Source: Actinomycetota bacterium
Lineage (GTDB): Bacteria; Actinomycetota; Acidimicrobiia; Acidimicrobiales; JAJPHD01
Length of the DNA stretch: 64,000 nucleotides
Assembly: GCA_021325455.1 (NCBI GenBank)
Contig: JAJPHD010000026.1
Coordinates: forward strand, 334,722 to 398,721
Reading direction: 5' to 3'
Shown here piece after piece: positions 1 to 64,000 of the stretch. The notes under the pieces were generated by a model that worked only from the letters and a program-made list of their open reading frames with translations, was not told the DNA's origin and searched no databases. The translations under genes were made by a program, and so were the position numbers. How positions within the stretch are numbered: the stretch's first letter is position 1; each line of letters opens with the position of its first letter.

Positions 1-481
1 ACTGCGGGTAGATGGGGATGATCCGCCCCGTCCTGTCGCCTATCAGGTCGACCACGGGGTTGGTCATCTGGACCCGGCCCCGGTAGGAGTCCAACTTGCC
101 GAACACCGCCACCTGTAGGCCGGCCTGGAGCTGGCGGGCCCGCCAGGCCTGGTTGAAGAACGTGAGCTTGAGATAGGCGCGTCCGTCCGAGACGTGGGCC
201 TCCACGAGGGGCTGCCCACGCCGGGTCCGCCGGGAGGTCACCCGCCGGACGGTGCCCACCACGGTGGCCTCCTCGCCCACCGACAGCTCGGCTATGCCGG
301 CCTGCCTGGTCCGGTCCACGTAGCGGCGCGGGTAGTGGGTTACGAGGTCGTAGACCGTCTCGATGCCTATCTCGGCCAGGGCCTCGGCGTTCTTGGGACC
401 GACCCGGCGGACCCTGGTGACAGGCAGGCTGGCCAGGTAGTCCAGGCTCCTCGGAGGGGCCGGCGGGGTGGTGACGCTCAC
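1..481 (-). CDS. recG: ATP-dependent DNA helicase RecG, N-terminal part (gene runs off the left edge)
   Basis: Own minus-strand translation from GTG at 481: VSVTTPPAPPRSLDYLASLPVTRVRRVGPKNAEALAEIGIETVYDLVTHYPRRYVDRT...EEATVVGTV...LTFFNQAW, a RecG N-terminal/wedge pattern. GTGA overlap with the yloV stop. Absent from the ORF track because it has no stop in the window. Confidence 0.8.
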   Translation of the reverse strand, partial: MSVTTPPAPPRSLDYLASLPVTRVRRVGPKNAEALAEIGIETVYDLVTHYPRRYVDRTRQAGIAELSVGEEATVVGTVRRVTSRRTRRGQPLVEAHVSDGRAYLKLTFFNQAWRARQLQAGLQVAVFGKLDSYRGRVQMTNPVVDLIGDRTGRIIPIYPQ

Positions 482-2142
482 TCGATGCTTATGAGGTAGG
501 GATAGAGCGGCTGACCACCGTGGTGGACCTCGGCCGTGGCCCGGGGACGGTGCTCGGCCAGCCACTCCGTGATGCGGCGGGTGTCGGCAGGCCGGGCCCC
601 CTCGCCCTCGATGAGGGTCACCAGCTCGTGGTCGTCCCGGCACAGCTTGGCGAGGAGGGCGCAGGCGGCATCGGACGGCCCCCCGGCCTCCACCACCTCG
701 ATCCGTCCCCCGGACAGACCGAGCCAGTCCCCTTCGGTGATGGGGCCTGCCGGACCGCCCGAGCTGCGCACCGCCCTCGTCACCTCACCGGTCACCACCC
801 GGGCCGCCGCCTCGGCCATGGCCCGGGAGTTGTCCTCCGCCCCTGCCTCGGGGTCGTACTCCATGAGGGCGGCGAACCCCTCCACGATCCCCTTCGTGGG
901 CAGCACCCGAACCTGCTTGGGCGAGAGCCGGGCGGCCTGCTCGGCCACGGGGACGATGTTGGGGTTGTTGGGCAGGATCACCACCTCCCCCGCCGGTGCC
1001 CCCTCGACCGCCGACAGGAGCTCGGCCGTCGAGGGGTTCATGGACTGGCCTCCCGCCACCACCTGGCCCACCCCGAGGGAGCGGAAGATCCGCTTGATGC
1101 CCTCGCCGTTGGCCACCGCCACCACCGCCGTGGTGACGGCATGCCCGGGCAGCGGAGCAGGGCCTGCGCCGCCGGCCGCAGCCTCCCGTACCCAGCGCTC
1201 CTCCTCCACCTCCTCCATGAGATCCGTCACCCGGATGTTGCGGGGCCGGCCCACGTCCAGGGCGGCCTCGATGGCCCCCCCGATGTCGTCGGTGTGGATA
1301 TGGCAGCTCCAGAGGGATCCGCTCCCTACCACCACGATCGAGTCGCCAAGCCCCGCCCAGGCTTCCCGGAACCCGGCGATCGCCTCCTCGGGCGCCTCCA
1401 GTAGGTACATGACCTCGTAGCGCAGGTCGGCGACGGAGTCGTGGGGGCCAGGGCCCTCCCCGGCCCCGCGAGAGGCCAGAGGCGCCCCTGACGAGGCCGG
1501 TGCCTCGGGGAGAGGCCGGCCGTCCAGGGCCGACAGCCAGGCATCGATCAGGAGCAGGTACCCGGCCCCCCCGGCGTCGACCACCCCCGCCTGGGACAGG
1601 GCCGGGAGCTGCTCGGGCGTCCTGGCCAGGGCGGCGGCCCCGGCCTGGCGCGCCCGCTCCAGGAGCCCCACCAGGCCGGTGCCGGCGGCGGCGGCAGCAG
1701 CCTCGGCCGCGACCCGGGCCACGGTGAGGATGGTCCCCTCCACCGGGCGGGTGACCGCCCCGTAGGCGGACTCGGCGCCCCGGCCCAGGGCGCGCGCCAG
1801 GGACGAGGGCCCGGCGGGGCCTTCCTCCCGGGCCAGGACCTCGGCCATGCCCCGGAGCACCTGGGACAGGATGAGGCCGGAGTTCCCCCGGGCCCCCATG
1901 AGCGCTCCGTGGCTGATGGCCTGGCACGTGCGCTCCATCCCCGGCTCCTCCTCCTCGCCCAGCTCGTCCAGGACAGCCACCACCGAGGAGGCCGTGAGGG
2001 CCATGTTCGTGCCCGTGTCCCCGTCAGGGACGGGGTACACGTTGAGCCGGTTGATGGCCTCCCGGTGGCTGGCGAGGGCCTCGGCGTACATCCGCATGGC
2101 CCGGCGCAGGTCGGGGGCGCCGAGCTGGCCGGCCGGGTTCAT
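478..2142 (-). CDS. yloV: DAK2/DhaL-domain fusion protein YloV
   Basis: 554 aa. N-terminal DhaL motif VYPVPDGDTGTNM plus a C-terminal YloV-type domain. Conserved position between recG and rpmB. Confidence 0.9.
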   Translation of the reverse strand: MNPAGQLGAPDLRRAMRMYAEALASHREAINRLNVYPVPDGDTGTNMALTASSVVAVLDELGEEEEPGMERTCQAISHGALMGARGNSGLILSQVLRGMAEVLAREEGPAGPSSLARALGRGAESAYGAVTRPVEGTILTVARVAAEAAAAAAGTGLVGLLERARQAGAAALARTPEQLPALSQAGVVDAGGAGYLLLIDAWLSALDGRPLPEAPASSGAPLASRGAGEGPGPHDSVADLRYEVMYLLEAPEEAIAGFREAWAGLGDSIVVVGSGSLWSCHIHTDDIGGAIEAALDVGRPRNIRVTDLMEEVEEERWVREAAAGGAGPAPLPGHAVTTAVVAVANGEGIKRIFRSLGVGQVVAGGQSMNPSTAELLSAVEGAPAGEVVILPNNPNIVPVAEQAARLSPKQVRVLPTKGIVEGFAALMEYDPEAGAEDNSRAMAEAAARVVTGEVTRAVRSSGGPAGPITEGDWLGLSGGRIEVVEAGGPSDAACALLAKLCRDDHELVTLIEGEGARPADTRRITEWLAEHRPRATAEVHHGGQPLYPYLISIE

Positions 2143-2198
2143 GGCGGGGCATGCTAACCTCCCCGCCAGTCCAGTCTGGCGAGTGAGAGGTTCGCGCC

Positions 2199-2393
2199 GT
2201 GGCAGCAGTCTGTGAGGTGTGCGGCAAGCACCCCTCGTTCGGGATGAGCATCAGCCACTCGCACCGCCGCACCAAGCGGCGGTGGAACCCGAACATCCAG
2301 AGGGTCCGTGCCGTCGTGGGCGGCAGCCCCCGCCGGCTCAACGTCTGCACCTCCTGCATCCGGGCCGGCAAGGTCACCAAGCCGGCCCGGTAG
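2199..2393 (+). CDS. rpmB: 50S ribosomal protein L28 (zinc-ribbon C+ form)
   Basis: 64 aa: CEVCGKHPSFGMSISHSHRRTKRRWNPNIQRVR...CTSCIRAGKV, a classic L28 with CxxC...CxxC. GTG start with GAGAGG about 8 nt upstream. Confidence 0.95.
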   Translation: MAAVCEVCGKHPSFGMSISHSHRRTKRRWNPNIQRVRAVVGGSPRRLNVCTSCIRAGKVTKPAR

Positions 2394-2404
2394 GAGCCTG
2401 CCTC

Positions 2405-3616
2405 CTAGGAGAGGCGCTCCACCACCATCGCCATCCCCTGGCCCCCCCCGACGCACATGGTCTCGAGGCCCACGTTGGCGTCCTCGTGGGCCAGGCCGTT
2501 GAGCAGGGTGGTCATGATGCGGGCGCCCGTCATGCCGAACGGGTGCCCGAGGGCGATGGCCCCCCCGTGCACGTTCAGCTTGTCCCACTCGATGCCGAGA
2601 TGGCGGGCGCAGGGCACGACCTGGGCTGCGAAGGCCTCGTTCAGCTCGACCAGGTCGACGTCCCCGATGGTCATGCCCGCCCTCTTCAGGGCCTGGCGGC
2701 TGGCCTCGATGGGCCCCAGGCCCATGATCTCGGGGGTGAGGGCGCTGACCCCGCTGGAGACGATGCGGGCCAGGGGGGCTATCCCCAGCTGGCGGGCCCG
2801 GGTGTCGCTCATCACCACCACCGCGGCCGCCCCGTCGTTGAGGGGGCAGCTGTTGCCGGCCGTCACCCTCCCGTCGGGGCGGAAGGCGGGCTTCAACGTG
2901 GCCAGGACCTCGACGGTGGTGTTGGGACGGGGCCCGTCGTCGACCTCGAAGGTGCTGCCGTCGGGGAGGGTCACCGGCGTGATCTCGTCGCGGAAGAAGC
3001 CGTCCTCCTGGGCCTTCACCGCCCGCTGCTGGGAGAGGGCGGCATAGCGGTCCATCTCCTCGCGCGACACCTGCTCCAGCTCGGCCACGTTCTCCGCTGT
3101 CTGGCCCATGGCGATGTAGACGTCAGGCAGGCCCTCGGCGGGCGCCCAGGGCTCGGCCCCGCCCTCGGACCGCCTGGCCGAGCGGGCCTGGGCCTCTGAG
3201 AACCTGGGGTTCTGGGTGTCGGGCATGCCGTCGGAGGTACCCTTCACGAACCGGCTCACCATCTCCACCCCGGCGGCTATGAAGACGTCTCCCTCGCCGG
3301 CCTTGATGGCATGAGCGGCCATGCGGATGGTCTGGAGCGAGGACGAGCAGTACCGCGTGACGGTCGTGCCCGGGACGTCGTGCAGGCCGGCCAGGATGCT
3401 CACCACCCGGGCCATGTTGTAGCCCTGCTCCCCCCCGGGCAGGCCACAGCCCAGGATGATGTCCTCCACCTGGTCGGGGTCCAGCTCGGGCACTTTGGCC
3501 AGGACGGCCTGCACGATGGTGGCGGCGAGGTCGTCGGGGCGGACGTCGACCAGCGAGCCCTTGAAGGCGCGGCCGATGGGACTGCGGGCGGTGGCGACGA
3601 TGACGGCCTCGGGCAC
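2405..3616 (-). CDS. acetyl-CoA C-acetyltransferase (thiolase II)
   Basis: 403 aa. IVATARSPIGRAFKGSL N-terminus, active-site context RYCSSSLQ, C-terminal NVHGGAIALGHPFGMTGAR and CVGGGQG thiolase signatures. GAGGAGG Shine-Dalgarno (SD) sequence before the ATG. Confidence 0.92.
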   Translation of the reverse strand: MPEAVIVATARSPIGRAFKGSLVDVRPDDLAATIVQAVLAKVPELDPDQVEDIILGCGLPGGEQGYNMARVVSILAGLHDVPGTTVTRYCSSSLQTIRMAAHAIKAGEGDVFIAAGVEMVSRFVKGTSDGMPDTQNPRFSEAQARSARRSEGGAEPWAPAEGLPDVYIAMGQTAENVAELEQVSREEMDRYAALSQQRAVKAQEDGFFRDEITPVTLPDGSTFEVDDGPRPNTTVEVLATLKPAFRPDGRVTAGNSCPLNDGAAAVVVMSDTRARQLGIAPLARIVSSGVSALTPEIMGLGPIEASRQALKRAGMTIGDVDLVELNEAFAAQVVPCARHLGIEWDKLNVHGGAIALGHPFGMTGARIMTTLLNGLAHEDANVGLETMCVGGGQGMAMVVERLS

Positions 3617-3636
3617 GGCTCCTCCTCTGGGCTTCG

Positions 3637-3654
3637 GGTTACCGGTCAGTAACC
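3637..3654. promoter_or_regulatory. perfect-arm palindrome GGTTAC-N6-GTAACC upstream of the thiolase start (candidate operator or 5'-UTR hairpin)
   Basis: Sequence GGTTACCGGTCAGTAACC in a locally lower-GC patch, 21-38 nt upstream of the thiolase ATG (3616, minus strand). The function is inferred only. Confidence 0.35.
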
Positions 3655-3700
3655 ACTGCCCGATCTTTACCCCGCCCGGGCCGTCATCACCACCCGGAGC

Positions 3701-4090
3701 TCAGGCCAGGAACCTGTCCAGGGCGCCCTGGTCCTCCTCGAAGGACCAGAACTCGGTGGCCTTCCCGCCGGCCAGGTGCCAGGTGTGAACGGCTCGCCCC
3801 TCCAGGGTGCGCCCCTCCCGCTCGGCGTGGGCCACCACCATGGCAGCCCCATGCGTGTCGTTGGCCAGGATGTCGTGGACCTGAAGGCGGAAGGTGCCCC
3901 CGGACAGCTCCATGAGCCTGGCGAAGAAGCCCATGACCTCCTGGTGGCCCTTGTAGTCGCCGGTCAGCGGGCTGTCCCCCCCGATGTGCCAGGAGATGTC
4001 CTCGGAGAAGATGGACAGGACCGTGTCCAGGTCGCCGGCACCAAAGGCCTCGTAGCCGCGGCGCAAGAGCTCCTCGTTCGGGTGTGCCAT
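3701..4090 (-). CDS. SnoaL-like / NTF2-fold (ketosteroid-isomerase-like) protein
   Basis: Start re-set to the ATG at 4090 (MAHPNEELLRRGYEAFGAGDLDTVLSIFSEDISWHIGG...), the typical SnoaL_2 N-terminus. The upstream 26 codons of the track ORF look like run-on. Confidence 0.6.
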   Translation of the reverse strand: MAHPNEELLRRGYEAFGAGDLDTVLSIFSEDISWHIGGDSPLTGDYKGHQEVMGFFARLMELSGGTFRLQVHDILANDTHGAAMVVAHAEREGRTLEGRAVHTWHLAGGKATEFWSFEEDQGALDRFLA

Positions 4091-4172
4091 TGCCCCTCCC
4101 TTCTTCCCGCCCTCATGAGGCGGGGCCGATACATCGTATCCCTCCGCCGGGCCCCCCGCTCCGTCCACCCCT

Positions 4173-5117
4173 CTAGTCGCCGGCCCATCTCCATTCGTGC
4201 TCCCAGCCGCCGGCCTCCAGGGGCTGGCCTCCCAGGCGGAGCTGCCCGGCCCGGCCTGTGCAGCGCCCTATGCACGCCGGCCCGGCAAGACCCGCCATCC
4301 GGAAGGACCGGTCCACGGCGCCGGCGTCGGGGGAGGTGAAGAGGAGCTCGTAGTCCTCCCCGCCGGTCAGCGCCTCGGCCTCCGTTGCCCCCTCGGCCAC
4401 CGGCACGTGGTCCAGGTCCACCCCCACCCCGGAGGCCCGGGCGAGATGCCCGAGGTCAGCAGCCAGGCCGTCGGAGATGTCGATCATGGCCCGGGCCCCA
4501 CCCTCTGCAGCGGCCAGCCCCTCCGCCACCCGGGCCTCGGGCCGGCGGTGGCGACTCGCCAGCGCTCGTGACTCGAGGTCGCCTGAGCCGCCCCGGAGCG
4601 CCCGCAGCCCCGCCGCTGCCGCGCCGAGGGGCCCGGTCACGAACAGGAGGTCCCCTTCCCGGGCTCCGGAGCGCAGGACGGGGAGGCGCCCTCGGGGCAG
4701 CGAGCCGGTGACGGCCACGGACACCGTCACCACCGGGCCGTTGGAAAGGTCACCGCCCACGATGGGGCACCTCCAGCGCCTCGCCGCCTCGACCAGGCCC
4801 GAGTAAAGCAGCCCCAGATCCGTCTCGGGAGGCCCGGCCACGGTCACCAGGGCGTGGCCGGGGACCCCGCCCATGGCGGCGATGTCGCTCACGTTCACGG
4901 CCAGCGCCTTCCAGCCCAGGTCGTCCAGGCCCTCTAGGCCCAGGTCGGCGTGAACCCCGGCCACGACGAGGTCGGCAGCCAGGAGGAGGGGCCCTCCGGG
5001 GGTCTGGACCACGGCCGCATCGTCGCCGACCCACGTCTCCCCCGGGGGCGGGACGCCCAGCCGGGCCGTGAGCAGCTCTTGTATGCGCCCGATGGCGGCG
5101 AACTCTCCGGCGCCCAC
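4173..5117 (-). CDS. thiL: thiamine-monophosphate kinase ThiL
   Basis: Only the C-terminal about 315 aa of track ORF 4173..6329 is real; the rest is antisense to pckG. VGAGEFAAIGRI...GDDAAV...DLVVAGVH...GWKALAVNVSDIAAMGG...GGDLS = AIR-synthase-fold ThiL. GTG at 5117 gives the canonical GEF N-terminus; ATG at 5177 is the alternative start. Confidence 0.85.
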   Translation of the reverse strand: MGAGEFAAIGRIQELLTARLGVPPPGETWVGDDAAVVQTPGGPLLLAADLVVAGVHADLGLEGLDDLGWKALAVNVSDIAAMGGVPGHALVTVAGPPETDLGLLYSGLVEAARRWRCPIVGGDLSNGPVVTVSVAVTGSLPRGRLPVLRSGAREGDLLFVTGPLGAAAAGLRALRGGSGDLESRALASRHRRPEARVAEGLAAAEGGARAMIDISDGLAADLGHLARASGVGVDLDHVPVAEGATEAEALTGGEDYELLFTSPDAGAVDRSFRMAGLAGPACIGRCTGRAGQLRLGGQPLEAGGWEHEWRWAGD

Positions 5118-5201
5118 GAGCCAGAGAGTAAGCGGACACCGAACGTGATGGGAAAGAGAAGCGATTTCGCCCCTCATCTGGCGCCCCCCTAGGCTGGGCC
5201 C

Positions 5202-6998
5202 ATGGGTGCAAGGTCGCATAACAGCAAGCTGCTGAGGTGGGTGGACGAGGTGGCCGCCCTCACCACCCCCGACCGGGTCGAGTGGTGCGACGGCTCGGCC
5301 GAGGAGTACGACCGGCTGGCCCAGCTCCTGGTGGACCAGGGGGCCTTCGTGCGCCTCTCGGACGCCAAGCGACCCAACAGCTACTGGGCCCACTCCGACC
5401 CGGCCGACACCGCCCGGGTGGAGGGGCGCACCTTCATCTGCTCCGAGCGGGAGGAGGATGCCGGCCCCACCAACAACTGGCGGGACCCGGCCGAGATGCG
5501 CCGGACCCTCACCGGGCTCTTCCGGGGCTCCATGCGGGGGCGCACCATGTACGTAATTCCCTTCTCCATGGGACCCCTCGGGTCCCCGATCGCCCACATC
5601 GGGGTCCAGTGCACCGACTCTGCCTACGTGGCGGTGAACATGCGGATCATGACCCGCATGGGCCAGGCTGCCCTGGACGTGCTCGGGGACGACGGGGACT
5701 TCGTCCCCTGCCTGCACTCCGTGGGCGCCCCTCTGGAGCCGGGCCAGCAGGACGTGGCCTGGCCCTGCGACCCCGACAACAAGTACATCGTGCACTTCCC
5801 CGAGACGCGCGAGATCTGGTCCTACGGCTCGGGGTACGGGGGCAACGCCCTCCTGGGCAAGAAGTGCCTGGCCCTGCGCATCGCCTCGGTCATGGCTCGC
5901 GATGACGGCTGGCTGGCGGAGCACATGCTGATCGTGAAGCTGACCTCCCCTGAGGGGGAGACGCGTTACGTCACGGGTGCCTTCCCGTCGGCGTGTGGGA
6001 AGACCAACCTGGCCATGCTGGTCCCCACCCTTCCCGGATGGAAGGTGGAGACGGTGGGTGACGACATCTGCTGGATGAAGTTCGGTCCCGACGGCCGGCT
6101 CTACGCCATCAACCCGGAGGCGGGCTTCTTCGGCGTGGCTCCCGGCACCAGCATGAAGACCAACCCCAATGCCATGCTGACCCTGGACGGCAACTGCATC
6201 TTCACCAACACCGCCCTCACCGACGACGGCGACGTGTGGTGGGAGGGGATGACCGAGGAGCCACCCGCCCACCTCACGGACTGGAGGGGCCAGCCCTGGA
6301 CACCGTCCTCGGGGACGCCGGCGTCCCATCTCAATGCCCGCTTCACCGCCCCGGCCAGCCAGGACCCCGCCATCGCTCCAGAGTGGGAGGACCCGGCCGG
6401 GGTCCCCATCTCGGCCATCCTGTTCGGGGGGCGGAGGGCCTCAGTGGTGCCCCTCATCGTGGAGTCCACCAGCTGGCGCCACGGGGTGTTCCTGGGATCG
6501 ATCATGGCCTCGGAGACAACTGCTGCGGCCGCCGGCAAGGTGGGCAACCTGAGGCGTGACCCCTTCGCCATGCTGCCCTTCTGCGGCTACAACATGGGTG
6601 ACTACTTCGGCCACTGGTTGGAGGTGGGCCGGGCGACCACGCCGGACAAGCTGCCCAAGATCTTCTACGTCAACTGGTTCCGCAAGGACAGCGAGGGCCG
6701 GTTCCTCTGGCCCGGCTTCGGCGAGAACAGCCGGGTCCTGGAGTGGGTGTTCCAGCGCTGCGGAGGCAGGGGCGAGGCGGTGGAGACCCCCGTGGGCCTG
6801 GTCCCCGCCCCCGGGGCCATCGACACCAGCGGGCTCGACGTGCCCAAGGAGGACATGGAGGAGCTGCTGCGCGTCGACACCGGCGAGTGGCGGGCCGAGG
6901 TGCCGCTCATAAGGGAGCACTTCGAGCGGTTCGGAGCCCACCTGCCGGCGGAGCTCGCCGAGGAGCTGGAGGCGCTCTCCCAGCGCCTGGACAAGTAG
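5202..6998 (+). CDS. pckG: phosphoenolpyruvate carboxykinase (GTP)
   Basis: 598 aa. Kinase-1a loop [29 protein letters not shown] and FGGRR motifs. N-terminus collinear with mycobacterial PckG as I recall it. Confidence 0.95.
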
Positions 6999-7005
6999 GC
7001 CGGCG

Positions 7006-9039
7006 ATGCCTTCCACCGGCCCCCGTGCCGTCGCGCCTCACGGCTCCTGGCCGTCCCCCATAGGCGCTGCCATGGTGGCGGCCGGGGCCCGCCGCTGGGA
7101 CGCCCTCCAGGTCGATGGGTCGACCCTCTACTGGCTGGAGAGCCGGCCCCAGGAGGGGGGCCGGGTGGCGCTCATGCGGCTGGCGGCTGAGGGCGGGGAC
7201 GAGAGCCAAGGATCGCCGTCCCAGCCCGAGGAGGTGACACCCGCACCGTGGTCCGTGCGCACCAGGGCCCATGAGTACGGAGGCGGGGCCTACCTGGTGG
7301 CGGCTGGGGTGGTGTTCTTCTCCAACTTCTCCGACCAGCGCCTGTGGCGCCTGGACCCGGGGGCTGGCGCCCCCGTCGCCCTGACCGCCCCGGCGGAGGA
7401 GCGCCGGCCCGGCACGCTCTCGGTCCGCTTCGCCGACGCCTGCATGGTCCCCGGCGGCCGCTGGCTGGTCTGCGTCCGGGAGTCCCACTACGGACCGGCC
7501 GCCACCCAGGTGGTGAACGAGCTGGTGGCCCTGCCCACGGGCGAGGGCGGCGGGGAGGAGCGCGTGCTGGCCACGGGCCGGGACTTCTACTCCTTCCCCA
7601 GGGTGAGCCCCGACGGCCGCCGTCTGGCCTGGACCTGCTGGGACCACCCCCGCATGCCCTGGGACGGGACCGAGCTGTGGGTGGCGGACCTGGACGGGCC
7701 TTCGCTGGACGGTGCCCGCATGGTGGGGGGCGGACCGGAGGAATCGGTCTTCCAGCCCGAATGGGCACCGGACGGGAGCCTCACCTACGTGAGCGACCGG
7801 GACAGCGGCTGGTGGAACCTGTACCTGGACCGCTTGGACGGGGAAGGGCCCCATGCCCTCACCGCCCGGGAGGCCGAGTTCGCCTTGCCCCAGTGGGTGT
7901 TCGGCCAGTCCACCTACGCCCACCTTCCCGACGGCCGGATCGCCTGCAGCTGGTCGCAGGCGGGCCTGGGCCATCTCGGCCTGCTCGACCCCGGCGCCGG
8001 CGAGGCTTCCCTTACCGAGCTCAGCATCCCGCACTCCTCCATCTCCCACGTCCGGGCCACCTCCAGGGGGGTGGCCTACCTGGGCGCCGACCCCCGGACC
8101 CCTCGTGAGGTCGTGGAGATCCCCCTGGGCGGTGGCGAGCCCGGGTCGGCCAGGGTGCTGGCCAGGAGCCGCCACCTCGACCTCGACCCAGCGGGGCTGG
8201 CCCAACCCGATCCGATCGAGTACCCGACAACCGGTGGCCGCAGCGCCCATGCCCTCTACTACCGGCCGGCCAGCGCCAGCCATCGGGGACCGGAGGACGA
8301 GCGGCCACCCTTGGTGGTGATGAGCCACGGTGGCCCCACCGCTGCCACCTCCAGCGCCTTCGACCTGGCCATCCAGTACTGGACCAGCCGGGGCATCGCC
8401 GTGGTGGACGTCAACTACGGAGGCAGCACCGGCTACGGACGCGAGTACCGCCAGCGCCTCAAGGGCGCCTGGGGGATCGTGGACGTCGACGACTGCGTGA
8501 ACGCCGCCCGGTACCTGGCCGACAGGGGCGAGGTGGACGGGGACCGGCTGGCGATCCGGGGCGGGAGCGCCGGTGGGTACACGACCCTTTGCGCCCTCAC
8601 CTTCAGGGACGTGTTCGCCGCGGGGGCCAGCTACTACGGGGTGGCCGACGCCGCCGCTCTGGCCGCCGACACCCACAAGTTCGAGTCACGCTACCTGGAC
8701 GGGCTCATCGGCCCCTGGCCGGAGGCGGAGCGCACCTACTGGGAGCGCTCGCCCGTCCACCATGTCGCCCAGCTCTCCTGCCCCCTCATAGTCTTCCAGG
8801 GGCTGGAGGACCCCGTGGTCCCGCCCAACCAGGCCGAGGCCATGGTGGCGGCCCTGCGGGAGAGGGGCATACCCCATGCCTACCTGGCCTTCGAGGGCGA
8901 GCAGCACGGCTTCCGGAGGGCCGAGACGGTGCAGCGCTGCCTCGAGGCCGAGCTCTACTTCTACGGCGCCATCCTCGGCTTCGAGGTGGTGGACGCCGTG
9001 GAGCCCGTCCCCATCGAGCCACCGCCCCGCCAGACCTGA
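7006..9039 (+). CDS. S9-family serine peptidase (prolyl oligopeptidase / acylaminoacyl-peptidase-like)
   Basis: 677 aa. N-terminal beta-propeller-like region (WAPDGS, SPDGRRLAW) plus a C-terminal alpha/beta-hydrolase domain with nucleophile elbow GGSAGGYTT and an HGF histidine region. Confidence 0.85.
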   Translation: MPSTGPRAVAPHGSWPSPIGAAMVAAGARRWDALQVDGSTLYWLESRPQEGGRVALMRLAAEGGDESQGSPSQPEEVTPAPWSVRTRAHEYGGGAYLVAAGVVFFSNFSDQRLWRLDPGAGAPVALTAPAEERRPGTLSVRFADACMVPGGRWLVCVRESHYGPAATQVVNELVALPTGEGGGEERVLATGRDFYSFPRVSPDGRRLAWTCWDHPRMPWDGTELWVADLDGPSLDGARMVGGGPEESVFQPEWAPDGSLTYVSDRDSGWWNLYLDRLDGEGPHALTAREAEFALPQWVFGQSTYAHLPDGRIACSWSQAGLGHLGLLDPGAGEASLTELSIPHSSISHVRATSRGVAYLGADPRTPREVVEIPLGGGEPGSARVLARSRHLDLDPAGLAQPDPIEYPTTGGRSAHALYYRPASASHRGPEDERPPLVVMSHGGPTAATSSAFDLAIQYWTSRGIAVVDVNYGGSTGYGREYRQRLKGAWGIVDVDDCVNAARYLADRGEVDGDRLAIRGGSAGGYTTLCALTFRDVFAAGASYYGVADAAALAADTHKFESRYLDGLIGPWPEAERTYWERSPVHHVAQLSCPLIVFQGLEDPVVPPNQAEAMVAALRERGIPHAYLAFEGEQHGFRRAETVQRCLEAELYFYGAILGFEVVDAVEPVPIEPPPRQT

Positions 9040-9052
9040 GAAGGGCCCCGGC

Positions 9053-11212
9053 TCAGTAGGTGGCCAGCTCCTCCAGCGCCCTGGCGATGTCAGGGACCTG
9101 GGGCAGGATGGCCCGCTCCAAGGTGGGCTCGTAGGCGACGTGGCAGTCCTTGGCCCCGATGCGCCGGACGGGGGCATCCAGCTCGGCGAAGCAGTGCTCC
9201 GACACCCATGCCGCCACCTCGGCTCCGAACCCGGAGGTGAGGACGTCCTCGTGCACCACCAGGACCCGGCCGGTCCTGGCCACGGACGAGGCGACCAGCT
9301 CCTGGTCCCAGGGGATGAGGGTGCGCAGGTCGATGATCTCCACCGATACGTCGTCGGCCACCTGCAGGGCTGCCTGCCGGGACCGCTCCACCGTGGCCCC
9401 CCAGGTGACCACGGTCACGTCCTGGCCGTGGGTCACATAGCGCCCCCGGCCGAAGGGGACCACGTGCTCCGGGCCTCCCGTCTCCCCCCGGGTGTAGGGC
9501 TGGCGCAGGAGGTGCTTGTGCTCGAGGAACAGCACGGGGTCCTCGCAACGGAAGGCATAGCGCAGGAGGCCGGCCGCGTCCCGGGCCCGGGACGGGAAGG
9601 CGACGAGGAGCCCGGGCACGTGGGTGAAGATGGACTCTCCGCACTGTGAGTGCCAGATGGCGCCCCCTGTGAGATAGCCCCCGATCGGGACCCGGATCAC
9701 CACGGGGCAGGTGAAGGCCCCGTTCGACCGCCACCTCACCGTGGCCGCCTCGGACTTGATCTGGCTCATGGCCGGCCAGATGTAGTCGAAGAACTGGATC
9801 TCGGGACAGGGCCTCAGGCCCCGGAGGGCCTGGCCTACCGCTCGGCCCACGATGTTGGCCTCGGCCAGGGGGGTGTTGTAGCAGCGGGCCAGCCCGAACT
9901 CCCGCTGCAGGCCGAGCGTGGTGCCGAACACCCCTCCCTTGCCCTCCACCTGGGCCAGGACCGCCTCCCTGGCGTCGGCCACGTCCTCCCCGAACACCCG
10001 GACCCGCTCGTCGGCGGCCATGACCTCGTGCAGGGTGCGCCGGATGGCCTCGCCCAAGGCCACCACCGCCTCCCCGGCCGGTGGGGACCCGCTCCCGGCC
10101 AGGGCGGGGTCGGGCTCCCGGTCCTCGGGCCCAGGGTCGGGGGCCGGGGGCAGCACGTACACGTGGTCGGTCACGGTGGCCGGGTCGGGGCGGGGAGCAG
10201 CCAGGGCCTCAGCCGCGGCCCGGCCCACCACCGCCTTGGCCTCGGCCCGGATGGCCGCCACCTGGTCGGGGTCGAGGATCCCCCTCGCCACGAGGGCCTG
10301 CTCCATCAACAGGATGGGGTCGTGGAGGGCCTCGTCGGCCAGGTCCTCGGGCGTGCGGTACTTGCTCTGGGTATCGGCCGCCGAGTGGGAGTAGGGGCGT
10401 GTGACCCTGGCATGGATGAGCCCCGGTCCCTCGCCGGCCCGCACCCGGGCGATGGCCGCCGAGCCCACCTCCCTCACCTGGAAGTAGTCCCGGCCGTCCA
10501 GGTCGTGGATGGCCAGGCCCCGGAAGCCCCGGGCCAGCTCGTGCACGGGCGCCGGCGCCTGGTCCGACGAGGGGACGGAGATGGCGTACCCGTTGTCCGC
10601 CACCACGAACAGCACGGGGAGGTGGAGGGTGCAGGCGGTGTTGAGGCTCTCCCAGAACTCCCCCTCCGAGGTCGCTCCCTCGCCCAGGGACACGTAGGTA
10701 ACCTCGTCCCCCTCCGCCCGGCAGCCCACCAGGTCGGGCCGGCGGGAGATGTAGCGGGCCGCCTCGGCACAGCCCACCGCCGGCAGGCACTGGGTACCGG
10801 TGGGGCTGGACGACGTGGCCACGTTCTTGTCCCGGTAGCCCCAGTGGCAGGGCATCTGGCGTCCCCCTGAGGCCGGGTCGGCGGCCGACCCCACCGCCTC
10901 CAGCAGGATCTCGGTGGGCGTGACCCCGAGGCCGAGCATGAGGGCCCGGTCCCGGTAGTAGGGGAAGAACCAGTCGTAGCCCGGGCGCAGGTACCGGGCC
11001 AGGCCCAGCAGCAGCGCCTCGTGCCCGGCCCCCGAGATCTGGAAGAAGACGCGGCTCTGCTTCTGCAGGATGATCTCGCGGTCGTCGAGGGACCGGGAGA
11101 TGCACGCCAAGCGGTAGTCCTCTATCAGCTCCTCGGCCGGGTACTCCTCGCCGCCGGCCGGCGGCCTCTCGCCCCCTCTCAGGAGCCCGGGCGACTGCAT
11201 GACACCTGCCAT
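9053..11212 (-). CDS. 2-oxoacid dehydrogenase E1 component, fused alpha+beta subunits (TPP-dependent)
   Basis: 719 aa. The alpha part has a TPP-binding region (SLGEGATSEGEFWESLN, VADNGYAIS). A P/G-rich linker follows, then a beta transketolase-like part (FGEDV..GGVFG.T.GL, YEPTLERAILP). Confidence 0.85.
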   Translation of the reverse strand: MAGVMQSPGLLRGGERPPAGGEEYPAEELIEDYRLACISRSLDDREIILQKQSRVFFQISGAGHEALLLGLARYLRPGYDWFFPYYRDRALMLGLGVTPTEILLEAVGSAADPASGGRQMPCHWGYRDKNVATSSSPTGTQCLPAVGCAEAARYISRRPDLVGCRAEGDEVTYVSLGEGATSEGEFWESLNTACTLHLPVLFVVADNGYAISVPSSDQAPAPVHELARGFRGLAIHDLDGRDYFQVREVGSAAIARVRAGEGPGLIHARVTRPYSHSAADTQSKYRTPEDLADEALHDPILLMEQALVARGILDPDQVAAIRAEAKAVVGRAAAEALAAPRPDPATVTDHVYVLPPAPDPGPEDREPDPALAGSGSPPAGEAVVALGEAIRRTLHEVMAADERVRVFGEDVADAREAVLAQVEGKGGVFGTTLGLQREFGLARCYNTPLAEANIVGRAVGQALRGLRPCPEIQFFDYIWPAMSQIKSEAATVRWRSNGAFTCPVVIRVPIGGYLTGGAIWHSQCGESIFTHVPGLLVAFPSRARDAAGLLRYAFRCEDPVLFLEHKHLLRQPYTRGETGGPEHVVPFGRGRYVTHGQDVTVVTWGATVERSRQAALQVADDVSVEIIDLRTLIPWDQELVASSVARTGRVLVVHEDVLTSGFGAEVAAWVSEHCFAELDAPVRRIGAKDCHVAYEPTLERAILPQVPDIARALEELATY

Positions 11213-11423
11213 CAGCGCCCGGCCCCGTTGCCTGTGCGCGGCATCGTCTCGACCTCCCTTCAGGCCCGCCGTACCGGCGGGCCGAGGTTCTTGACCCTAG
11301 TTGTTCCCGCTCCCGGGCCACCGCCATGCCGGGGCCGCCGGGCCAAGGGTTCGGGCCACCCCGGAGCGGGGCCGTCCGGGGGCGGGTCTTGCCCGCTGCG
11401 AGCCGCGGCGCTACACCTGTCCC

Positions 11424-13400
11424 ATGGGAGCAGAGGGCCGCATGCTGTGGGAACCCCCGGCGGCCGTGAGGGAGCGGGCCCGGCTGACCGCCTTCCTCGG
11501 CTGGCTGGCCGACCACCTGGGGCGGCGCTTCGAGGGCTACGAGGACCTGTGGCGCTGGTCGGTCGACGACCTCCCCGGGTTCTGGGGCTCGGTCTGGGAG
11601 TTCAGCGGGCTGGGCGCCTTCGGAGGCTACGAGCGGGTCCTCTCCGGGCGGGAGATGCCGGGGGCCCGCTGGTTCGAGGGGGCCCGGCTCAACTACGCCC
11701 AGCGGGCCCTCGGCCATCCACCGGACCACCTGGCCGTGTCGGCCTGGTCCGAGACGCGGGGACCCGTCACGCTCACCTATGGCGAGCTGGGCGACCAGGT
11801 GGGCGCGGCCGCCGCCGGGCTGCGCCGGCTGGGGGTGGGCAAGGGCGACAGGGTGGCGGCCTTCCTGCCCAACATCCCCGAGACCCTGGTGGCCTTCCTG
11901 GCCACGGCCACCCTGGGGGCGGTGTGGTCCAGCTGCGCCCCGGAGTTCGGTGCCGAGAGCGTGCTGGACCGCTTCACCCAGATCCGGCCCAAGGTCCTCC
12001 TCACCGTGGACGGCTACCGCTACGGCGGGGTGGACCGGGACCGGAGGGCTGTCGCCGGCCGGATCGCCTCCGGCCTGCCCGACCTGGCCGCCACCGTCAC
12101 GGTGGGCTACCTGGGAGGAAGGAAGGCCGAACTGGTGGAAGGGGGAGGCCGGGCCCTCGGCTGGCCCGACCTCCTGGCCGCCCCCACCCCTCCCGAGCCC
12201 GAACCGGTGGCCTTCGACCATCCCCTTTGGGTCCTCTACTCGTCGGGGACCACGGGCCTGCCCAAGGCCATCGTCCACGGGCACGGTGGCATGCTCATCG
12301 AGCACCTGAAGTACCTGGCCCTCCAGGCCGACCTGGGCCCCGACGACCGGTTCTTCTGGTTCACCACGACCGGCTGGATGATGTGGAACTTCCTCGTGAG
12401 CGGGCTGCTCACGGGCTCCACCCTGGTCCTCTACGACGGCAGCCCCGTCCACCCCGGGCCCGAGGCCCTCTGGGAGCTGGCCGAGCGGGCGGGGATCACC
12501 TACTTCGGCACCAGCGCCCCCTACATCCTGGCCCAGCGCCAGAGCGGGACCGACCCCGGCCGCCACCACGACCTTTCCCGCCTTCGGGGGGTGGGCTCCA
12601 CCGGGGCCCCCCTCCCCGCCGAGGGGTTCGAGTGGGTCTACGAGCACGTGGGGTCCGACCTCGTGCTGGGGTCGGTGAGCGGAGGGACCGACGTCTGCAC
12701 CGCCTTCGTAGCCTCCTGCCCCCTCCTGCCCGTCTACGCCGGGGAGTGCCAGTGCCGGGGCCTGGGTGCCCCCGTGGAGGTCTACGACGAGTCGGGGAAG
12801 CCGGTGGTGGACCAGATCGGGGAGCTGGTCCTAACCGCCCCCATGCCCTGCATGCCCGTGGGGTTCTGGGGGGACGAGGACGGCAGCCGGTACCGGGAGA
12901 GCTACTTCTCGACCTTCCCCGGCGTGTGGCGCCACGGCGACTGGGCCCGGCTCACCCCCCGGGGGACCGTGGTGATCACGGGCCGCTCCGATTCCACCCT
13001 CAACCGGGGCGGGGTCCGCATGGGCACCGCAGAGTTCTACCGGGTCGTGGAGCAGGTGGAGGGGGTGGTGGACAGCCTGGTCGTCGACACCTCCGGCGCC
13101 GGCGCCGGCGAGGGCCGGCTGGTTCTTTTCCTGGTCCTGGCCGAGGGGAGGGTGCTTGACGACGCCCAGCGCCGCCGCATCGCCGGGGCCATCCGCTCCG
13201 CCCTCTCCCCCCGCCACGTGCCCGACGAGATGGTCCAGGTCCCCGAGGTCCCGAGGACCCTGTCGGGAAAGAAGCTGGAGGTTCCCGTCAAGCGCCTCCT
13301 GGCCGGCGAGGACGCCAGCAAGGTGGTGAACCTCGGCACCCTGGCCAACCCCTCCTCGGTCGAGGCCCTGCTGGCCGCGGCCGGGAAGGGGACCCCCTAG
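11424..13400 (+). CDS. acetoacetyl-CoA synthetase (acetoacetate-CoA ligase)
   Basis: Start re-set to ATG 11424 (or 11442). MLWEPP...LTAFLGWL...YEDLWRWSVDDLPGFW is the AACS-type N-terminus. AMP-binding motif YSSGTTGLPKAIVH; C-terminal TLSGKKLEVPVKR. Confidence 0.85.
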   Translation: MGAEGRMLWEPPAAVRERARLTAFLGWLADHLGRRFEGYEDLWRWSVDDLPGFWGSVWEFSGLGAFGGYERVLSGREMPGARWFEGARLNYAQRALGHPPDHLAVSAWSETRGPVTLTYGELGDQVGAAAAGLRRLGVGKGDRVAAFLPNIPETLVAFLATATLGAVWSSCAPEFGAESVLDRFTQIRPKVLLTVDGYRYGGVDRDRRAVAGRIASGLPDLAATVTVGYLGGRKAELVEGGGRALGWPDLLAAPTPPEPEPVAFDHPLWVLYSSGTTGLPKAIVHGHGGMLIEHLKYLALQADLGPDDRFFWFTTTGWMMWNFLVSGLLTGSTLVLYDGSPVHPGPEALWELAERAGITYFGTSAPYILAQRQSGTDPGRHHDLSRLRGVGSTGAPLPAEGFEWVYEHVGSDLVLGSVSGGTDVCTAFVASCPLLPVYAGECQCRGLGAPVEVYDESGKPVVDQIGELVLTAPMPCMPVGFWGDEDGSRYRESYFSTFPGVWRHGDWARLTPRGTVVITGRSDSTLNRGGVRMGTAEFYRVVEQVEGVVDSLVVDTSGAGAGEGRLVLFLVLAEGRVLDDAQRRRIAGAIRSALSPRHVPDEMVQVPEVPRTLSGKKLEVPVKRLLAGEDASKVVNLGTLANPSSVEALLAAAGKGTP

Positions 13401-13408
13401 CCGGGCCC

Positions 13409-14338
13409 TCAGACCTCGACCTCGGCCAGGACGTAGGGGTTGAGGGCGGTCCCGAGGAGCGGCGGGGGGAAGCGGGCCAGGGCCGAGCCGAGGACCCGCT
13501 TGGCCAGGGCGGGCAGCCCGGCCCGATCGAGGGAGGAGAAGCCGAAGTAGCCGGCCAGGGGGAGGGGCCGCAACGGCCTCGGGCCGAACCACCGGCGGAG
13601 GTCGCCGTAGGAGGCGAGGTGGTAGGGCCCCCACACGGGATGGAGGTTGACCCCCGTCCGCTCGAACAGCCAGGCCCGGCGGGGAGCGGTGGTCTGGCCG
13701 TCGTTGGGCCCGTGCTGGACGTCGAGGGGGAAGCGGCGGTTGGGGCAGGCCACGAGGATGCGCCCCCCCGGCCTGGTCACCCGGGTCAGCTCGGAGCAGA
13801 ACCGCACCCTGGCCTGCCACCAGCCCGGGGCCAGGGTGAGGTGCCCGGTGGTGGTGCCGACGTGCTCGATGACCCCGAGGGCCAAGACGGCGTCGAAGGT
13901 GCCCGCCTTCATGGGGAGCCGGCCCAGGTCGCCCACCACGAAGCCCTCGGGGTCGTGGCCGAGCTGGGCCCAGCGGGTGGCTACGGAGGCCACGTCCAGG
14001 CCCACCGCCTCCAGGCCGTCGGCCCGCATGGCCTCCACGCCCAGGCCGATCCCGCAACCGGCGTCGAGGACCCGCCGGGCACCCACCCGGTCCAGCCAGG
14101 GCCGCAGGTAGGCGTCGTAGAGGCGGCGTCCCGCCCCTTCCTGGATGCGGGCGCAGGAATCGCTCGTCGTCTCCAGGCGGAGGGCGGGGCTCCCCGCAGC
14201 CGCCAGGTGCAGGAAGCCCGAGGGGCCGGGCCCGAAGCGGTGGCTACCGGCTTGGCACCGGACCTCCCCGCCGGCCGGCTCCATCGCCGAGCCGTCCACC
14301 GGGCAAGCCAGCAGGCGGGCGAGGCGCTCCCAGGGCAC
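13409..14338 (-). CDS. class I SAM-dependent methyltransferase with Trm112-like N-terminal segment
   Basis: Real part of track ORF 13409..14914. GTG at 14338 is in frame (VPWERLARLLACPVDG...). SAM motif I is VLDAGCGIGLG; post-I/II motifs are present (FDAVLALGVIEH, RPGGRILV). Confidence 0.7.
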   Translation of the reverse strand: MPWERLARLLACPVDGSAMEPAGGEVRCQAGSHRFGPGPSGFLHLAAAGSPALRLETTSDSCARIQEGAGRRLYDAYLRPWLDRVGARRVLDAGCGIGLGVEAMRADGLEAVGLDVASVATRWAQLGHDPEGFVVGDLGRLPMKAGTFDAVLALGVIEHVGTTTGHLTLAPGWWQARVRFCSELTRVTRPGGRILVACPNRRFPLDVQHGPNDGQTTAPRRAWLFERTGVNLHPVWGPYHLASYGDLRRWFGPRPLRPLPLAGYFGFSSLDRAGLPALAKRVLGSALARFPPPLLGTALNPYVLAEVEV

Positions 14339-14422
14339 GAGGCGAGCATAGGAACCTCCCAGCGGCGGGCTCCCCCGCCCCGTTTCACCGATTGCCCAGG
14401 GGGCCCTCCGCCAACCCCTAGC

Positions 14423-15676
14423 GTGCGGTGGGTGAGGACCAAGGCGCGGGCGGGGTCCGCCGGCCGCCTGGCGCTGCTGTGGCTGGCGGGGATGGACCTG
14501 CGGGTGACGCTGCTCGCCCTGCCCCCCCTGCTGCCCCTGGTGAGCGCGGACCTGGGGCTGGACCGGGCCGCGGTCGGGGCCCTCACGAACCTCCCGGTCC
14601 TGCTGCTGGGCCTGGCCTCGGTGCTGGGGTCGGCCATCATCGGGCGCCTGGGTGCCAGCCGGGCCCTCCTGGTGGGCCTGGTCACGGTGGCCCTGGCCGG
14701 CGCCCTCCGGGGGGCGGGGGCCGACACCGCCGTGCTGTTCGCCATGACCTTCGCCATGGGAGTGGGGATAGCGGTCCTCCAGCCGGCCCTGCCCACCCTG
14801 GTGCGCCAGTGGCTCCCGGGGGCGGTGGGGCCGGCCACGGCCCTCTACGGCAACGGGCTCCTCGTGGGCGAGGCCCTGGCCGCCTCGATAACCCTGCCCG
14901 CCGTCCTGCCCCACACCGGCTCCTGGGAGGCCAGCCTGGCGGTGTGGTCAGCACCCGTGGCCCTGGCAGCCGGGCTGGCCGCCTGGGTGACCAGGCGGGC
15001 CGAGCCCCCTCCCCTGGCGGGGCGGGGGGAGGCGGGGGCCGCCCCGGCCGAGGATGGCACCCCTCGGCCCGCCGGCCCACCGGCTCCGGCGCAGGCCACC
15101 ACCTCCTGGCCCGACCTGGGGGACTCCCGGGTGTGGAAGCTGGGCCTGGTGCAGGGAGGGGCCTCGGCGGCCTACTTCGCCACCAACACCTTCCTGCCCG
15201 GTTACCTCCACGCTCTGGGGAGCCCCGGCCTCGTGAGCCCCACCCTCGCCGCCCTCAACGTGAGCCAGCTGCCAGCCTCCATCCTCCTCCTCCTCCTCTC
15301 CCGCCGCCTCGTGGGGCCCCGCTGGCCCCTCCTGGGCCTGGGCGGGATCCTGTTGGTGGCGTCCGTGGGCCTCCTGGCCGCCCCCCCACCCGTGCTCTTG
15401 GCCCCCGTGGTCGCCATCGGCTTCTCCTCCTCGCTCCTCCTGCTCCTCACCCTGGCCCTGGCCCCCGTGTGGGCCGGCCGGGAGGAGGTGGCCCGCCTGT
15501 CAGCGGGGATGTTCAGCGTGGGCTACACCCTGGCCTTCGCCCTTCCCGTGCTGGGTGGGGTGGCCTCGGATGTGTCGGGCTCGCTCACCATGACCCTGGT
15601 GCCGGCGCTGGTGGGGGCGGTGCTGGTGGGCGTCTCGGCGCTCACCCTGGGCGCCGGAGGGCCCCTGCGCGGTTAA
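14423..15676 (+). CDS. MFS transporter (CynX/NimT-like)
   Basis: Real part of track ORF 13619..15676. GTG at 14423 is in frame. About 12 hydrophobic helices (LALLWLAGMDLRVTLLALPPLLP...), typical of a cyanate-permease-like MFS. Confidence 0.7.
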   Translation: MRWVRTKARAGSAGRLALLWLAGMDLRVTLLALPPLLPLVSADLGLDRAAVGALTNLPVLLLGLASVLGSAIIGRLGASRALLVGLVTVALAGALRGAGADTAVLFAMTFAMGVGIAVLQPALPTLVRQWLPGAVGPATALYGNGLLVGEALAASITLPAVLPHTGSWEASLAVWSAPVALAAGLAAWVTRRAEPPPLAGRGEAGAAPAEDGTPRPAGPPAPAQATTSWPDLGDSRVWKLGLVQGGASAAYFATNTFLPGYLHALGSPGLVSPTLAALNVSQLPASILLLLLSRRLVGPRWPLLGLGGILLVASVGLLAAPPPVLLAPVVAIGFSSSLLLLLTLALAPVWAGREEVARLSAGMFSVGYTLAFALPVLGGVASDVSGSLTMTLVPALVGAVLVGVSALTLGAGGPLRG

Positions 15677-15755
15677 GAGGGTGCGCCCCGCCGCCCATTG
15701 GGCGGGCCAGGGCCGTTTCGCTTACCATGCGGGCTGGAGAGCATGAGGAGGCATA

Positions 15756-15998
15756 GTGAGCGACGCCGTGACGGCATACGTGCTTATCCAGACCGAGGTG
15801 GGCAAGGCGGCCCAGGTCGCCGGTGAGGTGAGCAGGATCGAGGGTGTGGTCACCGCTGAGGACGTCACCGGCCCCTATGACGTGATCGTCCGGGCCGAGG
15901 CGAACTCGGTGGACGAGCTGGGGAAGCTGATCGTGAGCCGGCTCCAGCTCATAGAGGGCATCACCCGGACCCTCACCTGCCCGGTGGTCAAGCTCTAG
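15756..15998 (+). CDS. stand-alone Lrp/AsnC ligand-binding (RAM) domain protein
   Basis: 80 aa: AYVLIQTEVGKAAQVAGEVSRIEGVVTAEDVTGPYDVIVRAEANSVDELGKLIVSRLQLIEGITRTLTCPVV, the conserved actinobacterial small AsnC-type domain. GAGGAGG SD before the GTG. Confidence 0.7.
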   Translation: MSDAVTAYVLIQTEVGKAAQVAGEVSRIEGVVTAEDVTGPYDVIVRAEANSVDELGKLIVSRLQLIEGITRTLTCPVVKL

Positions 15999-16081
15999 GG
16001 GGCCCGAGGGCATCCCTGGGCGCCTCTCCCCACGGTCCACCACCGCCCGCCGCGTGGAGACAGCCCGCCCCGGCGCCTAGC

Positions 16082-16501
16082 TTGGGTCTCGTGGTGCAAG
16101 CCCCCGCCGCCCCCCGCCCGCCGGCTGGCGGACCTCCCACGCGGCCGGCCCCTGACCGCTGGGCCCGCCGGGTGCTGCGGGTGCGTGATGACCGGTTGAC
16201 CGTGGGCCAGGCCCAGGCCGAACGGCTCTTCAGCACCTCCATCGTCCTCTCCGCCAGCCGCTGCCTGGCCACCTACGTGGTCCTGCCCGTCATCAGCCTC
16301 GTGGTCCAGGGGGCGGCCAGCGTGGGGCCCGACGTGGGTGTCCCCCTCGGCCTGTTGGCCCTGGTGTTCGACGTGGTGGGCATCAGGAGGTTCTGGCTGG
16401 CCGACCACCGCTGGCGCTGGCCCGTCACCGCCGTCTACCTGATGGTGATGGCCCTGGTGGTGGCCTTCCTGGTCATCGACGTCTCCGCCCTGACCCGCTG
16501 A
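16082..16501 (+). CDS. hypothetical small membrane protein
   Basis: 139 aa with high GC3 and 3 hydrophobic helices (ATYVVLPVISLVV, VPLGLLALVFDVV, VTAVYLMVMALVVAFLVI). No family recognised and the start is uncertain. Confidence 0.4.
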   Translation: MGLVVQAPAAPRPPAGGPPTRPAPDRWARRVLRVRDDRLTVGQAQAERLFSTSIVLSASRCLATYVVLPVISLVVQGAASVGPDVGVPLGLLALVFDVVGIRRFWLADHRWRWPVTAVYLMVMALVVAFLVIDVSALTR

Positions 16502-16546
16502 GCAGGGCGCCCGAGAGGCGGCACCCGCCGGCCACCGGGCCCTCGC

Positions 16547-17908
16547 TCAACGGGACAGGCCCACCCCGTCCCCGTCCGGGCGGCGCCGGCCCTCCCGCAC
16601 CCGTGTCCTGCCCTCAGGGGCCGCCACCAGGTCCCTCCAGGGCGGGGAGGCATGGCTGGGCGTGAGGCGGACCGAGGCCGGGGGGCGCCCCGCCTCCAGG
16701 TAGACGGCCCGGCCCCGGACTCCCTGGCTCAGGGCTGCGACCGGCACCCGGGGCTGGCGCCTGGTGGACCACGTCGTGGTGGAGCTGAGGCCACCCCGCT
16801 GCCACCAGCGGCCCGAGCGGCTGACCGAGCGGACAGGGACGTCCAGGTCACCGCAAAGGGCCGACAGGGCCTCCAGGATCCTGGCCTCCCCCAGCCCGGG
16901 GAGGATCAGCTTGGCCCGGAAGTGGCTGAGGAAGCCGCCGGCAGCGGCCGGGCCCCAGCGGTCCCGGGCCTGGGAGAGGTCCTGGAAGCAGGCCGGCACC
17001 AGCACCCCCTGGCCTCCGCCCTCCGAGACGATGCGGGGGAGGCTGGGGAGGGGGGCGATGTTGGCCACCTCGTCCAGGGCCAGCACCACGGCCGGAGGGA
17101 CGGGGCGGGAACCCGCCTCCCCGGCGGCACGGTAGGCGGCTGAGCACACCTCTTCGAGCAAGGACACCACCAGCGGCCCCACCAGGTCCTGGGACCCCGA
17201 GGGAGCGCATATGTAGACCGTGTCCCGCGAGCGCACGAAGGCCCCGGGCTCGAAGTTGGGCCGGCGGGTGGTGGCCAGGGCGGCATCGGTCTGGTAGGCG
17301 GAGATGGCCTGCGCCGCGGTGGAGAAGATGGCCGACAGCTCACGGTCCTCGCAGTCCGTGACCCCCGCCAGCACGTCCGCGGCCAGCGGCGAGCCCTGCT
17401 CACCGAGGACCGCCTCGGCGGGAGAGACCTGCCTGCGGTTCACCCACCGGCTCACGTCCTCCATGGAGGCCCCGCACACTCCCCCGGCATGGAGAAGCGG
17501 CGCCAGCAGGGCCTCGGCCCGGCCCTTCCAGTGGTCGGCGTCGAGGGTGCCCCGGCCGGAGGAGGAGGTGGCCACCAGCCGGCGCGCCACCAGCCGGGCC
17601 GTCTCCCAGCGGGCCGAGGCCGGGACGGGCGACCACCGCAGGGCCCTCACGCCGGCCGGGACCCCCACCTCTCCGGTGGGGTCGAACAGCCAGCACTCCC
17701 CGGACCGGCTCCGGTGGGCGAGGGTGGCAGCCAGCACATCGGGCTTGGTGGAGGTGGAGACCACCGGCCCTCCCCCGGCCAGGACGTTGGGGATGACGAG
17801 GGACGAGGTCTTGCCCGACCGGGGCGGTCCCAGCACCAGGAGGTGGGCCTCGGGAGGGGCCCACGCCCACCCCGCCGGCGTGGCTCCCAGGTACAGGGAG
17901 GGGGTCAC
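16547..17908 (-). CDS. VirD4/TraG-family type IV coupling-protein-like P-loop ATPase, lacking an N-terminal TM anchor
   Basis: 453 aa. Walker A LVLGPPRSGKTSSLVIPNVL (the VIPN signature of TraG/VirD4), Walker B VVLALDEVANIAPLP, and a TraG-D_C-like C-terminus. GTG start 9 nt after the stop of the upstream CoA-transferase gene. Confidence 0.75.
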   Translation of the reverse strand: MTPSLYLGATPAGWAWAPPEAHLLVLGPPRSGKTSSLVIPNVLAGGGPVVSTSTKPDVLAATLAHRSRSGECWLFDPTGEVGVPAGVRALRWSPVPASARWETARLVARRLVATSSSGRGTLDADHWKGRAEALLAPLLHAGGVCGASMEDVSRWVNRRQVSPAEAVLGEQGSPLAADVLAGVTDCEDRELSAIFSTAAQAISAYQTDAALATTRRPNFEPGAFVRSRDTVYICAPSGSQDLVGPLVVSLLEEVCSAAYRAAGEAGSRPVPPAVVLALDEVANIAPLPSLPRIVSEGGGQGVLVPACFQDLSQARDRWGPAAAGGFLSHFRAKLILPGLGEARILEALSALCGDLDVPVRSVSRSGRWWQRGGLSSTTTWSTRRQPRVPVAALSQGVRGRAVYLEAGRPPASVRLTPSHASPPWRDLVAAPEGRTRVREGRRRPDGDGVGLSR

Positions 17909-17917
17909 CGCCGCCGG

Positions 17918-19063
17918 TCAGGCCAGAGCACCCACCCGGCGCAGCCGGGCCAGGTCGGCGGCGCTGAAGCCCCAGTCGGCGAGAGCCTCGTCCGTGTGCT
18001 GGCCGGCGTGGGCCGGCGGAGCCCCCACCTCGCCGGGTGTCCGGCTGAAGCGGGGAGCGGGCCCCGGCTGCACCACCCCGCCCACCTCCACGAAGGTGCC
18101 CCGGGCCCGGTTGTGAGGGTGGCCCGGCGCCTCTGCCATCGACAGCACGGGGGCGAAGCAGGCGTCCGAGCCCTCCATCAGCTGGCACCACTCGTCCCTC
18201 GTCCGGGAGCGGAACACCTGGGCCAGGCGCTCCTTCATCCGGGGCCAGGCCGCCCGGTCCATCTGGGGGGGGAGGTCCTCCTCCTCCAGCCCGCTCCGGC
18301 GCACCAGCTCGGCGTAGAACCGGGGCTCGATGGCCCCTACGGCGACGTGGCCCCCGTCGGCCGTCTCGTACACCTCGTAGAAGTGGGCTCCGGTGTCGAG
18401 GAGGTTGGTGCCCCGCTCGTCTCTCCACAGGCCCATGGCCCTCAGCCCGTGGATCATGGTGGTGAGCAGGGCGGCCCCATCCACCATGGCGGCATCGACC
18501 ACCTGGCCCTTGCCGGAGCGGGCCGCCTCGAGGAAGGCGCACACCATCCCGAAGGCCAGCAGCATCCCTCCCCCGCCGAAGTCGCCCACCAGGTTGAGGG
18601 GCGGGACCGGGCGCTCCCCCGCCCTGCCGATGGCGCCCAGGACACCGGCCAGGGCGATGTAGTCGATGTCGTGCCCGGCGGCCCCGGCCAGCGGGCCGTC
18701 CTGGCCCCAGCCCGTCATCCGCCCGTAGGCCAGCCGGGGGTTGCGGGCCAGGCAGGGCTCGGGCCCGATCCCCAGCCGCTCCGCCACCCCGGGCCGGAAG
18801 CCTTCGATGAGGCCGTCGGCCCGCTCCACCAGCCGGAGCACGGTCGCCACGCCCTCGGGGTGCTTGAGGTCCACGCCCACCGAGCGACGGCCGCGGGCCA
18901 GGAGGTCGGCGGAGGGGGTATCCGGCCCGCCGGCGGGGACCGAGGAGGCCCGGTCCACCCGGAGCACCTCTGCCCCCATGTCGGCGAGCATCATGGCGGC
19001 AAAGGGCCCGGGGCCGATGCCCGCCACCTCCACCACCCTGAGCCCGGCCAGCGGCCCGCTCAA
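17918..19063 (-). CDS. family III CoA-transferase (alpha-methylacyl-CoA racemase / CaiB-BaiF type)
   Basis: 381 aa. [35 protein letters not shown]-terminus, GWGQDGP, typical of the MCR/Far family. TTG start overlaps the upstream stop (TTGA). Confidence 0.85.
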
Positions 19064-19956
19064 CCCGCCCGCTCCGCCTGGGTCGGCTCGGCCCGCCGGG
19101 CGTTGTCCACGATGGCGTCGATGATCCGGTCCCAGAGCTCGGGGGGGAGGTCATGGCCCATGCCCGGAACCAGCATGAGCCGGGCACCGGGAACGGCCCT
19201 GGCCGTCGCCTCCCCCCCGCTGGGGGTCACCAGGGGGTCGGCTTCCCCGTGTATCACGAGGGTGGGCACCCTGACCCGGGCCAGGGCCTCCGTGCGGTCG
19301 GGCGAGGCCAGGATGGCGGCCAGCTGGCGAACGACGCCCTGGGGGTGGTAGCCGCGCTGCCAGCACCTCTGCGCCCGGGCCCTCAGCCTCTCGGGGTCGG
19401 GAGGGTAGGCAGGGGACCCGATGACCGCCGCCGAGGCCAGGGAGCCCGCCAGGTAGCTCTCCCAGTCCGTGGCCGGGGGGCGCAGGAGCACCGCCATGGC
19501 CTCCGGGCTGGGCTGGCCCACGCCCCGGGCGCCGGTGGTGGACATGACCGAGCACAGGCTGGCGACCTTCTCCGGGTGGGCCACGGCCAGGGCCTGGGCG
19601 ATCATGCCCCCCATGGATGCCCCCACCACATGGGCCCGCTCCACCCCGATGGCATCGAGCAGCCCGGCGGCGTCCTCGGCCATGTCCTCCAGCCGGTAGG
19701 GGGCAGAGGACGGGTCGCCGCTCATGAGAGCGGCGATGTCAGGGGCAGGTCCACCGTCCAGCTTGGTGGACAGCCCCACGTCGCGGTTGTCGAAGCGCAC
19801 CACCTGGAACCCCCGGCTGGCCAGGGCCTGGCACCAGCTGTCCTCCCACCACACCATCTGGGCCGACAGCCCCATGATCAAGAGCATGGCCGGGTCGGTG
19901 GGCCGACCCGTCAGCTCGTATTCCAGTTCTATGCCGTTGACCAGAGCGCGGGGCAT
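19060..19956 (-). CDS. alpha/beta hydrolase
   Basis: Real part of track ORF 19060..20379; ATG at 19956 is in frame. [17 protein letters not shown]...LIMGLS..., nucleophile elbow [11 protein letters not shown]-terminal GMGHDLP. Confidence 0.8.
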
Positions 19957-19987
19957 GCCAGATGCTGGCCTTAGCTTGACCAGGCGG

Positions 19988-20779
19988 TCAAGGAGCCACG
20001 TCCCACCACAGGCAGGCCGCCTCGGTGGCAGGCAGGCCCGCCCCCGGGGGGAGGAGGCGGTCCACCTCGGGGTCGGCGCTCGGGTCCAGGCACAGGCGGC
20101 GCCGGACGAAGGCCACGTGCGACCGGCGGTCCAGGTCACCCGCCCGGGGTGGCCGCTCGAAGCGCTCCGCACCGGGCTCGACACCCGCCTCCCTGAGGAG
20201 AGCGATGGCGTCCTCCAGACCGGGGCCCTCGGGCCGGTCAAGGCCGTGGAAGTGGCGCCACAGGTGGTTGAGCCCCGCCTGGGGATGGGCGGTGGTGATC
20301 TCCACGACCACCCGGCGCCGGGCATGCTCGGTGAGGGCGGCGACAAAGGGGGCGGCGTCGGCCACGTTGTAGAGCACATGGTGGCAGACGACCACGTCGG
20401 CCGGGCCCACCTGGCCGGCCACCTCGGGCCAGGTGCCCGTCACCGTCTGGGCCTCCACACCCCGGGCCCCGGCCTTGGCCACCAGCGCCTCGAGCATCGT
20501 GGCGCTCTGGTCCACCGCCGTCAGCCTCCCCGCCGGAGGGACCAGGGCCAGGCCGGCAGCACCGGCGCCTGCCCCCACGTCCAGCACCGAGCCTCCCTCG
20601 GGGAGGGCCTCCAGGGCCCGCCGGCGGGAGGGAGTGTCGGGGGGCTGGTCGGGGGCGGCGAACAGCTCGGGGGGGAAGCCCCACGGAGACTCCGGGGCCC
20701 GGGCCAGTATCTCCTCGGGTATGGCCCAGGAGGCCAGCTGCTCGGCCCACCGCTGGGCCGCTGGTCCTCCGCTCACCAT
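19988..20779 (-). CDS. class I SAM-dependent methyltransferase
   Basis: 263 aa. Motif I SVLDVGAGAGAAG, with DQSATMLE and DVVVCHHVLYNV. Confidence 0.75.
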   Translation of the reverse strand: MVSGGPAAQRWAEQLASWAIPEEILARAPESPWGFPPELFAAPDQPPDTPSRRRALEALPEGGSVLDVGAGAGAAGLALVPPAGRLTAVDQSATMLEALVAKAGARGVEAQTVTGTWPEVAGQVGPADVVVCHHVLYNVADAAPFVAALTEHARRRVVVEITTAHPQAGLNHLWRHFHGLDRPEGPGLEDAIALLREAGVEPGAERFERPPRAGDLDRRSHVAFVRRRLCLDPSADPEVDRLLPPGAGLPATEAACLWWDVAP

Positions 20780-20829
20780 GGGGGAGTCAGGTTAGCGGGG
20801 AGTTAGCCTCTCCCCATGGAGCCCGCCGG

Positions 20830-21315
20830 GTGCCAGGCGTGAAGCGGGTCCCCGAGGTCATCGAGTTCCGCCCACCCGACCTGGGGGAGGTCGTCACCCG
20901 GATGGCCTGGCTGGAGGAGCGGGCCGGTGGCTGGGTCAACTTCCAGCCCGAGGTGAGGGGGGTCCCGCCCCGGCGCCCCAGCGCCCTGGTGTCCCTGTTC
21001 GAGCGCCGTCCCCCGGAGCTCACCCTGGCCACCTGGGCACCCGGCAGGCGCCGGGGGCCGCAGGCCGAGCCCGCCACGGTCGGGATACAGCACGGGCGCC
21101 CGGACACGGTGCGGTCGCTCCTGGTCCGGGCGGGCCTGGCCCTTCCCCCGGGATGGCGCCTGGTGCAGGACCGGCCCCGGGCCGGCCTGGTGGCCAGGCT
21201 CCCCGCCGCTACGCCTCACGAAGAGGTACTGGCCTGGCTGCTGGAGGCCGTGCAGGTGGTGTCGTCCTTCCCCATCACCGGGACCTGGCGGGCCCTCGTC
21301 CACCATCCCCGCTGA
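20830..21315 (+). CDS. hypothetical protein
   Basis: 161 aa with strong GC3 bias consistent with coding. No family recognised. Confidence 0.45.
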   Translation: MPGVKRVPEVIEFRPPDLGEVVTRMAWLEERAGGWVNFQPEVRGVPPRRPSALVSLFERRPPELTLATWAPGRRRGPQAEPATVGIQHGRPDTVRSLLVRAGLALPPGWRLVQDRPRAGLVARLPAATPHEEVLAWLLEAVQVVSSFPITGTWRALVHHPR

Positions 21316-21319
21316 GCGG

Positions 21320-21940
21320 CTACCAGCGCTGGAGCAGCTCGGCCCTCTTGGCGTCGAGCTCGGCCCGGGAGATGATCCCCCGCCGGCAGAGATCGTCCAG
21401 CCTCTCGATCTGGTCGGCGATGGAGAGGAAGTCGGGGTGCCCCGGGGTGGGGCCGGCGCCCGCCCGCCGGCTGCGCTCGACCTGGGTGGAGATCAGGCGC
21501 TGGACGGCGGCCGGGCGCGGCACCCGGGCCATCACGGCCTGGCCCCTCTCCCCCCCGGACTCGATCGTGATGGTCCCGCAGCCCACCAGCCGCTCACCGG
21601 GGGTCTGGCGGTAAGACAGGTCGGCCACCCGGCTGAGGGGGATCTCCCGTCCCTGGCGGACCAGCACCCCCCGGGAGCAGATGACGCGCTCGTTGGTCAC
21701 CACGAAGCTGGTGGTGGCCCACCGGGCGTACCGGGCCGCCACCCAGGCCACCCCTGCCAGCACCACCACTCCCAGAGCCTCCAGCCCCCACCCGGGGACG
21801 GCGGGGAGCACGAAGCCGGCCAGGGCGCCCGCCATGGCCGCCAGGGTGAAGGCGAGCGGGCCGGCCAAAAAGGACCAGTGCGGGCGGAGGTCGACCACCA
21901 CGTCCTCCCCCTCGTCCAGCAGCCGGATCGGGTACGGCAC
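21320..21940 (-). CDS. membrane bPH (YdbS/YdbT-like PH) domain protein with C-terminal SHOCT domain
   Basis: 206 aa. Two TM helices are followed by TSFVVTNERVICSRGVLVRQGREIPLSRV (bacterial PH pattern). The C-terminus DQIERLDDLCRRGIISRAELDAKRAELLQRW is SHOCT-like. Confidence 0.7.
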   Translation of the reverse strand: MPYPIRLLDEGEDVVVDLRPHWSFLAGPLAFTLAAMAGALAGFVLPAVPGWGLEALGVVVLAGVAWVAARYARWATTSFVVTNERVICSRGVLVRQGREIPLSRVADLSYRQTPGERLVGCGTITIESGGERGQAVMARVPRPAAVQRLISTQVERSRRAGAGPTPGHPDFLSIADQIERLDDLCRRGIISRAELDAKRAELLQRW

Positions 21941-21985
21941 CGGCCCGAATCGTACCGATGAGGGGCCGCTTCAGGCCTGCGGCCC

Positions 21986-23107
21986 CTAGCCCAGCTTGCC
22001 GGCGATGGTACCCGCCGAGCGCAGGGCGCTGCCGTCCGCTCCCGCCGTCGTCCATTGGACGGCGGGGCGCCGGGCCGCCTCCTCGACCATGTCGGCGAGC
22101 AGCCGGGCGAACTCGAGGGGCGGGTCCACCCACAGGTACCTGGCCAGGGAGCCCGGGATCGTGTTGATCTCGTTGACGAAGAGCTCCTGGCCGTCGGAGA
22201 GGAAGTCCAGGCGGGCCACCCCCCTCACCCCGGCCAGGACCGCCACCTGGCGAGCGGCCTGGCGCAGGTCGGCCTCCAGGCCGGTGCCGAGGCGGGCAGG
22301 CAGCTCCCGGGGGGCACTCGCCATCCCCTGGCCCCCCACGTACTTGTCCGAGTAGGTGTAGATCTCTGCCCCGGTGGAGGAGCGCAAGGGCCTCTCGATG
22401 GCGGAGAGCTGCAGCTCGGGCCAGGTCCGGACGGCCACCTGGAGGTCGTACAGGTCCGGCCGGTAGGGCTCCAGGACGGCCCCCTGGCGCAGGTGCGGGT
22501 TGGCGACCAGCCGGGCCCGGGCCGTCTCGGCGTCCTCGACCACGTCGATACCGATGGAAGAGCCGCCGAAGCGTGGCTTCACGATGTAGGGGCCGGGAAA
22601 CCCGGGCCAGCCGGGGGGATGGTCGCCCCCCCCGCCCAGCGCCACCCGGGGCAGGCAGGGAAGCCCTGCCGCCGACACCACGGCGCCGAAGCCCAGCTTG
22701 TCCATCCCGAGGGCGGCTCCGGCCGCGGTGGGCCCCGTGTAGGACACCTGGGCCAGGTCCAGGGCGGCCTGCAGGCTGCCGTCCTCACCGGGGCCCCCGT
22801 GGCAGCAGTTCACGGCCACCTCCACCTCCACCGGCCGCTCCCTTCCCAGGCGCCCGCCCGGGGCCACGAAACCCCCCCCGGGGCTGGCCACCAGGCGGAG
22901 GGGGGAGGCACCCCGTGGCGGGCCGTCGGCGAAGTCGGCCCCCTCGAGCCCGGGATCGACCTCGAACCAGTCCCCGGTCTTGGCCCAGTAGAGCCCCCGG
23001 ACCCGGGCCGGGCCGGGGCCGAGGGCCCGGGCCGCCTGCAGCCCGGTCAGCACGCTCACGTCATGCTCGGGGGACGGCCCCCCGAAGATCACCGCGATGT
23101 CTCCCAT
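21986..23107 (-). CDS. ddl: D-alanine--D-alanine ligase-family ATP-grasp enzyme
   Basis: 373 aa. IAVIFGGPSPEHDVSVLTG, HGGPGEDGSLQA, GMDK, KPRFGGSSIG, FVNEINTIPGS = Ddl signatures. Has an extra about 30-aa C-terminal tail. Confidence 0.8.
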   Translation of the reverse strand: MGDIAVIFGGPSPEHDVSVLTGLQAARALGPGPARVRGLYWAKTGDWFEVDPGLEGADFADGPPRGASPLRLVASPGGGFVAPGGRLGRERPVEVEVAVNCCHGGPGEDGSLQAALDLAQVSYTGPTAAGAALGMDKLGFGAVVSAAGLPCLPRVALGGGGDHPPGWPGFPGPYIVKPRFGGSSIGIDVVEDAETARARLVANPHLRQGAVLEPYRPDLYDLQVAVRTWPELQLSAIERPLRSSTGAEIYTYSDKYVGGQGMASAPRELPARLGTGLEADLRQAARQVAVLAGVRGVARLDFLSDGQELFVNEINTIPGSLARYLWVDPPLEFARLLADMVEEAARRPAVQWTTAGADGSALRSAGTIAGKLG

Positions 23108-23119
23108 CTCTCCTCGTTA

Positions 23120-24805
23120 TCAGGGGAAGTGGTCGGGTAGGTCATTCTCGTACAGCACGGCATCGCCCGGCCCCAGGTTCTGGCGCACCCAGGCCACCGC
23201 CTCCTCCCGGTTGGCCACCAGCACCACCCGGGGGCCTGAGGGCAACGGAGCCTCGGGGTCCAGGTCCACCAGGCGCCGGGCGGGCCCGGCCGCCACAGGC
23301 ACGGGGGCGGCCCTGGCGCTGGCCCCCACCCCGGCCAGGAGGGCGCGCCTGTTGGTGTGGCCCACGATGACGAGGTCGCTCACCACCTCCCTCGCCAGGG
23401 CGGCCAGGGCCTGGTTCTCCCCGGCCTGGCGCTCGCCCAGCTCGACCATCCCCGGGGTCACGAGCACCCGCCGGCCGTCCTGCGGGCAGTCCAGGGAGGC
23501 CAGGGCAGCCAGTGCCATGCGGGCACCGGCGGGGTTCGAGTTGTAGGTGTCGTCCAGGATGGAGAACCCCCCCGAGCCTTCCAGGGGGGCCAGCCGGTGG
23601 GCGGCCACGGGCAAGGAGGGCAGGAGCCTGCCCACCTCGTCCCCGGGGACACCCAGCTCGAGGGCCACCGCCACGGCGCACGCCACGTTCGTCGGTGCCA
23701 CCTCGGTCCGGGCCCTGACCCGGCCCAGAGGCCGGCCCCCGACCAGGACCGCCCACATGGGACCGCCAGCCCCGGTCCCTGCAAGGGGAGGACGAGCAGG
23801 AGGAGGGACCGTTTCGTCCCCGGCAGGACCGACGAACACATCGGCGGAGGGGTCGGTACCCGAGCAGCGCCAAACCCGCTTCCCGGATGCCGCCGCCCGC
23901 CCCGCCACCGCCGCCAGCCGTTCGTCATCGACGTTCAGCACGGCCACCTCGGCCCCGGCCAGGATCTCCGACTTGGCCTCCACGATCCTGTCCTCCGACC
24001 CGAACCGCTCCAGGTGCACAGGGCCGATGGCGGTGATCACCGACACCTTGGGATGGGTCCAGGAGCACAGCTCCGCGATCTCCCCCTTGCCGTAGGTGCC
24101 CATCTCGGCCACGAAGACCTCGGTCCCCGGTGCCAGGTGCTCGTTGACGGCCCGGGCCAGACCGGCCCGGTTGTTGTAGCTGGCCGGGCTGGGGACCACC
24201 GAGCGGGTGGTGCCGAGGAGGTGGGCCACGTACCCCTTGGTGCTGGTCTTGCCATACGAGCCCGTGATGGCCACCACGACGGGGCCCACCTTGGCCAGCC
24301 GCTCCGCTGCCCGGCGCACGTAGGGCGCCACCAGCCGGCGCTCCAGCGGGGCGGCCAGGAGGCAGGCCAGGTCCACCGTGGCCGGCACGAACAGGGTGAG
24401 CAGGCCGATCAGGGCTCCCCCACCCCCTGCCTCCGCCCCCACCACGGTTGCCGCTGCCAGGGCCACGAGCTGCAGCAGGGCCCAAATGGCCGCCAGCCGG
24501 CGCAGGCGGGCCGTCCAGGCCAGCTTGGCGGTGCGGCCCCGCAGCCCCAGCCCGAGCGGCCCCCCCGCCACCACGGCCGCCGTCACGACCTCCACCGCCG
24601 GCTGAGAGAGGGAGACCAGCAGGGCCAGGGCGGCCAGCACCCACAGCAGGCGGTTGAACCCGATGCCCCCCCACCAGCGCAGGGCGAAGCGCGATCCCGC
24701 CGGCGCCAGGTAGTGCTCGCGCTGGGCGACCCGCAGCCACCGCACCCCGGCCAGGGCCGAGGCCACCAGGCCCGAGAGGGCAGCGGCCCACAGCGAGGGG
24801 CTCAC
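23120..24805 (-). CDS. MurF-like Mur-ligase family protein with about 150-aa N-terminal multi-TM extension
   Basis: 561 aa. At least 4 hydrophobic helices come before the Mur-ligase P-loop ITGSYGKTSTKGY. AEMGTYGKGEI, DDTYNSNP and LVTPGMVELG are MurF-type motifs. GTGA overlap with the upstream hydrolase stop. Confidence 0.8.
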   Translation of the reverse strand: MSPSLWAAALSGLVASALAGVRWLRVAQREHYLAPAGSRFALRWWGGIGFNRLLWVLAALALLVSLSQPAVEVVTAAVVAGGPLGLGLRGRTAKLAWTARLRRLAAIWALLQLVALAAATVVGAEAGGGGALIGLLTLFVPATVDLACLLAAPLERRLVAPYVRRAAERLAKVGPVVVAITGSYGKTSTKGYVAHLLGTTRSVVPSPASYNNRAGLARAVNEHLAPGTEVFVAEMGTYGKGEIAELCSWTHPKVSVITAIGPVHLERFGSEDRIVEAKSEILAGAEVAVLNVDDERLAAVAGRAAASGKRVWRCSGTDPSADVFVGPAGDETVPPPARPPLAGTGAGGPMWAVLVGGRPLGRVRARTEVAPTNVACAVAVALELGVPGDEVGRLLPSLPVAAHRLAPLEGSGGFSILDDTYNSNPAGARMALAALASLDCPQDGRRVLVTPGMVELGERQAGENQALAALAREVVSDLVIVGHTNRRALLAGVGASARAAPVPVAAGPARRLVDLDPEAPLPSGPRVVLVANREEAVAWVRQNLGPGDAVLYENDLPDHFP

Positions 24806-25590
24806 CGGGGTCGGTGGCGGAGGAGGGCCTGGCGGAGAGCACCGGGCACCTCGATCGGGGTCATGTGCCCGGCTCCGGGGCAGAGGGTGAGCCGGGCGCG
24901 TCCGTCCAGCAGGGCCGAGGCGGCCCGAGCCACCTCCACGGGGACCTCGGTGTCATGCTCGCCCCACACCAGCTCCACCGGGCCGGGCAGGCGGGCCAGG
25001 TCATCGTCATAGGCCTCGTTGACCAGGTGCACGAACACCTCCCGCATCACTCCGCTGGCCTGGCGGTAGTCGGCCGAGCCGTAGCGATGGCGCAGCCTCT
25101 CCATGGTGGCGTCGGGAAGGAGCCCACGGCGGTGAGCGCCTTTGGCCAGGCGGAACGCCAGCGGGGCCCTCCTCGGCCCCCCGCCCACCTGCGCCAGGCT
25201 AGGGACGCCGGTCAGCACCAGCCCTCCCACCAGCGAGGGCCAGCCAGCCGCCAGGCGCACGGCCACCCTCCCCCCGAAGGAGTGGCCCAGCACCACCACC
25301 GGCCGGCCCAGCTCCCCCGCCATGGCCTCCACGACGGGGACCACCGCCCGGGCGTAGCCCTCGGACCCCCACCCCTCAGGCGGCGGCGGGCTGGCCCCGA
25401 AGCCGGGCAGGTCCAGGGCAACGGCATCGAGGGCCGGCTCCGGGCCGGCTCCGGGGGTGGCCGGGACCGGGCCCAGCACGGAGTCGAAGTCGCGGTGGGT
25501 CCTCCGCCAACCGTGGAGGGCCAGTGCCCAGGGAGGGCGGGACCCCGTCCTGGCGCCGAAGAGCCGACCAGCGTCGAAGGAGCTCAGCAT
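24802..25590 (-). CDS. alpha/beta hydrolase
   Basis: 262 aa. LALHGWRRTHRDF, nucleophile elbow GHSFGGRVA, C-terminal GAGHMTP. First gene of the hydrolase/MurF-like/Ddl string. Confidence 0.75.
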   Translation of the reverse strand: MLSSFDAGRLFGARTGSRPPWALALHGWRRTHRDFDSVLGPVPATPGAGPEPALDAVALDLPGFGASPPPPEGWGSEGYARAVVPVVEAMAGELGRPVVVLGHSFGGRVAVRLAAGWPSLVGGLVLTGVPSLAQVGGGPRRAPLAFRLAKGAHRRGLLPDATMERLRHRYGSADYRQASGVMREVFVHLVNEAYDDDLARLPGPVELVWGEHDTEVPVEVARAASALLDGRARLTLCPGAGHMTPIEVPGALRQALLRHRPR

Positions 25591-25650
25591 GGGGTTCGGG
25601 AGAACGGGGTGCGCATCTCGCGGATGGTCACGATAGTGGGCCGATGCCCC

Positions 25651-25679
25651 TTGACTGTGGGACCGGGAGGGTGCAGACT
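25651..25679 (+). promoter_or_regulatory. candidate sigma-A-type promoter: TTGACT - 17 nt - CAGACT
   Basis: TTGACT (25651-56) matches TTGACA at 5 of 6 positions. After a 17-nt spacer, CAGACT keeps the conserved A2/T6 of TANNNT. It would give a leader of about 260 nt before uvrD2. Confidence 0.35.
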
Positions 25680-25699
25680 CCCCCTAGCTCAGCGTGACG

Positions 25700-25932
25700 C
25701 AGCCCAGCGGACGCCGGGGAGAGGGTGGCCACAGGTCGCCCCCCTGGAGCGGGAGCGGGGCGAGGTTGCACTGGGTCAGGGCGTCTAGCCCTGCAGCGGA
25801 ACAGCAGTTCCGCCATAGAGCCGGGTAAGCCCGGAGGCTCGGTCCCGAGGAGACCGGGGAGATCCCCGGCTACTTGGGGCCGAGTCGCGTGGGGGCCCCG
25901 GAGCCAAAACCACATCGGTGTAACGCGGGCTG
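25700..25932 (+). ncRNA. candidate structured RNA / long structured 5' leader of uvrD2 (family not recognised)
   Basis: Four contiguous hairpins: 25777-93 (6 bp), 25796-813 (7 bp, AGCA loop), 25818-40 (8 bp, UAAG loop) and 25841-81 (9+6 bp, including 2 G-U pairs that exist only on the + strand). A closing stem pairs 25700-09 with 25924-32. Confidence 0.3.
25797..25812. promoter_or_regulatory. weak LexA-box-like palindrome CGGAAC-AGCA-GTTCCG
   Basis: The core GAAC-N4-GTTC of the actinobacterial SOS box is present, but the flanks differ from TCGAAC/GTTCGA. It coincides with hairpin 2 of the structured leader, 135 nt upstream of the uvrD2 ATG. Confidence 0.3.
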
Positions 25933-25946
25933 GCTATGGTCGGGCC

Positions 25947-28112
25947 ATGGACGACCGGCTGCTCGATGGCCTCACCCCGAGCCAGCGCCAGGCCGTCGTG
26001 GTGGAGGCGGCCCCGTTGTGCATCCTGGCCGGCGCCGGCTCGGGCAAGACCCGGGTCCTCACCCACCGCATCGCCTGGAGGATCGCCTCGGGATCGGCCA
26101 GCCCCTCCCATGTCCTGGCCCTCACCTTCACGCGCAAGGCTGCCGGCGAGCTCCGCCGTCGCCTGCTGTCGCTGGGGGCGCGGGACCAGGTGGCGGCAGC
26201 CACCTTTCACGCCGCCGCCCTGGCCCAGCTCCGCCGCCGGTGGGCGGACCAGGGCCGGACTCCCCCGGCCATCCTCCAGCGCAAGTCCGCTCTGCTGGGC
26301 CGGGTCCTACCCCGCCATCACCGGGGAGGCCAGCCGGGCGAGGTCCTGGCCGCTCTGGCCGGCGAGATCGAGTGGGCCAAGGCCCGCCTGGTCGACCCGG
26401 CGGGCTACCCGTCGGCGGCGGTCGCCGGGGGCCGGCGCCCCCCGCTCACCCCCGGGGAGGTGGCAGAGGCCTACCGTGCCTATGAGGAAGAGAAGGCCAG
26501 ACGGGGCCTCATGGACCTGGACGACCTGCTGGTGGCTTGCGCCAGCGCCATCGAGGCCGACCCCGTGTTCGCCGCTGCCCAGCGCTGGCGCTTCCGGCAC
26601 GTGTTCGTGGACGAGTTCCAGGACGTGAACCCCGCCCAGGAGCGCCTGCTCAGGGCCTGGCTCGGCTCCAACCGGGACCTGTGCGTGGTGGGGGACCCCC
26701 ACCAGGCCATATACGGATGGAACGGAGCCGACCCCACCGCCCTGACCCGCATGCCCGAGCGCTTCCCGGGCACGGAGGTGGTGAGGCTGGAGGACAACTG
26801 GCGCTCCTCGCCCCAGATCCTGGCCGTGGCCTCGGCCGTGCTGAGCCATGGCCGCCGGGCTGCCCGGGGCGGGGGCGCCCCTCTCCGGGCCCACCGACCC
26901 GACGGCCCCGTGCCCACCATCACCCCCTACGGCTCCGACCGCCTGGAGGCGGAAGGGATCGCCCGCAGGGCCCGCCAAGCCCACCGGCCGGGGCGTCCCT
27001 GGTCGGACATGGCTGTCCTGGTGCGCACCAACGCCCAGATACCGCTGCTGGAGGAGGCCCTGCAGGCGGCAGGCATACCGCACCGGGCTCCCGGAGGAGG
27101 GCTTCTCTCCCAGGGTGTCGTGCAGGAGGCCCTGGCCCGCCTGGGCCGCTCGCCTCACCGCAGCATGACGGCGGTGGCGGCCCAGCTGAGGGAGGAGGCA
27201 GCGGAGTGGGCCGCCCCGAGCCGGGACCTGCAGGCTCCGGGCCCGGTCGGTGCTGGCGCCGCCGGCGACCCGGGCGACGAGCGGGCCGACCTGCTCCTGG
27301 GCCTGGCCCGCCTGGCCGGCGAGTACCAGTCGCTCGACCCGGAAGCGACGGCGGCGGGGTTCGAGCCCTGGCTGGTCGCCACCTTGGGCCGGGCCTCGGA
27401 GGAGGAGGGGAGCGATGCCGTCCAGGTCCTCACCTTCCACCGGGCCAAGGGCCTCGAGTGGCCGGTCGTCCTGGTGGCGGGGCTGGAGCTCGGGCTGGTG
27501 CCCATCGGCCACGCCACCACCCCGGCGGCCGACGAGGAGGAGCGCCGGTTGCTCTACGTGGCCCTGACCCGGGCCGAGGCCGAGCTGCACTGCTCCTGGG
27601 CCCGCCGGCGCACCTTCGGTGAGCGGACCACCCGGCGCTCCCCCTCCCCCTACCTGGCCACGCTGGAGTCGGTCTGCTCCTCCCTGGCACGGGCGCCGGC
27701 GGGGGCCCAGGTGGCCGACCTGCTGGCCGCCAGCCGAAGGGCCCTGGAGCAGGGGGCCACCAAGGGAGCGGGCCCAGCTGCGGGAGGGCGCTCGGACCTG
27801 GTCCACAGGCGAGGGCGGCGGAGCGGGGGGACCGGGCGGGGCGGTCCCCGCGAGGCACCGGCGCTCACCCTGGCCCGGTCCGCCAACCCCGAGGCGGTGG
27901 AGGCCCTGCGAGCCTGGCGGGCAGCCACCGCTCGGGCCTCCGGGGTGCCTGCCTACGTGATCCTCCACGACGCCACCCTGGCCGGCCTCGCCAGCGCCCT
28001 GCCCTCCACCCCCGGCGACCTGCAGGGGCTCCCCGGGCTCGGCCCCGTCAAGGTCGCCCGCTACGGCCGGGCCCTGCTGGAGGTACTGGCGCCCTACCGG
28101 GCCTCCGCCTGA
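25947..28112 (+). CDS. uvrD2: UvrD2-type superfamily-1 DNA helicase with C-terminal HRDC domain
   Basis: Start re-set to ATG 25947 (MDDRLLDGLTPSQRQAV). Walker A AGAGSGKTRVL, motif II VDEFQDVN, NWRSS. The C-terminal HRDC is LRAWRAATARASGVPAYVILHDATLAGLA...LQGLPGLGPVKVARYG. Confidence 0.88.
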   Translation: MDDRLLDGLTPSQRQAVVVEAAPLCILAGAGSGKTRVLTHRIAWRIASGSASPSHVLALTFTRKAAGELRRRLLSLGARDQVAAATFHAAALAQLRRRWADQGRTPPAILQRKSALLGRVLPRHHRGGQPGEVLAALAGEIEWAKARLVDPAGYPSAAVAGGRRPPLTPGEVAEAYRAYEEEKARRGLMDLDDLLVACASAIEADPVFAAAQRWRFRHVFVDEFQDVNPAQERLLRAWLGSNRDLCVVGDPHQAIYGWNGADPTALTRMPERFPGTEVVRLEDNWRSSPQILAVASAVLSHGRRAARGGGAPLRAHRPDGPVPTITPYGSDRLEAEGIARRARQAHRPGRPWSDMAVLVRTNAQIPLLEEALQAAGIPHRAPGGGLLSQGVVQEALARLGRSPHRSMTAVAAQLREEAAEWAAPSRDLQAPGPVGAGAAGDPGDERADLLLGLARLAGEYQSLDPEATAAGFEPWLVATLGRASEEEGSDAVQVLTFHRAKGLEWPVVLVAGLELGLVPIGHATTPAADEEERRLLYVALTRAEAELHCSWARRRTFGERTTRRSPSPYLATLESVCSSLARAPAGAQVADLLAASRRALEQGATKGAGPAAGGRSDLVHRRGRRSGGTGRGGPREAPALTLARSANPEAVEALRAWRAATARASGVPAYVILHDATLAGLASALPSTPGDLQGLPGLGPVKVARYGRALLEVLAPYRASA

Positions 28113-28181
28113 CACCAACGGGCGGGAGGGGCTGTAGGCGGGACGGGTTGACGCCGGCCCCTGACGGCGCGACAACTGAGC

Positions 28182-28484
28182 ATGACCACCTTCATCTGGC
28201 CTGCCGAGGACGGTTGGCCTTACCCCGACGAGGACCGGGGCTTGGGGGACCCGGAAGCCGACCTGGACGAGGACCTGCTGGCCCTCCACTGCCTGCCACC
28301 CAGGGCCCTGGAGCTGCTGGACCCGCTGGAGCGCACGGTGCTGGCGGCGCGCTTCGGGGTGGGCGGGGGGCCAGTGCGCACCATGAAGGAGCTCCACGCC
28401 GAGACGGGCTGCTCCCGGGCCGAGCTGCGCTCCGCCCTGAGCTCGGGCCTGGCCAAGCTGCGGGCCCAGATGGCCTCGGGCTGA
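28182..28484 (+). CDS. stand-alone sigma-70 region-4-like HTH protein with acidic N-terminus
   Basis: 100 aa. LDPLERTVLAARFGVGGGPVRTMKELHAETGCSRAELRSALSSGLAKLR matches the region 4.2 pattern (L.ERE..VL.LRFGL....RTL.E.....G.SRE....I...AL.KLR). No regions 2 or 3. High GC3. Confidence 0.6.
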   Translation: MTTFIWPAEDGWPYPDEDRGLGDPEADLDEDLLALHCLPPRALELLDPLERTVLAARFGVGGGPVRTMKELHAETGCSRAELRSALSSGLAKLRAQMASG

Positions 28485-28509
28485 GGCCCCCAGCCCCGGG
28501 CCGGCGGCG

Positions 28510-29304
28510 CTACGGGCCCTGGCGCCACCCGTCGGCCACGTCGACCAGCACCGGGGCGTGGTCAGAGGGCTGCTTGCCCTTGCGGGCGAAGCGGTCGATG
28601 AGGGCGAAGGTCACCCGCTCGGCCAGCGGGCGGGTGAGGAGGATGAGATCGATGCGCATGCCCCGGTGCTGGTGGAAGTCGCCGGCCCGGTAGTCCCACC
28701 AGGAGAAGAGCCCTTCCTGGTCGTAGCGGGTACGGAAGGCGTCCACCAGGCCCCAGCTGAGGAGCCCCTTCAGCGCCTGGCGCTCGGGCTCGCTCACGTG
28801 GGTGGCTCCCTGGAAGGAGGAGGGGTCCCAGACGTCGCGGTCGTCGGGGGCAATGTTGAAGTCCCCGCACAGGGCCAGCGGCCCCGCCGGGTCGCAGGCC
28901 TCCTCCAGGTGGTGCTGCAGGCTGTCCAGCCAGGCGAGCTTGGCCTCGTAGTGCTCGCTGCCCACGCTCCGCCCGTTGGGCACGTAGAGGCTGGCCACCC
29001 TCACCCCTCCACAGGTGGCGCTGACCAGGCGGGCCTCGGTGACCTGCTCTGGGAGCTGGCCCGAGAAGCCGGCCCGCACCTCCTCCAGGCCCACCCGGCT
29101 CAGGATGGCCACCCCGTTCCAGCGGCCGAGGCCATGGTGGGCCGCCTCGTACCCCCGGGAGGCGAAGGCCATGGCCGGGAAGTCGCCGTCGGCCATCTTG
29201 GTCTCCTGCAGGCACAGCACGTCGGGCTGGGCGTAGTCCAGCCACTCCTCGACCCTCGGAAGCCGGGCCTTCAGGGAATTGACGTTCCAGGTGGCGATGC
29301 GCAC
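28510..29304 (-). CDS. xthA: exodeoxyribonuclease III
   Basis: 264 aa. MRIATWNVNSLKARL...PDVLCLQETK...GDFNIAP...SDHAPV = ExoIII/APE1 family signatures. Confidence 0.92.
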   Translation of the reverse strand: MRIATWNVNSLKARLPRVEEWLDYAQPDVLCLQETKMADGDFPAMAFASRGYEAAHHGLGRWNGVAILSRVGLEEVRAGFSGQLPEQVTEARLVSATCGGVRVASLYVPNGRSVGSEHYEAKLAWLDSLQHHLEEACDPAGPLALCGDFNIAPDDRDVWDPSSFQGATHVSEPERQALKGLLSWGLVDAFRTRYDQEGLFSWWDYRAGDFHQHRGMRIDLILLTRPLAERVTFALIDRFARKGKQPSDHAPVLVDVADGWRQGP

Positions 29305-29310
29305 GGTGCC

Positions 29311-29736
29311 TCAGCGGCTGATGACGAAGAGCATGTCCACCTCGCAGGCCCGGGCCCCGTCCACCACCGCCCGGCCGTGCCCCCTGCCGGCCTTGGCCGA
29401 CAGATGGCTCAGGGAGACCTCCAGGTCGAGGGTCTCACCGGGGACGACCTGACGCCGGAACCGGGCCCGGTCGATGCCCCCGAAGAGGGGGAGGGAGCCG
29501 GCAAAGCGCTCATCGGCGAGGAGGGCTGCCGCCCCCACCTGGGCAAGGGACTCCACCATCAGGACACCCGGGAGGGTGGGCTGTCCCGGGAAGTGCCCGG
29601 CGAAGAAGTCCTCCTTCCCCGTCAGGTGCCATCGGCCCCTCGCTCCCGTGCCGGGCTGGATGTCCACGATCTCGTCCACGAGGAGGAAAGGGGGGCGGTG
29701 GGGCAGTAGGTCCCCGGGGTGCATGGGGGCGACCAT
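29311..29736 (-). CDS. fabZ: 3-hydroxyacyl-ACP dehydratase FabZ
   Basis: Real part of track ORF 29311..30159; ATG 29736 (or 29724). LPHRPPFLLVDEI...FFAGHFPGQPTLPGVLMVESLAQ = FabZ hot-dog active-site motif. Confidence 0.88.
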   Translation of the reverse strand: MVAPMHPGDLLPHRPPFLLVDEIVDIQPGTGARGRWHLTGKEDFFAGHFPGQPTLPGVLMVESLAQVGAAALLADERFAGSLPLFGGIDRARFRRQVVPGETLDLEVSLSHLSAKAGRGHGRAVVDGARACEVDMLFVISR

Positions 29737-29776
29737 AGCGCGCCGGGTTGGGAACCGGCCGAGGGCCGTCCCCCCC

Positions 29777-31477
29777 TCAGGAACCCCCTGCGCCCTCGGG
29801 GCCCGGCGTCCGGCGCCGGCGGGTGGGCCGCGGAGGCTCGGCCGGCTCCCCCTCCGGGGAGGGGGGAGCCTTCTTGGTGCGGGAGCGCTTGGCGGCGGGG
29901 GCCTTCTCGGCGGGGGAGGCCTTGTCAGCGGGGGAGGCCTTGTCAGCGGCGGTGGCCTTCCCGCCTGCCTTCTGCCCGGCCGGGGCCTTCCCTGCCCTTT
30001 GCCCCGCCGGGGCCTTCCCCGCCTTCTGCCCGGACGGGGCCGTCCCACCGGCCTTCGGCCCGGTGGCCCCGGCCTCCTGGCCCGCCTTCCTGGCTGCCCT
30101 GGCTCCCCCGGCCTTCGGGACGGCCTTCCTGCCTGTCCCCGCCGTCCCGCCGGTGGCACCCTCCGGGCCCTCCTTCTCAGCGGCGGCCGCCCTGGTCCGC
30201 CGGGTGGCCCTCTTGCCGGCCGGTGGCGGGCCCTCCCCCGGCGGCGCCGCCTCGCCCCCGCCTTCCCCGCCTCCCGGCTCGGGCTCTGCTGGCGCCTTCC
30301 TGCGGGGAGCCCGCTTGGCCGGGGCCTTCTCGGGGGCGGGCCGGCTCGGCTCCTCCTCCCGCCCCGCCTCCTTGGCAGCGCCCTTCGCCGGCTCCGTCCC
30401 CGCCGCCTTGGCTCTGGCCCCGCTGGCCCGCTTGGGCTTCTGCTGCTTGGCGCTGCCGGCGATCTCGGCCTCCACCGTCTCCTCGCTCGGCGTCCCGGCG
30501 ACCTGGGCGAACTCGGGAAGGGCCAGCTCGATGCCCCGCCGCTGGGGGTCCAGGGCCTGGAGCACGAACCTGCGGTGCTCGCCCTTGCTCAGCACCGCCC
30601 TGGCCTTGGTCGGCGGCGGGTCCCCCAGGCCGGACAGGGGCACGTACCCCCTGGCCCCGTCCACGGTGATGAACGCCCCGTGGGAGGTGAAGCTCTCCAC
30701 CTCGCCCTCCACCTGGCTGCCGAGGGGGTGCTCGGCGATGAAGGTGATGAACGCAAGGGGCTCGTTCACGGCCTGGGGTGGTGGTCCGGCTCCTCTCCGG
30801 CGGCGCCGGCGACGGGCCGTGGTCGAGTCGGGAGCCTCCACCTCCTTGGTGGCCGCCGCAATGGCCTTGCGCACCTTCTCGTCCTTGGCCGGGGCGGCCT
30901 TGATCCCCACGGCCTCACCACCCTTAGGGCTGATGGGGCGGGGCGGGGGAGTGGTAGGGACCGGCATGGGCTGGGAGGCCTCTTTGGAGCCGATGCGCAC
31001 CCGGTGCATCCGGGCCTCTTTCATGGCCTGCTTGCTCCTCTGGCCCCGCACGGGCGTGCGGGGGGTGAAGATCCAGCCCACCCCGGGGACCGGCTTGCCC
31101 CCGATCAGCCTTCCCTTGTCGAACAGCCACTCGTGCTCCCCGTGGAACTCCTGGAAGGAGTCGTTGGAAAGGACCACGGCGCCGGTCTTCTCGGCAATCA
31201 GCAGCAGGAAGGCGTCACCCCGCCCGATGGCACCGGCCGGCGGGGAGACCACCTCCCCGTGAGCCTCGGCCTCCTGGAAGGAGGCCCGCTCCGACTCGTC
31301 GATGCGGTGGCCGAAGGTGGCATCGACGACCACCGTGATCTCGGCGTCGGGGAACTCGGCCTGAAAGGCCCGGACGGCCTCGTCCAGCTGGGCCAGGCTG
31401 GGGAGCGACCGTCCCTCGGTGGCAATGTTGGAACCGTCGACGACGACGTGGCGGCGTGGCATCTCCCCCGTAGTCAA
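29777..31477 (-). CDS. NYN (Zc3h12a-like) ribonuclease domain + S1 RNA-binding domain protein with long K/A/P-rich histone-H1-like tail
   Basis: 566 aa. N-terminus is HVVVDGSNIATEG...VVVDATFGH...GDAFLLLIAEKTGAVVLSNDSFQEF (NYN/PIN-like). The middle is GSQVEGEVESFTSHGAFITVDGARGYVPLS (S1). The C-terminal about 250 aa is Lys/Ala/Pro/Gly repeats. Confidence 0.75.
   Translation of the reverse strand: MTTGEMPRRHVVVDGSNIATEGRSLPSLAQLDEAVRAFQAEFPDAEITVVVDATFGHRIDESERASFQEAEAHGEVVSPPAGAIGRGDAFLLLIAEKTGAVVLSNDSFQEFHGEHEWLFDKGRLIGGKPVPGVGWIFTPRTPVRGQRSKQAMKEARMHRVRIGSKEASQPMPVPTTPPPRPISPKGGEAVGIKAAPAKDEKVRKAIAAATKEVEAPDSTTARRRRRRRGAGPPPQAVNEPLAFITFIAEHPLGSQVEGEVESFTSHGAFITVDGARGYVPLSGLGDPPPTKARAVLSKGEHRRFVLQALDPQRRGIELALPEFAQVAGTPSEETVEAEIAGSAKQQKPKRASGARAKAAGTEPAKGAAKEAGREEEPSRPAPEKAPAKRAPRRKAPAEPEPGGGEGGGEAAPPGEGPPPAGKRATRRTRAAAAEKEGPEGATGGTAGTGRKAVPKAGGARAARKAGQEAGATGPKAGGTAPSGQKAGKAPAGQRAGKAPAGQKAGGKATAADKASPADKASPAEKAPAAKRSRTKKAPPSPEGEPAEPPRPTRRRRTPGPEGAGGS
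29893..30045. repeat. in-frame tandem repeats inside the tail of the NYN-S1 gene
   Basis: A perfect 2 x 18-bp tandem CGGGGGAGGCCTTGTCAG (29911-28 and 29929-46) plus a degenerate third copy (29893-910), encoding ADKASP units. Adjacent about 27-bp units encode KAGKAPAGQ x3. Confidence 0.7.
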
Positions 31478-31567
31478 CCATCCCCACGCCCCCGCGCCGG
31501 TGACCCCGGGCCGGCAGGGGGGGCCGGGGCCCTGGAGCGGGCACCGAGGACCCTGCCCGGCCTGCGG

Positions 31568-34500
31568 TCAGTCGACGGGCACCGCCAGGGGCGCGAAGGC
31601 CCGCTGCAGCAGATCCTCGGTCTCCAGCTGGTGGACGGCAGAGCTGCCCGTCGCCGGGCTGCCGGCCTCCGCCCTGCTCACATGGCCCAGGCGGAAGTCG
31701 TTGCGCAGGATCCGGTGGAGGCGGCCGTGCACGAAGCCCCAGGGCCCCTGGTTCTCGGGCTCCTCCTGGACCCACACCACCTCCTCGGCCCGCTCGTAGC
31801 GGGCCAGGAGGCCGGCGATATGGTCCTCGGGCCAGGGATAGAGCTGCTCCACCCTGGCCACCGCCGTCACCGGGCCCTTCCCCTCCTTCAGGAGCTGGTC
31901 CCGGCGGGCCATGACCTCGTAGGAGACCTTCCCGCTGCACAGCACTACCCGACCGACGGACAGGGGGTCGATGGGTCCACCGTCGGAGGTGGCGGGATCG
32001 TCCAGCACCTCCCGGAACGACCCCTCCACCAGGTCCTCCACCCTGGACCTCGAGTGCCGGGAGCGAAGGAGGGACTTGGGCGTGAGCACCACGAGGGGGA
32101 CGAGGCGGTCGCGCCGGTGCACCTGGGCCCGGAGCAGGTGGAAGTACTGGGCCGCGGTGCTGGCGTTCACCACCCGGATGTTGCCCCCGGCGGCAAGGGT
32201 CAAGAACCGCTCCACCCGCGCCGAGGAGTGGTCAGGGCCCTGGCCCTCGTAGCTGTGGGGCAGCAGCAGGACCAGCCCGGACCGCTGGTCCCACTTGTCC
32301 TCGGCCGCGACTATGAACTCGTCGATGATGGTCTGGGCCCCGTTGGCGAAGTCTCCGAACTGGGCCTCCCAGGCCACCAGGGCGTCGGGCCGCACGACCG
32401 AGTACCCGTACTCGAAGCCCAGGGCGGCGAACTCCGAGAGGAGCGAGTCGTATATGAGGAACCTCCCCTGGCGCTCCTCGGGTGCCGCCGCCGGCCTGTC
32501 ACCCTCGTCGGGGGCCAGGGGACCGGCTGCGGGCGCCGCCCCCGTTCCCCGCGTGGCCCCTCCCCCGCTGGCGCCGTTGAGCCATCCGCCCTCGGGGGCG
32601 AGATGGGCCAGCGGCACCCACTCCTCCCCGGTCCGGTAATCCACATAGGCGGCGTGGCGCTGGCTGAACGTCCCCCGCCGGCTGTCCTGGCCCGCCAGGC
32701 GGACGTCCACCCCCTCCAGCAGCAGCGACCCGAAGGCCAGGGCCTCGGCCAGGGCCCAGTCCACCTCGCCGCCTGCATACACCTTGGCCCGGCCCGCCAT
32801 CTGCTTCTCCAGCTTGGGGTGCAAGGTGAACCCTTCGGGGACGTTGTGGACGGCGCGGGAGATGCGGTCCAGCACGCTGCGCTCCACGCCCGTGGGGGGG
32901 GCGGACACGACCTCCACCGGCGGCGGAGGAGGCACGGTGTCCGGCTTGGGCGGTGCCGAGGACCGGGTCTGCTCAAGGGCCGTCTGGAGGCGGGCGGAGA
33001 AGTCCTCGAGGGCCTGCTCGGCCTCCTCCAGGGTGAGGTCGCCCCGGTGGACCAGGCGCTCGGTGTACAGCTTGCGCACGGAGCGATGGCGGTCGATGCG
33101 CTCGTACATCTGGGGCTGGGTGTAGCTGGGCTCATCCCCCTCGTTGTGCCCGTACCTGCGGTAGCAGACCATGTGGATCACCACGTCCCGGTGGAACCTC
33201 TGGCGGAACCCGTAGGCCAGCTTGGCCACCCGCACGCAGGCCTCGGGGTCGTCCCCGTTCACGTGGAAGATGGGCGCCTGGACCATCTTGGCCACGTCGC
33301 TGGCGTAGACCGACGTGCGGCCCTCCTCAGGGGTGGTGGTGAAGCCCAGCTGGTTGTCGATGACGAGGTGGACGGTCCCCCCTGTGCGGTACCCCCGCAG
33401 CCCCGACAGGTTGAGGGTCTCGGCCACGACCCCCTGGCCGGCGAAGGCGGCATCCCCGTGGATGAGAACGGGGAGGACGGGGAACTCGGTGCCCCGGTCC
33501 AGGAGGTCCTGCTTGGCCCGGGCCATGCCCTCCACTACCGGGTCGACGGCCTCCAGGTGGGAGGGGTTGGAGGCCAGCGTCACGGGGATGTCCGAGCCGC
33601 TGCGGCCCACGAACTTGCCGCTCGCCCCCTTGTGGTACTTGACATCGCCCGATCCCTGCACCGTGTCGGGGTCGATGTGGCCCTCGAACTCGTTGAAGAT
33701 CTCGCCGTAGGACTTGCCCACGATGTTGGCCAGGACGTTCAGCCGGCCCCGGTGCGCCATTCCCAGCACGGCCTCTGCCAGCCCGTCGGAGGCGGCCAGG
33801 TCGAGGATGGTGTCCAGGATGGGGATGGCCGACTCCCCGCCCTCAAGGCCGAAGCGCTTCTGGCCTATGTACTTGGTCTGGAGGAACCTCTCGAAGGCCT
33901 CGGCCGCGTTGAGCCGGCCCAGGATGTGGCGCTGCTCGTCGGGAGGGAGGGTGGTGTCCACGCCCTCCACGTGCTCCTGGATCCAGCGCTTCTCGGCTGG
34001 CTCCTGGATGTGCATGTACTCCACGCCGACGGTCCGGCAGTAGGCGTCCCTCAGGATGCCCAGGATCTCTGAGAGGGGCAGCTCGTCGTGGCCGGCCAAC
34101 CCGTCGGTGAGGAAGCTGCGCCCCAGGTCCCAGAGCGTGAGGCCGTAGGTGGCCGGGTCCAGCTCGGGGTGCATGCGGGGAGGGAGGGCCGCCAGCGGGT
34201 CGAGGTCGGCGATGAGGTGGCCCCTCACCCGGTACATGTTGATGAGGGTCTGGACGTGCACCTGCTTGAGGGCCCGGGCCCGCTCGCCGTCGACGGCAGG
34301 GTTGGTGTCCGGCAGCCACCGCACCGGCTCGTAGGGCACCCCCATGGCCCCGAAGATCTCGTGGTAGAAGCCGTCGGCTCCCAGCAGCAGCTCGTGGACC
34401 CGGGCCAGGAACAGCCCGGACTCGGCCCCCTGGATGACCCGGTGGTCGTAGGTGGAGGTGAGGGTGGCGACCTTCCCCACTCCCATCTCGGCCAGCCGGG

Positions 34501-35455
34501 CCGGGTCGGCGGCCTGGTACTCCGCCGGGTAGGCGATGGCCCCCACCCCGACTATCACCCCCTGGCCGGGCATAAGACGGGGGATGGAGTGGACGGTCCC
34601 GATGGTGCCCGGGTTGGTGAGGGTGAGGGTGGCCCCACTGAAGTCGTCAGGGGCGATCTTGTTGGTGTGGACCTTGCGTACCAGCTCCTCGTAGGCCAGC
34701 ACGAAGCTGCGGAAGTCCAAGGTGTCGGCGCTCTTCACCACCGGTACCAGCAGGGTTCTCGACCCGTCGGGCTTCTCGACGTCCACCGCCAGGCCCAGGC
34801 CCACGTGCTCGGGCTGGGCCACCCCGGGCGTCCCCTTGCCGTCGACGTCCTCCACGAAATGCCGGTTCATGGCCGGCACCACCCGCACCGCCTGGACCAC
34901 TGCGTAGCCGATGATGTGGGTGAAGCTGACCTTGCCCCCGTGCGTACGGGCCAGGTGGTTGTTGAGGATGGTGCGGTTGACCTCCAGCAGCTTGGTGGGC
35001 ACCGGCCTGACGCTGGTGGCGGTGGGGATGGCCAGGCTGGCCTGCATGTTGGCCGCGATGCGGGCCGGCGCCCCCCGCAGCGGCTTCGCATCCCCGTCGA
35101 GATGCTGCTCCTTGCCCGCAGCCGTCCCCGGTCCGCTCGCCTCCTTCCCCGGCCGGCCCGGCGCTCCCTCCGGCTCCTTGCCGTCACGGATGGCCGGCGA
35201 GCCCAGTGCCGCCCCGTCCTCCGAGGGGCTGGGCGGGGGCTGAGGGGCGGAAGGCTGGGGAGAGGGCGGGTCACCGGTGGGCACCGGGCGTCCCTCGACG
35301 TCGATGACAGGGCGGGAGCCGGGGCCCGCCACTCCCCTGCCCGGCTGGTAGTCGGCGAAGAACTCCTGCCAGCTCTCGCTCACTGAGCCAGGGTCCTGGC
35401 GGTACTGCTCGTACATGTCATCCACGAGCCAGGCGTTGGGGCCGAATGCCCCCAT
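31568..35455 (-). CDS. kgd: multifunctional 2-oxoglutarate decarboxylase/dehydrogenase E1o with fused E2-like acyltransferase domain (Kgd/OdhA type)
   Basis: Start re-set to ATG 35455 (MGAFGPNAWLVDDMYEQYRQDPGSVSESWQEFF). E2-like catalytic domain (TSTYDHRVIQGAESG), then the E1o TPP domain (HGDAAFAGQGVV, CYRRYGHNEGDEP). Confidence 0.93.
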   Translation of the reverse strand: MGAFGPNAWLVDDMYEQYRQDPGSVSESWQEFFADYQPGRGVAGPGSRPVIDVEGRPVPTGDPPSPQPSAPQPPPSPSEDGAALGSPAIRDGKEPEGAPGRPGKEASGPGTAAGKEQHLDGDAKPLRGAPARIAANMQASLAIPTATSVRPVPTKLLEVNRTILNNHLARTHGGKVSFTHIIGYAVVQAVRVVPAMNRHFVEDVDGKGTPGVAQPEHVGLGLAVDVEKPDGSRTLLVPVVKSADTLDFRSFVLAYEELVRKVHTNKIAPDDFSGATLTLTNPGTIGTVHSIPRLMPGQGVIVGVGAIAYPAEYQAADPARLAEMGVGKVATLTSTYDHRVIQGAESGLFLARVHELLLGADGFYHEIFGAMGVPYEPVRWLPDTNPAVDGERARALKQVHVQTLINMYRVRGHLIADLDPLAALPPRMHPELDPATYGLTLWDLGRSFLTDGLAGHDELPLSEILGILRDAYCRTVGVEYMHIQEPAEKRWIQEHVEGVDTTLPPDEQRHILGRLNAAEAFERFLQTKYIGQKRFGLEGGESAIPILDTILDLAASDGLAEAVLGMAHRGRLNVLANIVGKSYGEIFNEFEGHIDPDTVQGSGDVKYHKGASGKFVGRSGSDIPVTLASNPSHLEAVDPVVEGMARAKQDLLDRGTEFPVLPVLIHGDAAFAGQGVVAETLNLSGLRGYRTGGTVHLVIDNQLGFTTTPEEGRTSVYASDVAKMVQAPIFHVNGDDPEACVRVAKLAYGFRQRFHRDVVIHMVCYRRYGHNEGDEPSYTQPQMYERIDRHRSVRKLYTERLVHRGDLTLEEAEQALEDFSARLQTALEQTRSSAPPKPDTVPPPPPVEVVSAPPTGVERSVLDRISRAVHNVPEGFTLHPKLEKQMAGRAKVYAGGEVDWALAEALAFGSLLLEGVDVRLAGQDSRRGTFSQRHAAYVDYRTGEEWVPLAHLAPEGGWLNGASGGGATRGTGAAPAAGPLAPDEGDRPAAAPEERQGRFLIYDSLLSEFAALGFEYGYSVVRPDALVAWEAQFGDFANGAQTIIDEFIVAAEDKWDQRSGLVLLLPHSYEGQGPDHSSARVERFLTLAAGGNIRVVNASTAAQYFHLLRAQVHRRDRLVPLVVLTPKSLLRSRHSRSRVEDLVEGSFREVLDDPATSDGGPIDPLSVGRVVLCSGKVSYEVMARRDQLLKEGKGPVTAVARVEQLYPWPEDHIAGLLARYERAEEVVWVQEEPENQGPWGFVHGRLHRILRNDFRLGHVSRAEAGSPATGSSAVHQLETEDLLQRAFAPLAVPVD

Positions 35456-35525
35456 GGCGGACGGTTCCGGGGATCGGCGCGGCATCACCTCCAATCCTAC
35501 GGTCTCGCCGTCTACGGTCGGAGGG

Positions 35526-37208
35526 GTGCCGGCCCAGTTCATCTTCACCATGCAGCACCTGTCCCGGGTCCACCCTCCAGACCGCCAGGTCCTGCGGGAC
35601 ATCTCCCTGGCCTTCTACCCGGGGGCCAAGATAGGCGTGCTGGGGCCCAACGGGGCGGGCAAGTCCTCGCTGCTGCGGATCATGGCCGGGGAGGACGACG
35701 GCTACACGGGCCAGGCCCGGCTGACGCCGGGCTTCACGGTGGGCTACCTGCCCCAGGAGCCCGTCCTGGACGAGGGCAAGGACGTGCTGGCCACCGTGGA
35801 CGAGGGCGTGGCGGGAACCCGCGCCCTGCTGCAACGGTTCGACGACATAGGGGCCCGGCTGGGTGAGGCCGGGCCCGAGGAGATGGAGAAGCTGCTGGAG
35901 GAGTACGGGGCGCTGCAGGACCGTATCGAAGCCGCCTCGGCCTGGGACCTCGACCGCTCGATCGAGGTCGCCATGGACGCCCTCCGCCTACCCCCACCCG
36001 AGGCCCAGGTGGCCACCCTGTCCGGGGGGGAGCGGCGCCGGGTGGCGCTGTGCAGGACCCTCCTCGCCCGTCCCGACCTGCTCCTCCTGGACGAGCCCAC
36101 CAACCATCTCGACGCCGAGTCCGTGGCCTGGCTGGAGCGCTTCCTCTCCGACTACCCGGGCACGGTCGTGGCCGTCACCCACGACCGCTACTTCCTGGAC
36201 AACGTGGCCGGGTGGATCCTGGAGCTGGACCGGGGCGCCGGGATCCCCTTCGAGGGCAACTACTCGTCATGGCTGGAGCAGCGCCACGCCCGCCTGGCCG
36301 CCGAGGACAAGGCCCAGTCGGCCCGGGCCCGCACCCTGGCGCGCGAGCTGGAGTGGATCCGCCTCTCCCCCCGGGCCCGCCAGGCCAAGGGCAAAGCCCG
36401 GCTCAGGGCCTACCAGTCCCTCCTCGCCGAGGCAGAGTCGGCCCCCGGGCGGCCCGACCGCCTGGAGATCTCCATACCTCCCGGGCCCCGCCTGGGTGAC
36501 GTGGTGGTGGAGGCCGAGGGCATCACCAAGGGCTACGGAGACCGCCTCCTCATCGACGGCCTGTCCTTCTCGCTGCCTCCGGGGGGCATAGTGGGGGTGA
36601 TCGGGCCCAACGGCGCCGGCAAGACGACGCTCTTGCGCATGATCACGGGCGAGGAGGCCCCCGACGCCGGCACGCTGCGGGTGGGGCCGACCGTCCGTCT
36701 GGGGTACGTGGACCAGTCCCGCTCCGACCTGGTCCCGGACCGGACCATCTATGAGGAGATCACCGGCGGGGAGGACCCGATCGTGGTGGGCGGCCGGCAG
36801 CTGCCCGGGCGGGCCTACGTGGCCAGTTTCGGGTTCAGGGGTCCCGACCAGCAGAAGCGGATCGGGGAGTGCTCGGGGGGAGAGCGCCACCGGGCCCAGC
36901 TGGCCAAGGTCCTGCGCTCGGGGGCCAACGTCCTGCTGCTGGACGAGCCCACCAACGACCTCGACGTGGACACCCTGCGGGCCCTGGAGGAGGCCCTGGC
37001 CGAGTTCCCCGGCTGCGCCGTGGTGGCCAGCCACGACCGCTGGTTCCTGGACCGGGTGGCAACCCATGTGCTGGCCTTCGAGGGGGACTCCGAGGTCCGC
37101 TGGTTCGAGGGGAACTTCAGCGACTACGAGGCTGAGAGGCGGCGCCGGCTGGGTGCCGAGGCCGACCGGCCCCACCGCATCCGCTACAAGCCCCTGGTGC
37201 GCAGCTGA
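35526..37208 (+). CDS. ettA: energy-dependent translational throttle protein EttA (ABC-F ATPase)
   Basis: Start re-set to GTG 35526 (VPAQFIFTMQHLSRV, compared with E. coli MAQFVYTMHRV). Two ABC cassettes (GPNGAGKSS/LSGGERRR; GPNGAGKTT/CSGGERHR). GGAGGG SD. Confidence 0.93.
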   Translation: MPAQFIFTMQHLSRVHPPDRQVLRDISLAFYPGAKIGVLGPNGAGKSSLLRIMAGEDDGYTGQARLTPGFTVGYLPQEPVLDEGKDVLATVDEGVAGTRALLQRFDDIGARLGEAGPEEMEKLLEEYGALQDRIEAASAWDLDRSIEVAMDALRLPPPEAQVATLSGGERRRVALCRTLLARPDLLLLDEPTNHLDAESVAWLERFLSDYPGTVVAVTHDRYFLDNVAGWILELDRGAGIPFEGNYSSWLEQRHARLAAEDKAQSARARTLARELEWIRLSPRARQAKGKARLRAYQSLLAEAESAPGRPDRLEISIPPGPRLGDVVVEAEGITKGYGDRLLIDGLSFSLPPGGIVGVIGPNGAGKTTLLRMITGEEAPDAGTLRVGPTVRLGYVDQSRSDLVPDRTIYEEITGGEDPIVVGGRQLPGRAYVASFGFRGPDQQKRIGECSGGERHRAQLAKVLRSGANVLLLDEPTNDLDVDTLRALEEALAEFPGCAVVASHDRWFLDRVATHVLAFEGDSEVRWFEGNFSDYEAERRRRLGAEADRPHRIRYKPLVRS

Positions 37209-37270
37209 CCTCAGGGGGCAGAGGGGAAGGCAGTGGAGATGCGGTGCCATTTCGAGCATGCTCTAGGTCC

Positions 37271-37483
37271 ATGGCAGAGAGCCGGGCCGTGCTTCGCCTC
37301 GTCGAGCCCGGCACCAGCGCCGAGTGCGCCCACTGCGGCCGGCCGGTGAAGTTCCAGGCTCGCGTCCAGGCCCGCCAGGTCATCGCCAACGTGTACGAGG
37401 CGGGCGTGTGGGCCCGGGTGGAGCACTACCACGCCGAGTGCTACGAGACCGCCGGCCAGCCCTACGGGCCCCCGGGCCCCTGA
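37271..37483 (+). CDS. small conserved-looking hypothetical protein (CxxC ... HxxC)
   Basis: About 70 aa from ATG 37271. ECAHCGRPVKFQARVQARQVIANVYEAGVWARVEHYHAECYE. High GC3. No family recognised. Confidence 0.45.
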   Translation: MAESRAVLRLVEPGTSAECAHCGRPVKFQARVQARQVIANVYEAGVWARVEHYHAECYETAGQPYGPPGP

Positions 37484-37506
37484 TCGCCCCGTAGTCTGGG
37501 GAGGCC

Positions 37507-37854
37507 GTGCGAACCCGAGTGACCCGCACCTTCTCCTTCGAGGCGGCCCACCAGCTCCCCTGGCACCCGGGCCGGTGCCGGCGCCTGCACGGGCACCACT
37601 ACCGCCTGGAGGTGACCGTGGAGGGTCCGGTGGGCCCCAACGGCGTGGTGGTCGACTTCGCCGACGTGGCTGCCGTGGCCGAGCGCGAGGTGGTGGGCCC
37701 CTTCGACCACAGCTACCTAAACGACGTCATGGGCAACCCCACGGCCGAGCTCATCGCCGCCGAAGCCTGGAAGCGGCTGGAAGCTGCGGGGCTGGCCGTC
37801 GTGGCCCTCCGGCTGTGGGAGACCGCCGAGTCCTGCGTGGAGCTGCTGGCGTGA
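37507..37854 (+). CDS. queD: 6-carboxy-5,6,7,8-tetrahydropterin synthase QueD
   Basis: 115 aa. FSFEAAHQLP...C..LHGHHYRLEV = PTPS/QueD zinc and catalytic motif. Confidence 0.9.
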   Translation: MRTRVTRTFSFEAAHQLPWHPGRCRRLHGHHYRLEVTVEGPVGPNGVVVDFADVAAVAEREVVGPFDHSYLNDVMGNPTAELIAAEAWKRLEAAGLAVVALRLWETAESCVELLA

Positions 37855-38522
37855 GCCCTCCCCCGGTCTCGGACGTCGTCGTGCTCTCCGGCGGGCTGGA
37901 CTCGACGGTGTGCCTGGCCCTGGCCGCCAGGGAGGCAGGCCGGCCCGCCCTGGCGCTCACCTTCGACTACGGGCAGCGGCACCGGGTCGAGCTGGAGAGG
38001 GCCGCGGCCGTGGCCCGGGAGGCGGGCGCCGAGCAGCTGGTCGTGCGCCTCAATGCCGAGGCCTGGGGAGGGTCGGCCCTCACCGACCCGGCCATCGAGG
38101 TCCCCAGCGGAGGGGGCGAGGGCCTGCCTGCCACCTATGTCCCGGGCCGGAACATCATCTTCCTGGCCGTGGCCCTGGGGGTAGCCGAGGCCAAGGGGGC
38201 CGACAGGGTCTGGATAGGGGTCAACGCCCTCGACTACAGCGGCTACCCGGACTGCCGGCCCCCGCTCATCAAGGCCATGCGCCACGTGGCCAGGGTCGGC
38301 CAGCAGCGGGGGGTGGAGGGCAGGCCGGTCGAGATCAGGGCCCCCCTGCAGCACCTGTCGAAGGCGGACATCGTGCGCCTGGGCCTCGAGGTGGGGGCTC
38401 CCCTCAGGCTCACCTGGTCCTGCTACCGGGGAGGGCCGGCTCCCTGCGGGAGCTGCGACGCCTGCCTCCTGCGGGCCAAGGGCTTCGCCGAGGCGGGCGC
38501 TCCCGATCCCTCCCTCGAGTGA
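37851..38522 (+). CDS. queC: 7-cyano-7-deazaguanine synthase QueC
   Basis: Real part of track ORF 37575..38522. GTG 37851 overlaps the queD stop (GTGA). PP-loop VLSGGLDSTV, YVPGRN, C-terminal Zn cluster CYRG...CGSCDAC. Confidence 0.9.
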   Translation: MSPPPVSDVVVLSGGLDSTVCLALAAREAGRPALALTFDYGQRHRVELERAAAVAREAGAEQLVVRLNAEAWGGSALTDPAIEVPSGGGEGLPATYVPGRNIIFLAVALGVAEAKGADRVWIGVNALDYSGYPDCRPPLIKAMRHVARVGQQRGVEGRPVEIRAPLQHLSKADIVRLGLEVGAPLRLTWSCYRGGPAPCGSCDACLLRAKGFAEAGAPDPSLE

Positions 38523-39280
38523 CGGTGGGCGACGAGCTGTTCGTGACCGAGGTCTTCTCCGCCATCCAGGGCGAGGGAGCCCTGGTGGGCGAGAGGCAGG
38601 TCTTCGTCCGCCTGGCGGGTTGCAACATCCGCTGTGGCTACTGCGACCAGCCCGAGGCCCTGGAGCGCCGGCCCGGGCCCTGCCGCCTCGAGCGCACGGC
38701 AGGCAGGCGGGACTGGGAGGTCAGGTCGAGCCCCTTGCCCATCGCCGACCTGACCCGTGACCTCGACCGCCTCTGGGACCAGTTGCCCCACCACTCGGTG
38801 AGCCTCACCGGCGGGGAGCCGCTCATGCAGTCGAGGCGGCTGGCCGCTTTCCTCCCCCGGTGGGCCCGGGAAGGCCGGCCGGTGATGGTGGAGACCAACG
38901 GGACCCTCCCCGCCGCCCTGGCTCGCCTGCTGCCGTGGGTCCAGCTGGTGAGCATGGACCTCAAGCTCTCGAGCGTCGACGGGGAGGCGGTCGACCCGGC
39001 CCTGCAGCGCCGCTTCCTGGAGGTGGCCCGCCAGCGCCGGGTCTGGGCCAAGATCGTGGTGGGGCCCGACACCGACGAGGGCGAGCTGGCCGGGGCCGTG
39101 GCCATGGTGCACGAGGTGGCCCCGGCGGCAGAGGTGTACCTGCAGCCGGTGACGCCTTGTGGGAGCGTCGCCGCTGCCCCGTCGCCGGACCAGGTGCTCG
39201 GCTGGCAGGCCCTGGCCCTCCGTCTGCACCCCCGGGTGCGGGTGGTTCCCCAGACCCACAAGCTGATCGGGCAACTGTAA
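38519..39280 (+). CDS. queE: 7-carboxy-7-deazaguanine synthase QueE (radical SAM)
   Basis: Real part of track ORF 37910..39280. GTG 38519 overlaps the queC stop (GTGA). FSAIQGEG...VFVRLAGCNIRCGYCD = QueE CxxxCxxC cluster. Confidence 0.9.
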   Translation: MTVGDELFVTEVFSAIQGEGALVGERQVFVRLAGCNIRCGYCDQPEALERRPGPCRLERTAGRRDWEVRSSPLPIADLTRDLDRLWDQLPHHSVSLTGGEPLMQSRRLAAFLPRWAREGRPVMVETNGTLPAALARLLPWVQLVSMDLKLSSVDGEAVDPALQRRFLEVARQRRVWAKIVVGPDTDEGELAGAVAMVHEVAPAAEVYLQPVTPCGSVAAAPSPDQVLGWQALALRLHPRVRVVPQTHKLIGQL

Positions 39281-39284
39281 GGCA

Positions 39285-39313
39285 GGGGGCCGCCTCACCT
39301 GGGCGGGGCCCCT
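39285..39313 (+). terminator. GC-rich imperfect hairpin just after the queE stop (possible intrinsic terminator)
   Basis: GGGGGCCGCC-7-nt loop (TCACCTG)-GGCGG(GG)GCCCC(T): 9-10 bp with a GG bulge, followed by TTACCTAAC. There is no real U-tract, so it is weak. Confidence 0.3.
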
Positions 39314-39330
39314 TACCTAACATCTCGTAG

Positions 39331-39555
39331 GTGGCCAGCCGCCGCCTGACCCGGCCCTACCTGGTCCCCGTGGGCCTGTTGGCCCTGGTGATGGCCGGGG
39401 CCGGTGTGGCCATGTTCTCGGAGTTCGGCCTCAACGCCTGGGCCTCGGCGAGCCAGCTCGGGGACTGGGTCCAGCACGGGGTGATCTTCTGGGGCGGGAT
39501 GGCGGTGGGAGTGGGCGTGGCCGGCCTCTGGCAGGCCGGCCGGCGCAGGCGCTAG
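39331..39555 (+). CDS. hypothetical small 2-TM membrane protein
   Basis: 74 aa with two hydrophobic helices and high GC3. TAACAT (TANNNT) lies 7 nt upstream of the GTG, which would fit a leaderless transcript. Confidence 0.4.
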   Translation: MASRRLTRPYLVPVGLLALVMAGAGVAMFSEFGLNAWASASQLGDWVQHGVIFWGGMAVGVGVAGLWQAGRRRR

Positions 39556-39568
39556 AGGCCGCCCCGCC

Positions 39569-41170
39569 GTGGCAACCGGACTGGCGCCCACCTGGTCACG
39601 CCTTCGCCCCTCCACCCGGTCCCTGGACCCCGCCGCTCTGGGAGTGGCCCTGGCCGTAGCCCTCGCCCTGGCCTGGGTCACCTCCCTCGCCTACCTGGTG
39701 GTCCGCGGGGGGCTAGCCAGTCCCGTCCGCCTGGCCGTGGTAGACCTCGTCCACCTCTACCTGGGGGTGGCCTTCCTGGCCCTGCTCGCCCTCAAGTCGG
39801 CCCGCGTCGGCTTCCGGTTCAAGGTGGCGGGCGAACCGGAGCCCGCACCCCGCCGCCGGTGGCTGTCGTGGGCCCTGGTGGTGCTGTGGGCAGGTGTGGG
39901 GGCGACGGGTGCGCTCACCCTGGTTCCCTTCCCGGGAGGGCTCCGGGCCGACCTGGTCGACGGCCATCTCATCGCCGCGGTGTGGGCGACGGTGCCCACC
40001 ACCGTGCACCTCGCCACCTATCGCCGGCGGGCCCTCCCCATGGTCACCAGGCCCTGGCGGCCGGGGGGGCGGCGGGTGGCCGGTGGTCTCGGGCTCCTGG
40101 TCCTGCCCCTGGCAGCCGGCCTGGCGCTGGCACCCTCGGCCGGCCCCCGGGCCGTCTCGCCCCTCGCCCAGCAGGGAGCAGGGGCGGCATGGGAGCGTGC
40201 CGGCCCGCGGCCCTTCCTCGACCGCCTGGCCGTGACCCGGGGCGGCTCCACGCTGGTGGCCGGGGGGGCAGGGCTGTACCTGTCCCCCGCCGGCCACGTC
40301 GGCCGGGGGTGGGAGAGGGTGGGCCCCTTCGGCGTGCAGAACCTCGTCACGGGCCTGGACCTCCCCCCCCGGGGACAGGTCCGGGCCTGGGTCGGCACCG
40401 TGCTCGGGCTGTGGGCCGCTCACCGACTGCGGGGCCCGTACCACCGGGTCCCCTTGCCGGCCAGCACCGTCCACGCCATAGCCGCCAACCCGGGCCGGCC
40501 CGGCGTGGTCTGGGCCAGCTCCCTGTCAGGGTTCTGGCGGTCGACCGACGGGGGCCGCACCTGGAGACGGGAGGACGCCGGGGTGGGCTCCGCCTCCACC
40601 AGCTGGGCCCTGGCCTGGTTCCGGGGCTCCCTCTATGCCAGCACGGCCCACCATGTCTACCGGTGGGGCGGCCGGCGTTGGGTGGTGAGCTCCGGCCAGT
40701 ACGGGGTGGTCATGCTCGACCCTGCCGGGAGCCGGCTGTTTGCCAGCTCCATGGGCGACGGCATCCGGGTCCTGGAGGGCCGCAGGTGGCAATCGGCCCA
40801 GGCCGGGCTGCAGGTCCACGACCACGGAGCGCTCCGGGGTGTCCACGTGGTGAGCGTCACCGCCTCCCGCCGGGGCCCTGCCTACGCCGGCACGATGGTG
40901 GACGGGATAGCTGTGTCCTTGGACGGCGGCAGGACCTGGGCGCAGACCTGGTCCGGCCTGGCCGCCGAGGGCGTGGTGTGGCGGGTGCTGCGGGTCGGGG
41001 ACCGGCTCCTGGCTGCCACCGACCACGGGCTGTTCGCCTACCGGCTGCCGAGGTCCCGGGGGCCCACCGCCCTGTGGTGGGTGGCGGTGGTGGGGGCGGC
41101 TCTCATGGCCGGGGCCGGCGGCGGTTACCTCGCCGCCGGACGGGGCGCCAGACGACGGGCCACCTGGTAG
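39569..41170 (+). CDS. membrane-anchored BNR/Asp-box repeat beta-propeller protein (Ycf48/sialidase-like fold) with His-containing multi-TM N-terminal domain
   Basis: 533 aa. The N-terminal about 190 aa has 4-5 TM helices with conserved-looking His residues (HLYLG, DGHLIAAVW, VHLATY). The C-terminal part carries Asp-box repeats (WRSTDGGRTWRRE, VSLDGGRTWAQTW). The start is uncertain. Confidence 0.6.
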   Translation: MATGLAPTWSRLRPSTRSLDPAALGVALAVALALAWVTSLAYLVVRGGLASPVRLAVVDLVHLYLGVAFLALLALKSARVGFRFKVAGEPEPAPRRRWLSWALVVLWAGVGATGALTLVPFPGGLRADLVDGHLIAAVWATVPTTVHLATYRRRALPMVTRPWRPGGRRVAGGLGLLVLPLAAGLALAPSAGPRAVSPLAQQGAGAAWERAGPRPFLDRLAVTRGGSTLVAGGAGLYLSPAGHVGRGWERVGPFGVQNLVTGLDLPPRGQVRAWVGTVLGLWAAHRLRGPYHRVPLPASTVHAIAANPGRPGVVWASSLSGFWRSTDGGRTWRREDAGVGSASTSWALAWFRGSLYASTAHHVYRWGGRRWVVSSGQYGVVMLDPAGSRLFASSMGDGIRVLEGRRWQSAQAGLQVHDHGALRGVHVVSVTASRRGPAYAGTMVDGIAVSLDGGRTWAQTWSGLAAEGVVWRVLRVGDRLLAATDHGLFAYRLPRSRGPTALWWVAVVGAALMAGAGGGYLAAGRGARRRATW

Positions 41171-41181
41171 GAAGTCATCCC

Positions 41182-41973
41182 ATGACCACCGCCGCCGCCC
41201 GCCTCCGGGCCACCGAGCGCGCCCCCGGTGAGGGCGGCCGCCTACCCGTCGTGGCCCTGGTGCACGGGTCCATGAGCCGCAGCGCGGTCATGGCGCCCGT
41301 GGCCAGCCGGCTCCCCGACCTCCATGTGATGCTCTACGACCGCCGGGGCTACCACCGGTCACGGGAGGCAGGGGTGGCGGCCGGCCTGGGGCAGCACGTG
41401 GACGATCTGCTGCGTCTCCTGGAGGGGCGGCCGGCCGTGGCCGTGGGGCACAGCTACGGAGGTCTCGTGGCCCTGGCCGCCGCTGCCGGCGCACCAGAGG
41501 TCGTCCGCTCCGCCCTGGCCTACGAGCCTCCGCTCCCCTGGCTGGCCGGATGGCCGGAGGACAGTGCCGGCGGGCTGGCCCTCCGGGCCGCCGAGGAGGC
41601 AGGGGATCCCGGCGCCGGTGCCGAGGCCTTCATGCGCCAGGTGCTCGGCGACGAGGGCTTCGAGCGCCTGCCGGCCGGGGTCAGGGCCGAGAGGCGGCTG
41701 GAGGGGCCGGCCCTGGTGGCAGAGCTGGGGGAGCTCCGCTCTCTGGGCGCCCCCTTCACCCCCGAGAGCATCGAGGTTCCCGTGATCCTGGCCTGCGGGA
41801 CCGAGACCGCCCCCTATCGCCGCCCCGCCCTCGCCAGCCTGGCCCGGTCGATCCCGGGCGCCCGGCTGGAGCTGGTGGAAGGGGCCGGCCACGACGCTCC
41901 CATCACCCACCCGGGGCCCCTCGCCGACCTGGTCCGCCGGGCCGTGGCCCTGGCCGGAGGTGGCCCCCGATGA
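41182..41973 (+). CDS. alpha/beta hydrolase
   Basis: Real part of track ORF 39859..41973; ATG 41182 is in frame. VVALVHGSMS..., nucleophile elbow GHSYGGLVA, C-terminal GAGHDAP. Confidence 0.75.
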   Translation: MTTAAARLRATERAPGEGGRLPVVALVHGSMSRSAVMAPVASRLPDLHVMLYDRRGYHRSREAGVAAGLGQHVDDLLRLLEGRPAVAVGHSYGGLVALAAAAGAPEVVRSALAYEPPLPWLAGWPEDSAGGLALRAAEEAGDPGAGAEAFMRQVLGDEGFERLPAGVRAERRLEGPALVAELGELRSLGAPFTPESIEVPVILACGTETAPYRRPALASLARSIPGARLELVEGAGHDAPITHPGPLADLVRRAVALAGGGPR

Positions 41974-42878
41974 GGGTCCTCGTGAGCGGCTCCCACGGGC
42001 TCATCGGGTCGGCCCTGGTAGAAACCCTCTCCGGGGCCGGCCACGACGTCGTGCGCCTGGTCCGGGGCCAGCCGGGCCCCGGCGAGGCCAGCTGGGACCC
42101 GGCCGCCGGCCGGATCGACCTGGCCCCCCTCGAAGGCCTGGATGCCGCCGTGCACCTGGCCGGGGTGCCACTGGGCGAGCGACGCTGGACCGAGGAGCAA
42201 AAGGCCCGCATCCAGGACAGCCGAGTGGACAGTACCCGCCTGCTGGCCGAGACCCTGGCCCGCCTCGAGCCGGTCCCCGCCGTCCTCGTAAGCGGCTCGG
42301 CCGTGGGCTACTACGGCGACCGGGGGGACGAGGTGCTCGACGAGGGGAGCCCGCCGGGCTCCGGCTTCCTGGCCGGGCTCTGCGCCGCCTGGGAGGGCGC
42401 CACCCTGGCTGCCGAGGAGGCGGGTACCAGGGTCGTCCACCTTCGCACCGGGATCGTGCAGAGCCGGCGGGGTGGTGCCCTGGCCAAGCAGCTCCCGCTG
42501 TTCAGGCTGGGGCTGGGGGGCCGCCTGGGCCATGGCCGCCAGTGGCTGAGCTGGATATCGCTGGCCGACGAGGTGGGGGTCATCATGCACGCCCTGGCGG
42601 ACCCGGGCCTGAGCGGGGCGGTCAACTCCACCTCGCCCCGGCCCGTGACCAACGCCGAGTACACCCGCACCCTGGCCCGGGTCCTCGGCCGGCCCGCCCT
42701 CCTGGCGGTCCCCGCTCCGGCCCTCTCGCTGGCCCTGGGCCAGGAGATGGCGGCCGAGATGGCGCTCGTGAGCCAGCGGGTCCTCCCGAGGAAGCTGGAG
42801 GCCGCCGGATACCCGTTCCGCCACCCTGACCTCGAGGCCGCCCTCCGGGCGGCTCTGTCCGAGGGCGGCCCCGGGTGA
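41970..42878 (+). CDS. TIGR01777/YfcH-type NAD-dependent epimerase-dehydratase family protein (SDR fold + DUF1731-like C-terminus)
   Basis: The ATG at 41970 overlaps the upstream stop (ATGA). MRVLVSGSHGLIGSAL Rossmann motif; ...GGRLGHGRQWLSWISLADEV...NSTSPRPVTNAEY, typical of this family. Confidence 0.85.
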   Translation: MRVLVSGSHGLIGSALVETLSGAGHDVVRLVRGQPGPGEASWDPAAGRIDLAPLEGLDAAVHLAGVPLGERRWTEEQKARIQDSRVDSTRLLAETLARLEPVPAVLVSGSAVGYYGDRGDEVLDEGSPPGSGFLAGLCAAWEGATLAAEEAGTRVVHLRTGIVQSRRGGALAKQLPLFRLGLGGRLGHGRQWLSWISLADEVGVIMHALADPGLSGAVNSTSPRPVTNAEYTRTLARVLGRPALLAVPAPALSLALGQEMAAEMALVSQRVLPRKLEAAGYPFRHPDLEAALRAALSEGGPG

Positions 42879-44110
42879 TATGCGCCGATGCCGTGGTGGT
42901 GGGCGCCGGCCCGGCGGGATCGGCGGCAGCCATCACCCTGGCCCGGGCGGGCCGGGACGTGCTGCTCGTGGACAAGGCCCGCTTCCCGAGGGACAAGTGC
43001 TGCGGGGACGGGCTCACCACGGGAGCGGTGCGCTGGCTGGAGCGCCTGGGGCTCCGCCCCCAAGGGGTGCGGTCCTGGACGCCGGTCGAGGACATCTGGA
43101 TCCGCTCCCCGTCAGGCCGGGTCGCCCGCTACCCCCTGCCCCGGGGGCATGGCTCGTACGGGGCCGTGGCCCGCCGGGTCGACCTGGACGCGGCCCTGGT
43201 GGAGGAGGCCCGCCGGGCCGGCGCCGAGGTGAGGGACGGCCACAGCCTGGTAGGGGTGGACACAGGGGGGGCCGGTAGCTGGACCATCGAGCTCGAGGTG
43301 GAGGGCCTGGGCACGGTCCGCACCCGCTACGCCATAGCGGCCGACGGCATGTGGTCCCCCCTGCGCAAGCAGGCGGGCCTTCTGGAGGACCACGCCTACC
43401 GGGGGGAGTGGCATGCCTTCCGCCAGTACTTCACGGACGTCACCGGCCCGGCGGCCGAACAGCTCTGGGTGTGGTTCGAGCCTGCCCTCCTCCCCGGCTA
43501 TGCCTGGTCCTTCCCCCTGCCCGGAGGGGCGGCCAACGTGGGCTTCGGCGTCCGCCGGGGCCCGGGGTTCCGGGGATCGGTGATGGCCCGTCTCTGGCCC
43601 GAGGTCCTGGCCCTCCCCCACGTCCGGGAGCTGCTCGGGCCGCACGCCCGGCCCGCCGCCCCCCACCGGGCCTGGCCCATACCGGCCCGGCTGGCCCGGA
43701 GCGCCCTCGCCGGTGCCGGGGGGAGGGTCCTCTTGGCCGGGGACGCCGCCCGGGCTAGCGACCCCATGACCGGAGAGGGCATCGCCCAGGCCCTGGAGAC
43801 CGGGGCCCTGGCCGCCCGGGCCATCCTGGCCGCCGGGGCCCTGGCCCCGAGGAGGGCCGCCTGCCTCTACCAGAGGGCGGTGTCCTCGGGGCTGGCCCTG
43901 GACAACCGCCTGGCCGGGGCCCTGTCCCGGGTCCTGCGCACACCTCTGGGGGCCCGGGGGGCGGTGCGGGCCACCTCGGCCAACGAATGGGTGGCGGGCC
44001 ACTTCGCCCGCTGGCTCTACGAGGACTACCCGCGGGCGCTCCTGGCCACCCCCTGGCGGTGGCGCCATGGGGCCCTGGAGCGAGAAGGAGCGTGGGCCGC
44101 AGCCCCCTGA
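42875..44110 (+). CDS. geranylgeranyl-reductase-family FAD-dependent oxidoreductase
   Basis: The GTG at 42875 overlaps the upstream stop (GTGA). ADAVVVGAGPAGSAAA...LLVDKARFPRDKCCGDGLT, and later LLAGDAARASDPMTGEGI. Confidence 0.8.
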   Translation: MICADAVVVGAGPAGSAAAITLARAGRDVLLVDKARFPRDKCCGDGLTTGAVRWLERLGLRPQGVRSWTPVEDIWIRSPSGRVARYPLPRGHGSYGAVARRVDLDAALVEEARRAGAEVRDGHSLVGVDTGGAGSWTIELEVEGLGTVRTRYAIAADGMWSPLRKQAGLLEDHAYRGEWHAFRQYFTDVTGPAAEQLWVWFEPALLPGYAWSFPLPGGAANVGFGVRRGPGFRGSVMARLWPEVLALPHVRELLGPHARPAAPHRAWPIPARLARSALAGAGGRVLLAGDAARASDPMTGEGIAQALETGALAARAILAAGALAPRRAACLYQRAVSSGLALDNRLAGALSRVLRTPLGARGAVRATSANEWVAGHFARWLYEDYPRALLATPWRWRHGALEREGAWAAAP

Positions 44111-44188
44111 GGCCCAAGGGGGCGCCCGGGCCCCCGACCTCTCCCGGCTCCCGTTGTCCGCTCCCCGAGGCGGTCCTACGCTTCGGCC

Positions 44189-45838
44189 ATGACGCCCTCC
44201 TATGCCCACGGGGCCAGCTCCACCCCCCTCCTCGGCGAGACGATCGGGGCCAACCTGGAGCGCACCGTCCGCCGCCACCCCGACTCCGAGGCCCTGGTGT
44301 CCCTCCACCAGGGGTTGCGGTACACCTGGGCCCAGTTCGACTCCGCCGTGGACACCGTGGCCCTCGGGCTCATGGGCCGGGGCATCGAAGCCGGCGACCG
44401 CGTCGGCATCTGGAGTCCCAACCGCGCCGAGTGGGCGATCATCCAGTACGCCACGGCCAAGATCGGGGCCATACTCGTCAACATCAACCCCGCCTACCGG
44501 GTGACGGAGCTGGAGTACGCCCTCGGCCAGTCGGGGTGCAGGATGCTCGTCTCGGCCCCGTCGTTCAGGGACAGCGACTACCGGGCCATGGTGGCCGAGG
44601 TGCGCGCCGGGCTGGGGGCGCTGGAGGACGTGGTCTTCCTCGACTCCCCCGACTGGGACGGCCTGGTCGAGGCGGGCGAGGGCGCCGGAGCGGAGGGGCG
44701 GGACCGGCTGCGCCGGCGCATGGCCGGCCTGCAGTTCGACGACCCCATCAACATCCAGTACACGAGCGGCACCACCGGGTTCCCCAAGGGGGCCACCCTC
44801 TCCCACCACAACATCTTGAACAACGGGTACTTCATAGGGGAGGGCTGCGGCTACTCCGAGTCCGACCGGGTGTGCATCCCGGTGCCCTATTACCACTGTT
44901 TCGGGATGGTGCTCGGCAACCTGGCGTGCACCACGCACGGGGCCTGCATCGTCCTCCCCTCGGCTGGCTTCGACCCGTTGGCGGTGCTGGAGGCCGTCCA
45001 GGATGAGCGCTGCACGAGCCTCTACGGGGTGCCGACCATGTTCATCGCCGAGCTCTCCCACCCCCGCTTCAGCGAGTTCGACCTCTCCAGCCTCCGCACC
45101 GGCATCATGGCCGGCTCCCCCTGCCCCGTGGAGATCATGAAGCGGGCGGTGTCGGAGATGCACATGACCGAGGTGACCATCTGCTACGGCATGACCGAGA
45201 CCTCTCCTGTATCCACCCAGACCGGCGCCGAGGACAGCTTGGACCAGCGGGTCTCCACCGTCGGCAGGGTGCACCCCCACGTGGAGATCAAGATCGTGGA
45301 CCCCGCCACCGGCGCCGTGGTCCCGAGAGGGCAGCCCGGGGAGCTGCTCACCCGGGGATACTGCGTGATGCTCGGCTACTGGGACGACCCCGGCCGCACC
45401 GCCGAGGCCATAGACCGGGCCCGCTGGATGCACACGGGGGACCTGGCGACCATGGACGAGGAGGGCTACGTGAAGATCGTGGGGCGCTCCAAGGACATGG
45501 TCATAAGGGGCGGGGAGAACATCTACCCGCGGGAGGTGGAGGAGTTCATATACGGCCACCCCGAGGTGGAGGACGTCCAGGTGATCGGAGTGCCCGACGC
45601 CCGCTACGGCGAGGAGCTGATGGCCTGGGTCCGCCTGCGCCCGGGGGCGAGGGTCGACGAGGAGGGGATAAGGGAGTTCTGCCGGGGCCGCATCGCCCAC
45701 TACAAGGTGCCCCGCTACGTGAAGTTCGTGGACGAGTTCCCCATGACCGTGACGGGGAAGGTCCAGAAGTTCAAGATGCGGGAGATGGCCGTAGCCGAGC
45801 TGGGCCTGGAGGAGGCGGCGGCCACCGAGACGGCCTGA
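44189..45838 (+). CDS. AMP-binding fatty-acid/acyl-CoA ligase (FadD-like)
   Basis: 549 aa. [62 protein letters not shown]. Confidence 0.85.
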
Positions 45839-45985
45839 GGCGGTCGGCTGGCCCCTCGGGGACAAGCCGTGGGGTGACAGCGGCCGCCGCCTGGGACCCC
45901 CGGGCAGCCGCACGGTCCACATCCCTTTGGTCAGCCTGGCCCAGCGCTAGCGTGAGGCGGCTGCAACTACCCATGGAGGTGAGCC

Positions 45986-46405
45986 ATGAAAGGATTCCGG
46001 GACTTCCTCCTCAAGGGGAACCTCGTCTCGGCGGCAGTCGCCTTCGTTATGGCCCTGGCCTTCGCTGCTCTCGTGCAGGCCTTCGTCAAGGCCTGGATAA
46101 CGCCGTCGATCGCCCTGGCCGCCGGGGGCCACGGCAACTTCGCCAACAGCGGCTTCCACATCGGCAAGGTGCTCTATCCCTGGGGCTCCTTCATCAACGC
46201 CCTCATCGCCTTCATCATCATCTCCGCCGCTGTCTATTTCATGGTCGTCATCCCCTTCACCCATCTGATGGCACGCCTCGGGCTGGGGCCGGCGCCCATG
46301 AAGTCCTGCCCCGAGTGCCTGAGCCAGATCCCCGCCGCCGCTTCCCGGTGCTCGTTCTGCACCGCCCTCCAGCCCCCCACCGTGGACCTCCCCCCCGCCA
46401 CCTAG
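45986..46405 (+). CDS. mscL: large-conductance mechanosensitive channel MscL with C-terminal CxxC-X10-CxxC zinc-ribbon-like tail
   Basis: 139 aa. MKGFRDFLLKGNLVSAAVAFVMALAF (MscL TM1 signature) and TM2 INALIAFIIISAAVYFMVV. The tail is CPECLSQIPAAASRCSFC. GGAGGTG SD 5 nt before the ATG. Confidence 0.9.
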   Translation: MKGFRDFLLKGNLVSAAVAFVMALAFAALVQAFVKAWITPSIALAAGGHGNFANSGFHIGKVLYPWGSFINALIAFIIISAAVYFMVVIPFTHLMARLGLGPAPMKSCPECLSQIPAAASRCSFCTALQPPTVDLPPAT

Positions 46406-46470
46406 ACAAGGAGGACGGGGAGGTCAGCCGGGGAAGGCATAGCGCCCCTGGCGGGCCCTTCACCGGGGTG

Positions 46471-47358
46471 TCAGGGAACTTCGTCGCCGGTGGCCGTTGG
46501 GGCTTCCTGAGAGACCTGGCCGGTTACCAGCGGGGACCGGGCCAGGGCGATCACCCCGGCCACGATGATGACGGCGCTCACCGCCTCGATGACAGGTGCG
46601 GGACCGCCCTGGCTGATCTGCTCGCCGAAGAGGAAGACCCCGAGGATGGCGCCGACCACGGGTTCGGCGATGGTCATGGCCGGCACGGAGGCCGCCAGGT
46701 GGGTCGCCTGGTAGGCACCCTGGGACAGGAGGAGCCCCAGGATGGCGAGGGCACCCAGGGTCCATGGCTCCCAGCTCTCCGCCACCCGCACGACGGACAC
46801 CCCGAGCAGGGCCACCGTCGACTTGGTGACCACGTCGGCCAGCCCGTTGGTGATGCCGGCGGCGACCCCGAGCAGCAGGGCCCGGGGCCCGCCATGGGTC
46901 CTGGCCCCCAGGACCACCAGGGGAGCGCAGCACACGAACACCGAAGCGCCGGCAAGTATCCAGCGGGCGCTGGAGGCCGTGCTGGCACCTCCCGTCGGGT
47001 TCCCCACCACCAAGAAGGCGGCGATACCCCCGGTGGTGGCCACCGTGGCCAGCCAGTCCCGGGCGCTCATGCGCTGATGGGCCCACGCCGAGGCCAGGGG
47101 GAGCGTGAAGACCAGGCTCGTGGCCAGGAGCGGCTCCACCTCGACCACGTTGCCGGTGCCGAGGGCCACCGCCTCCGCCACGTAGCCGCCCAGCAGCGTG
47201 GCCACCCCGATCAGCCACAGCGGGCGCCGCACCAGGCGGGCCAGCACGATGGCGCTGAGGCCGGAACCGATGTCGCCCTCCACGCCGCCTTGCTGTTGGA
47301 GCACCGATGCCAGGGCGAAGGCGGCAGCTGCCGCCAGCGAGACGGCGAGGACCGTCAC
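46471..47358 (-). CDS. DMT-superfamily-like 10-TM transporter (paralog A)
   Basis: 295 aa, about 10 hydrophobic helices. The N-terminal FALASVLQQ motif is shared with the divergent neighbour. GTG start. Confidence 0.6.
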   Translation of the reverse strand: MTVLAVSLAAAAAFALASVLQQQGGVEGDIGSGLSAIVLARLVRRPLWLIGVATLLGGYVAEAVALGTGNVVEVEPLLATSLVFTLPLASAWAHQRMSARDWLATVATTGGIAAFLVVGNPTGGASTASSARWILAGASVFVCCAPLVVLGARTHGGPRALLLGVAAGITNGLADVVTKSTVALLGVSVVRVAESWEPWTLGALAILGLLLSQGAYQATHLAASVPAMTIAEPVVGAILGVFLFGEQISQGGPAPVIEAVSAVIIVAGVIALARSPLVTGQVSQEAPTATGDEVP

Positions 47359-47405
47359 CTGGGTGCGCTACTTTCGTCGGGCGGTGGCCGCCGCCCATCC
47401 TTCCC

Positions 47406-47464
47406 GGGGTAGCCCCTGGCCAGAGGAGGTGGCCCGAAGTGGAGGCCAGGGGAACCGCTACCCC
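47406..47464. repeat. long inverted repeat / hairpin in the divergent intergenic region between the two transporter paralogs
   Basis: GGGGTAGCCCCTGGCC (47406-21) pairs with GGCCAGGGG-AACCG-CTACCCC (47444-64): 9+7 bp with a 5-nt bulge. The 22-nt loop contains AGGAGG. Confidence 0.5.
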
Positions 47465-47469
47465 AATCG

Positions 47470-48630
47470 ATGTTCCACAGCATGATCCAGCTCATCCCAC
47501 ACCAGGTCGTCCCACTCGGGCACTCTCAAGCTAATGGCGTGGTGGTCGTCACCGTGGCCGCCCTGGGCGCAGCCCTCCTGTTCGCCCTGGCCTCGGTGCT
47601 GCAACATCGCTCGGCTGAGCGGGAGTCGGAGGAGGCCACCTTCCGGGTGCACCACATGGGCCGCCTCGTGCTCCGGCCCGTGTGGCTGGCGGGGATCCTC
47701 GCTGACGCCGGGGGCTACGTCCTGCAGTTCATCGCCCTGAGGCAGGGGACCCTCGTCGTGGTCCAGGTCCTGCTGGTGAGCGGCCTCCTCTTCGCCCTGC
47801 CGCTGGCGGCGGCCTTCAACCGGCGCCGCCCCCACACCGTGGAGCTCGTGGGTGCCCTTGCCGTGGTGTGCGGGCTCGCCCTGTTCCTGGTCGTGGCCCG
47901 GCCTGCCCCCGGCTTCGTGGAGGCCTCGAACTTCACCTGGGGCCTGACCCTGATTGGCACCTTGGTGCCTGCCGGCCTGCTGGTGGGCCTGGCCGGGCGG
48001 AGGCCGGGGATCAGGCGGGCGGTGCTGCTGGCAGCAGCGTCCGGCATCGCCTACGGGCTCACGGCCGCCCTGACCAAGGCCACGGCCGACCTGCTCAGCT
48101 TCGGATGGCTCCGGCTGGCTCTCGGATGGCAGACCTACGCCCTGGCCGCCATCGGGCTGCTTACGCTCTTCATGACCCAGAAGGCATTCCACGCCGGGCC
48201 CCTGCGCGCCTCCCTGCCGACCCTCAGCGTCGTGGACCCGGTGGTGAGCATCATCATCGGGGCCCTGGCCCTGGGCGAGAGCATCGCCACCGTGGGACTG
48301 CACCTGCCCGTGGAGGTGCTGGCCCTGGCCCTGCTCACGGTGGGCGTCGTCATCCTGGCCCGCTCCACCCTGGTGAGCGGCGAGGTGCCGTCCCCGGGGG
48401 GCAAGGAGGGCCGGGCCGGCCCGCCCGGACTTCCCGGCCCGGCCCCCAGCCCGTCCCGGGGCCCGGCCCAGGGTCCCAATCCCGTCAGCCACGCTTCCCC
48501 CCCACTACCGTGGCCCTTCCATGAGCTCCCTACCTCCCCGCCGGCTGACCCAGTACAGCCACGGCGCTGGCTGAGCCTGCAAGCTCGCCCCGGGCGAGCT
48601 GGCACAGGTTCTGCGCCGCCTGACCCCTAG
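47470..48630 (+). CDS. DMT-superfamily-like 10-TM transporter (paralog B) with P/G-rich C-terminal tail
   Basis: 386 aa as listed. The true start is probably GTG 47539 (VVVVTVAALGAALLFALASVLQH aligns with the paralog A N-terminus). The last 110 nt overlap selD out of frame and have lower GC3 than the selD frame. Confidence 0.6.
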   Translation: MFHSMIQLIPHQVVPLGHSQANGVVVVTVAALGAALLFALASVLQHRSAERESEEATFRVHHMGRLVLRPVWLAGILADAGGYVLQFIALRQGTLVVVQVLLVSGLLFALPLAAAFNRRRPHTVELVGALAVVCGLALFLVVARPAPGFVEASNFTWGLTLIGTLVPAGLLVGLAGRRPGIRRAVLLAAASGIAYGLTAALTKATADLLSFGWLRLALGWQTYALAAIGLLTLFMTQKAFHAGPLRASLPTLSVVDPVVSIIIGALALGESIATVGLHLPVEVLALALLTVGVVILARSTLVSGEVPSPGGKEGRAGPPGLPGPAPSPSRGPAQGPNPVSHASPPLPWPFHELPTSPPADPVQPRRWLSLQARPGRAGTGSAPPDP

Positions 48631-49594
48631 CACCCACCCGGACCTCCTGGTGGGAACCAGCACCGGTGACGACGCCGCCGTGTGGCGCCTGGACCAGTCG
48701 CGCGCCCTGGTGGTGACGGCCGACTTCATCACCCCGGTGGTGGACGATGCCCGGACCTGGGGGCGCATAGCGGCGGTAAACGCTGCCAGTGACGTGTGGG
48801 CCATGGGGGGCCGCCCCCTCCTGGCCCTCAACCTCGTGGCCTGGAACTCCGAGGAGCTGGGCACAGACGTGCTGGTGGAGGTCCTGGAGGGGGCCGCCGA
48901 GGCGGCCACCGAGGGACACTGGGTGGTGGCGGGCGGTCACACGGTGGACGACCCGGAGCCCAAGTTCGGCCAGGCCGTGGTGGGCGAGGCTCACCCCGGC
49001 CGCCTCCTCACCAATGCCGGCCTGCGCCCGGGCGACCACCTGGTGCTGACCAAGGCCCTCGGCACGGGGATCGTGACCACTGCCCTCAAGGCGGGGGTGG
49101 CCACCACCGAGGTGGAGGCGGCGGCGGTGGCCTCCATGGGCCGCCTCAACGACCAGGCCGCCGAGCAGGCCCTCCTGGCGGGGGCCACGGGCGCCACCGA
49201 CATCACGGGCTTCGGGCTCCTCGGCCACCTGGCCAAGATGGCCGAGGCCTCGGGGGTCGACGTGACCCTGGACGCCGCCGCCGTGCCCCTCCTCCCCGGG
49301 GCGGGCGAGCTGGCCCTCGCCGGCCATGTCCCGGGAGGCAGCCGGCGCAACCTGGACTGGGTGCGGGAGCGCCTGGCCACGACGCCGGAGGGCCCGGGGC
49401 CCGACGACCTCACCCTCACGGTCCTGGCCGACGCCCAGACCTCAGGGGGGTTGCTGTTCGGCGCCCCCCTGGAGGCGGCCGCGGCGGCGGCGGCCGCCCT
49501 GCGGGCCAGCGGTCATGCCGCCGCCGTGATCGGGGCCGTCACCGGGCTAGGCACCGGCCGCATTGCCCTCAGCGGCCGCCTGGCTCCCTCCTGA
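48521..49594 (+). CDS. selD: selenide, water dikinase SelD, selenocysteine-containing (in-frame TGA at 48572-48574)
   Basis: Own translation from ATG 48521: MSSLPPRRLTQYSHGAG-TGA-ACKLAPGELAQVL..., compared with E. coli RLTQYSHGAGCGCKISP. The TGA sits exactly at the catalytic Cys/Sec. The same frame continues into track ORF 48650..49594 (GDDAAV, GGHTVDD, DITGFGLLGH, PGGSRRN). Confidence 0.9.
48576..48608 (+). promoter_or_regulatory. SECIS-like hairpin immediately downstream of the selD UGA
   Basis: Lower stem CCUG/CAGG (48576-79 / 48605-08), an internal loop, then upper stem AGCUCGC/GCGAGCU (48582-88 / 48594-600) with apical loop CCCGG. The apex is about 17-20 nt after the UGA. Confidence 0.6.
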
Positions 49595-49718
49595 GCCCTT
49601 CGGGCGGTCCCTCCCCTGATGGGGCCACCGCCGGGCCCCGGCCCGTCCTTCTCCTTGCGGGCGCCAGGGCCGGGCCCGCCCCCGGGCCCCCTCCATCGGG
49701 CATCCTCTGGCCCAGCGA

Positions 49719-51284
49719 TCAGTCCTGGAGCCGGAACCCCGGGTCCCCGGCCAGCTCCCCCACGTCCATCTGGGCCCGCTGCAGGTGGCCCGAGTAGTCC
49801 CAGTTGACGGCCTGCCAGCGGGTGAACTGGTCGAGCACCCACATACCCGACTGACGGCTGCCGTTGCCGGACTTGCCGTTCCCGCCGAAGGGAAGGTGGG
49901 CCTCCGCCCCGGAGGTGGAGTTGTTGATGCTCACCATGCCGGCGCTGATGCCCCGGCGGAAGTGGAAGGCCGAAGTGGCCGATGTCGTGTAGATGGACGA
50001 TGACAGCCCGTAGCCCGAGGCATTGGCCAGCGAGAGGGCGTGGTCGAGGTCCACGCACGACGCCACCCCTACGATGGGGCCAAAGGTCTCGGTAACGAGC
50101 AGGTCATCGCCTGCCACCACCCCGTCCACGATGGTGGGATGGCAGTAGAGCCCGGCGTCGGGGTCCCCGACGAACCCCTCCCTCGGGCTCTCCCCGCTGG
50201 TGATGCGCCCGGTGCCGGTCGACCCCAGCACCCGATGATGGGGCTGCACCAGCCCCAGGTGGTCATCGCAGAAGCGCTGCAGGAACCTCTCGTCCAGCAT
50301 GGGGCCGTAGAGCACGTCCCGGAAGGGGTCCCCGATGGCCGCCGTCGCCACCCGGCCCGCTAGGCGCTCCACGAACTGGTCGTGGACGGCCTCCTCGACG
50401 ATGGCGGTGCCGAGCGAGGTGCAGCGCTGGCCGGCGGTGCCGAAGCCGGAGAACAGGGCCCCCTCCACGGCCAGGTCCAGGTCGGCGTCGGCCATGACCA
50501 CCATGGGGTTCTTGCCCCCCAGCTCCAGGCAAGGGGACTGGAGGTGGCTCCCGCACAGCTCCCCGATCCTGGCCCCCACCTCCGACGAGCCCGTGAAGCC
50601 CACCTTGTCCACCAGGCCGGCGTCGAGCGCCTGGGAGAGGCCCGTGAAGGTGGCCGGCCCGTCCGCCATGACCAGGTTGAGGACCCCCGGGGGCAGGCCC
50701 CCCTGGTTGAAGATCTCGAACAGGGCGGCGGCGCTGGCGGCGGCGTACTCGGCGGGCTTCCACACCACGGTGTTGCCGCACAGGAGCGCCGGCACCAGGT
50801 ACCACGACGGGACGGCCACCGGGAAGTTCCCGGCCGTTATCACCGCCACCACGCCCACCGGGTTGCGGTAGGTGAAGAGGGCCTTGTCCGGCATCTCCGA
50901 GGGGACGGTCTGGCCGTAGAGCCGCCGGCCCTCGCCGAGGAAGAAGTCGCAAGTGTCCACGATCTCCTGCACCTCGCCGCGCGCCTCCACCAGCGGCTTG
51001 CCGATGTCGCGCGTCACCAGGCGGGCCAGGGCCTCCTTGTTGGCTTCCACCAGGCGCCCGATCTGGGCGATGGCCCGTCCCCGCACCGGCGCCGGGACGT
51101 CGGCCCAGGCCAGCTGGGCGGACCGGGCCGCCTGGCAGGCCTCGGCCAGGGTGGCGGCGTCCCCGAGCGCCACCTCGGCCACCACCTCGTCCAGGTGGGC
51201 CGGGTTGCGGGAGCTCAACTTGCCCCCGGGGCCGGCGGGGTCGGCCTTGCCGGCGATGACCGAGCACACGGTGCGGGTGCTCAT
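49719..51284 (-). CDS. pcd: aldehyde dehydrogenase, probable piperideine-6-carboxylate (alpha-aminoadipate-semialdehyde) dehydrogenase
   Basis: Start re-set to ATG 51284, which overlaps the lat stop (ATGA). ALDH motifs WKPAE, FTGSSEVG, ELGGKNP, catalytic GQRCTS. The specific function is inferred from coupling to lat. Confidence 0.8.
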   Translation of the reverse strand: MSTRTVCSVIAGKADPAGPGGKLSSRNPAHLDEVVAEVALGDAATLAEACQAARSAQLAWADVPAPVRGRAIAQIGRLVEANKEALARLVTRDIGKPLVEARGEVQEIVDTCDFFLGEGRRLYGQTVPSEMPDKALFTYRNPVGVVAVITAGNFPVAVPSWYLVPALLCGNTVVWKPAEYAAASAAALFEIFNQGGLPPGVLNLVMADGPATFTGLSQALDAGLVDKVGFTGSSEVGARIGELCGSHLQSPCLELGGKNPMVVMADADLDLAVEGALFSGFGTAGQRCTSLGTAIVEEAVHDQFVERLAGRVATAAIGDPFRDVLYGPMLDERFLQRFCDDHLGLVQPHHRVLGSTGTGRITSGESPREGFVGDPDAGLYCHPTIVDGVVAGDDLLVTETFGPIVGVASCVDLDHALSLANASGYGLSSSIYTTSATSAFHFRRGISAGMVSINNSTSGAEAHLPFGGNGKSGNGSRQSGMWVLDQFTRWQAVNWDYSGHLQRAQMDVGELAGDPGFRLQD

Positions 51285-52639
51285 GCCTGCTCCTCCATGC
51301 GGGCGATCACCCGGTCCAGGGCCGCCACCGCCATCTCCAGCTCCTCGGCCCCTACGGTGAGGGCGGGGCGGAAGCGGATGGCCCTCTCGCCGCAGCCCAG
51401 GGCCAGGACGTGCTCCTCGGTCCGCAGCCGGCGCAGGGCCTCGTCGCGCTGGGCCGGGCCCGGCAGGTCGATGGCGCACATGAGGCCCCGCCCCCGGGCA
51501 TTGGACACCAGCCCGGGATGGGCGGCCGCCAGCTTCTCCAGCCCCGCCAGCAAGCCCTCCCCGAGTTCGGCGGCCCTCGGGAAGAGCCGATCGCGCTCCA
51601 TGATCTCAAGGAGCCGGCGGGAGCGCACCATGTCGGCCAACCCGCCGCCCCAGGTGGAGTTGATGCGAGAGCTGACCCTGAACACGTTGTCCGCCACCTC
51701 GTCCACCCGGCGACCGGCCATGATCCCCCCCACCTGCACCTTCTTGGCGAAGGCCACGATGTCCGGCTCCAGGCCCATCTGCTGGTAGGCCCAGGCCGTG
51801 CCGGTCAGACCCACCCCTGTCTGGACCTCGTCCAGCACGAACAGGGCATCGTGCTCATGGCACATGTCCTGCATGGCCCGGAGGAACTCAGGCCGCAGGT
51901 GGTTGTCCCCCCCTTCGCTCTGTATGGGCTCGGCGATGAAGCAGGCGATGTCGTGGGGATGGGCAGCGAAGGCCTCCTCGGCCTGAGCGAGGGCCCGGCG
52001 CTCGGCCTCCTCCACCTCCCCCCGGTGCTCCTCCAGGGGGAACACCACGGCGGGACAATCGATACGGGGCCAGTCGAAGACCGGGAAGCGCTCGGTCTTC
52101 ACGGGGTCGGTGTTGGTGAGGGAAAGGGTGTACCCGCTGCGCCCGTGGAAGGCGTGGCGCAGGTGCATCACCCTCGTGCCCAGAGAGGCAGGCCGCCCGT
52201 GCGCTTCGTTGTGGCGGCTCTTCCAGTCGAAGGCACACTTGAGGGCGTTCTCCACCGCCAGCGCACCGCCCTCCACGAAGAACAGGTGCGGCAGGGCGGG
52301 GTCGCCGAGCACCCGCCAGAAGGTCCGGACGAACTCGGCCAGCTCCACGGTGTAGGTGTCGGGGTTGGCCGGCTTGTTGGCCGCCACGCGCCCCAGGTAG
52401 GACACGAACTCGGGGTCATCGGCCAGCCCCGCCGGGTTCATGCCCAGGGGGAGCGAGGCGAAGAAGGTGTAGACGTCCAGGTACTCCTCTCCTGTCCTGG
52501 CATCCACCAGCCATGACCCGTGGCTCGCAGCGATATCGAGCACCAAGCGGAAGCCGTCCACCAGGAGGTGCTGTCCGAGCTCCTCGTGAACCTGCTCGGG
52601 GGGCAGGGGGCGGGCGGTAGGGAGCGACGTCGTTGCCAT
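51281..52639 (-). CDS. lat: L-lysine 6-transaminase (L-lysine-epsilon aminotransferase)
   Basis: 452 aa, collinear with mycobacterial Lat as I recall it: LPHLFFVEGGALAVENALK.AFDWKSRHN, FHGRSGYTLSLTNT, FDWPRID, EPIQ.EGGD, FDEVQTG.GLTGTAWAYQQ, STWGG. Confidence 0.92.
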   Translation of the reverse strand: MATTSLPTARPLPPEQVHEELGQHLLVDGFRLVLDIAASHGSWLVDARTGEEYLDVYTFFASLPLGMNPAGLADDPEFVSYLGRVAANKPANPDTYTVELAEFVRTFWRVLGDPALPHLFFVEGGALAVENALKCAFDWKSRHNEAHGRPASLGTRVMHLRHAFHGRSGYTLSLTNTDPVKTERFPVFDWPRIDCPAVVFPLEEHRGEVEEAERRALAQAEEAFAAHPHDIACFIAEPIQSEGGDNHLRPEFLRAMQDMCHEHDALFVLDEVQTGVGLTGTAWAYQQMGLEPDIVAFAKKVQVGGIMAGRRVDEVADNVFRVSSRINSTWGGGLADMVRSRRLLEIMERDRLFPRAAELGEGLLAGLEKLAAAHPGLVSNARGRGLMCAIDLPGPAQRDEALRRLRTEEHVLALGCGERAIRFRPALTVGAEELEMAVAALDRVIARMEEQA

Positions 52640-52737
52640 GCCCCCATCGTAGGGAGGCCCCCCTGCCGACGCCTCCCGGGCCGTCAGGATCCCCGTTCCC
52701 CCCGGCTACACTGCCTGCTTCCGCCCCTGGATCACCC

Positions 52738-55038
52738 ATGGAGCTCCCCGCCCTCTCCAACCACAGCCTGGTCCTGCTATGGGTCCAGCTGGCTGCCCTG
52801 ATCCTGGCGGCCCGGACCCTCGGAGCCCTGGCCCGCCGGTGGGGCCAGCCCCCGGTGGTGGGCGAGCTGCTGGCCGGCCTCATCCTCGGACCCTCTGTCT
52901 TCGGCCAGCTGTGGCCCAAGGGCTTCGCCTGGTTCCTGCCCCCCGGCCACCTCCAGGGCGACCCCCTGCTCACCGTGGCGGCCCTCTCCTTGGTCCTGCT
53001 CCTCGTCGTGATAGGGGCCGAGACCGATCTGCCCCTCATCCGCAGCCTGGGGAGGGCGGCGGCATCGGTGTCGGCCCTGAGCCTGGCGGTGCCCTTCGCC
53101 GCCGGCCTGGGGGCGGCGGTCCTGCTCCCCGCCACCCTCCTCGGCCCGCACCACAACCGGCTCGTCTTCGCCCTGCTCATCGCGGGGGCGGTATCGGTTT
53201 CCTCGCTGCCCGTGATCGCCAAGATCATCACCGGGCTCGGCGCGGTGCGACGCAACTTCGGGCAGCTGGCCCTGGCCGCCGGGACGGCCAACGACGTCTT
53301 CGGCTTCCTGGTGGTGGCCCTGGCCACCGGCCTCGGTGGCGCAGGAGCGGCATCGGGCCGGTTGGCGGTGGCGCTGGCAGGCCTGGTCTTCCTCATCGTG
53401 GTGGCCTTCACCGGGGGCCAACGGGCCGTTGATGCCATGCTGCGCCATGTCAGGCGCCTCGGCCCCAACGTGACGGGGTCCCTTGGTATCTGTATCGCCA
53501 CCGCCCTGGTGGCTGCCGCCGCCACCCAGGCCATAGGCGTGGAAGGGGCCCTGGGGGGTTTCCTGGCCGGAGTCCTGCTGGGCCGCTCCCGATTCCAGCA
53601 GGGAGAGGGGTTGCGCCACCTCGACCGCCTGTCGACGGCCTTCCTGGCCCCCATCTACTTCAGCACGGCCGGCCTGAGGGTCAACCTGGCCGACCTGGCC
53701 AGCCTGCCCGTCCTGGCCTCCTTCGTCGTGCTCACGGCCCTGGCCGCCGTGGCCAAGTTCGCCGGCGCCGCCCTGGGCGCCCGGCTGGCCCGCCTGCCCG
53801 GGAGGGAGGCCTTCGCCCTCGGTGTGGGGCTCAACGGGCGCGGCGCCCTCCAGGTGATCCTGGCCACGGCCGGCCTGGCCACCGGTGCCTTCGGCCAGCA
53901 GGCCTACACCATCGTCATCCTGCTCTCCATCGTCACCTCCGTGGCGACCCCCCCGTTGCTGAGGTCCATCGTGGCGGGGTGGCGGGGCTCGGAGGGGGAG
54001 CAGGCCCGGCTGGAGAAGGAGGAACGCCTGGAGCGCAACGTCGTGGTCCGGGGCCAGCGCCTGCTCCTCCCCAGCCGGGGCAGCCCCAACTCGCTGGTGG
54101 CCGCCGAGGTGCTGGACTTTGCCTGGCCCAGCGAGTCCCCGGTGACGATCCTCTCCATAGGATCGGCCCCGGGCGGCGAGCGGGGCCGGGCCCACGACAC
54201 GACGACGGTGGCCGACGTCCTGGCCAACCGTCAGGTCGAGCAGCGTCACGTGCCCTCGGACCACGTCCTGGACTCGATCCTGGCCGAGGCCCGGCTGGGC
54301 TACGGCGTGATCGGGGTGGGGGCCGCCGAGGAGCCGGTGGCCGGCCACCTCCTGTCTCCCGTGGTGGACGACCTCCTGGCCCGCAGCCCCATCCCCCTGC
54401 TCGTGGTGCGCCGGGCCCACGGCATGGACCGCTCGCTACCCCCGGCCTTCGCCCGGGCCCTGGTTCCCGTGGTGGGGACGGCACCGTCCCGGGCCGCCCA
54501 GGAGGTCGCCGCCACTCTGAGCAGCCACCTCGGCACCGCCCTCCTGGTCATGCACGTGGTGACCCGCCCACCGGCAGCGGCAGCCGGGGTGGTGGTGCGG
54601 TCGGCGCCGGCCCTGGCGGGGGGACCCGGTGCCGGTGCCCCCTCGCCGGGCCCCGGCGAGCCCCTCCCGGCCGGGGCCGCCCGGACCGGGGTGGGCCCCC
54701 CGGGGGCGGGTGGTGGCCGGTCAGGGACCGATGCCGCCCACGGGGTGCTCAAGGAGGCAGAGGCCCTGGCCCACGAGCACGGCGCCGAGAACGTCCAGAC
54801 GAACGTGCGGGTGGGCATGGCCGCAGGGCCGGAGATCGTCCTGGCCGCCGAGGAGTCCGAGGCCGACCTGGTCGTCCTGGGCACGACCGTCCGTCTGATC
54901 GATGGCCGGCCCTTCCTGGGGCACACCGTGGAGCACGTGCTCGCCAACTGCCCCGCCACGGTGGCGGTGGTGGTGCTCCCGGACCCGTCGGTGGCGGGAA
55001 CCGGAGGAGGAGGGATGCCGGCGCCCGACCCGGCCTGA
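52738..55038 (+). CDS. CPA2-family cation:proton antiporter fused to C-terminal tandem universal-stress-protein (USP) domains
   Basis: Start re-set to ATG 52738 (MELPALSNHSLVLLWVQLAALILAARTLG...GQPPVVGELLAGLILGPS, a Kef/NapA-type N-terminus). About 12 TM helices. The C-terminal USP-like halves (LLVVRR; ADLVVLGTT...VLANCPATVAVV) are separated by a G/P-rich spacer. Confidence 0.85.
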   Translation: MELPALSNHSLVLLWVQLAALILAARTLGALARRWGQPPVVGELLAGLILGPSVFGQLWPKGFAWFLPPGHLQGDPLLTVAALSLVLLLVVIGAETDLPLIRSLGRAAASVSALSLAVPFAAGLGAAVLLPATLLGPHHNRLVFALLIAGAVSVSSLPVIAKIITGLGAVRRNFGQLALAAGTANDVFGFLVVALATGLGGAGAASGRLAVALAGLVFLIVVAFTGGQRAVDAMLRHVRRLGPNVTGSLGICIATALVAAAATQAIGVEGALGGFLAGVLLGRSRFQQGEGLRHLDRLSTAFLAPIYFSTAGLRVNLADLASLPVLASFVVLTALAAVAKFAGAALGARLARLPGREAFALGVGLNGRGALQVILATAGLATGAFGQQAYTIVILLSIVTSVATPPLLRSIVAGWRGSEGEQARLEKEERLERNVVVRGQRLLLPSRGSPNSLVAAEVLDFAWPSESPVTILSIGSAPGGERGRAHDTTTVADVLANRQVEQRHVPSDHVLDSILAEARLGYGVIGVGAAEEPVAGHLLSPVVDDLLARSPIPLLVVRRAHGMDRSLPPAFARALVPVVGTAPSRAAQEVAATLSSHLGTALLVMHVVTRPPAAAAGVVVRSAPALAGGPGAGAPSPGPGEPLPAGAARTGVGPPGAGGGRSGTDAAHGVLKEAEALAHEHGAENVQTNVRVGMAAGPEIVLAAEESEADLVVLGTTVRLIDGRPFLGHTVEHVLANCPATVAVVVLPDPSVAGTGGGGMPAPDPA

Positions 55039-55127
55039 GGGTACGGACAGGCCCTGACGAGGCCCCGGGCGCTCAGATCCCCACAGGCTCGAACGGCCTG
55101 GACGGCGCCGGCGCCAGGCCGGGGCCC

Positions 55128-56228
55128 TCAGGAGCCGAAGACGGCGGCCAGCTCCTCCGGCACGGCCGTTTCCAGCTGGTCGTAACGGCAGCTCTCCGCC
55201 GGGCGGTCCGGCCGCCAGCGGCGGAAGGTGGTGGCATGGCGGAAGCGGTCCCCCTGCAGGTGGTCGTAGGCCACCTCGCACACCAGCTCGGGCCGCAGGG
55301 GCTCCCACGAGAGGTCCCGGCCGGCGTTCCAGCGGCTGGTGGCACCGGGGCGCCGGCCGGCCCCGGCCGGGGGCCCCGCCCCTTCACCGGCTGCGGGCTG
55401 TGCATCCTCACCGGCCCACCCCGCCCACGGGTGACCGGCCAGGTCGGGCACCCGGTAGGGCTCCAGCTCCCCCACCAGCTCCTTGCGGCGGCGGTCGGTG
55501 AAGGAGGCGGTCACCCCCACGTGATGCAGCACGCCCCCGTCGTCATAGAGGCCGAGCAGCAGCGACCCCACCACCGGCCCGGACTTGTGCCAGCGGAACC
55601 CGGCCACGACGCAGTCGGCGGTCCGCTCGTGCTTGACCTTCACCATGGCCCGCCGGCCCTCCTGGTAGGGCTGGTCCAGGGCCTTCACGACCACCCCGTC
55701 CAGCCCGGCCCCCTCGAAGCGCCGGAACCAGTCCCCCGCCACCTCCCGGTCCCTCGTCTGCTGGGTGAGATGGACCGGGGGCCGGGCCCGGGCCAGCGCC
55801 TCCCCCAGGGCGGCCCTCCGCTCCTCGAAGGGCGCCGGGCGCAGGTCCCGGCCGCCCAGGGCCAGGATGTCGAAGGCCACGAAGGAGGCCGGCGTGGCCT
55901 CGGCCAGCATCCTCACCCGGGAGGCGGCCGGGTGGATGCGCTGGAGAAGGGCGTCGAAGTCCAGCCCCCGGGGGCCGGCGATGACGATCTCCCCGTCCAC
56001 CACGCACCGAGCGGGCAGCGAGGCGAGCAGGGGCGCCACCAGCTCCGGGAAGTAACGGGTGAGGGGCCTCTCGTTCCGGCTCCCCAGGACAACCTCGTCC
56101 CCGTCCCGGAAGACGACGGAGCGGAACCCGTCCCACTTGGGCTCGTAGGCCACCCCCCCTGCCGCCGGCAGCTCCCGGGCCAGCTTGGCCAGCATGGGGG
56201 CCACCGGGGGCATGACGGGCAAGTCCAT
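55128..56228 (-). CDS. ligC: ATP-dependent DNA ligase (LigC-like, no Ku or primase neighbour)
   Basis: 366 aa. Adenylation motif I EPKWDGFR, plus GEIV, LVAFDIL, GLDGVVVK, and a C-terminal OB domain. Confidence 0.85.
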   Translation of the reverse strand: MDLPVMPPVAPMLAKLARELPAAGGVAYEPKWDGFRSVVFRDGDEVVLGSRNERPLTRYFPELVAPLLASLPARCVVDGEIVIAGPRGLDFDALLQRIHPAASRVRMLAEATPASFVAFDILALGGRDLRPAPFEERRAALGEALARARPPVHLTQQTRDREVAGDWFRRFEGAGLDGVVVKALDQPYQEGRRAMVKVKHERTADCVVAGFRWHKSGPVVGSLLLGLYDDGGVLHHVGVTASFTDRRRKELVGELEPYRVPDLAGHPWAGWAGEDAQPAAGEGAGPPAGAGRRPGATSRWNAGRDLSWEPLRPELVCEVAYDHLQGDRFRHATTFRRWRPDRPAESCRYDQLETAVPEELAAVFGS

Positions 56229-56239
56229 GAGGCCCTGGC

Positions 56240-56860
56240 TCAGCGCGAGGTTCCAACGCCCAGCCCCCGCCAGGAGCCCGCCTCCACCAGAGGACGCAGG
56301 GGGGTGCGGTCCACGATCTCGGTCACCCAGCGCAGGAGGAACATGCCGATGGGGCGGATCAGGAGGATGACCAAGGCCCCGAGGGCCAGGCCGCCCACCA
56401 CGTCACCCGGGTAGTGGGCCCCCACGTAGATGCGGGCGAAGGCCAGGAACAGCCCGGCGACGGTAGCCACCAGGGCCAGCCAGCGGTCCCGGCCGGTCAG
56501 CCACAGGCCGGTCATCACGGCCCCGGCGGTGGTGGCGTGGTCACTGGGGAACGAGAAGTCATGGGCCCTCGGGACCAGCACCTCCATCCCGTGGAGGGTG
56601 TAGTAGGGCCGTATCTCGGCCACCAGGTGGTTGATGGGCTGGGCTATGGCGACGGCGCACACGGTGCCCGCCGCCGCCCACAGCACGGCCGCCACCGCCT
56701 CGCGGGGGTCCCCGTCCGAGCGCGCCCGCCACCAGGCCAGGAGCAGGACGAGGGCCAGGAAGGCCACCCCCCCGAGCAGGGCCCAGGCCGACATGAAGCC
56801 GTGGATCACCGGGGTGGTCCGGGCAAAATGGTTTATGTCCTTGTAGAAGGTCGTGTTCAC
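56240..56860 (-). CDS. PAP2-family phosphatase (membrane)
   Basis: Start re-set to GTG 56860 (VNTTFYKDINHFA, with AAGGA 7 nt upstream). Motifs FPSDHATTAGAV and ARIYVGAHYPGDVV (the SxH / SRxxxxxHxxxD type). 5-6 TM helices. Confidence 0.75.
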   Translation of the reverse strand: MNTTFYKDINHFARTTPVIHGFMSAWALLGGVAFLALVLLLAWWRARSDGDPREAVAAVLWAAAGTVCAVAIAQPINHLVAEIRPYYTLHGMEVLVPRAHDFSFPSDHATTAGAVMTGLWLTGRDRWLALVATVAGLFLAFARIYVGAHYPGDVVGGLALGALVILLIRPIGMFLLRWVTEIVDRTPLRPLVEAGSWRGLGVGTSR

Positions 56861-57075
56861 CGACTGTCCTTGTGAGTGCTGGGGGCCGTGCTCACGGTAG
56901 CGAACCAATGGGCCCCCCAGGGGCCAAGCAGATCCGGAGGGGGCGCAGGGGGACCTGGCCGCTCGCTGTCGGCCACCCCCATGCCGTGTTCGCACCTGGA
57001 CGGCTCATAAAAGCCCCGGCGGTCCATGGGCGCACCTCCCCCGTGGCGACACGTTACCAACTAGCTTGCCAGAGG

Positions 57076-57765
57076 GTGGGCGACCTCAACGGCTCGGACA
57101 TAGACGCCGTCCTGCTCGACGCCGGCGGTGTCCTGCTCCTGCCCGATCCGCTGGCGCTCCGCCGGGCGCTGGCCCCCTTCGGGGTCGTACCGGACGACGA
57201 GACCTGCCGCCGGGCCCATTACGCCGGCGTTCGGGCGCTGGACCGGCTGGACCTCCCGGACTGGCGGGCGGTGGACGGCGCCGTGGCCGGCGCGGTCGGT
57301 GTCCCCGAGGAAGCCCTGGACGAGGTGGTAGGCCTTATACCGCATGTCTACGTGACGGAGCCCTGGGTGGCGGCACCGGGCGCGGCCCAGGCCCTGCAAC
57401 GCCTGGGTGCTGCGGGCCTGGCCCTGGCGGTGGTGTCCAATGCCACGGGCACGGTGGAGCAACAGCTGGCCGAGCACCGGATCTGTTCCGTGGACGGCGG
57501 GGCCTGCGCCCGGGTGGCGGTGGTGGTGGACTCCCACCTGGTGGGGGTGGAGAAGCCCGACCCCGCCATCTTCGGGATCGCCCTGGAGGCCCTGGGGGTG
57601 GAGCCCGAGCGCTCCATCCACGTGGGGGACTCGGTGCACTTCGACGTGCAGGGGGCCCGGGCGGCGGGTGTCCGGCCCGTACACCTCGACCCCTACCGGC
57701 TGTGCGGGGCCGGCGACCATGCCCACGTCCGTTCCCTCGAGGAGCTCGCCGCCCGGCTCGCCTAG
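57076..57765 (+). CDS. HAD-superfamily hydrolase (subfamily IA-like)
   Basis: Real part of track ORF 56872..57765; GTG 57076 is in frame. Motif I VLLDAGGVL, motif II VVSNATG, motifs III/IV GVEKPDPAIF ... HVGDSVHFDVQGA. Confidence 0.7.
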   Translation: MGDLNGSDIDAVLLDAGGVLLLPDPLALRRALAPFGVVPDDETCRRAHYAGVRALDRLDLPDWRAVDGAVAGAVGVPEEALDEVVGLIPHVYVTEPWVAAPGAAQALQRLGAAGLALAVVSNATGTVEQQLAEHRICSVDGGACARVAVVVDSHLVGVEKPDPAIFGIALEALGVEPERSIHVGDSVHFDVQGARAAGVRPVHLDPYRLCGAGDHAHVRSLEELAARLA

Positions 57766-57771
57766 CCGCGA

Positions 57772-60096
57772 TCAGCCTCTCACCGGGACCTCGACCAGGC
57801 CGCCGGGCAGGTGGACGACGGCCTGCCGGGCTCGCCCTCCGGCCATGTCCACCGCCACCACCGCCCCGGTGGCGTCCAGCACGGGGCGGGGACGCCAGAC
57901 GTGGGGGCCGTCGAGGATCTCACCGGGACGGCCGGGCCCGGGGAACACGTGCAGGGTCCAGGGCTCCCCGGGGGCCACCTGGTCCGTGCACTGCATGGGC
58001 GGCCCCATGGGCACCACGGACCCTCCCCGGGCGAACAGCGGCAGCCGCTCCAGGGGGGCCTCCACCTCCACCCAGGCGGGGCCGGTGCGGGCTTGCCCCG
58101 ACCACCAGTCCACCCATTCCCCGGGAGGCAGGTAGCAGGCCACACCGACGGGGCCCGGCCCGTCGTCGAGGACCGGCACCACCAGGAGGTCCGAGCCCAG
58201 CAGGTACTGGTGCTCGACAGCCCAGGCCGCCCTGTCCCCGGGGTACTCCAGGGCCACCGGCCTCATCAGGGGCCACCCGTGGCGGGCCGCCTCGCCCGCC
58301 ACGTGCAGGAGGTAGGGCAGGAGGCGGTAGCGCAGCTCCATGAACGCCCGGACTATCCCGAGGGCCCGGTCGCCGAAGGCCCAGGGCTCGCGGGGCCCGA
58401 TCCCGTGGAAGCGGGCCAGGGGGGAGAGGCACCCCCACTGGGCCCAGCGGACGAAGAGCCCCGGCGTGAGGCCATGGCCCGAGAACCCGCCGATGTCGTG
58501 GGCCCACAGGCCCGGTGCCGACACCGCCCATCCCAGGCCACCCCGCAGGCTGGCGGCCATGCCGGCCACGCTGCACTCGGCATCACCGCCCCACTGCCCC
58601 GGGTAGCGCTGCGAGCCGGCCCACCCGCTGCGGCCCAGGACGAAGGGCGCCACCTCGGCGACCGTGCGGTTGTACCAGAGGGGGTAGATGTTGCACCACG
58701 ACCGGCCGGGGCTGCCGTCCGACATCACGGCGTCGTCGGGCAGACCCTCGCCGAAGTCGGTCGTGAAGGCGGCCACCCCCGCCCCGAGCAGGGGCCGGTG
58801 GCGCTCCTGCCACCACCTGCGGGCCTCGGGGTTGCTCATGTCCACCATGGCCCGGGGACGACCATCGGCCGTGAAGGTCGAGACCGCCGCCGGTTGCCCC
58901 CCTGCCTTCTCGACCAGGAACCCCTTGGCAGCAGCCTCACCGTAGGCGGGGGAGGCCGGGTCCAGGTAGGGGCACTCCCACAGTGACAGGCGCAGCCCCT
59001 CACGAGCCAGGTCGCCGACCAGGTCCTCGGGACGGCCGAAGCGCTCCTCGCTCCACTCGAAGTCGCAGCACAGCCGGTCCCTCACCAGCCAGCTCGGGTC
59101 CAGGTGGACCACGTCGCAGGGGAGGCGGTGCCGGCGCAGGCCGGACACCACCTCTTCCACCTGGGCCCGGTCCCGGTAGCGGCAGCGCGACATCCACACC
59201 CCGAGGGCCCAGCGGGGGGGCATCGGCGGGCGCCCGGTCAGCTCCGTGTAGAGGCTGAGACGCTCCCTCGGGTCGGGTCCCACGATGAGGAAGAGGTCCA
59301 TCACCTCCCCCTCCACCTCGAGGGCCAGCACCGCCGGCCAGGTGGCGCCCACGTCGGCCACCACCGGCCCCGGGGAGTGGACGAAGGCGCTGTAGCCGGC
59401 GCTGCTGTGGAGCACCGGGGCTGCCTTGTAGGCCCGCCCCGTGCCCGTGCCCAGGGCATCGGCTACGACCAGCTCGAGCCGCTGGCCATTGCGCACCAGG
59501 GGCCCGAAATGCTCGCCCAGTCCCGTGATGGCCTCGCCGGGCTGGATCTCGAGGGCTACCGACAGCTTGCCGCCGGGGTGGAGGGTCACCGCCGGGGCGA
59601 GGGGCAGGCCGGCCACCTGCCGGCGCTCGCCGGCCGTGGTCACCAGCGTGCGTCCGGTGGGGTCCATCAGGGTCAAGCCGAAGGGGCGGCGGCCGATCCG
59701 GCACTGCAGCGCCTCGGTGCCGAGGACCACCGCCCTCTCCTGCTCGGCCACCTCCAGCGGACCCGTCCCCGGGTCGCCGGCCAGGATGCCGGCGGAGAGA
59801 CCGTCGTCGAGGGGGCGCCAGGGCCGGCCCGGCACCAGGGTGAGCCGGAGGACAGCGGGCGCCGGGGAGCGGACCACGAGGGAGGCGGGGGAGCGTCCGA
59901 CAGGCAGGGCGGGCAGGGGGGGGAGGTTGGGCAGGTCGACGACGATCCCCTGGGTGGCGGGATCCTCCCCGGTGAGGACCCCGAGCGAGGAGCTCAGGCG
60001 TAGGCCGGTGACCATCTCCAGGTCGAGGTCGGTTCGTTCAGGGCCGGCCCTCACCTTCGTCACCGAACGGGCCAAGGTGATGGGGACCGGCTCCAC
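57772..60096 (-). CDS. glycoside hydrolase family 31 (alpha-glucosidase/alpha-xylosidase, YicI-like)
   Basis: 774 aa. WALGVWMSRCRY, LPCDVVHLDPSW, the nucleophile region GVAAFTTDFGEGLP, and WGGDAECS. Confidence 0.88.
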   Translation of the reverse strand: MEPVPITLARSVTKVRAGPERTDLDLEMVTGLRLSSSLGVLTGEDPATQGIVVDLPNLPPLPALPVGRSPASLVVRSPAPAVLRLTLVPGRPWRPLDDGLSAGILAGDPGTGPLEVAEQERAVVLGTEALQCRIGRRPFGLTLMDPTGRTLVTTAGERRQVAGLPLAPAVTLHPGGKLSVALEIQPGEAITGLGEHFGPLVRNGQRLELVVADALGTGTGRAYKAAPVLHSSAGYSAFVHSPGPVVADVGATWPAVLALEVEGEVMDLFLIVGPDPRERLSLYTELTGRPPMPPRWALGVWMSRCRYRDRAQVEEVVSGLRRHRLPCDVVHLDPSWLVRDRLCCDFEWSEERFGRPEDLVGDLAREGLRLSLWECPYLDPASPAYGEAAAKGFLVEKAGGQPAAVSTFTADGRPRAMVDMSNPEARRWWQERHRPLLGAGVAAFTTDFGEGLPDDAVMSDGSPGRSWCNIYPLWYNRTVAEVAPFVLGRSGWAGSQRYPGQWGGDAECSVAGMAASLRGGLGWAVSAPGLWAHDIGGFSGHGLTPGLFVRWAQWGCLSPLARFHGIGPREPWAFGDRALGIVRAFMELRYRLLPYLLHVAGEAARHGWPLMRPVALEYPGDRAAWAVEHQYLLGSDLLVVPVLDDGPGPVGVACYLPPGEWVDWWSGQARTGPAWVEVEAPLERLPLFARGGSVVPMGPPMQCTDQVAPGEPWTLHVFPGPGRPGEILDGPHVWRPRPVLDATGAVVAVDMAGGRARQAVVHLPGGLVEVPVRG

Positions 60097-60116
60097 GGGA
60101 CCGAACCTTACGGCTC

Positions 60117-60145
60117 TTGCGGTATCGAACTGGTGTTCGTAGGAT
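60117..60145 (+). promoter_or_regulatory. imuB promoter: TTGCGG - 17 nt - TAGGAT
   Basis: The -35-like TTGCGG is at 60117-22 and the -10 TAGGAT at 60140-45 (fits TANNNT). The spacer is almost entirely the LexA box. It lies about 48 nt upstream of the imuB GTG, which has an AGGAGAG SD. Confidence 0.5.
60125..60140. promoter_or_regulatory. LexA (SOS) box TCGAAC-TGGT-GTTCGT
   Basis: 15 of 16 bases match (16-bp site) the actinobacterial/mycobacterial SOS box TCGAAC-N4-GTTCGA. It overlaps the -10 element of the imuB promoter. Confidence 0.8.
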
Positions 60146-60193
60146 GGGAGACCCGGGCCACCGGGCGGAGCAAAGCTGGAGCGAGCAGGAGAG

Positions 60194-61453
60194 GTGGTGG
60201 CCTTGAGCCAGGTCGTCGTGTCCCCGGAGGGCCCTACCCTCCTCGAGCGCAGGAGCGAGGTCGGCTGCCTGCTGGTGCCGCGCTTCCCGCTGGCCTGCGA
60301 AGTGGCCGAGCGCCCCTGGTTGGCCGGCCTGCCGGTGGCGGTGGCCGACCCCTCTTCCCCGGTGGTGTGGACAGCCTCTCCCGAGGCGGAGGCAGAGGGA
60401 GTGGCGCCCGGTCAACCTCTGTCCGAGGCCCTGGGGCGGTGCCCTTCCCTGGCCGTGCTCGAGGGACGGCCGGCCCGCTATGCCAGTGTGGCCGAGGAGG
60501 TCATGGCCTGCCTGGAAGGGGCAGCCCCGGGGGTGGAAGAAGGCCCCCCCGGTGTGGCCTGGGTGGAGCGGGTGGACCGCCTGGGTTCTTCCTCACAAGG
60601 CTGGTGGGCCGGGTTGCTGGCCTGCCTTCCTCCCCACCTCGGCCGGGTCCCACCCCGCCTCCAGCCCCGCCTGGGTGTGGCCCCCGCCAAGTTCGCCGCC
60701 CTGGTCGCCGCCCACGGGGCCCCGGGTGGGGGCATCCTGGCCCTCGAGGCGGAGTCCATGGCCGCCTACCTGGAGCGCCAGCCCGTCGCCGTGCTGCCCG
60801 TCCCGGCCGAGGTCCGCCGGCGGCTGGTCCTCATGGGCATCACCACGCTGGGGCGGCTCTCCGGCCTGCCCCGCTCGGCCGTGGTGGCCCAGTTCGGCCC
60901 GGTCGGGGGCCGGGCCTGGGACCTGGCCCGGGGCCAGGCCGAGCCGGTGCGCCCCCGGGCCCACCCCGTGAAGGTGGTGGGCCGGCTCCTCCTCTCCGAG
61001 CCCCTGTCCAGTCGGGAGGCCCTGCTGGCAGCGGCGGAGCAGACCTTGTCCCGGGCCGTGCGCCAGCCCCGCTTCCGGGGAAGGGCGGCCCGCCGGGCTC
61101 GCCTGCTCGCCGTGGACGAGCGGGGCGGGGCCTACGACCGGACGGTCACCTTCAAGTCCGCTCTGGCTGGCAGGAGGGCATTGTGGACCGTGCTGCGCCC
61201 CTACCTGGCCGAGGCCCGCCTGCCTGCCCCGGTGAGCGAGATCTCCATCGAGCTGGACGGGCTCTGCCCCCAGCGGGGACAGCAAGGCGAGCTGCTCCCC
61301 CCCCGGATGGCCCCCCAGCGGGAGCGCCTGGAGGAGTGCCTGCGCCAGCTCAAGGCCCGTTACGGCTACTGCCCCGTCGGGCGGGTGGTGGCGGTGGAGC
61401 CATGGAGCAGGATCCCCGAGCGGCGGCTGGCCCTCATCGACTTCGACCTCTAG
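60194..61453 (+). CDS. imuB: ImuB, catalytically inactive Y-family polymerase-like subunit of the SOS mutasome
   Basis: 419 aa. N-terminal CLLVPRFPLACEV replaces the DinB D-x-D catalytic motif. Y-family palm and little-finger-like layout (GVAPAKFAALVAA..., LPVPAEVRRRLVLMGITTLGRL). A LexA box lies upstream and dnaE2 downstream. Confidence 0.85.
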   Translation: MVALSQVVVSPEGPTLLERRSEVGCLLVPRFPLACEVAERPWLAGLPVAVADPSSPVVWTASPEAEAEGVAPGQPLSEALGRCPSLAVLEGRPARYASVAEEVMACLEGAAPGVEEGPPGVAWVERVDRLGSSSQGWWAGLLACLPPHLGRVPPRLQPRLGVAPAKFAALVAAHGAPGGGILALEAESMAAYLERQPVAVLPVPAEVRRRLVLMGITTLGRLSGLPRSAVVAQFGPVGGRAWDLARGQAEPVRPRAHPVKVVGRLLLSEPLSSREALLAAAEQTLSRAVRQPRFRGRAARRARLLAVDERGGAYDRTVTFKSALAGRRALWTVLRPYLAEARLPAPVSEISIELDGLCPQRGQQGELLPPRMAPQRERLEECLRQLKARYGYCPVGRVVAVEPWSRIPERRLALIDFDL

Positions 61454-61536
61454 GCCAGCCGGTCCCCGCCCAGGTCACCACCGGCGCCGGAGGCCAGCCG
61501 GCCCGCGCCGGCGCCCGGGGCCGGTCGTGCCAGGAG

Positions 61537-61692
61537 GTGGTGGAGGTACAGGAGACCTGGCGGGTGGACGAGGGCTGGTGGCGGCCCAAGCCCATCTCCC
61601 GGCTCTACTACCGTCTGGTCCTGGCCGACGGCCAGCACCTCACCGTCTACCGGGACCTGGTCGGGGGGGGTTGGTGGGCCCAGCGGTATTGA
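61537..61692 (+). CDS. small Trp-rich ORF downstream of imuB (start uncertain: GTG 61537/61540 or ATG 61402 overlapping imuB)
   Basis: Only the last about 50 codons of shadow ORF 60133..61692 look real: VVEVQETWRVDEGWWRPKPISRLYYRLVLADGQHLTVYRDLVGGGWWAQRY. High GC3; AGGAGG at 61532-37. Confidence 0.45.
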   Translation: MVEVQETWRVDEGWWRPKPISRLYYRLVLADGQHLTVYRDLVGGGWWAQRY

Positions 61693-61709
61693 CCACGGGC
61701 GGGGCCGGG

Positions 61710-61919
61710 CTATCGCCCCGACGGCCGGCGTAAACCGGCGCGGGCGAGGACATGGTGAAAGAGGTCAGCCACGATCGGCACGACCTCAGCGGCGCTGCGG
61801 TCCTCCCCGGCCAGGCCGTCGAAGGTCTCGAAGCCCATCAGCACATGCAGCGTCCTGGCCAGCTCGTCGATGCGGGCCCCTCGCGGCGGGCGCGGACCGA
61901 GGCGTCCCAGGAGCATCAC
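61710..61919 (-). pseudogene. possible C-terminal fragment of a TetR-family-like regulator (no HTH part present)
   Basis: The last about 69 codons of track ORF 61710..62210 have coding-like GC3 (VMLLGRLGPRPPRGARIDELARTLHVLMGFETFDGLAGEDRSAAEVVPIVADLFHHVLA). The rest of that ORF is antisense to the membrane gene. The family call is weak. Confidence 0.25.
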
Positions 61920-61974
61920 CAGCCCCCGCGGCCCTGGACCCCGATGTCGGCGCCGTGATCGCTGCCTGGCCGAG

Positions 61975-62352
61975 GTGGTGGCCAATGGCCCGGTTGGGCT
62001 GTCCATCCACGTGGTGCTGGGGATCCTCCTCTTCGTGAGCGGGATCACCGTGGTGGTGCGAGCCGCCCTCCTACGCCGGACCCTTCCGATCTCCCTGGCC
62101 GCTGCCGGGTTGGCGGCCATACTGGTCGCCGGCGGGAGCGGGGCCCGTTTCGTGGGCCAGGGGAGCACCAACGCCTCCCTGGTGATGGCGCTGGCCGCTG
62201 GCCTTGCCATCGTGTCCTACGCCGCCATCCTCTTCGTCTCGCCCTCCCCCATGAGACCGGCCGACAGGGAGGACCACCGGGCGGAGGCCACGGCTGCGGG
62301 GGCGGCCCTGTCCGGGACGGGTGAAGCCACGCCGGCCGGCCGCCATGGCTGA
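61975..62352 (+). CDS. hypothetical 4-TM membrane protein
   Basis: Real part of track ORF 61870..62352; GTG 61975. Helices LSIHVVLGILLFVSGITVVV, LPISLAAAGLAAILVAG, ASLVMALAAGLAIVSYAAILFV. Confidence 0.45.
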   Translation: MVANGPVGLSIHVVLGILLFVSGITVVVRAALLRRTLPISLAAAGLAAILVAGGSGARFVGQGSTNASLVMALAAGLAIVSYAAILFVSPSPMRPADREDHRAEATAAGAALSGTGEATPAGRHG

Positions 62353-62457
62353 GCTGGCTGGCCCTCGTCCCTCCCCTTCGCTCGGCCCGGCACCGGGCAG
62401 AGGCATCCCCCCGGTACCCAGGCCCGCCCCGGCCGCTCCCGCTGCCGGGTCTCTGTC

Positions 62458-63348
62458 ATGACCCCAGGGACCGGCTCCCCCCTCGCCGGCCAGTCTGCCG
62501 TCGTGACCGGCGCCAGCAGTGGCATCGGCTTCCACACAGCCCTGCTCTTCGCCAGGCGAGGGGCATCCGTCACCATCACCGGGCGTGACCCGAAGCGGGG
62601 CGCCGGAGCCGTGGCGGCCATCCGGGCCGCGGCCGGGCACGGGGCGGTGCGGTTCATGGCTTGTGACCACTCGCTGGCCGCGGCCAACCAGGACCTGGCC
62701 GCCCGCCTGACGAGCTCCCTCGACCGCCTCGACCTGCTGGTGAACAACGTAGGGGGCATCTCGGCCAAGCGGCGGGTCACCGAAGAGGGCATCGAGTGGT
62801 CCCTGGCCGTCAACTTCCTCGCCCCCTTCACCCTCACCGGGGCCCTCCTCCCCAAGCTCAGGGAGAGCCCCGGCGTCAGCCGGTGCCCGAACGTCGTCTC
62901 CAGCGCCTACAAGATGGCCAGGGGGGACCCCTTCGAGGACCTGCAGGCCGCCCGGTCCTACGTGGGTATCGAGGTCCACGGACGAGCCAAGCTCTTCACC
63001 CTGCTGTGGTCACTCGGCTTGAGCCGCCACACCCCGCCCAGAGAGCTCGTGGTGGTGGCCGTGAACCCGGGGATGACCTGGACGCCGATGACCCAGTCCA
63101 TGACCCCTGAGGTGGTCCCGGCATGGAGGTACTTCTTCCCCGTCGTGCGGGCCTTCCAGCGCCGGGCCCATCCGGCTCGTGCCGCCGGGAACTGCGAGCG
63201 GCTCGCCCTGGCTACCCTTCAGGCCGTCTCGGGGCGCTACTTCGACGGCAAGAAGCCCAAGCGGCTCCCCGATCAGCTCGGCGATCCGGAGCTCATCGAG
63301 CGGGTCATGCGTATCGGGATGCAGTTGCGCTCCTCGGCCTTGGCCTGA
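62458..63348 (+). CDS. short-chain dehydrogenase/reductase (SDR) family oxidoreductase
   Basis: 296 aa. Cofactor motif AVVTGASSGIGFHTA, LVNNVGG, and an active-site region SSAYKMA. Confidence 0.8.
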   Translation: MTPGTGSPLAGQSAVVTGASSGIGFHTALLFARRGASVTITGRDPKRGAGAVAAIRAAAGHGAVRFMACDHSLAAANQDLAARLTSSLDRLDLLVNNVGGISAKRRVTEEGIEWSLAVNFLAPFTLTGALLPKLRESPGVSRCPNVVSSAYKMARGDPFEDLQAARSYVGIEVHGRAKLFTLLWSLGLSRHTPPRELVVVAVNPGMTWTPMTQSMTPEVVPAWRYFFPVVRAFQRRAHPARAAGNCERLALATLQAVSGRYFDGKKPKRLPDQLGDPELIERVMRIGMQLRSSALA

Positions 63349-63376
63349 CAGCCCGACTCAGGTATCACGGCTATTG

Positions 63377-63392
63377 TAGAACACATGTTCGA
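63377..63392. promoter_or_regulatory. LexA (SOS) box TAGAAC-ACAT-GTTCGA
   Basis: 15 of 16 bases match (16-bp site) TCGAAC-N4-GTTCGA. It lies 53 nt upstream of the dnaE2 ATG, and TATTGT (TANNNT) at 63372-77 abuts it. Confidence 0.75.
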
Positions 63393-63444
63393 GGCCAGGA
63401 GCCGGCCGGCCTCAGCCGCCCCGTCACCGAGACCGTCCCTTTCG

Positions 63445-64000
63445 ATGCCGGTTGAGACCGGTTCCTGCCCAAGGAGCTCCGGTCCATCCAGCCATGAGAC
63501 CAGCGGCCCGGGCCAGCCCGCCCCGGACTATGTGGAGCTGCACGTCCACACCAACTACTCGCTCTTGGAAGGAGCCTCCCATCCCCGGGAGCTGGTCGAG
63601 CAAGCCGCCGACTACGGGTACCGGGCTCTCGCCATCACCGACCGGGACAATCTCCATGGGGCGCTCGAGTTCGCCCGCCTGTGCCGGGAGCGCGGCATCC
63701 AGCCCATTGCCGGCGTGGAGCTGACGGTGGCTGAGGACCCCGACGCCGACCCGGGCCAGGAGCCCGGCCAGGGGAGCCGCCATTCACTGGTGCTGCTGGC
63801 CGAGACCCGCCGGGGCTGGGCCAACCTGTGCCGGCTGGTCAGCCTGGCCCACGGGCATGCCGAGACCACCCAGGCCGGCCGGGAGCGGCGCCGGCGGGAC
63901 CCCTGCCTGGCCCGCCGATACCTCGCCAGCCACTCGGCCGGGCTCATCTGCCTGACCGGAGGCCGGCGCAGCGAGGTGGCCATGGCGGTCGACGCCGGTC
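63445..64000 (+). CDS. dnaE2: error-prone DNA polymerase III alpha subunit DnaE2 (ImuC), N-terminal PHP domain; runs off the right edge
   Basis: Own translation from ATG 63445: MPVETGSCPRSS...PDYVELHVHTNYSLLEGASHPRELVEQAADYGYRALAITDRDNLHGALEFARLCRERGIQPIAGVEL...HSLVLLAETRRGWANLCRLVS = PHP domain. Absent from the track because it has no stop in the window. Confidence 0.88.
   Translation, partial: MPVETGSCPRSSGPSSHETSGPGQPAPDYVELHVHTNYSLLEGASHPRELVEQAADYGYRALAITDRDNLHGALEFARLCRERGIQPIAGVELTVAEDPDADPGQEPGQGSRHSLVLLAETRRGWANLCRLVSLAHGHAETTQAGRERRRRDPCLARRYLASHSAGLICLTGGRRSEVAMAVDAG

Follow-up and report, generated by a model that had tools for sequence, protein, structure and literature searches.

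Acidimicrobiia carry a clade of coupling-protein (T4CP) family ATPases that is chromosomal, vertically inherited and not borne on conjugative elements, and whose members lack an N-terminal membrane anchor. One such ATPase is encoded at 16547..17908 on the minus strand of the window, the whole 64-kb stretch of DNA analysed here. The 453-aa product, read from a GTG start codon, is a soluble T4CP-like protein of the VirD4/TraG/TrwB family and an intact cytoplasmic member of it, with a nucleotide-binding domain and an all-alpha domain and without the anchor. A sequence-only reading of this locus had presented the gene as an isolated oddity, when it is one member of a vertically inherited family of thousands. 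The same reading held that such a protein has no described role; this is the case for the anchor-less family, and no publication describing the Acidimicrobiia clade was found.

The open reading frame has a GC3 of 0.93 and a GC2 of 0.61 in a window of 74% GC, and is therefore clearly coding. Comparison with an 84%-identical ortholog (locus L082) gives a dN/dS of 0.19, and the adjacent genes fall at 0.12–0.27; the gene is intact, under constraint similar to that on its housekeeping neighbours, and not decayed. The T4CP signatures that had been recognised from the sequence alone are borne out by Pfam, with matches to PF02534 (6e-23), PF12696 (8e-18) and PF10412 (2e-5, residues 88–363) that all exceed the curated cut-offs. 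None of the NCBIfam T4CP equivalogs (TraG-Ti, VirD4, IncP TraG, CD1115 family) has its cut-off reached by the protein, the top score being 50.3 bits against a cut-off of 250 and the rest 13–33 bits against 366–728. Walker A (the P-loop GPPRSGKT, residues 27–34) lies at 17807..17830 and Walker B (LALDEVAN, residues 276–283) at 17060..17083, both on the minus strand. In a 22-sequence family alignment, in which the window ATPase is 50–84% identical to the other 21 sequences, P28, P29, R30, G32 and K33 of Walker A are invariant and G27 and T34 at least 90% conserved, and L278, D279, E280, A282 and N283 of Walker B are invariant.

Structure prediction leads to the same family. The AF2 model of the monomer has a pLDDT of 85.9, is confident for residues 1–429, and contains a run of helices (residues 101–212) between strands of the nucleotide-binding domain. 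By the model, the PF10412 match and Foldseek, this helical insertion (approximately residues 101–212; 17273..17608, minus strand) corresponds to the all-alpha domain of coupling proteins. The top Foldseek matches are Cagβ (8dol; TM-score 0.72, E 4e-17) and TrwBΔN70 (1e9s; TM-score 0.67–0.71), with whole-chain alignments to TrwB and Cagβ of 410–490 columns, and DotL is also among the matches. Residues 430–453 (16550..16621, minus strand), where pLDDT falls below 50, form a disordered Arg/Gly-rich C-terminal tail with GVGLSR as its final residues.

The absence of an N-terminal TM anchor was part of the sequence-only reading and withstands closer inspection. No TM helix is evident by Kyte-Doolittle hydropathy, the highest 19-residue mean being 1.32. 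The stop-to-stop frame of the ATPase opens at 17917, right behind the stop codon of a family III CoA-transferase gene (17918..19063, minus strand) whose product matches PF02515 end to end (7.6e-80, full model covered); because the frame abuts that stop and the CoA-transferase is complete, there is no upstream room for an anchor. The short junctions described earlier are both present, namely the 9-nt gap between CoA-transferase and ATPase (TGA ccggcggcg GTG) and the TTGA overlap of the CoA-transferase start with the stop of an alpha/beta hydrolase gene (19060..19956, minus strand; PF00561 at 1e-24). What does not hold is the novelty of anchor loss as such, since T4CPs without a transmembrane domain (TMD) are already a recognised subfamily whose members still support transfer (PMC7434980).

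Lack of an anchor could also be a sign of decay, and the gene might have no function and be what is left of an ancient integrated element, conjugative or mobilisable, with read-through from the upstream metabolic genes. Its position as the last gene of an unrelated string, with no relaxase or T4SS gene in view, would suit a remnant. The dN/dS value, the invariance of all the catalytic motifs, the host-like GC3 and the confident model over residues 1–429 do not, and neither does a length held at about 450–480 aa in thousands of relatives spanning 45–100% identity. This reading is highly improbable and already contradicted by the evidence.

The extent of the family is apparent from homology searches, which were word-limited both for the ATPase and for the TrwC-only proteins described below. 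At least 3835 ATPase relatives were returned at E ≤ 1e-5, the best 120 being almost all 420–520 aa in length, and 1060 cluster representatives lie below E 1e-30. The anchor-less clade is defined by a length of 450–480 aa, a Walker A located in the first 80 residues, the lack of a TM segment, identity of at least about 45% to clade members, and an Arg/Gly-rich tail that often ends in G-L-x-R; the window ATPase has every one of these properties. Clade members are mostly from Acidimicrobiales. TM segments before Walker A are found in none of the close clade members and number 1–4 in relatives at 40–47% identity, and a neighbour-joining tree sets the anchor-less and anchor-bearing groups almost cleanly apart; in the trees the window ATPase falls inside the TM-less clade. 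The clade is placed as the sister of anchor-bearing actinobacterial coupling proteins at 40–47% identity.

Several observations bear on how this clade is inherited. Its genes lie on contigs of up to 5.3 Mb and are flanked by housekeeping genes, and pairwise distances between the ATPases correlate with the corresponding distances for TrwC (rho 0.86), GH38 (0.84) and adenylate cyclase (0.78). No T4SS homolog occurs within 10 kb of the ATPase gene in 83 loci, and a search of 2.9 million viral contigs returned one weak match only. Homologs are not confined to conjugative elements and this copy is not decayed; confinement to such elements, together with decay, would have told against the earlier view of a domesticated protein.

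Within the window, the surroundings of the gene agree with this picture, and the earlier statement that no relaxase, VirB4, integrase or GC shift is visible nearby extends to the full 64 kb. GC content is flat at 0.69–0.77 and tRNA genes are absent. A tblastn search found nothing like TrwC, queries with T4SS genes from an Iamia plasmid returned no homolog, and Pfam shows no integrase among 43 ORFs. The Pfam matches of those ORFs are to housekeeping, transport, regulatory and DNA-repair genes, several ORFs being without a match. The description of the ATPase as an orphan is true only of the 64-kb window. A CoA-transferase gene is also upstream of the ATPase ortholog in loci L082, L083, L084 and L002, and this order is kept in orthologs down to about 55–61% identity, with gaps of 7–184 nt in three of them. 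The ATPase and CoA-transferase genes probably share a transcript, as had been proposed from the junction, and a promoter and terminator scan of 15.9–21.5 kb, which is uninformative at the window's GC content, returned nothing. The link to metabolic genes is not a family trait, the synteny being peculiar to the window's clade.

A gene for a 139-aa small membrane protein (16082..16501, plus strand; called from the GC3 frame plot) converges on the ATPase gene from 45 nt past its stop codon. Its translation has hydrophobic stretches, hydropathy peaks at 2.6 near residue 114, and a Pfam search gives no match. As a candidate partner resembling TraI of pIP501 it was set aside, since L082, the closest relative, is the only other locus that has it; it is probably not a partner of the ATPase.

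These facts weigh on a second explanation, in which the protein is an ordinary TMD-less coupling protein of the pIP501 TraJ type that serves a conjugative or mobilisation system encoded elsewhere in the genome, or, in the extreme form, in which the chromosome is mobilised through the T4SS of a resident plasmid or ICE. The recognised TMD-less T4CPs that support transfer (PMC7434980) provide a precedent, a T4CP gene next to a relaxase gene, as seen in related loci, is the classical arrangement of mobile elements (PMC12857230), and the closest anchor-bearing relatives (36–47% identity) include proteins of actinobacterial plasmids, one of them encoded with VirB4-like and VirB6-like proteins and a MobF. 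The view of the genome is moreover restricted to 64 kb. Yet no T4SS homolog is found in the window or within 10 kb in the 83 loci, the window has no integrase, tRNA gene or GC shift, there is no conserved small membrane partner, and the ATPase gene keeps a fixed place on the chromosome and diverges at the pace of core genes. A service role of this kind is accordingly judged rather unlikely.

The relaxase genes of related loci are themselves distinctive. In 46 of 82 loci the ATPase ortholog is paired with a gene for a TrwC-only relaxase, which is convergent in nearly all; it lies within about 1 kb downstream in 45 loci, usually at 7–350 bp, and upstream in one more. The association also appears in the reciprocal direction on independent metagenome contigs, where a convergent ATPase gene stands beside 26 of 39 short TrwC genes and 1 of 12 long relaxase genes. 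The TrwC-only partner is a helicase-less protein of 430–500 aa whose profile matches TrwC/TraI relaxase domains at 1e-54, with the YY pair and His triad invariant. The want of the helicase domains typical of long MOBF relaxases is a further point against service to a conventional conjugation system. Upstream of the TrwC-only gene and in the same direction are genes for PafBC-like WYL regulators, whose products match PafBC structures at 1e-23, and with which the TrwC-only gene is probably co-transcribed. The ATPase and TrwC genes, being convergent, do not form one operon.

The remaining neighbours differ between clades. In the partnered clade hupB lies divergently upstream of the ATPase gene; an AT-rich block about 280 bp upstream in 31 loci, considered as a regulatory element or RNA, has no Rfam match and is the promoter and 5′ end of this hupB. 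In six loci, the mutasome clade, the ATPase ortholog precedes a LexA-boxed cassette resembling imuA′-imuB-dnaE2. Membership of the ATPase in the SOS regulon was considered and rejected, because the LexA box in these loci lies past the ATPase stop and before the putative imuA′, which leaves the ATPase outside that SOS unit. The mycobacterial RecA-NDp (PafBC) motif gave 1 strict and 6 loose matches in 1.56 Mb of loci, none near an ATPase gene. Gene context is thus specific to each ATPase clade, whether partnered, mutasome or, as in the window, CoA-transferase. No TrwC, WYL or hupB gene adjoins the ATPase in the window or its clade, and the convergent TrwC-only and PafBC-like genes are absent from the subclade formed with L082, L083, L084, L002 and L003, so that for the window a partnership is extrapolated from its occurrence in other clades and from the tail, which is retained. 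Related genomes can also keep the same gene order by descent, without a functional link. The searches returned 624 TrwC-only proteins at E ≤ 1e-10, far fewer than the ATPase relatives, which suggests that many of the ATPases may work without TrwC.

The tail is the feature that the two families have in common. Both ATPase and TrwC-only proteins end in an Arg-rich disordered segment, frequently with G-L-x-R at the terminus, and a strict end motif, G-[LIVM]-x-[RHW], is present in 28 of 122 members of the ATPase family and in 11 of 43 TrwC partners, and the 1185 other ORFs in these loci all lack it. In a separate set of TM-bearing relatives G-L-x-R was found at the end of 0 of 26. An inverted repeat across the two convergent stop codons was examined as a source of the shared tails and rejected, no consistent repeat being seen. 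Arg-rich C-terminal tails resemble T4SS substrate signals, and to that extent the tail of the ATPase would also suit a TMD-less coupling protein working for a T4SS.

Taken with the fold and the inheritance of the clade, these features suggest that the ATPase is quite possibly a domesticated cytoplasmic relaxosome-coupling ATPase that acts on DNA. Like TrwB, it would most likely form a ring, driven by ATP, with DNA or a complex of relaxase and DNA as its ligand; unlike TrwB, which works at the T4SS channel, it would act inside the cell. Its partner in most of the family, as judged from family loci other than the window genome, appears to be the chromosomal, helicase-less TrwC-type nicking enzyme, and the common Arg-rich tail may let the two proteins dock on each other or on one receptor. 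The substrate of such a module would be single-stranded DNA, processed in the course of repair, recombination or export of chromosomal DNA. In the lineage of the window, a rearrangement has left the ATPase gene as the last in a ddl-proximal string of metabolic genes, with probable read-through, and a relaxase, if the genome retains one, would lie outside the 64 kb. A more specific and more tentative version is that Acidimicrobiia possess a domesticated minimal relaxosome, in which a TrwC nickase without helicase domains and a soluble coupling ATPase are linked through their common G-L-x-R tail and controlled together with PafBC; this would be either a DNA-damage or ssDNA-processing machine or a means of T4SS-independent chromosomal DNA exchange; the window gene would be the ATPase half of it, the genes having become separated.

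Among the roles raised earlier, that of a DNA translocase or repair-associated ATPase gains from the TrwC, PafBC-like, HU and imuA′-imuB-dnaE2-like neighbours of the family; a defence role does not. A host decoy or interference factor, in which the soluble T4CP, with or without the relaxase-only protein, titrates foreign relaxosomes or nicks their oriT and so lowers plasmid establishment or transfer, could be imagined for a soluble chromosomal protein with an intact substrate-binding all-alpha domain. WYL regulators, which often control defence islands, lie near family members, and plasmid-encoded factors aimed at coupling proteins reportedly exist. Nevertheless, PADLOC gives a single marginal match for the ATPase (mad8, E 0.004, 14.7 bits) and none for TrwC-only, it is PafBC in particular that the WYL pair resembles, and a pure decoy does not need intact ATPase residues. 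Defence genes are moreover typically patchy and island-borne, whereas this gene diverges steadily and vertically at a fixed core locus, and a decoy is considered improbable. Overall, the sequence-only reading is partly supported: an intact anchor-less T4CP ATPase in a non-mobile chromosomal setting stands, as does a probable shared transcript with the CoA-transferase gene; its isolation does not, and the metabolic link is peculiar to the window's clade.

If domestication is correct, a bacterial class has long kept a conjugation coupling ATPase, and in many lineages a relaxase, as ordinary chromosomal genes. Conjugation machinery would then clearly have been exapted for a DNA transaction of the host, giving bacteria a counterpart of archaeal Ced, with conjugation-derived genes beside HU, PafBC-like regulators and an error-prone polymerase cassette, and with a shared tail that is a possible docking motif and directly testable. 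There is also a practical consequence for mobilome surveys that count PF02534, PF12696 or PF08751 matches as mobile elements (for example, PMC11104534), in which core genes of Acidimicrobiia that abound in soil and water could be scored as 'mobilisable elements', inflating estimates of mobile DNA.

With regard to known systems, the ATPase has Pfam families, fold (TM-scores 0.63–0.72) and Walker A and B residues in common with TrwB of R388, VirD4 and Cagβ, and its family often pairs with a MOBF/TrwC relaxase gene. It differs from them in having no N-terminal TM domain, with Walker A already at residue 27, in a structural-alignment identity of only 12–20%, and in belonging to a chromosomal, vertical family with no T4SS genes nearby; unlike the genes for VirD4, TraG and TrwB, that of the window is not part of a conjugative element with genes for a relaxase and a mating pore. 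TraJ of pIP501 likewise has no anchor and keeps the ATPase core (PMC7434980), but its gene belongs to the transfer operon of a plasmid and its presumed partner is a small membrane protein, whereas the window locus has no transfer operon and a small membrane protein conserved only in L082. The closest plasmid-borne relatives are anchor-bearing T4CPs of actinobacterial plasmids (Iamia sp. NZ_CP050950 and small mycobacterial plasmids) at 36–44% identity over the core, other anchor-bearing relatives on unknown replicons reaching 47%. These plasmid proteins share a C-terminal TPW..PW region with the window ATPase and are 590–610 aa long with N-terminal extensions; that of Iamia has two hydrophobic N-terminal stretches, and its gene adjoins VirB4-like and VirB6-like genes and a 1124-aa MobF. 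The TrwC-only partner possesses the relaxase domain, catalytic Tyr pair and His triad of MOBF TrwC/TraI, and differs in its length, in having no helicase domains and in being co-directional with PafBC-like genes. CedD, a chromosomal VirD4-like ATPase of the UV-induced DNA-exchange system of Sulfolobus (PMC11823120), offers a parallel by analogy only, in that its link is with a DNA-damage response, no plasmid being involved; it is archaeal and membrane-bound, and works in DNA import with the pore components CedA and CedB, none of which is seen beside the window ATPase.

The T4CP-like ATPase gene lies at 16547..17908 on the minus strand and, by its open reading frame and translation, begins with GTG and encodes 453 aa. 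Its codon-position GC (0.93 at third positions, 0.61 at second positions) is the signature of coding sequence in the window, and the frame is thus a real gene. In the hmmscan search suggested by the sequence-only reading, the product matches PF02534 (6e-23), PF12696 (8e-18) and PF10412 (2e-5), each over its cut-off, and with Walker A (GPPRSGKT) from residue 27 and Walker B (LALDEVAN) from residue 276 the coupling-protein signatures claimed by that reading are confirmed. The named coupling-protein equivalogs of NCBIfam gave sub-threshold matches only, the best at 50 bits with a cut-off of 250. No membrane helix was found in the ATPase, whose top 19-residue hydrophobic stretch scores 1.32, well under membrane-helix level. 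The frame opens right behind the stop of the upstream CoA-transferase gene, and this family III CoA-transferase matches its model at full length, ruling out a missed N-terminal anchor; the absence of the anchor, with Walker A near residue 27, had been correctly recognised, as had the 9-nt gap between the CoA-transferase and ATPase genes and the TTGA overlap of hydrolase and CoA-transferase genes. The AlphaFold model (pLDDT 85.9), compared by the Foldseek search also suggested at that stage, aligns along its full chain with Cagbeta, TrwBdeltaN70 and DotL; residues 101-212 form a helical insertion that is the counterpart of the all-alpha domain, and the last 24 residues are disordered.

At least 3835 relatives of the ATPase were returned by a database search; the best 120 are nearly all 420-520 aa with the same three Pfam domains, and the named ones among these 120 come from Acidimicrobiales or Actinomycetota metagenome-assembled genomes. 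Scanning one genome per species yielded at least 569 confirmed relatives, the best 80 of which are nearly all from Acidimicrobiales, on contigs of up to 4.2 Mb (up to 5.3 Mb in a separate listing), and HMMER over 1.84 billion cluster representatives gave 5724 matches, 1060 of them below 1e-30. Close family members carry no hydrophobic segment ahead of Walker A, and relatives at 40-47% identity are extended at the N-terminus by 100-190 residues with one to four hydrophobic segments. In a neighbour-joining tree without support values, to be taken as indicative only, the anchor-less proteins form one large clade (with three anchor-bearing exceptions) that is sister to an anchor-bearing group. The distribution of homologs is mapped to a large anchor-less, mostly Acidimicrobiales family, in which the gene first read as an orphan is a typical member.

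The plasmid-borne proteins closest to the ATPase are coupling proteins from small mycobacterial plasmids (609 aa, 41-44% identity) and from an Iamia plasmid (590 aa, 36.6% identity). The Iamia protein has two hydrophobic N-terminal stretches and adjoins VirB6-like, SCO6880-family and VirB4-like genes and a gene for a 1124-aa MobF relaxase. Homologs of the T4SS proteins of the Iamia plasmid were found neither in the 64-kb window nor in any of 83 related loci, and viral contigs yielded a single weak relative of the ATPase. The main rival to a host role for the ATPase is that it could be an ordinary coupling protein without a transmembrane domain (TMD) serving a transfer system encoded elsewhere; TMD-less coupling proteins are a recognised subfamily (PMC7434980).

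The surroundings of the gene are those of a chromosome. The first reading saw nothing mobile nearby, and this is true across the whole window, which has a GC content of 74% without compositional break and contains no tRNA gene and no TrwC homolog. Upstream on the same strand run genes for an alpha/beta hydrolase, a Mur-ligase-like protein, D-Ala-D-Ala ligase, a bPH_2/SHOCT protein, a 167-aa ORF product without Pfam match, a methyltransferase, a second alpha/beta hydrolase and the CoA-transferase. Convergent on the ATPase gene, downstream, are genes for a small membrane protein of 139 aa and an AsnC-type ligand-binding protein, and an ORF that corresponds to the MFS transporter gene in the syntenic locus L082. 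The 139-aa ORF (16082-16501, plus strand) contains hydrophobic stretches that probably span the membrane and gave no match in Pfam; its dN/dS against L082 is 0.27, and no homolog was found in the other related loci. The remainder of the 64 kb encodes chiefly core metabolism and DNA repair, including a UvrD/PcrA-type helicase with an HRDC domain (25698-28112, plus), an exonuclease III-family gene (28510-29310, minus) and an ATP-dependent DNA ligase (55128-56402, minus). A 596-aa protein with a Zc3h12a-like NYN ribonuclease domain and an S1 RNA-binding domain (29777-31567, minus) is encoded next to a 1348-aa fused 2-oxoglutarate dehydrogenase E1/E2 gene of Kgd type (31568-35614). Five ORFs with coding-like GC3 had no Pfam match at the thresholds used: 39485-41170(+), 41359-42000(-), 46471-47367(-), 47413-48630(+) and 20803-21306(-).

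The closest ortholog, on the metagenome contig L082, is 84% identical and has an identical neighbourhood. The ATPase dN/dS in this comparison is 0.19, with surrounding genes at 0.12 to 0.27, and this selection together with conservation contradicts the reading of the gene as a relic.

Gene context was surveyed in 82 loci, in which genes were called by codon-position GC and then clustered, and in the ATPase tree it is specific to each clade. In 46 of the 82 loci (the partnered clade) a TrwC relaxase-domain protein of ~430-500 aa is encoded next to the ATPase gene, downstream of it in all but L020, usually 7-350 bp away and nearly always convergent. The partner matches PF08751 at 1e-60, and a profile of the partner proteins matches the TrwC and TraI relaxase domains at 1e-54. 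The catalytic Tyr pair and the His triad are invariant, no helicase part is present, and in the AlphaFold model of this TrwC-only protein the relaxase domain is joined by a small helical domain and a disordered tail of 40 residues. Upstream of the TrwC gene, and co-directional with it, are one or two HTH-WYL-WCX genes, whose products match solved PafBC structures at 1e-23. The ATPase gene is flanked on its other side by a divergent hupB (HU, PF00216 at 2e-24), the product of which has an HU domain and a basic Lys/Ala-rich C-terminal repeat region. The family, as distinct from this genome, thus links the ATPase physically to a helicase-less relaxase that is catalytically intact by its residues, to PafBC-like regulators and to HU. 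In L020, a contig labelled Chloroflexota (285-4237), the gene for a long TrwC of 869 aa with helicase-like C-terminal sequence immediately precedes, in the same direction, a T4CP-like gene from the soluble family; the arrangement is closer to a mobile element and is a possible evolutionary intermediate.

The partnered clade is also flanked by gpsA-like, cofC-like and PIG-L-like genes, named from sequence without a Pfam check. The order ddlA-gpsA-cofC-hupB (M. tuberculosis Rv2981c-Rv2986c) is a core block conserved in actinobacteria, and the window ATPase gene also lies ~4 kb from ddl. A conspicuous, strongly conserved AT-rich block containing CAGGTCAAGCA, present in 31 of 80 loci (L008-L080; for example, L045 9600-9760), lies ~250-330 bp upstream of the T4CP-like match. 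It has no match in Rfam and is explained by the divergent hupB, of which it comprises the promoter and 5′ end.

The window's clade (L082, L084, L083, L002, L003) mostly has the CoA-transferase upstream, which was not detected in L003, and no TrwC was found in these loci. The window gene is typical of an interesting, uncharacterised family, of which the window holds the ATPase half alone. The 61%-identical ortholog in L083 is directly followed (5982-6853) by an RHH/PemK toxin-antitoxin pair and by a gene of the Uma2 family; the 3′ flank thus varies within this clade.

Vertical co-inheritance is indicated by pairwise distances: those of the ATPase are correlated with the distances of TrwC (rho 0.86) and with those of two neighbouring housekeeping genes (0.84 and 0.78). 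The ATPase combines an intact coupling-protein fold with a soluble, chromosomal and vertically inherited state under purifying selection. Reciprocally, on independent metagenome contigs, a convergent ATPase gene accompanies 26 of the 39 short TrwC genes with sufficient downstream sequence, and a WYL gene is on the same contig for 33 of the 39; only one of 12 long relaxases has an ATPase gene. A second group of short TrwC proteins (L119, L122, L128, L130-L133, L135, L137-L139) is 39-46% identical to the others, mostly with WYL genes upstream (none in L122) and with no T4CP-like gene in the 3-6 kb downstream. These loci might correspond to lineages that, like that of the window, have the ATPase gene elsewhere.

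The ATPase and TrwC proteins further share a C-terminal tail. The window ATPase ends in RRRPDGDGVGLSR, part of an Arg/Gly-rich disordered tail (16550-16621) that is common to T4CP-like proteins and the unrelated TrwC-only relaxases (L008-L081, L088-L158), often ending G-L-x-R. The strict ending G-[LIVM]-x-[RHW] occurs in 28/122 close ATPase family members (47/122 in relaxed form, with 44% ending in Arg), in 34/120 TrwC-only database proteins (relaxed 99/120; 91% in Arg) and in 11/43 TrwC partners in the loci (relaxed 32/43; terminal Arg not counted). Other ORFs of the same loci gave 0/1185 strict and 40/1185 relaxed matches, with 17% ending in Arg, and the motif was found in 0/26 anchor-bearing relatives. 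Any p-value for the tail is inflated by phylogenetic relatedness, and the qualitative point stands that a disordered, Arg-rich tail with a common ending occurs in two unrelated protein families. The shared tail is not accounted for by an inverted repeat over the convergent stop codons, and it is a candidate docking or recognition peptide.

In six loci (the mutasome clade) two unassigned genes and one for a Pol III alpha paralog come after the ATPase gene in the same orientation, the layout of imuA'-imuB-dnaE2, with a LexA box between the ATPase stop and the first cassette gene. The window has two GAAC-N4-GTTC matches. One, GAACTGGTGTTC (60127-60138), immediately precedes a Y-family gene (IMS-domain, ImuB-like; 60143-61453, plus); the other, GAACACATGTTC (63379-63390), lies in front of the sequence for the PHP domain in a dnaE2-like gene, which extends past the window end. 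The region 60127-63999 resembles an SOS mutagenesis cassette that has been split, with an SDR gene between the halves, 42-46 kb from the T4CP-like gene; in the six related genomes the cassette is directly behind the ortholog.

The ATPase would most likely act as part of a domesticated relaxosome, forming a cytoplasmic TrwB-like ring whose substrate is DNA or a relaxase-DNA adduct during a host DNA transaction (repair, recombination or chromosomal DNA export), and would not be the gate of a T4SS. Several points weigh against such a relaxosome: the ATPase and TrwC genes converge and are not co-transcribed, the ATPase gene is not covered by the LexA box, the search for a PafBC-type promoter motif found none, TrwC-only proteins are fewer than ATPase relatives among the matches listed, and the window's own lineage has no partner. 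The sequence-only reading had offered an exapted translocase or a repair- or defence-associated ATPase; the host DNA transaction is the part retained as most likely, and nothing directly supports a role in defence or as a decoy.

Canonical coupling proteins share the fold and the predicted mode of action of the window ATPase, which differs from them in lacking the membrane anchor and the linkage to a mating-pore system, and it reaches none of the curated equivalog thresholds. Loss of the anchor alone is already known among coupling proteins (PMC7434980). In the literature, no description was found of a class-wide chromosomal clade with a relaxase-only and PafBC-like pairing and a common tail, nor of PafBC together with a relaxase. 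By function, the closest analogy is with CedD of Sulfolobus, a VirD4-like ATPase that is encoded on the chromosome and belongs to the UV-induced system for DNA import (PMC11823120).

Follow-up and report, generated by a model that had tools for sequence, protein, structure and literature searches.

The segment 25651-25892 of the window (the whole 64,000-nt stretch of DNA that was analysed, in whose positions all coordinates are given) is probably a free-standing small-RNA gene, with the adjoining helicase gene uvrD2 expressed separately from a promoter of its own. That this gene encodes an independent, conserved small RNA can be stated with good confidence, and the RNA most likely belongs to an apparently undescribed family represented in over 100 Acidimicrobiia-like genomes and metagenomes. 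With a promoter, a variable body, an invariant 3′ hairpin and more than 100 instances, but no entry in Rfam 15, this is a candidate RNA family for Acidimicrobiia; judged by sequence, the combination of own promoter, variable body and conserved 3′ module fits the general type of small structured RNAs in bacteria. The class is common in communities of soil, freshwater, marine and wastewater habitats, but few of its members are cultured, and hardly any studies of its non-coding RNAs are known to us. The family comes with a concrete annotation model and provides a target for transcriptomics and pull-downs. The analysis also revises how the uvrD2 locus is read, in that the structured region most likely stands apart from any leader of the helicase.

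Results

Locus and promoter of the small RNA

As described in a previous sequence-only reading of this DNA, a divergent intergenic region of 356 bp (25591-25946) separates an alpha/beta hydrolase gene on the minus strand from the ATG of uvrD2, whose 721-aa product has an identical counterpart in the database (Table 1). The promoter candidate proposed in that reading, TTGACT-17-CAGACT, is present in the sequence. It is of housekeeping type and would start transcription at about A25686; its -10 hexamer ends 165 nt before the core of the 3′ hairpin described below. A generic sigma-70 scan did not call this promoter in the window, because the -10 hexamer matches TATAAT at only three of six bases. 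The same arrangement recurs with the hairpin elsewhere: TTGAC-N17-19-nAnnnT is found 86-333 nt upstream, on the same strand, in 100 of the 126 hairpin matches listed that have enough upstream sequence (0.9 expected), and some subfamily groups additionally carry an AT-rich stretch upstream of the -35 hexamer.

Table 1. Features of the uvrD2 upstream region and its flanking genes (window positions).
Feature	Position	Strand	Basis or remark
Alpha/beta hydrolase gene	24802-25590	minus	Left neighbour of the intergenic region
-35 hexamer, TTGACT	25651-25656	plus	CCTTGAC identical in L081 and L002
-10 hexamer, CAGACT	25674-25679	plus	17-nt spacer from -35; gGTGCAGACT or GCACACT type also in L002, L018, L024 and others
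Predicted small RNA, about 200 nt	25686-25892	plus	Start A25686 placed by the -10 spacing; 3′ end likewise predicted
5′ domain, long irregular hairpin	25687-25776	plus	Best fold; kept in three-sequence consensus, with some both-side changes
Hairpin 1, CAGGGC-GUCUA-GCCCUG	25777-25793	plus	Sequence and best fold
Hairpin 2, GCGGAAC-AGCA-GUUCCGC	25796-25813	plus	Sequence and best fold
Hairpin 3, CCGGG-UAAG-CCCGG	25821-25834	plus	Sequence, best fold and three-sequence consensus
Family-defining 3′ hairpin, GGCUCGGUCCCGAG-G-AG-A-CCGGGG-AGAU-CCCCGG-CU-A-CUUGGGGCCGAGUC	25836-25886	plus	Fold, covariance model R1 and covariation
3′ tail, UCGCGUG	25885-25891	plus	Family tail pyrimidine-rich, often YCGCGUC
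Spacer between RNA and uvrD2 promoter	25893-25915	plus	87% identical to L081 over 23 nt
uvrD2 promoter, gTGTAAcgc-N8-TATGGT, RecA-NDp/PafBC-like	25919-25940	plus	Outside the RNA; ATG 6 nt after -10
uvrD2, 721 aa, UvrD helicase and HRDC	25947-28112	plus	Pfam domains; start ATG 25947

Predicted structure of the window RNA

For the plus-strand segment 25686-25892, the folding energy is -127.9 kcal/mol (z = -6.2 relative to shuffled sequences), and the best fold makes up 17% of the ensemble. The longer segment 25680-25950 reaches -156.1 kcal/mol; its z score is -4.25 for the plus strand versus -2.06 for the minus strand. The comparison with shuffled controls that had been recommended in the sequence-only reading thus places the structure of both plus-strand segments beyond chance. 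In the roughly 200-nt transcript, a long hairpin at the 5′ end would be followed by three short ones, which are lineage-specific, and by a 3′ hairpin that is nearly invariant in sequence across the family.

The four hairpins listed previously are all found, with small corrections to their coordinates (Table 1), although the third is confirmed only in part: its inner stem and UAAG loop stand, and its outer GAG/CUC pairs compete with the base of the long helix, which is the pairing backed by covariation in relatives. The 9-bp stem (25700-09 with 25924-32) that had been drawn around all four hairpins reduces to mere complementarity; the best fold does not use it, the conserved uvrD2 promoter contains its 3′ arm, and in the closest relative, locus L081, there are three changes on the 3′ arm and none on the 5′ arm.

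The 3′ hairpin is a GC-rich stem-loop whose stem of 14+2+6 bp is interrupted internally by a G-A mismatch (G25850/A25872) and by the bulged residue A25853. Its long helix contains three G.U pairs (G25837.U25885, U25843.G25879 and G25847.U25875), one more than previously counted; these would be C/A mismatches on the other strand and, as had been argued, fit a plus-strand RNA only.

Comparison with the closest relatives

L081 shares the gene order of the window and encodes a UvrD2 protein 82% identical to that of the window. The RNA segment is 91.4% identical between the two loci, above the values for the hydrolase gene (84.0%) and uvrD2 (80.9%). Many of the changes within the RNA fall in loops and junctions, including GUCUA to AUCCU in hairpin 1 (three loop bases changed, stem unchanged) and AGCA to GGUG in hairpin 2, one stem pair of which also changes from A-U to G.U. 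L081 has single-base insertions in a linker and in an apical loop; with three single-base indels between the loci, a coding reading of the in-frame ORF from 25725 is excluded.

The 5′ domain and hairpins 1-3 of the window can be compared with two relatives only. In a consensus of the window, L081 and L002, the 5′ domain is retained along with hairpin 3 and the 3′ hairpin. L002 has no hairpin 2 and a reduced hairpin 1, which identifies these two as lineage-specific additions. Support for the 5′ domain is weak because only three sequences can be aligned, and, with one of its U.G pairs being C/A in L081, support for the window-specific body is modest.

A conserved 3′ hairpin marks a proposed family of RNAs

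For comparison, 80 species-level uvrD2 loci were fetched, all from Acidimicrobiia or Actinomycetota metagenome-assembled genomes (MAGs) and encoding UvrD2 proteins 41-64% identical to that of the window; coverage was about 3 kb on each side of uvrD2, plus metagenome contigs. Plain blastn and nhmmer searches with the region matched L002 and L018 alone among these 80 loci, because the RNA bodies diverge quickly. What recurs upstream of uvrD2 is a layout: CCTTGAC, 17-18 nt, a -10 element (gGTGCAGACT, GCACACT or CGTATGTT, for instance), a lineage-dependent body of about 80-280 nt, and the hairpin, for predicted RNAs of about 130 to 330 nt. The hairpin consists of GGYCCCRAGRAG, a variable paired apex and YUACUYGGGGCC, with an internal purine-A mismatch. 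Of the 80 species loci from Acidimicrobiia, 22 have it upstream of uvrD2 and on the same strand. A covariance-model search of 65 other loci (62 of the remaining species loci and three newly fetched) yielded no further copies, and the loci reached through UvrD2 homologues at 58-60% identity, sought as additional close relatives, are without the RNA.

Covariation in the basal stem was assessed on 18 distinct copies from loci drawn through uvrD2, the copies then being located by motif. In this set, 91.7% of cells are paired (29-58% in slid controls), and 21 both-side changes compare with 10.6 in shuffles, none of 500 shuffles reaching 21. Covariation among orthologous uvrD2 upstream regions, for which the earlier reading had proposed a test, is thus seen in the 3′ basal stem. 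Position 3 of this stem alternates between G-C, A-U and G.U, and the pair four positions outside the core between C-G, A-U, G-C and U-A. At one internal site, every copy has a purine-A mismatch (G-A in 15 copies, A-A in two). The apical stems vary in length and sequence yet pair, and are often closed by GGAA, GCAA or UUCG loops. Stem sequence, mismatch and bulge are kept between lineages whose UvrD2 proteins are only 45-55% identical, with the remainder drifting, which speaks for a constraint beyond simple termination.

The covariance model R1, built from 20 members with the window and L081 left out, scores window positions 25838-25891 at 51.1 bits (E = 6e-10), the next match in the 64 kb reaching 16.9 bits. 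The hairpin pattern is single-copy in the window and occurs once per related locus; a repeat search of the window gave no second copy of the region.

These results bear on the explanation that the region is a chance GC-rich structure, or a REP- or MITE-like repeat or mobile element that has no function as RNA. At 72% GC, shuffled sequences also fold strongly (mean -99 kcal/mol), as this explanation would have it, but the window RNA lies well below them, is not repeated in the window and has no hairpin match in viral contigs. Conservation above that of flanking coding DNA, covariation, strand-specific G.U pairs and a consistently paired promoter likewise speak against it, and we regard it as very improbable.

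Copies of the RNA away from uvrD2

A metagenome scan with the hairpin pattern gave at least 120 matches, reduced to 114 by leaving out six chance matches in coding sequence; a seventh, L104, resembles these six and is counted with the contigs that are too short. Among the 114 matches listed, uvrD2 follows on the same strand at a distance of 37-281 nt in 62 and lies upstream in divergent orientation in four; in 35 there is no uvrD2 within at least 400 nt downstream, and 13 are on contigs too short to place uvrD2. Because this set was gathered by the hairpin pattern, it says nothing about sequence conservation in the core stem, for which the uvrD2-drawn (motif-picked) set is informative.

The copies without uvrD2 form several sequence groups, each with its own body and all with the common promoter type and hairpin. 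Their neighbours include genes for an ABC transporter with WS/DGAT, a cupin with cation efflux, an acyl-CoA synthetase with XdhC, AhpC, APH, patatin, bPH_2, MBL and amine oxidase, with no conserved neighbour gene for copies away from uvrD2 among the matches listed. For one such neighbour protein, the best named relatives are from Acidimicrobiales and Acidimicrobiia MAGs; on this one protein, the family looks class-wide and not phylum-wide. The taxonomic range of the family is taken from MAG labels. Within subfamilies, compensatory changes occur in the bodies, as in 14 of 48 body pairs in group G1, a count that leans in favour of the structure since this was predicted from the same alignment. 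Among the 61 non-redundant members listed, no 6-mer or 7-mer in the bodies, GGA-type sponge motifs included, exceeds the level in shuffles.

The sequence-only reading had left two options side by side, a cis-regulatory leader of uvrD2 and an independent small RNA. Of these, the second is favoured: promoter and 3′ hairpin are conserved as a unit, many loci have this unit without uvrD2 downstream, and a conserved promoter of uvrD2 itself intervenes between the unit and the gene. The unlinked and divergent copies, together with that promoter, leave cis-regulation of uvrD2 unsupported as the main role. The leader explanation, by which uvrD2 would have a long structured 5′ leader, transcribed from a constitutive promoter upstream, with the hairpin serving in cis control as a regulated site of attenuation or processing, would account for the same orientation and closeness of hairpin and uvrD2 in all 22 hairpin-bearing species loci, and in the 62 metagenome matches listed, and for the lack of a U-tract after the window hairpin. 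It is nevertheless unlikely given the 35 matches listed without downstream uvrD2 and the four with uvrD2 divergent, a hairpin-to-gene distance that ranges from 37 to 281 nt across loci, and bodies without the common sequence core that a ligand sensor would need. In addition, most of the L081 changes outside the RNA cluster in about 12 nt right after the hairpin (about 25891-25902). Two further observations against it, the conserved uvrD2 promoter and the terminator in L002, are presented below. Across the family, the small RNA would adjoin uvrD2 in some lineages and sit elsewhere in others.

A separate, probably damage-type promoter for uvrD2

Most uvrD2 loci have (ATCCACCA)-nnnn-GTCAcac-N8-TAnnnT upstream of the start codon, with ATG or GTG following 5-9 nt later. 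A strict form of this pattern, nGTCR-N3-N8-TAnnnT with a start codon 5-9 nt on, is found at 42 of 78 uvrD2 loci, compared with 0.05 in shuffles. The element is kept in loci without the upstream RNA (L082, L084 and L001), and in the window it lies between hairpin and ATG; both points count against the leader explanation.

The motif fits the RecA-independent, PafBC-dependent damage promoter of mycobacteria; the RecA-NDp consensus of Gamulin et al. 2004 is reportedly tTGTCRgtg-N8-TAnnnT. As in RecA-NDp promoters, TGTCR-N3-N8-TAnnnT takes the place of a -35 element, the orthologous loci having nGTCAcac-N8-TAnnnT; the window differs in having A where the consensus has C. The RecA-NDp motif has been reported to extend to other Actinobacteria (PMC8223512). 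On the sequence evidence, uvrD2 appears to lie behind a PafBC-type damage promoter that is conserved across the class, and its presence in Acidimicrobiia would extend this promoter type well outside mycobacteria.

In the window, uvrD2 would be expressed separately from this damage-type promoter, and its mRNA is probably leaderless. The ATG is without a Shine-Dalgarno sequence, as had been stated in the earlier reading, and a promoter adjoining the ATG, with a leaderless mRNA, accounts for this.

The predicted 3′ end of the transcript

In L002, U8 directly follows the hairpin, and about 240 nt then separate it from uvrD2, an arrangement that a uvrD2 leader would not be expected to show. The tail in the window lacks a canonical U-tract, and most family tails are poor U-tracts, the mode being two U over the 8 scored nt that follow GGGG (the two C that close the stem are among these 8). 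A terminator scan tool called no plus-strand terminator at the window hairpin. The hairpin and its pyrimidine-rich tail nonetheless probably end or protect the small RNA, termination being suggested by the sequence; with the U-tract missing from the window copy, some read-through into the uvrD2 promoter region or uvrD2 is possible.

Possible function

The conserved stem, with its purine-A mismatch and bulge, may be recognised by a protein or by some other partner, beyond any role as a terminator. That the 3′ module is recognised by a protein is possible, if rather doubtful, and a trans-acting RNA with such a module is our best guess; function in trans is a guess since the analysis yielded neither a partner nor a target, nor any motif common to the bodies. 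A more specific proposal, that the invariant 3′ hairpin is a partner docking site, that the RNA family is the Acidimicrobiia counterpart of the abundant RNAs that bind polymerase or sequester proteins (6S, Ms1 and CoRP), and that its frequent adjacency to a damage-induced helicase promoter reflects a link to the DNA-damage response, is a long shot. Readings of the hairpin as a K-turn, a loop E, a tetraloop-receptor or a Y-RNA/Ro-binding stem had nothing to support them. A DNA operator was rejected because the half-sites are not at a fixed distance (the patterns used allowed 8-40 nt) and changes in them compensate each other.

Comparison with known RNAs

Searches with Rfam 15 at gathering score gave no match in the whole window and none on the RNA in 28 related loci, 18 of them at uvrD2 and 10 unlinked; when the region and the class B RNA were searched with the threshold relaxed to E up to 10, the matches were spurious only. 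The statement in the sequence-only reading that no common RNA family could be matched thus holds now that Rfam 15 has been searched. The hairpin motif is absent from the supplements covering CoRP and the other RNAs of the RIP-seq paper. A literature search on uvrD2-linked small RNAs, 6S RNA in Acidimicrobiia and the hairpin motif returned nothing relevant, and no description of the family.

Ms1 RNA (MTS2823, scr3559), the nearest known kind, is, like the window RNA, a structured actinobacterial small RNA of a few hundred nucleotides that combines a long irregular hairpin with short ones, and the two also share a housekeeping-type promoter, a single-gene unit ending in a hairpin, and a primary sequence that is poorly conserved between lineages; both the architecture of Ms1 and its poor conservation between lineages are documented (PMC4191392, PMC9130861). 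However, the motif CCCCGAGGAG...CUACUCGGGG is absent from the supplement that gives the Ms1 of S. coelicolor, an RNA ending in GCGGCGGUACGAGCAUUCGUACCGCCGC; Ms1 lies between genes for a HAD-IB hydrolase and an oxidoreductase, in contrast to the alpha/beta hydrolase and uvrD2 genes that flank the window RNA; and the 5′ and 3′ ends of the window RNA do not pair. A sequence relationship to Ms1 was rejected on a comparison of motifs only, the hairpin motifs being absent from the S. coelicolor scr3559 sequence in the supplement of PMC9130861, where the 3′ hairpin is a different one.

6S RNA (ssrS, RF00013) is similarly a structured RNA with its own promoter. Its gene, ssrS, is often kept next to ygfA, much as the family RNA is often found beside uvrD2. 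The window RNA differs in having neither an end-joining stem nor a conserved central bubble, and the length of some family members is no more than about 130 nt. A 6S identity was rejected since RF00013 gave no match, whether at gathering score or with E relaxed to 10, and since the 3′ hairpin and the 5′ domain are each self-contained; the 6S architecture fails because the two RNA ends do not pair.

Another explanation would be a functional analogue of 6S or Ms1, an abundant structured RNA binding RNA polymerase, in a lineage for which no description of either exists. A near-consensus -35 (TTGAC) in most copies, together with the AT-rich upstream stretch in some groups, suggests high expression; the stable long hairpin with internal loops and the accompanying short hairpins are loosely like the Ms1 architecture (PMC4191392); and the Ms1 survey paper makes no mention of Acidimicrobiia. 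Against these points stand the unmatched 6S model, the absence of the hairpin motif from S. coelicolor Ms1, a gene neighbourhood unlike that of Ms1, the unpaired RNA ends, and the size of the family RNAs, whose invariant part is a hairpin of roughly 50 nt and too small to mimic an open promoter. We consider such an analogue improbable.

A further parallel in general organization is with 6C RNA and similar trans-acting small RNAs of actinobacteria, which are also class-wide and have conserved hairpin elements, an independent promoter and a hairpin end. The hosts of 6C-like small RNAs and those of the family RNA are generally considered to be without Hfq. No Rfam match to 6C was obtained in the window or related loci, and the two differ in what is conserved: 6C is defined by C-rich loops, whereas the conserved part of the family RNA is a stem with a purine-A mismatch.

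Predicted small RNAs beside uvrD2 and their flanking sequences

In four metagenome contigs (L097, L120, L178 and L190), the RNA gene lies beside uvrD2 yet is transcribed away from it, with the two promoters arranged back to back at a spacing of roughly 100–150 nt. Adjacency of the small RNA and uvrD2 is maintained in these contigs despite co-transcription being impossible.

In about 11 other uvrD2 loci, the place 5' of uvrD2 that the window's family occupies elsewhere harbors a second small RNA, which is unrelated to that family and which we term class B (see table). Its architecture comprises a TTGAC-type promoter and a single hairpin of ~90 nt (..CCGGUUGCnGCGCCGGC..GGUUCGGGGGGAUCG..GGCGCGCAACCGG..), often followed on the 3' side by a U-rich tail. 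Comparison of class B with Rfam gave no match, and no copy was found in the window.

Locations of features in the window and in other loci
Feature	Locus	Position
Class B small RNA	L014	2051-2106
Class B small RNA	L016	2768-2825
Class B small RNA	L019	2714-2771
Class B small RNA	L024	2727-2782
Class B small RNA	L036	2834-2890
Class B small RNA	L039	2605-2658
Class B small RNA	L045	136-190
Class B small RNA	L053	2851-2907
Class B small RNA	L080	2799-2853
Class B small RNA	L010	
Class B small RNA	L057	
Tail of family hairpin, UCGCGUG	window	25885-25891
Region of uvrD2 promoter motif	window	25906-25949
Equivalent of (C)ATCCACCA block, AAAACCACAT	window	25906-25915
Terminator-like hairpin with TTTT tail (minus strand)	window	25928-25910
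CCCCGAG in uvrD2	window	25976-25982
Cobalamin riboswitch RF00174 (minus strand)	L102	7324-7383

The tail beyond the conserved 3' hairpin of the window's family often reads Y-C-G-C-G-U-C rather than a U-tract (UUCCGCGUC, UCGCCGCGUC), at the same position in many members; among the matches listed, 43 of 122 distinct tails contain the strict pattern CSGCGY no more than 20 nt into the tail. In uvrD2, the codons of the conserved L-T-P-S-Q motif contain CCCCGAG, a sequence that is similar to the 5' arm of this hairpin (25844-25850) and complementary to its 3' arm, CUUGGGG (25873-25879). This likeness, seen in the window alone, is probably a coincidence.

Among family members without uvrD2 downstream, a conserved and unusually AT-rich block (GAATTCTCTGGAGAAC..TCGGGATTTCG) precedes the promoter in sequence groups G1 and G4; in G1, it lies 5' of the -35 element (L098, L102, L115, L118, L133, L146, L150, L159, L161, L193, L199 and L201). 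The block may act either as an UP-like element or as a binding site for a regulator. The metagenome contig L102 also carries a cobalamin riboswitch (33.1 bits), unrelated to the small-RNA family.

Separately, four unrelated contigs (L003, L020, L040 and L045) terminate 386–388 nt 5' of the uvrD2 match. Their upstream sequences display no similarity to one another, and the shared distance may be due to chance or a retrieval artefact.

A separate promoter for uvrD2

Directly 5' of the uvrD2 start, the motif nGTCAcac-N8-TAnnnT is conserved across the species-level uvrD2 loci L001-L080, being present in 42 of 78 loci compared with 0.05 in shuffles; the window carries it as gTGTAAcgc-N8-TATGGT. In many loci (L005, L010, L011, L016, L019, L036 and others), a second conserved block, (C)ATCCACCA, precedes the GTCAC element by ~12 nt and may form part of an activator site. 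A scan also called a terminator-like hairpin on the minus strand, overlapping the uvrD2 promoter in the window; since no gene ends there, it is probably incidental. The promoter motif itself is RecA-NDp/PafBC-like, and its -10 element is followed by the start codon after only 5–9 nt, a spacing expected to yield a leaderless transcript; these features imply, as a prediction from sequence, that uvrD2 mRNA is leaderless and damage-inducible across Acidimicrobiia.

Follow-up and report, generated by a model that had tools for sequence, protein, structure and literature searches.

SelD is described as the second most widespread selenoprotein family of prokaryotes (PMC13188914), and Sec-type SelD has been reported in Acidimicrobiia (Actinomarina; bioRxiv 10.64898/2026.04.03.716425). 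In the light of both reports, the initial annotation of the selD locus described here was right not to claim new biology: TGA-encoded selenocysteine (Sec) in SelD is already well known and widespread, and our analysis leaves the understanding of selenoprotein biology unchanged. The new detail lies in the recoding signal, which is made of two adjacent conserved hairpins and not of the single one that was first proposed. Among related signals, the actinobacterial SECIS of FdhA has been described for mycobacteria (PMC13449736). The published criteria for a bacterial SECIS (bSECIS; bSECISearch model, summarised in PMC13188914) are an apical loop of 3–9 nt whose first two nucleotides include a G, a stem of 4–16 bp, a distance of 16–37 nt from the UGA and a stability of −7.5 kcal/mol or lower; Rfam models reportedly represent such elements poorly. 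In the prototype, E. coli fdhF, the loop lies at +22 to +25. In the E. coli SelD enzyme itself, Cys17 and Lys20 are essential to activity.

We analysed a 64-kb stretch of DNA, referred to below as the window. Our preferred reading, to which we assign a probability of about 0.88 on the basis of sequence comparisons, is that it carries a functional selD whose catalytic residue would be a selenocysteine encoded by the UGA at 48572–48574 and decoded by means of a two-hairpin signal. The features concerned are collected in Table 1.

Table 1. Features of the selD locus (positions in the window; all on the forward strand)
Feature	Position	Strand	Remarks
selD, complete coding sequence	48521..49594	+	357 codons plus stop; one in-frame TGA, here read as selenocysteine
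ATG start codon	48521..48523	+	same MSSL... start in the 86%-identical relative L082
TGA, proposed selenocysteine codon	48572..48574	+	residue 18, at the position of Cys17 in E. coli SelD
Truncated 314-aa ORF, GTG start	48650..49594	+	from standard gene finders; without the catalytic Sec/Lys loop
Hairpin 1	48582..48600	+	8-bp stem 48582-89/48593-600, loop CCG; upper stem of the hairpin first proposed
Lower stem of the hairpin first proposed	48573..48611	+	48573-79/48605-11; competes with hairpin 2; not conserved
Hairpin 2	48601..48617	+	7-bp stem 48601-07/48611-17, apical loop GUU 48608-10, A·C mismatch 48604/48614

Translation places ATG 48521, TGA 48572–48574 and the stop at 49592–49594 in a single frame, reading MSSLPPRRLTQYSHGAG, then the TGA, then ACKLAPGELAQVL..., which confirms the initial annotation in running this ATG through the TGA into the downstream ORF. 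No obvious Shine–Dalgarno sequence can be read upstream of ATG 48521. In HMM searches the 357-residue read-through product scores 359.5 bits against TIGR00476 (cutoff 125) and 329.4 bits against NF002098 (cutoff 299), with residues 7–342 on profile positions 6–336 of 347 in the latter, and the SelD profile is matched from its position 1 onwards, starting with residue 8, which precedes the TGA. The product also aligns unbroken to E. coli SelD (3u0o) over residues 7–340; in the 3u0o_A alignment the TGA stands opposite Cys17, and Lys20 is matched by Lys21 of the query. The codon is also aligned with the Cys of the GCAAK motif in the Aquifex SelD structure 2yye, a residue that there replaces the native Sec. 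The TIGR00476 match and the alignment with Cys17 thus uphold the earlier assignment of the TGA to the position at which SelD enzymes carry the catalytic Cys or Sec. The AIRS N- and C-terminal domains (PF00586 and PF02769) are both among the precomputed annotations of P0001, as the truncated product of the window selD is called. Selenoneine clusters carry a SelD-like protein (SenC-type); such a paralogue was considered and rejected, the SelD equivalog scores exceeding their cutoffs and no senA/senB-like neighbours being seen.

The TGA is not an assembly error, since L081, a Logan assembly made independently, agrees with the window at every position over 4,291 bp, TGA included, and the closest relative (L082; 86% identical and syntenic) also carries it. 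As TGA is the usual stop in the window (24 of 33 ORFs), the selD TGA would be recoded at this one site, without any reassignment of the genetic code. In the same column of 80 related loci, the codon is TGA in 68, TGC in 10 and TGT in 2, so that U and C (12/80) share one column, as the initial annotation had anticipated. The TGA-bearing loci span several orders, and even close relatives may differ in having the Sec or the Cys form, with at least six switches between the two on a tree of these genes. In these 80 loci the peptide RRLTQ[FY]SHGAG, 5′ of the TGA, and [AG]CKLAPGEL, 3′ of it, are both conserved in frame.

The minimum-free-energy fold of the window sequence at this site is the bipartite hairpin, lower plus upper stem, that was initially proposed as the SECIS. 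This fold alone is not significant in DNA of 73% G+C (z = −1.83; 13 of 200 shuffles fold equally well); it is the comparison with relatives, and not the single-sequence fold, that shows the upper stem to exceed chance. Across 67 distinct Sec-type sequences, the upper stem (hairpin 1) is paired in 94.0% of cells, four of its pairs are changed on both sides, and parsimony counts at least ten independent double changes. The lower stem is paired in only 64.0% of cells of the same set, with three pairs broken in most of the sequences and no real covariation. The initial proposal therefore survives for its conserved, covarying upper half and fails for its lower half. Directly abutting hairpin 1 lies a second hairpin, which had been overlooked. 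Hairpin 2 is paired in 95.1% of cells in the 67 sequences, and four of its pairs show double changes (at least 11 independent ones by parsimony), one pair splitting into CG:28 and GC:26. At least six of its seven pairs are formed in 70 of 70 Sec-type genes, and its apex, G37-U38, is invariant in 69 sequences. In the window lineage, hairpin 1 may also become part of a longer alternative hairpin that is incompatible with hairpin 2.

Both hairpins are conserved, covarying RNA structures, and both are predicted unprompted by RNAalifold. The two-hairpin structure is paired in 94.5% of cells, compared with 27–44% when the partners are slid, and none of 500 shuffles matches the observed percentage paired or the covariation score. 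Eight of the 15 pairs are changed on both sides, and at least 21 independent compensatory events were counted on a tree built from the remainder of the SelD protein; some of these compensations alter two amino acids jointly (Leu/Glu to Ile/Asp, and Gln/Leu to His/Val). Moreover, third-codon-position entropy is 0.0–0.7 in the stems and 1.7 in the two loops, against a background of about 1.3–1.9 at four-fold sites: in Sec-type genes, the wobble positions of the stems are frozen and those of the loops are free. The 12 Cys-type genes lack both hairpins (63.9% paired, no better than shuffles). An intrinsic terminator or attenuator was discarded as an explanation, as no U-tract follows either hairpin. 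Rfam gave no match in the window at the gathering threshold, and a permissive search of 48480–48700, with matches up to E = 10 admitted, gave nothing but unrelated noise.

The two hairpins were compared with the bSECIS criteria. Hairpin 2 fits those for loop, stem and distance, with its 3-nt GUU loop, its 7-bp stem (one mismatch), its G-then-U apex and its spacing of 33 nt from the UGA. This fit, together with its survival in all Sec-type genes and the G-U apex that it has in common with the FdhA SECIS, makes hairpin 2 the likely SelB-binding SECIS core. We consider it rather unlikely that Sec is decoded here with the roles exchanged, hairpin 1 binding SelB and hairpin 2 being accessory or otherwise constrained. 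The apex of hairpin 1, at +19 to +21, does lie near the loops of E. coli fdhF (+22 to +25) and of FdhA (+23 to +25), and this covarying helix is very stable (−14.3 kcal/mol), its pairing probability in the window being close to 1.0. Hairpin 2 in the window gene carries an A·C mismatch (common to L082) and reaches −7.4 kcal/mol alone, against the −7.5 kcal/mol or lower of the consensus; its spacing lies towards the upper limit of the permitted range, and the thermodynamic ensemble prefers the non-conserved lower stem, leaving hairpin 2 with a pairing probability of about 0. The tandem structure amounts to −21.7 kcal/mol, and to −27.1 kcal/mol with the consensus G at 48604. However, the hairpin first proposed, with the C-C-N loop of hairpin 1 and a spacing of 15 nt from the UGA, falls outside the published consensus on both counts. 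Furthermore, hairpin 1 is reduced to 4–5 of its eight pairs in three loci (L016, L024 and L030) in which the TGA is retained and hairpin 2 is intact, and its loop is unlike the FdhA SECIS apex of related actinobacteria, which hairpin 2 resembles. Hairpin 1 is probably an accessory or spacer helix that would keep hairpin 2 suitably far from the ribosome. It is also possible, and we propose it only tentatively, that actinobacterial Sec-type selD uses a distinct two-hairpin recoding signal in which hairpin 1 could itself be functional. If so, it might be a folded spacer that re-establishes the canonical distance; it might make the ribosome pause, being located at the mRNA entrance while the UGA occupies the A site; or it might be a regulatory switch coupling SelD synthesis to selenium supply.

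Gene callers lose the catalytic N-terminus of this protein, as had been predicted from the window sequence. The mechanical ORF list contains only 48650..49594 for selD (314 aa), the public protein collection holds the product as the truncated 314-aa P0001 (100% identity), and the gene is called in L081 at 3049–3993. Taken at face value, such calls would mean that the TGA is a true stop, yielding a 17-residue peptide, and that a 314-aa protein is initiated separately at the in-frame GTG 48650 or nearby. We regard this as very improbable. In L082 the call has a different and still later start (295 aa), so the starts chosen by the callers are arbitrary. The SelD profile already begins at residue 8, 5′ of the TGA, and the truncated product would be devoid of the equivalents of Cys17 and Lys20. 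From the TGA to 48650 (ACKLAPGELAQVLRRL...), the encoded protein sequence is conserved in 80 of 80 loci, including the Cys-type ones, in which this stretch is certainly translated. The public 314-aa annotation should thus give way to the 357-aa selenoprotein, and the same reannotation is due for dozens of homologues in Acidimicrobiia and Pseudonocardia.

Slightly less probable still is a pseudogene, in which an ancestral Cys codon would have mutated to the nonsense codon TGA and the gene would be decaying. A single base change converts TGC or TGT into TGA, Cys-type homologues account for 12 of the 80 loci, and the hairpin 2 of the window gene has its mismatch. Moreover, the 64-kb window contains no Sec machinery: ARAGORN finds 0 tRNAs, hence no tRNA-Sec; tblastn with actinobacterial SelA and SelB gives no match at E ≤ 1e-3; and family scans place neither selA nor selB among the 37 window ORFs. 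Two downstream minus-strand ORFs (about 629 and 475 aa) that were considered as selB and selA are actually an aldehyde dehydrogenase and a lysine 6-transaminase. If the UGA is decoded as Sec, selA, selB and selC would have to lie elsewhere in the genome, as the initial annotation had proposed. Relatives do possess this machinery, which favours Sec decoding. In Pseudonocardia-type relatives, selA-selB and tRNA-Sec adjoin selD; in one related locus (L045), the ORFs adjoining tRNA-Sec are an amidase and CinA, and selA and selB were located on the other side of selD by motif and tblastn searches. Complete Acidimicrobiia genomes with a Sec-type selD carry selA, selB and selC (bioRxiv 10.64898/2026.04.03.716425).

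The comparative data effectively refute the pseudogene. The initial annotation had named, as the mark of such decay, a sense codon in close relatives combined with other lesions in this gene. What is found is the same TGA in 68 of 80 loci across several orders and, in the window gene, a SelD score above the HMM cutoff with no frameshifts or further stops. Against L082, all 357 codons align with 0 gaps and differ by 76 synonymous and 43 nonsynonymous codon changes, which indicates purifying selection on selD; the 17 codons 5′ of the TGA, in frame and conserved, show three synonymous differences and one nonsynonymous difference from L082. Nor would a dead gene keep two covarying hairpins specific to TGA-bearing genes. 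Finally, a reading of the hairpins as a by-product of protein constraint on KLAPGELAQVL in G+C-rich DNA is the least credible of all: this region does encode a conserved part of the N-terminal loop, and the window sequence folded alone shows no significant advantage over shuffles, but Cys-type homologues encode a similar peptide without the pairing, and the frozen stem wobble positions and the double changes altering two amino acids in concert already contradict it.

The initial annotation had further suggested that other TGA-interrupted ORFs might encode selenoproteins. None is found within the 64-kb window. The in-frame TGA junctions of high-GC3 ORFs at 3701(−), 17918(−), 57772(−) and 63346(+) merely separate adjacent, unrelated genes, and a scan for in-frame TGA codons with a hairpin of G[GU] loop behind them gave no further candidate in the window. 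Across all loci, the same scan retrieved only FdhA, a verified selenoprotein gene, in the Pseudonocardia loci L043 and L076.

Under the preferred reading, in which the UGA of selD is decoded as Sec, translation would initiate at ATG 48521 and, at the UGA, SelB carrying Sec-tRNA(Sec) would be recruited by an RNA signal lying immediately 3′ within the coding sequence; Sec would be inserted and translation would proceed to 49594. We infer that this insertion takes place in the organism of the window itself. In Acidimicrobiia and some Pseudonocardiales the signal would consist of two directly abutting hairpins, of which hairpin 2, with its invariant G-U apex, is most likely the SelB-binding element and hairpin 1 most likely a structured spacer or stabiliser that positions hairpin 2 relative to the ribosome. 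A Sec-type selD would mark its host as a selenocysteine user, and a feed-forward dependence is implied, since the synthesis of SelD would need SelD's own product. The two-hairpin alignment supplies a SECIS model specific to this lineage, for which Rfam contains no model, and the selD region is a clean example of RNA-level selection within a coding sequence.

Compared with described Sec-type SelD proteins, the window gene shows no essential difference. It belongs to the same family, with the predicted Sec in place of the catalytic Cys in the glycine-rich loop G-A-G-U-x-C-K and a coding-region stem-loop after the UGA, and like these genes it is routinely truncated by gene callers; it differs only in being public solely as its truncated 314-aa product. 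With the consensus bacterial SECIS it has in common a hairpin in the coding sequence 3′ of the UGA, with a small loop containing a G then a U, whereas an extra 19-nt hairpin is inserted, with no spacer, between the UGA and the consensus-like hairpin. In the E. coli fdhF prototype there is only one hairpin, with a lower stem that directly follows the UGA; selD has two. Hairpin 2 resembles the FdhA SECIS of the two Pseudonocardia loci, which shows a 7-bp G+C-rich stem and a G-U-C loop with the same G-U apex; these loci share the lineage-level Sec machinery, with selA-selB and tRNA-Sec adjacent. Yet the FdhA element is a single hairpin at +16 to +32, whereas its equivalent in selD lies at +30 to +46 with hairpin 1 in front, so that the spacing of hairpin 2 from the UGA (33 nt) is 14 nt longer than the spacing of about 19 nt in the FdhA SECIS of these relatives.

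The selD gene of the window reads in frame from an ATG at 48521, through a TGA at 48572-74, to a stop at 49592-94, the translation being MSSLPPRRLTQYSHGAG before the TGA and opening with ACKLAPGELAQVL after it, just as the initial annotation had described. The mechanical ORF list holds solely 48650..49594 (GTG start, 314 residues), and the public protein collection contains exactly this truncated product (P0001, from a 592,186-bp contig; 100% identity). Both bear out the predicted loss of the N-terminus, a standard failure of selenoprotein annotation (PMC1088965). With Cys put in place of the TGA, the complete 357-residue product matches TIGR00476 (359.5 bits; curated cutoff 125) and NF002098 (329.4 bits; curated cutoff 299), and position 1 of the SelD equivalog profile falls on residue 8, upstream of the TGA. 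Among proteins of known structure, E. coli SelD (3u0o) is the best match (E = 5e-71); the alignment is unbroken over residues 8-346 and pairs the TGA with Cys17 and the Lys that follows with Lys20, so that the TGA occupies the catalytic Cys/Sec column, as had been proposed. In the Aquifex SelD structure the Cys of the GCAAK motif, which replaces a native Sec in that construct, aligns at the same position.

We then compared 80 related selD loci from a collection of species-representative genomes, mostly MAGs of Acidimicrobiales or Acidimicrobiia but including several from Pseudonocardia, Actinomadura and Euzebyales. The codon aligned to the window TGA is TGA in 68 loci (Sec-type) and TGC or TGT in ten and two, respectively (Cys-type), and every one of the 80 preserves the upstream peptide RRLTQ[FY]SHGAG in frame. 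The window TGA is not an assembly error, since L081, an independent Logan assembly, matches the window exactly over 4,291 bp, TGA included. The closest relative, L082 (86% identity, same gene order), shares the MSSL start and the TGA; the 357 codons align without gaps, and 76 of them differ synonymously and 43 nonsynonymously. Taken together, the conserved TGA, the in-frame flanks and the gapless, mostly synonymous comparison leave neither a pseudogene nor a sequencing error nor a separate downstream start as a serious explanation. Genuine stops in the window are also most often TGA (24 of 33 confident ORFs), so recoding at selD is site-specific and does not reflect a reassigned genetic code.

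The bipartite SECIS-like hairpin first proposed (48576-48608) is the minimum-free-energy fold of the window sequence alone and is unremarkable in DNA of 73% G+C (z = -1.83; 13 of 200 shuffles fold equally well). When the 57 nt that follow the TGA were folded at every locus, two adjoining hairpins emerged that recur in Sec-type selD and are absent from Cys-type genes (see the table; the T of TGA is position 1). Given 69 Sec-type sequences aligned without gaps, RNAalifold, unprompted, yields exactly these two hairpins. Pair counting on the same alignment finds 94.5% of cells paired, compared with 27-44% after a shift of the 3' partners by one to three columns. Eight of the 15 pairs show two-sided changes, one being divided between CG (28) and GC (26), counts that tally sequences and not events; none of 500 shuffles attains either the paired percentage or the covariation score of the real alignment. 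The upper stem of the bipartite hairpin (48582-48600) is therefore conserved and covarying, whereas in its lower stem (48573-79/48605-11) just 64% of cells are paired and covariation is essentially absent.

Location of the RNA hairpins, formate dehydrogenase genes and neighbouring ORFs (window coordinates unless a locus is named)
Feature	Location	Strand	Remarks
Hairpin 1	positions 11-18 with 22-29; 48582-89 with 48593-600	+	loop C-C-N
Hairpin 2	positions 30-36 with 40-46; 48601-07 with 48611-17	+	loop G-U-N
Formate dehydrogenase alpha	L043:11812-15285, TGA 12532	+	NF041513; adjoins tRNA-Sec
Formate dehydrogenase alpha	L076, TGA at 4876	-	NF041513
DMT-family transporter	47470-48630	+	
Lysine catabolism pair	49719-52705	-	
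Y-family polymerase homologue	60143-61453	+	
SDR gene	62353-63348		
PHP-domain polymerase, N-terminus	63349-63999	+	
P-loop ORF	16547-17917	-	
Second large ORF	13409-14947	-	

On a tree built from the remaining protein, hairpin codons excluded, parsimony requires a minimum of 21 independent double-compensatory events, spread over eight pairs. On the two-hairpin structure, the 12 Cys-type genes, whose peptide is similar, reach 63.9% paired, no better than shuffles. Third-codon-position entropy in Sec-type genes is 0.12, 0.36, 0.53 and 0.0 at the stem codons Leu+4, Gly+7, Ala+10 and +13, and 1.71 and 1.67 at the loop codons Pro+6 and Val+12, against a four-fold-site background of about 1.3-1.9; the equivalent stem codons of Cys-type genes vary freely at their third positions. 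Some compensations alter two residues in concert (Leu/Glu to Ile/Asp; Gln/Leu to His/Val), a pattern that selection on the protein alone would not easily produce.

By the published bacterial SECIS consensus, the apical loop has 3-9 nt and its stem 4-16 bp, a G falls within the first two positions of the loop, as a rule with G or U next, the loop lies 16-37 nt from the UGA, and the folding energy is -7.5 kcal/mol or lower (PMC13188914). Hairpin 2 (48601-48617) fits through its loop, its 7-bp stem and its 33-nt spacing, whereas hairpin 1 fails on its loop and its 15-nt spacing. At least six of seven pairs and G37-U38 of hairpin 2 are kept in all 70 Sec-type genes; hairpin 1 is eroded to four or five of its eight pairs in L016, L024 and L030, three lineages that retain the TGA. 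The consensus fit, the universal retention and an FdhA-like apex lead us to favour hairpin 2 as the putative SelB-binding core, with hairpin 1 as a folded spacer or accessory helix, a reading of the sequence comparisons to which we assign a probability of about 0.6. SelB binding by hairpin 1 instead, whose apex is nearer the canonical distance from the UGA, is plausible if less probable. The in-frame TGA is confirmed and its interpretation as a Sec codon supported, with the SECIS assignment corrected from the bipartite hairpin.

In the window, hairpin 2 carries an A·C mismatch (48604/48614), a synonymous GCG to GCA change common to L082, and folds alone at -7.4 kcal/mol. The thermodynamic model gives the window sequence -25.0 kcal/mol with the non-conserved lower stem and -21.7 kcal/mol in the tandem form. 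Because the last two bases of the UGA codon and those immediately 3' of them form part of the lower stem, a ribosome with the UGA in its A site would be expected to melt this stem.

The window contains no tRNA genes and no Rfam matches; tblastn searches of it with bona fide SelA and SelB of an actinobacterium (from L074) find nothing at E <= 1e-3, and family scans assign no selenium-related function to any of 37 window ORFs. In Pseudonocardia-type relatives selA and selB adjoin selD in divergent orientation, with tRNA-Sec less than 10 kb away; within 10 kb of selD in Acidimicrobiales relatives, selA, selB and tRNA-Sec were not found. In complete genomes of Actinomarina (Acidimicrobiia) a Sec-type selD is reported to occur alongside selA, selC and a divergent selB, these genes being dispersed round the chromosome (recent preprint, bioRxiv 10.64898/2026.04.03.716425).

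Upstream of selD, the family match of a DMT-family transporter ORF ends at residue 299 of 386, and its Pro/Gly-rich tail overlaps selD by 110 nt (48521-48630) in a different frame. The overlap is not conserved, since the L082 orthologue stops about 180 nt short of selD; in the window it probably arises where the frame stays open across GGCCCGGCCC-type low-complexity DNA around 48400-48480. Convergent with selD, and identically placed in L082, are a lysine 6-transaminase (TIGR03251, 713 bits) and then an aldehyde or piperideine-6-carboxylate dehydrogenase. Elsewhere, a weak Y-family polymerase homologue, possibly ImuB-like (69 bits; cutoff 367), and a DnaE2-like PHP-domain polymerase running past the window end, with an SDR gene between them, may form an error-prone polymerase cassette. 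Two large ORFs, coding-like in composition, match no NCBIfam family at 1e-15; one, directly downstream of a CaiB-family CoA-transferase, contains the P-loop GPPRSGKTS and resembles a coupling protein of the TraG/TraD type.

Scanning the loci for further TGA-interrupted genes yielded Sec-type actinobacterial formate dehydrogenase alpha subunits in L043 and L076 (2001 bits; cutoff 1400), two genomes in which selD itself is Cys-type. Their SECIS is one 7-bp hairpin at +16 to +32 with a G-U-C cap at positions 23-25, a geometry that matches that of E. coli fdhF; it shares its apex with selD hairpin 2 but lies 14 nt nearer the UGA.

Sec/Cys status has switched at least six times on a tree of 82 selD genes. 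The Cys-type (TGC) gene of the Pseudonocardia locus L020 (2278-2325), at a protein distance of 0.11 from Sec-type L045, still forms about seven of the eight hairpin 1 pairs, in what looks like a fossil SECIS left by a recent Sec-to-Cys change. Sec-containing SelD is described as the second most widespread prokaryotic selenoprotein family, and such switching is documented (PMC13188914), so that the initial judgement of 'not new biology' holds: the window gene is a mis-annotated new case of the well-known Sec-type SelD. We found no description in the literature of the conserved two-hairpin recoding layout in actinobacterial selD, which is a modest departure given that the diversity of bacterial SECIS elements is already acknowledged.
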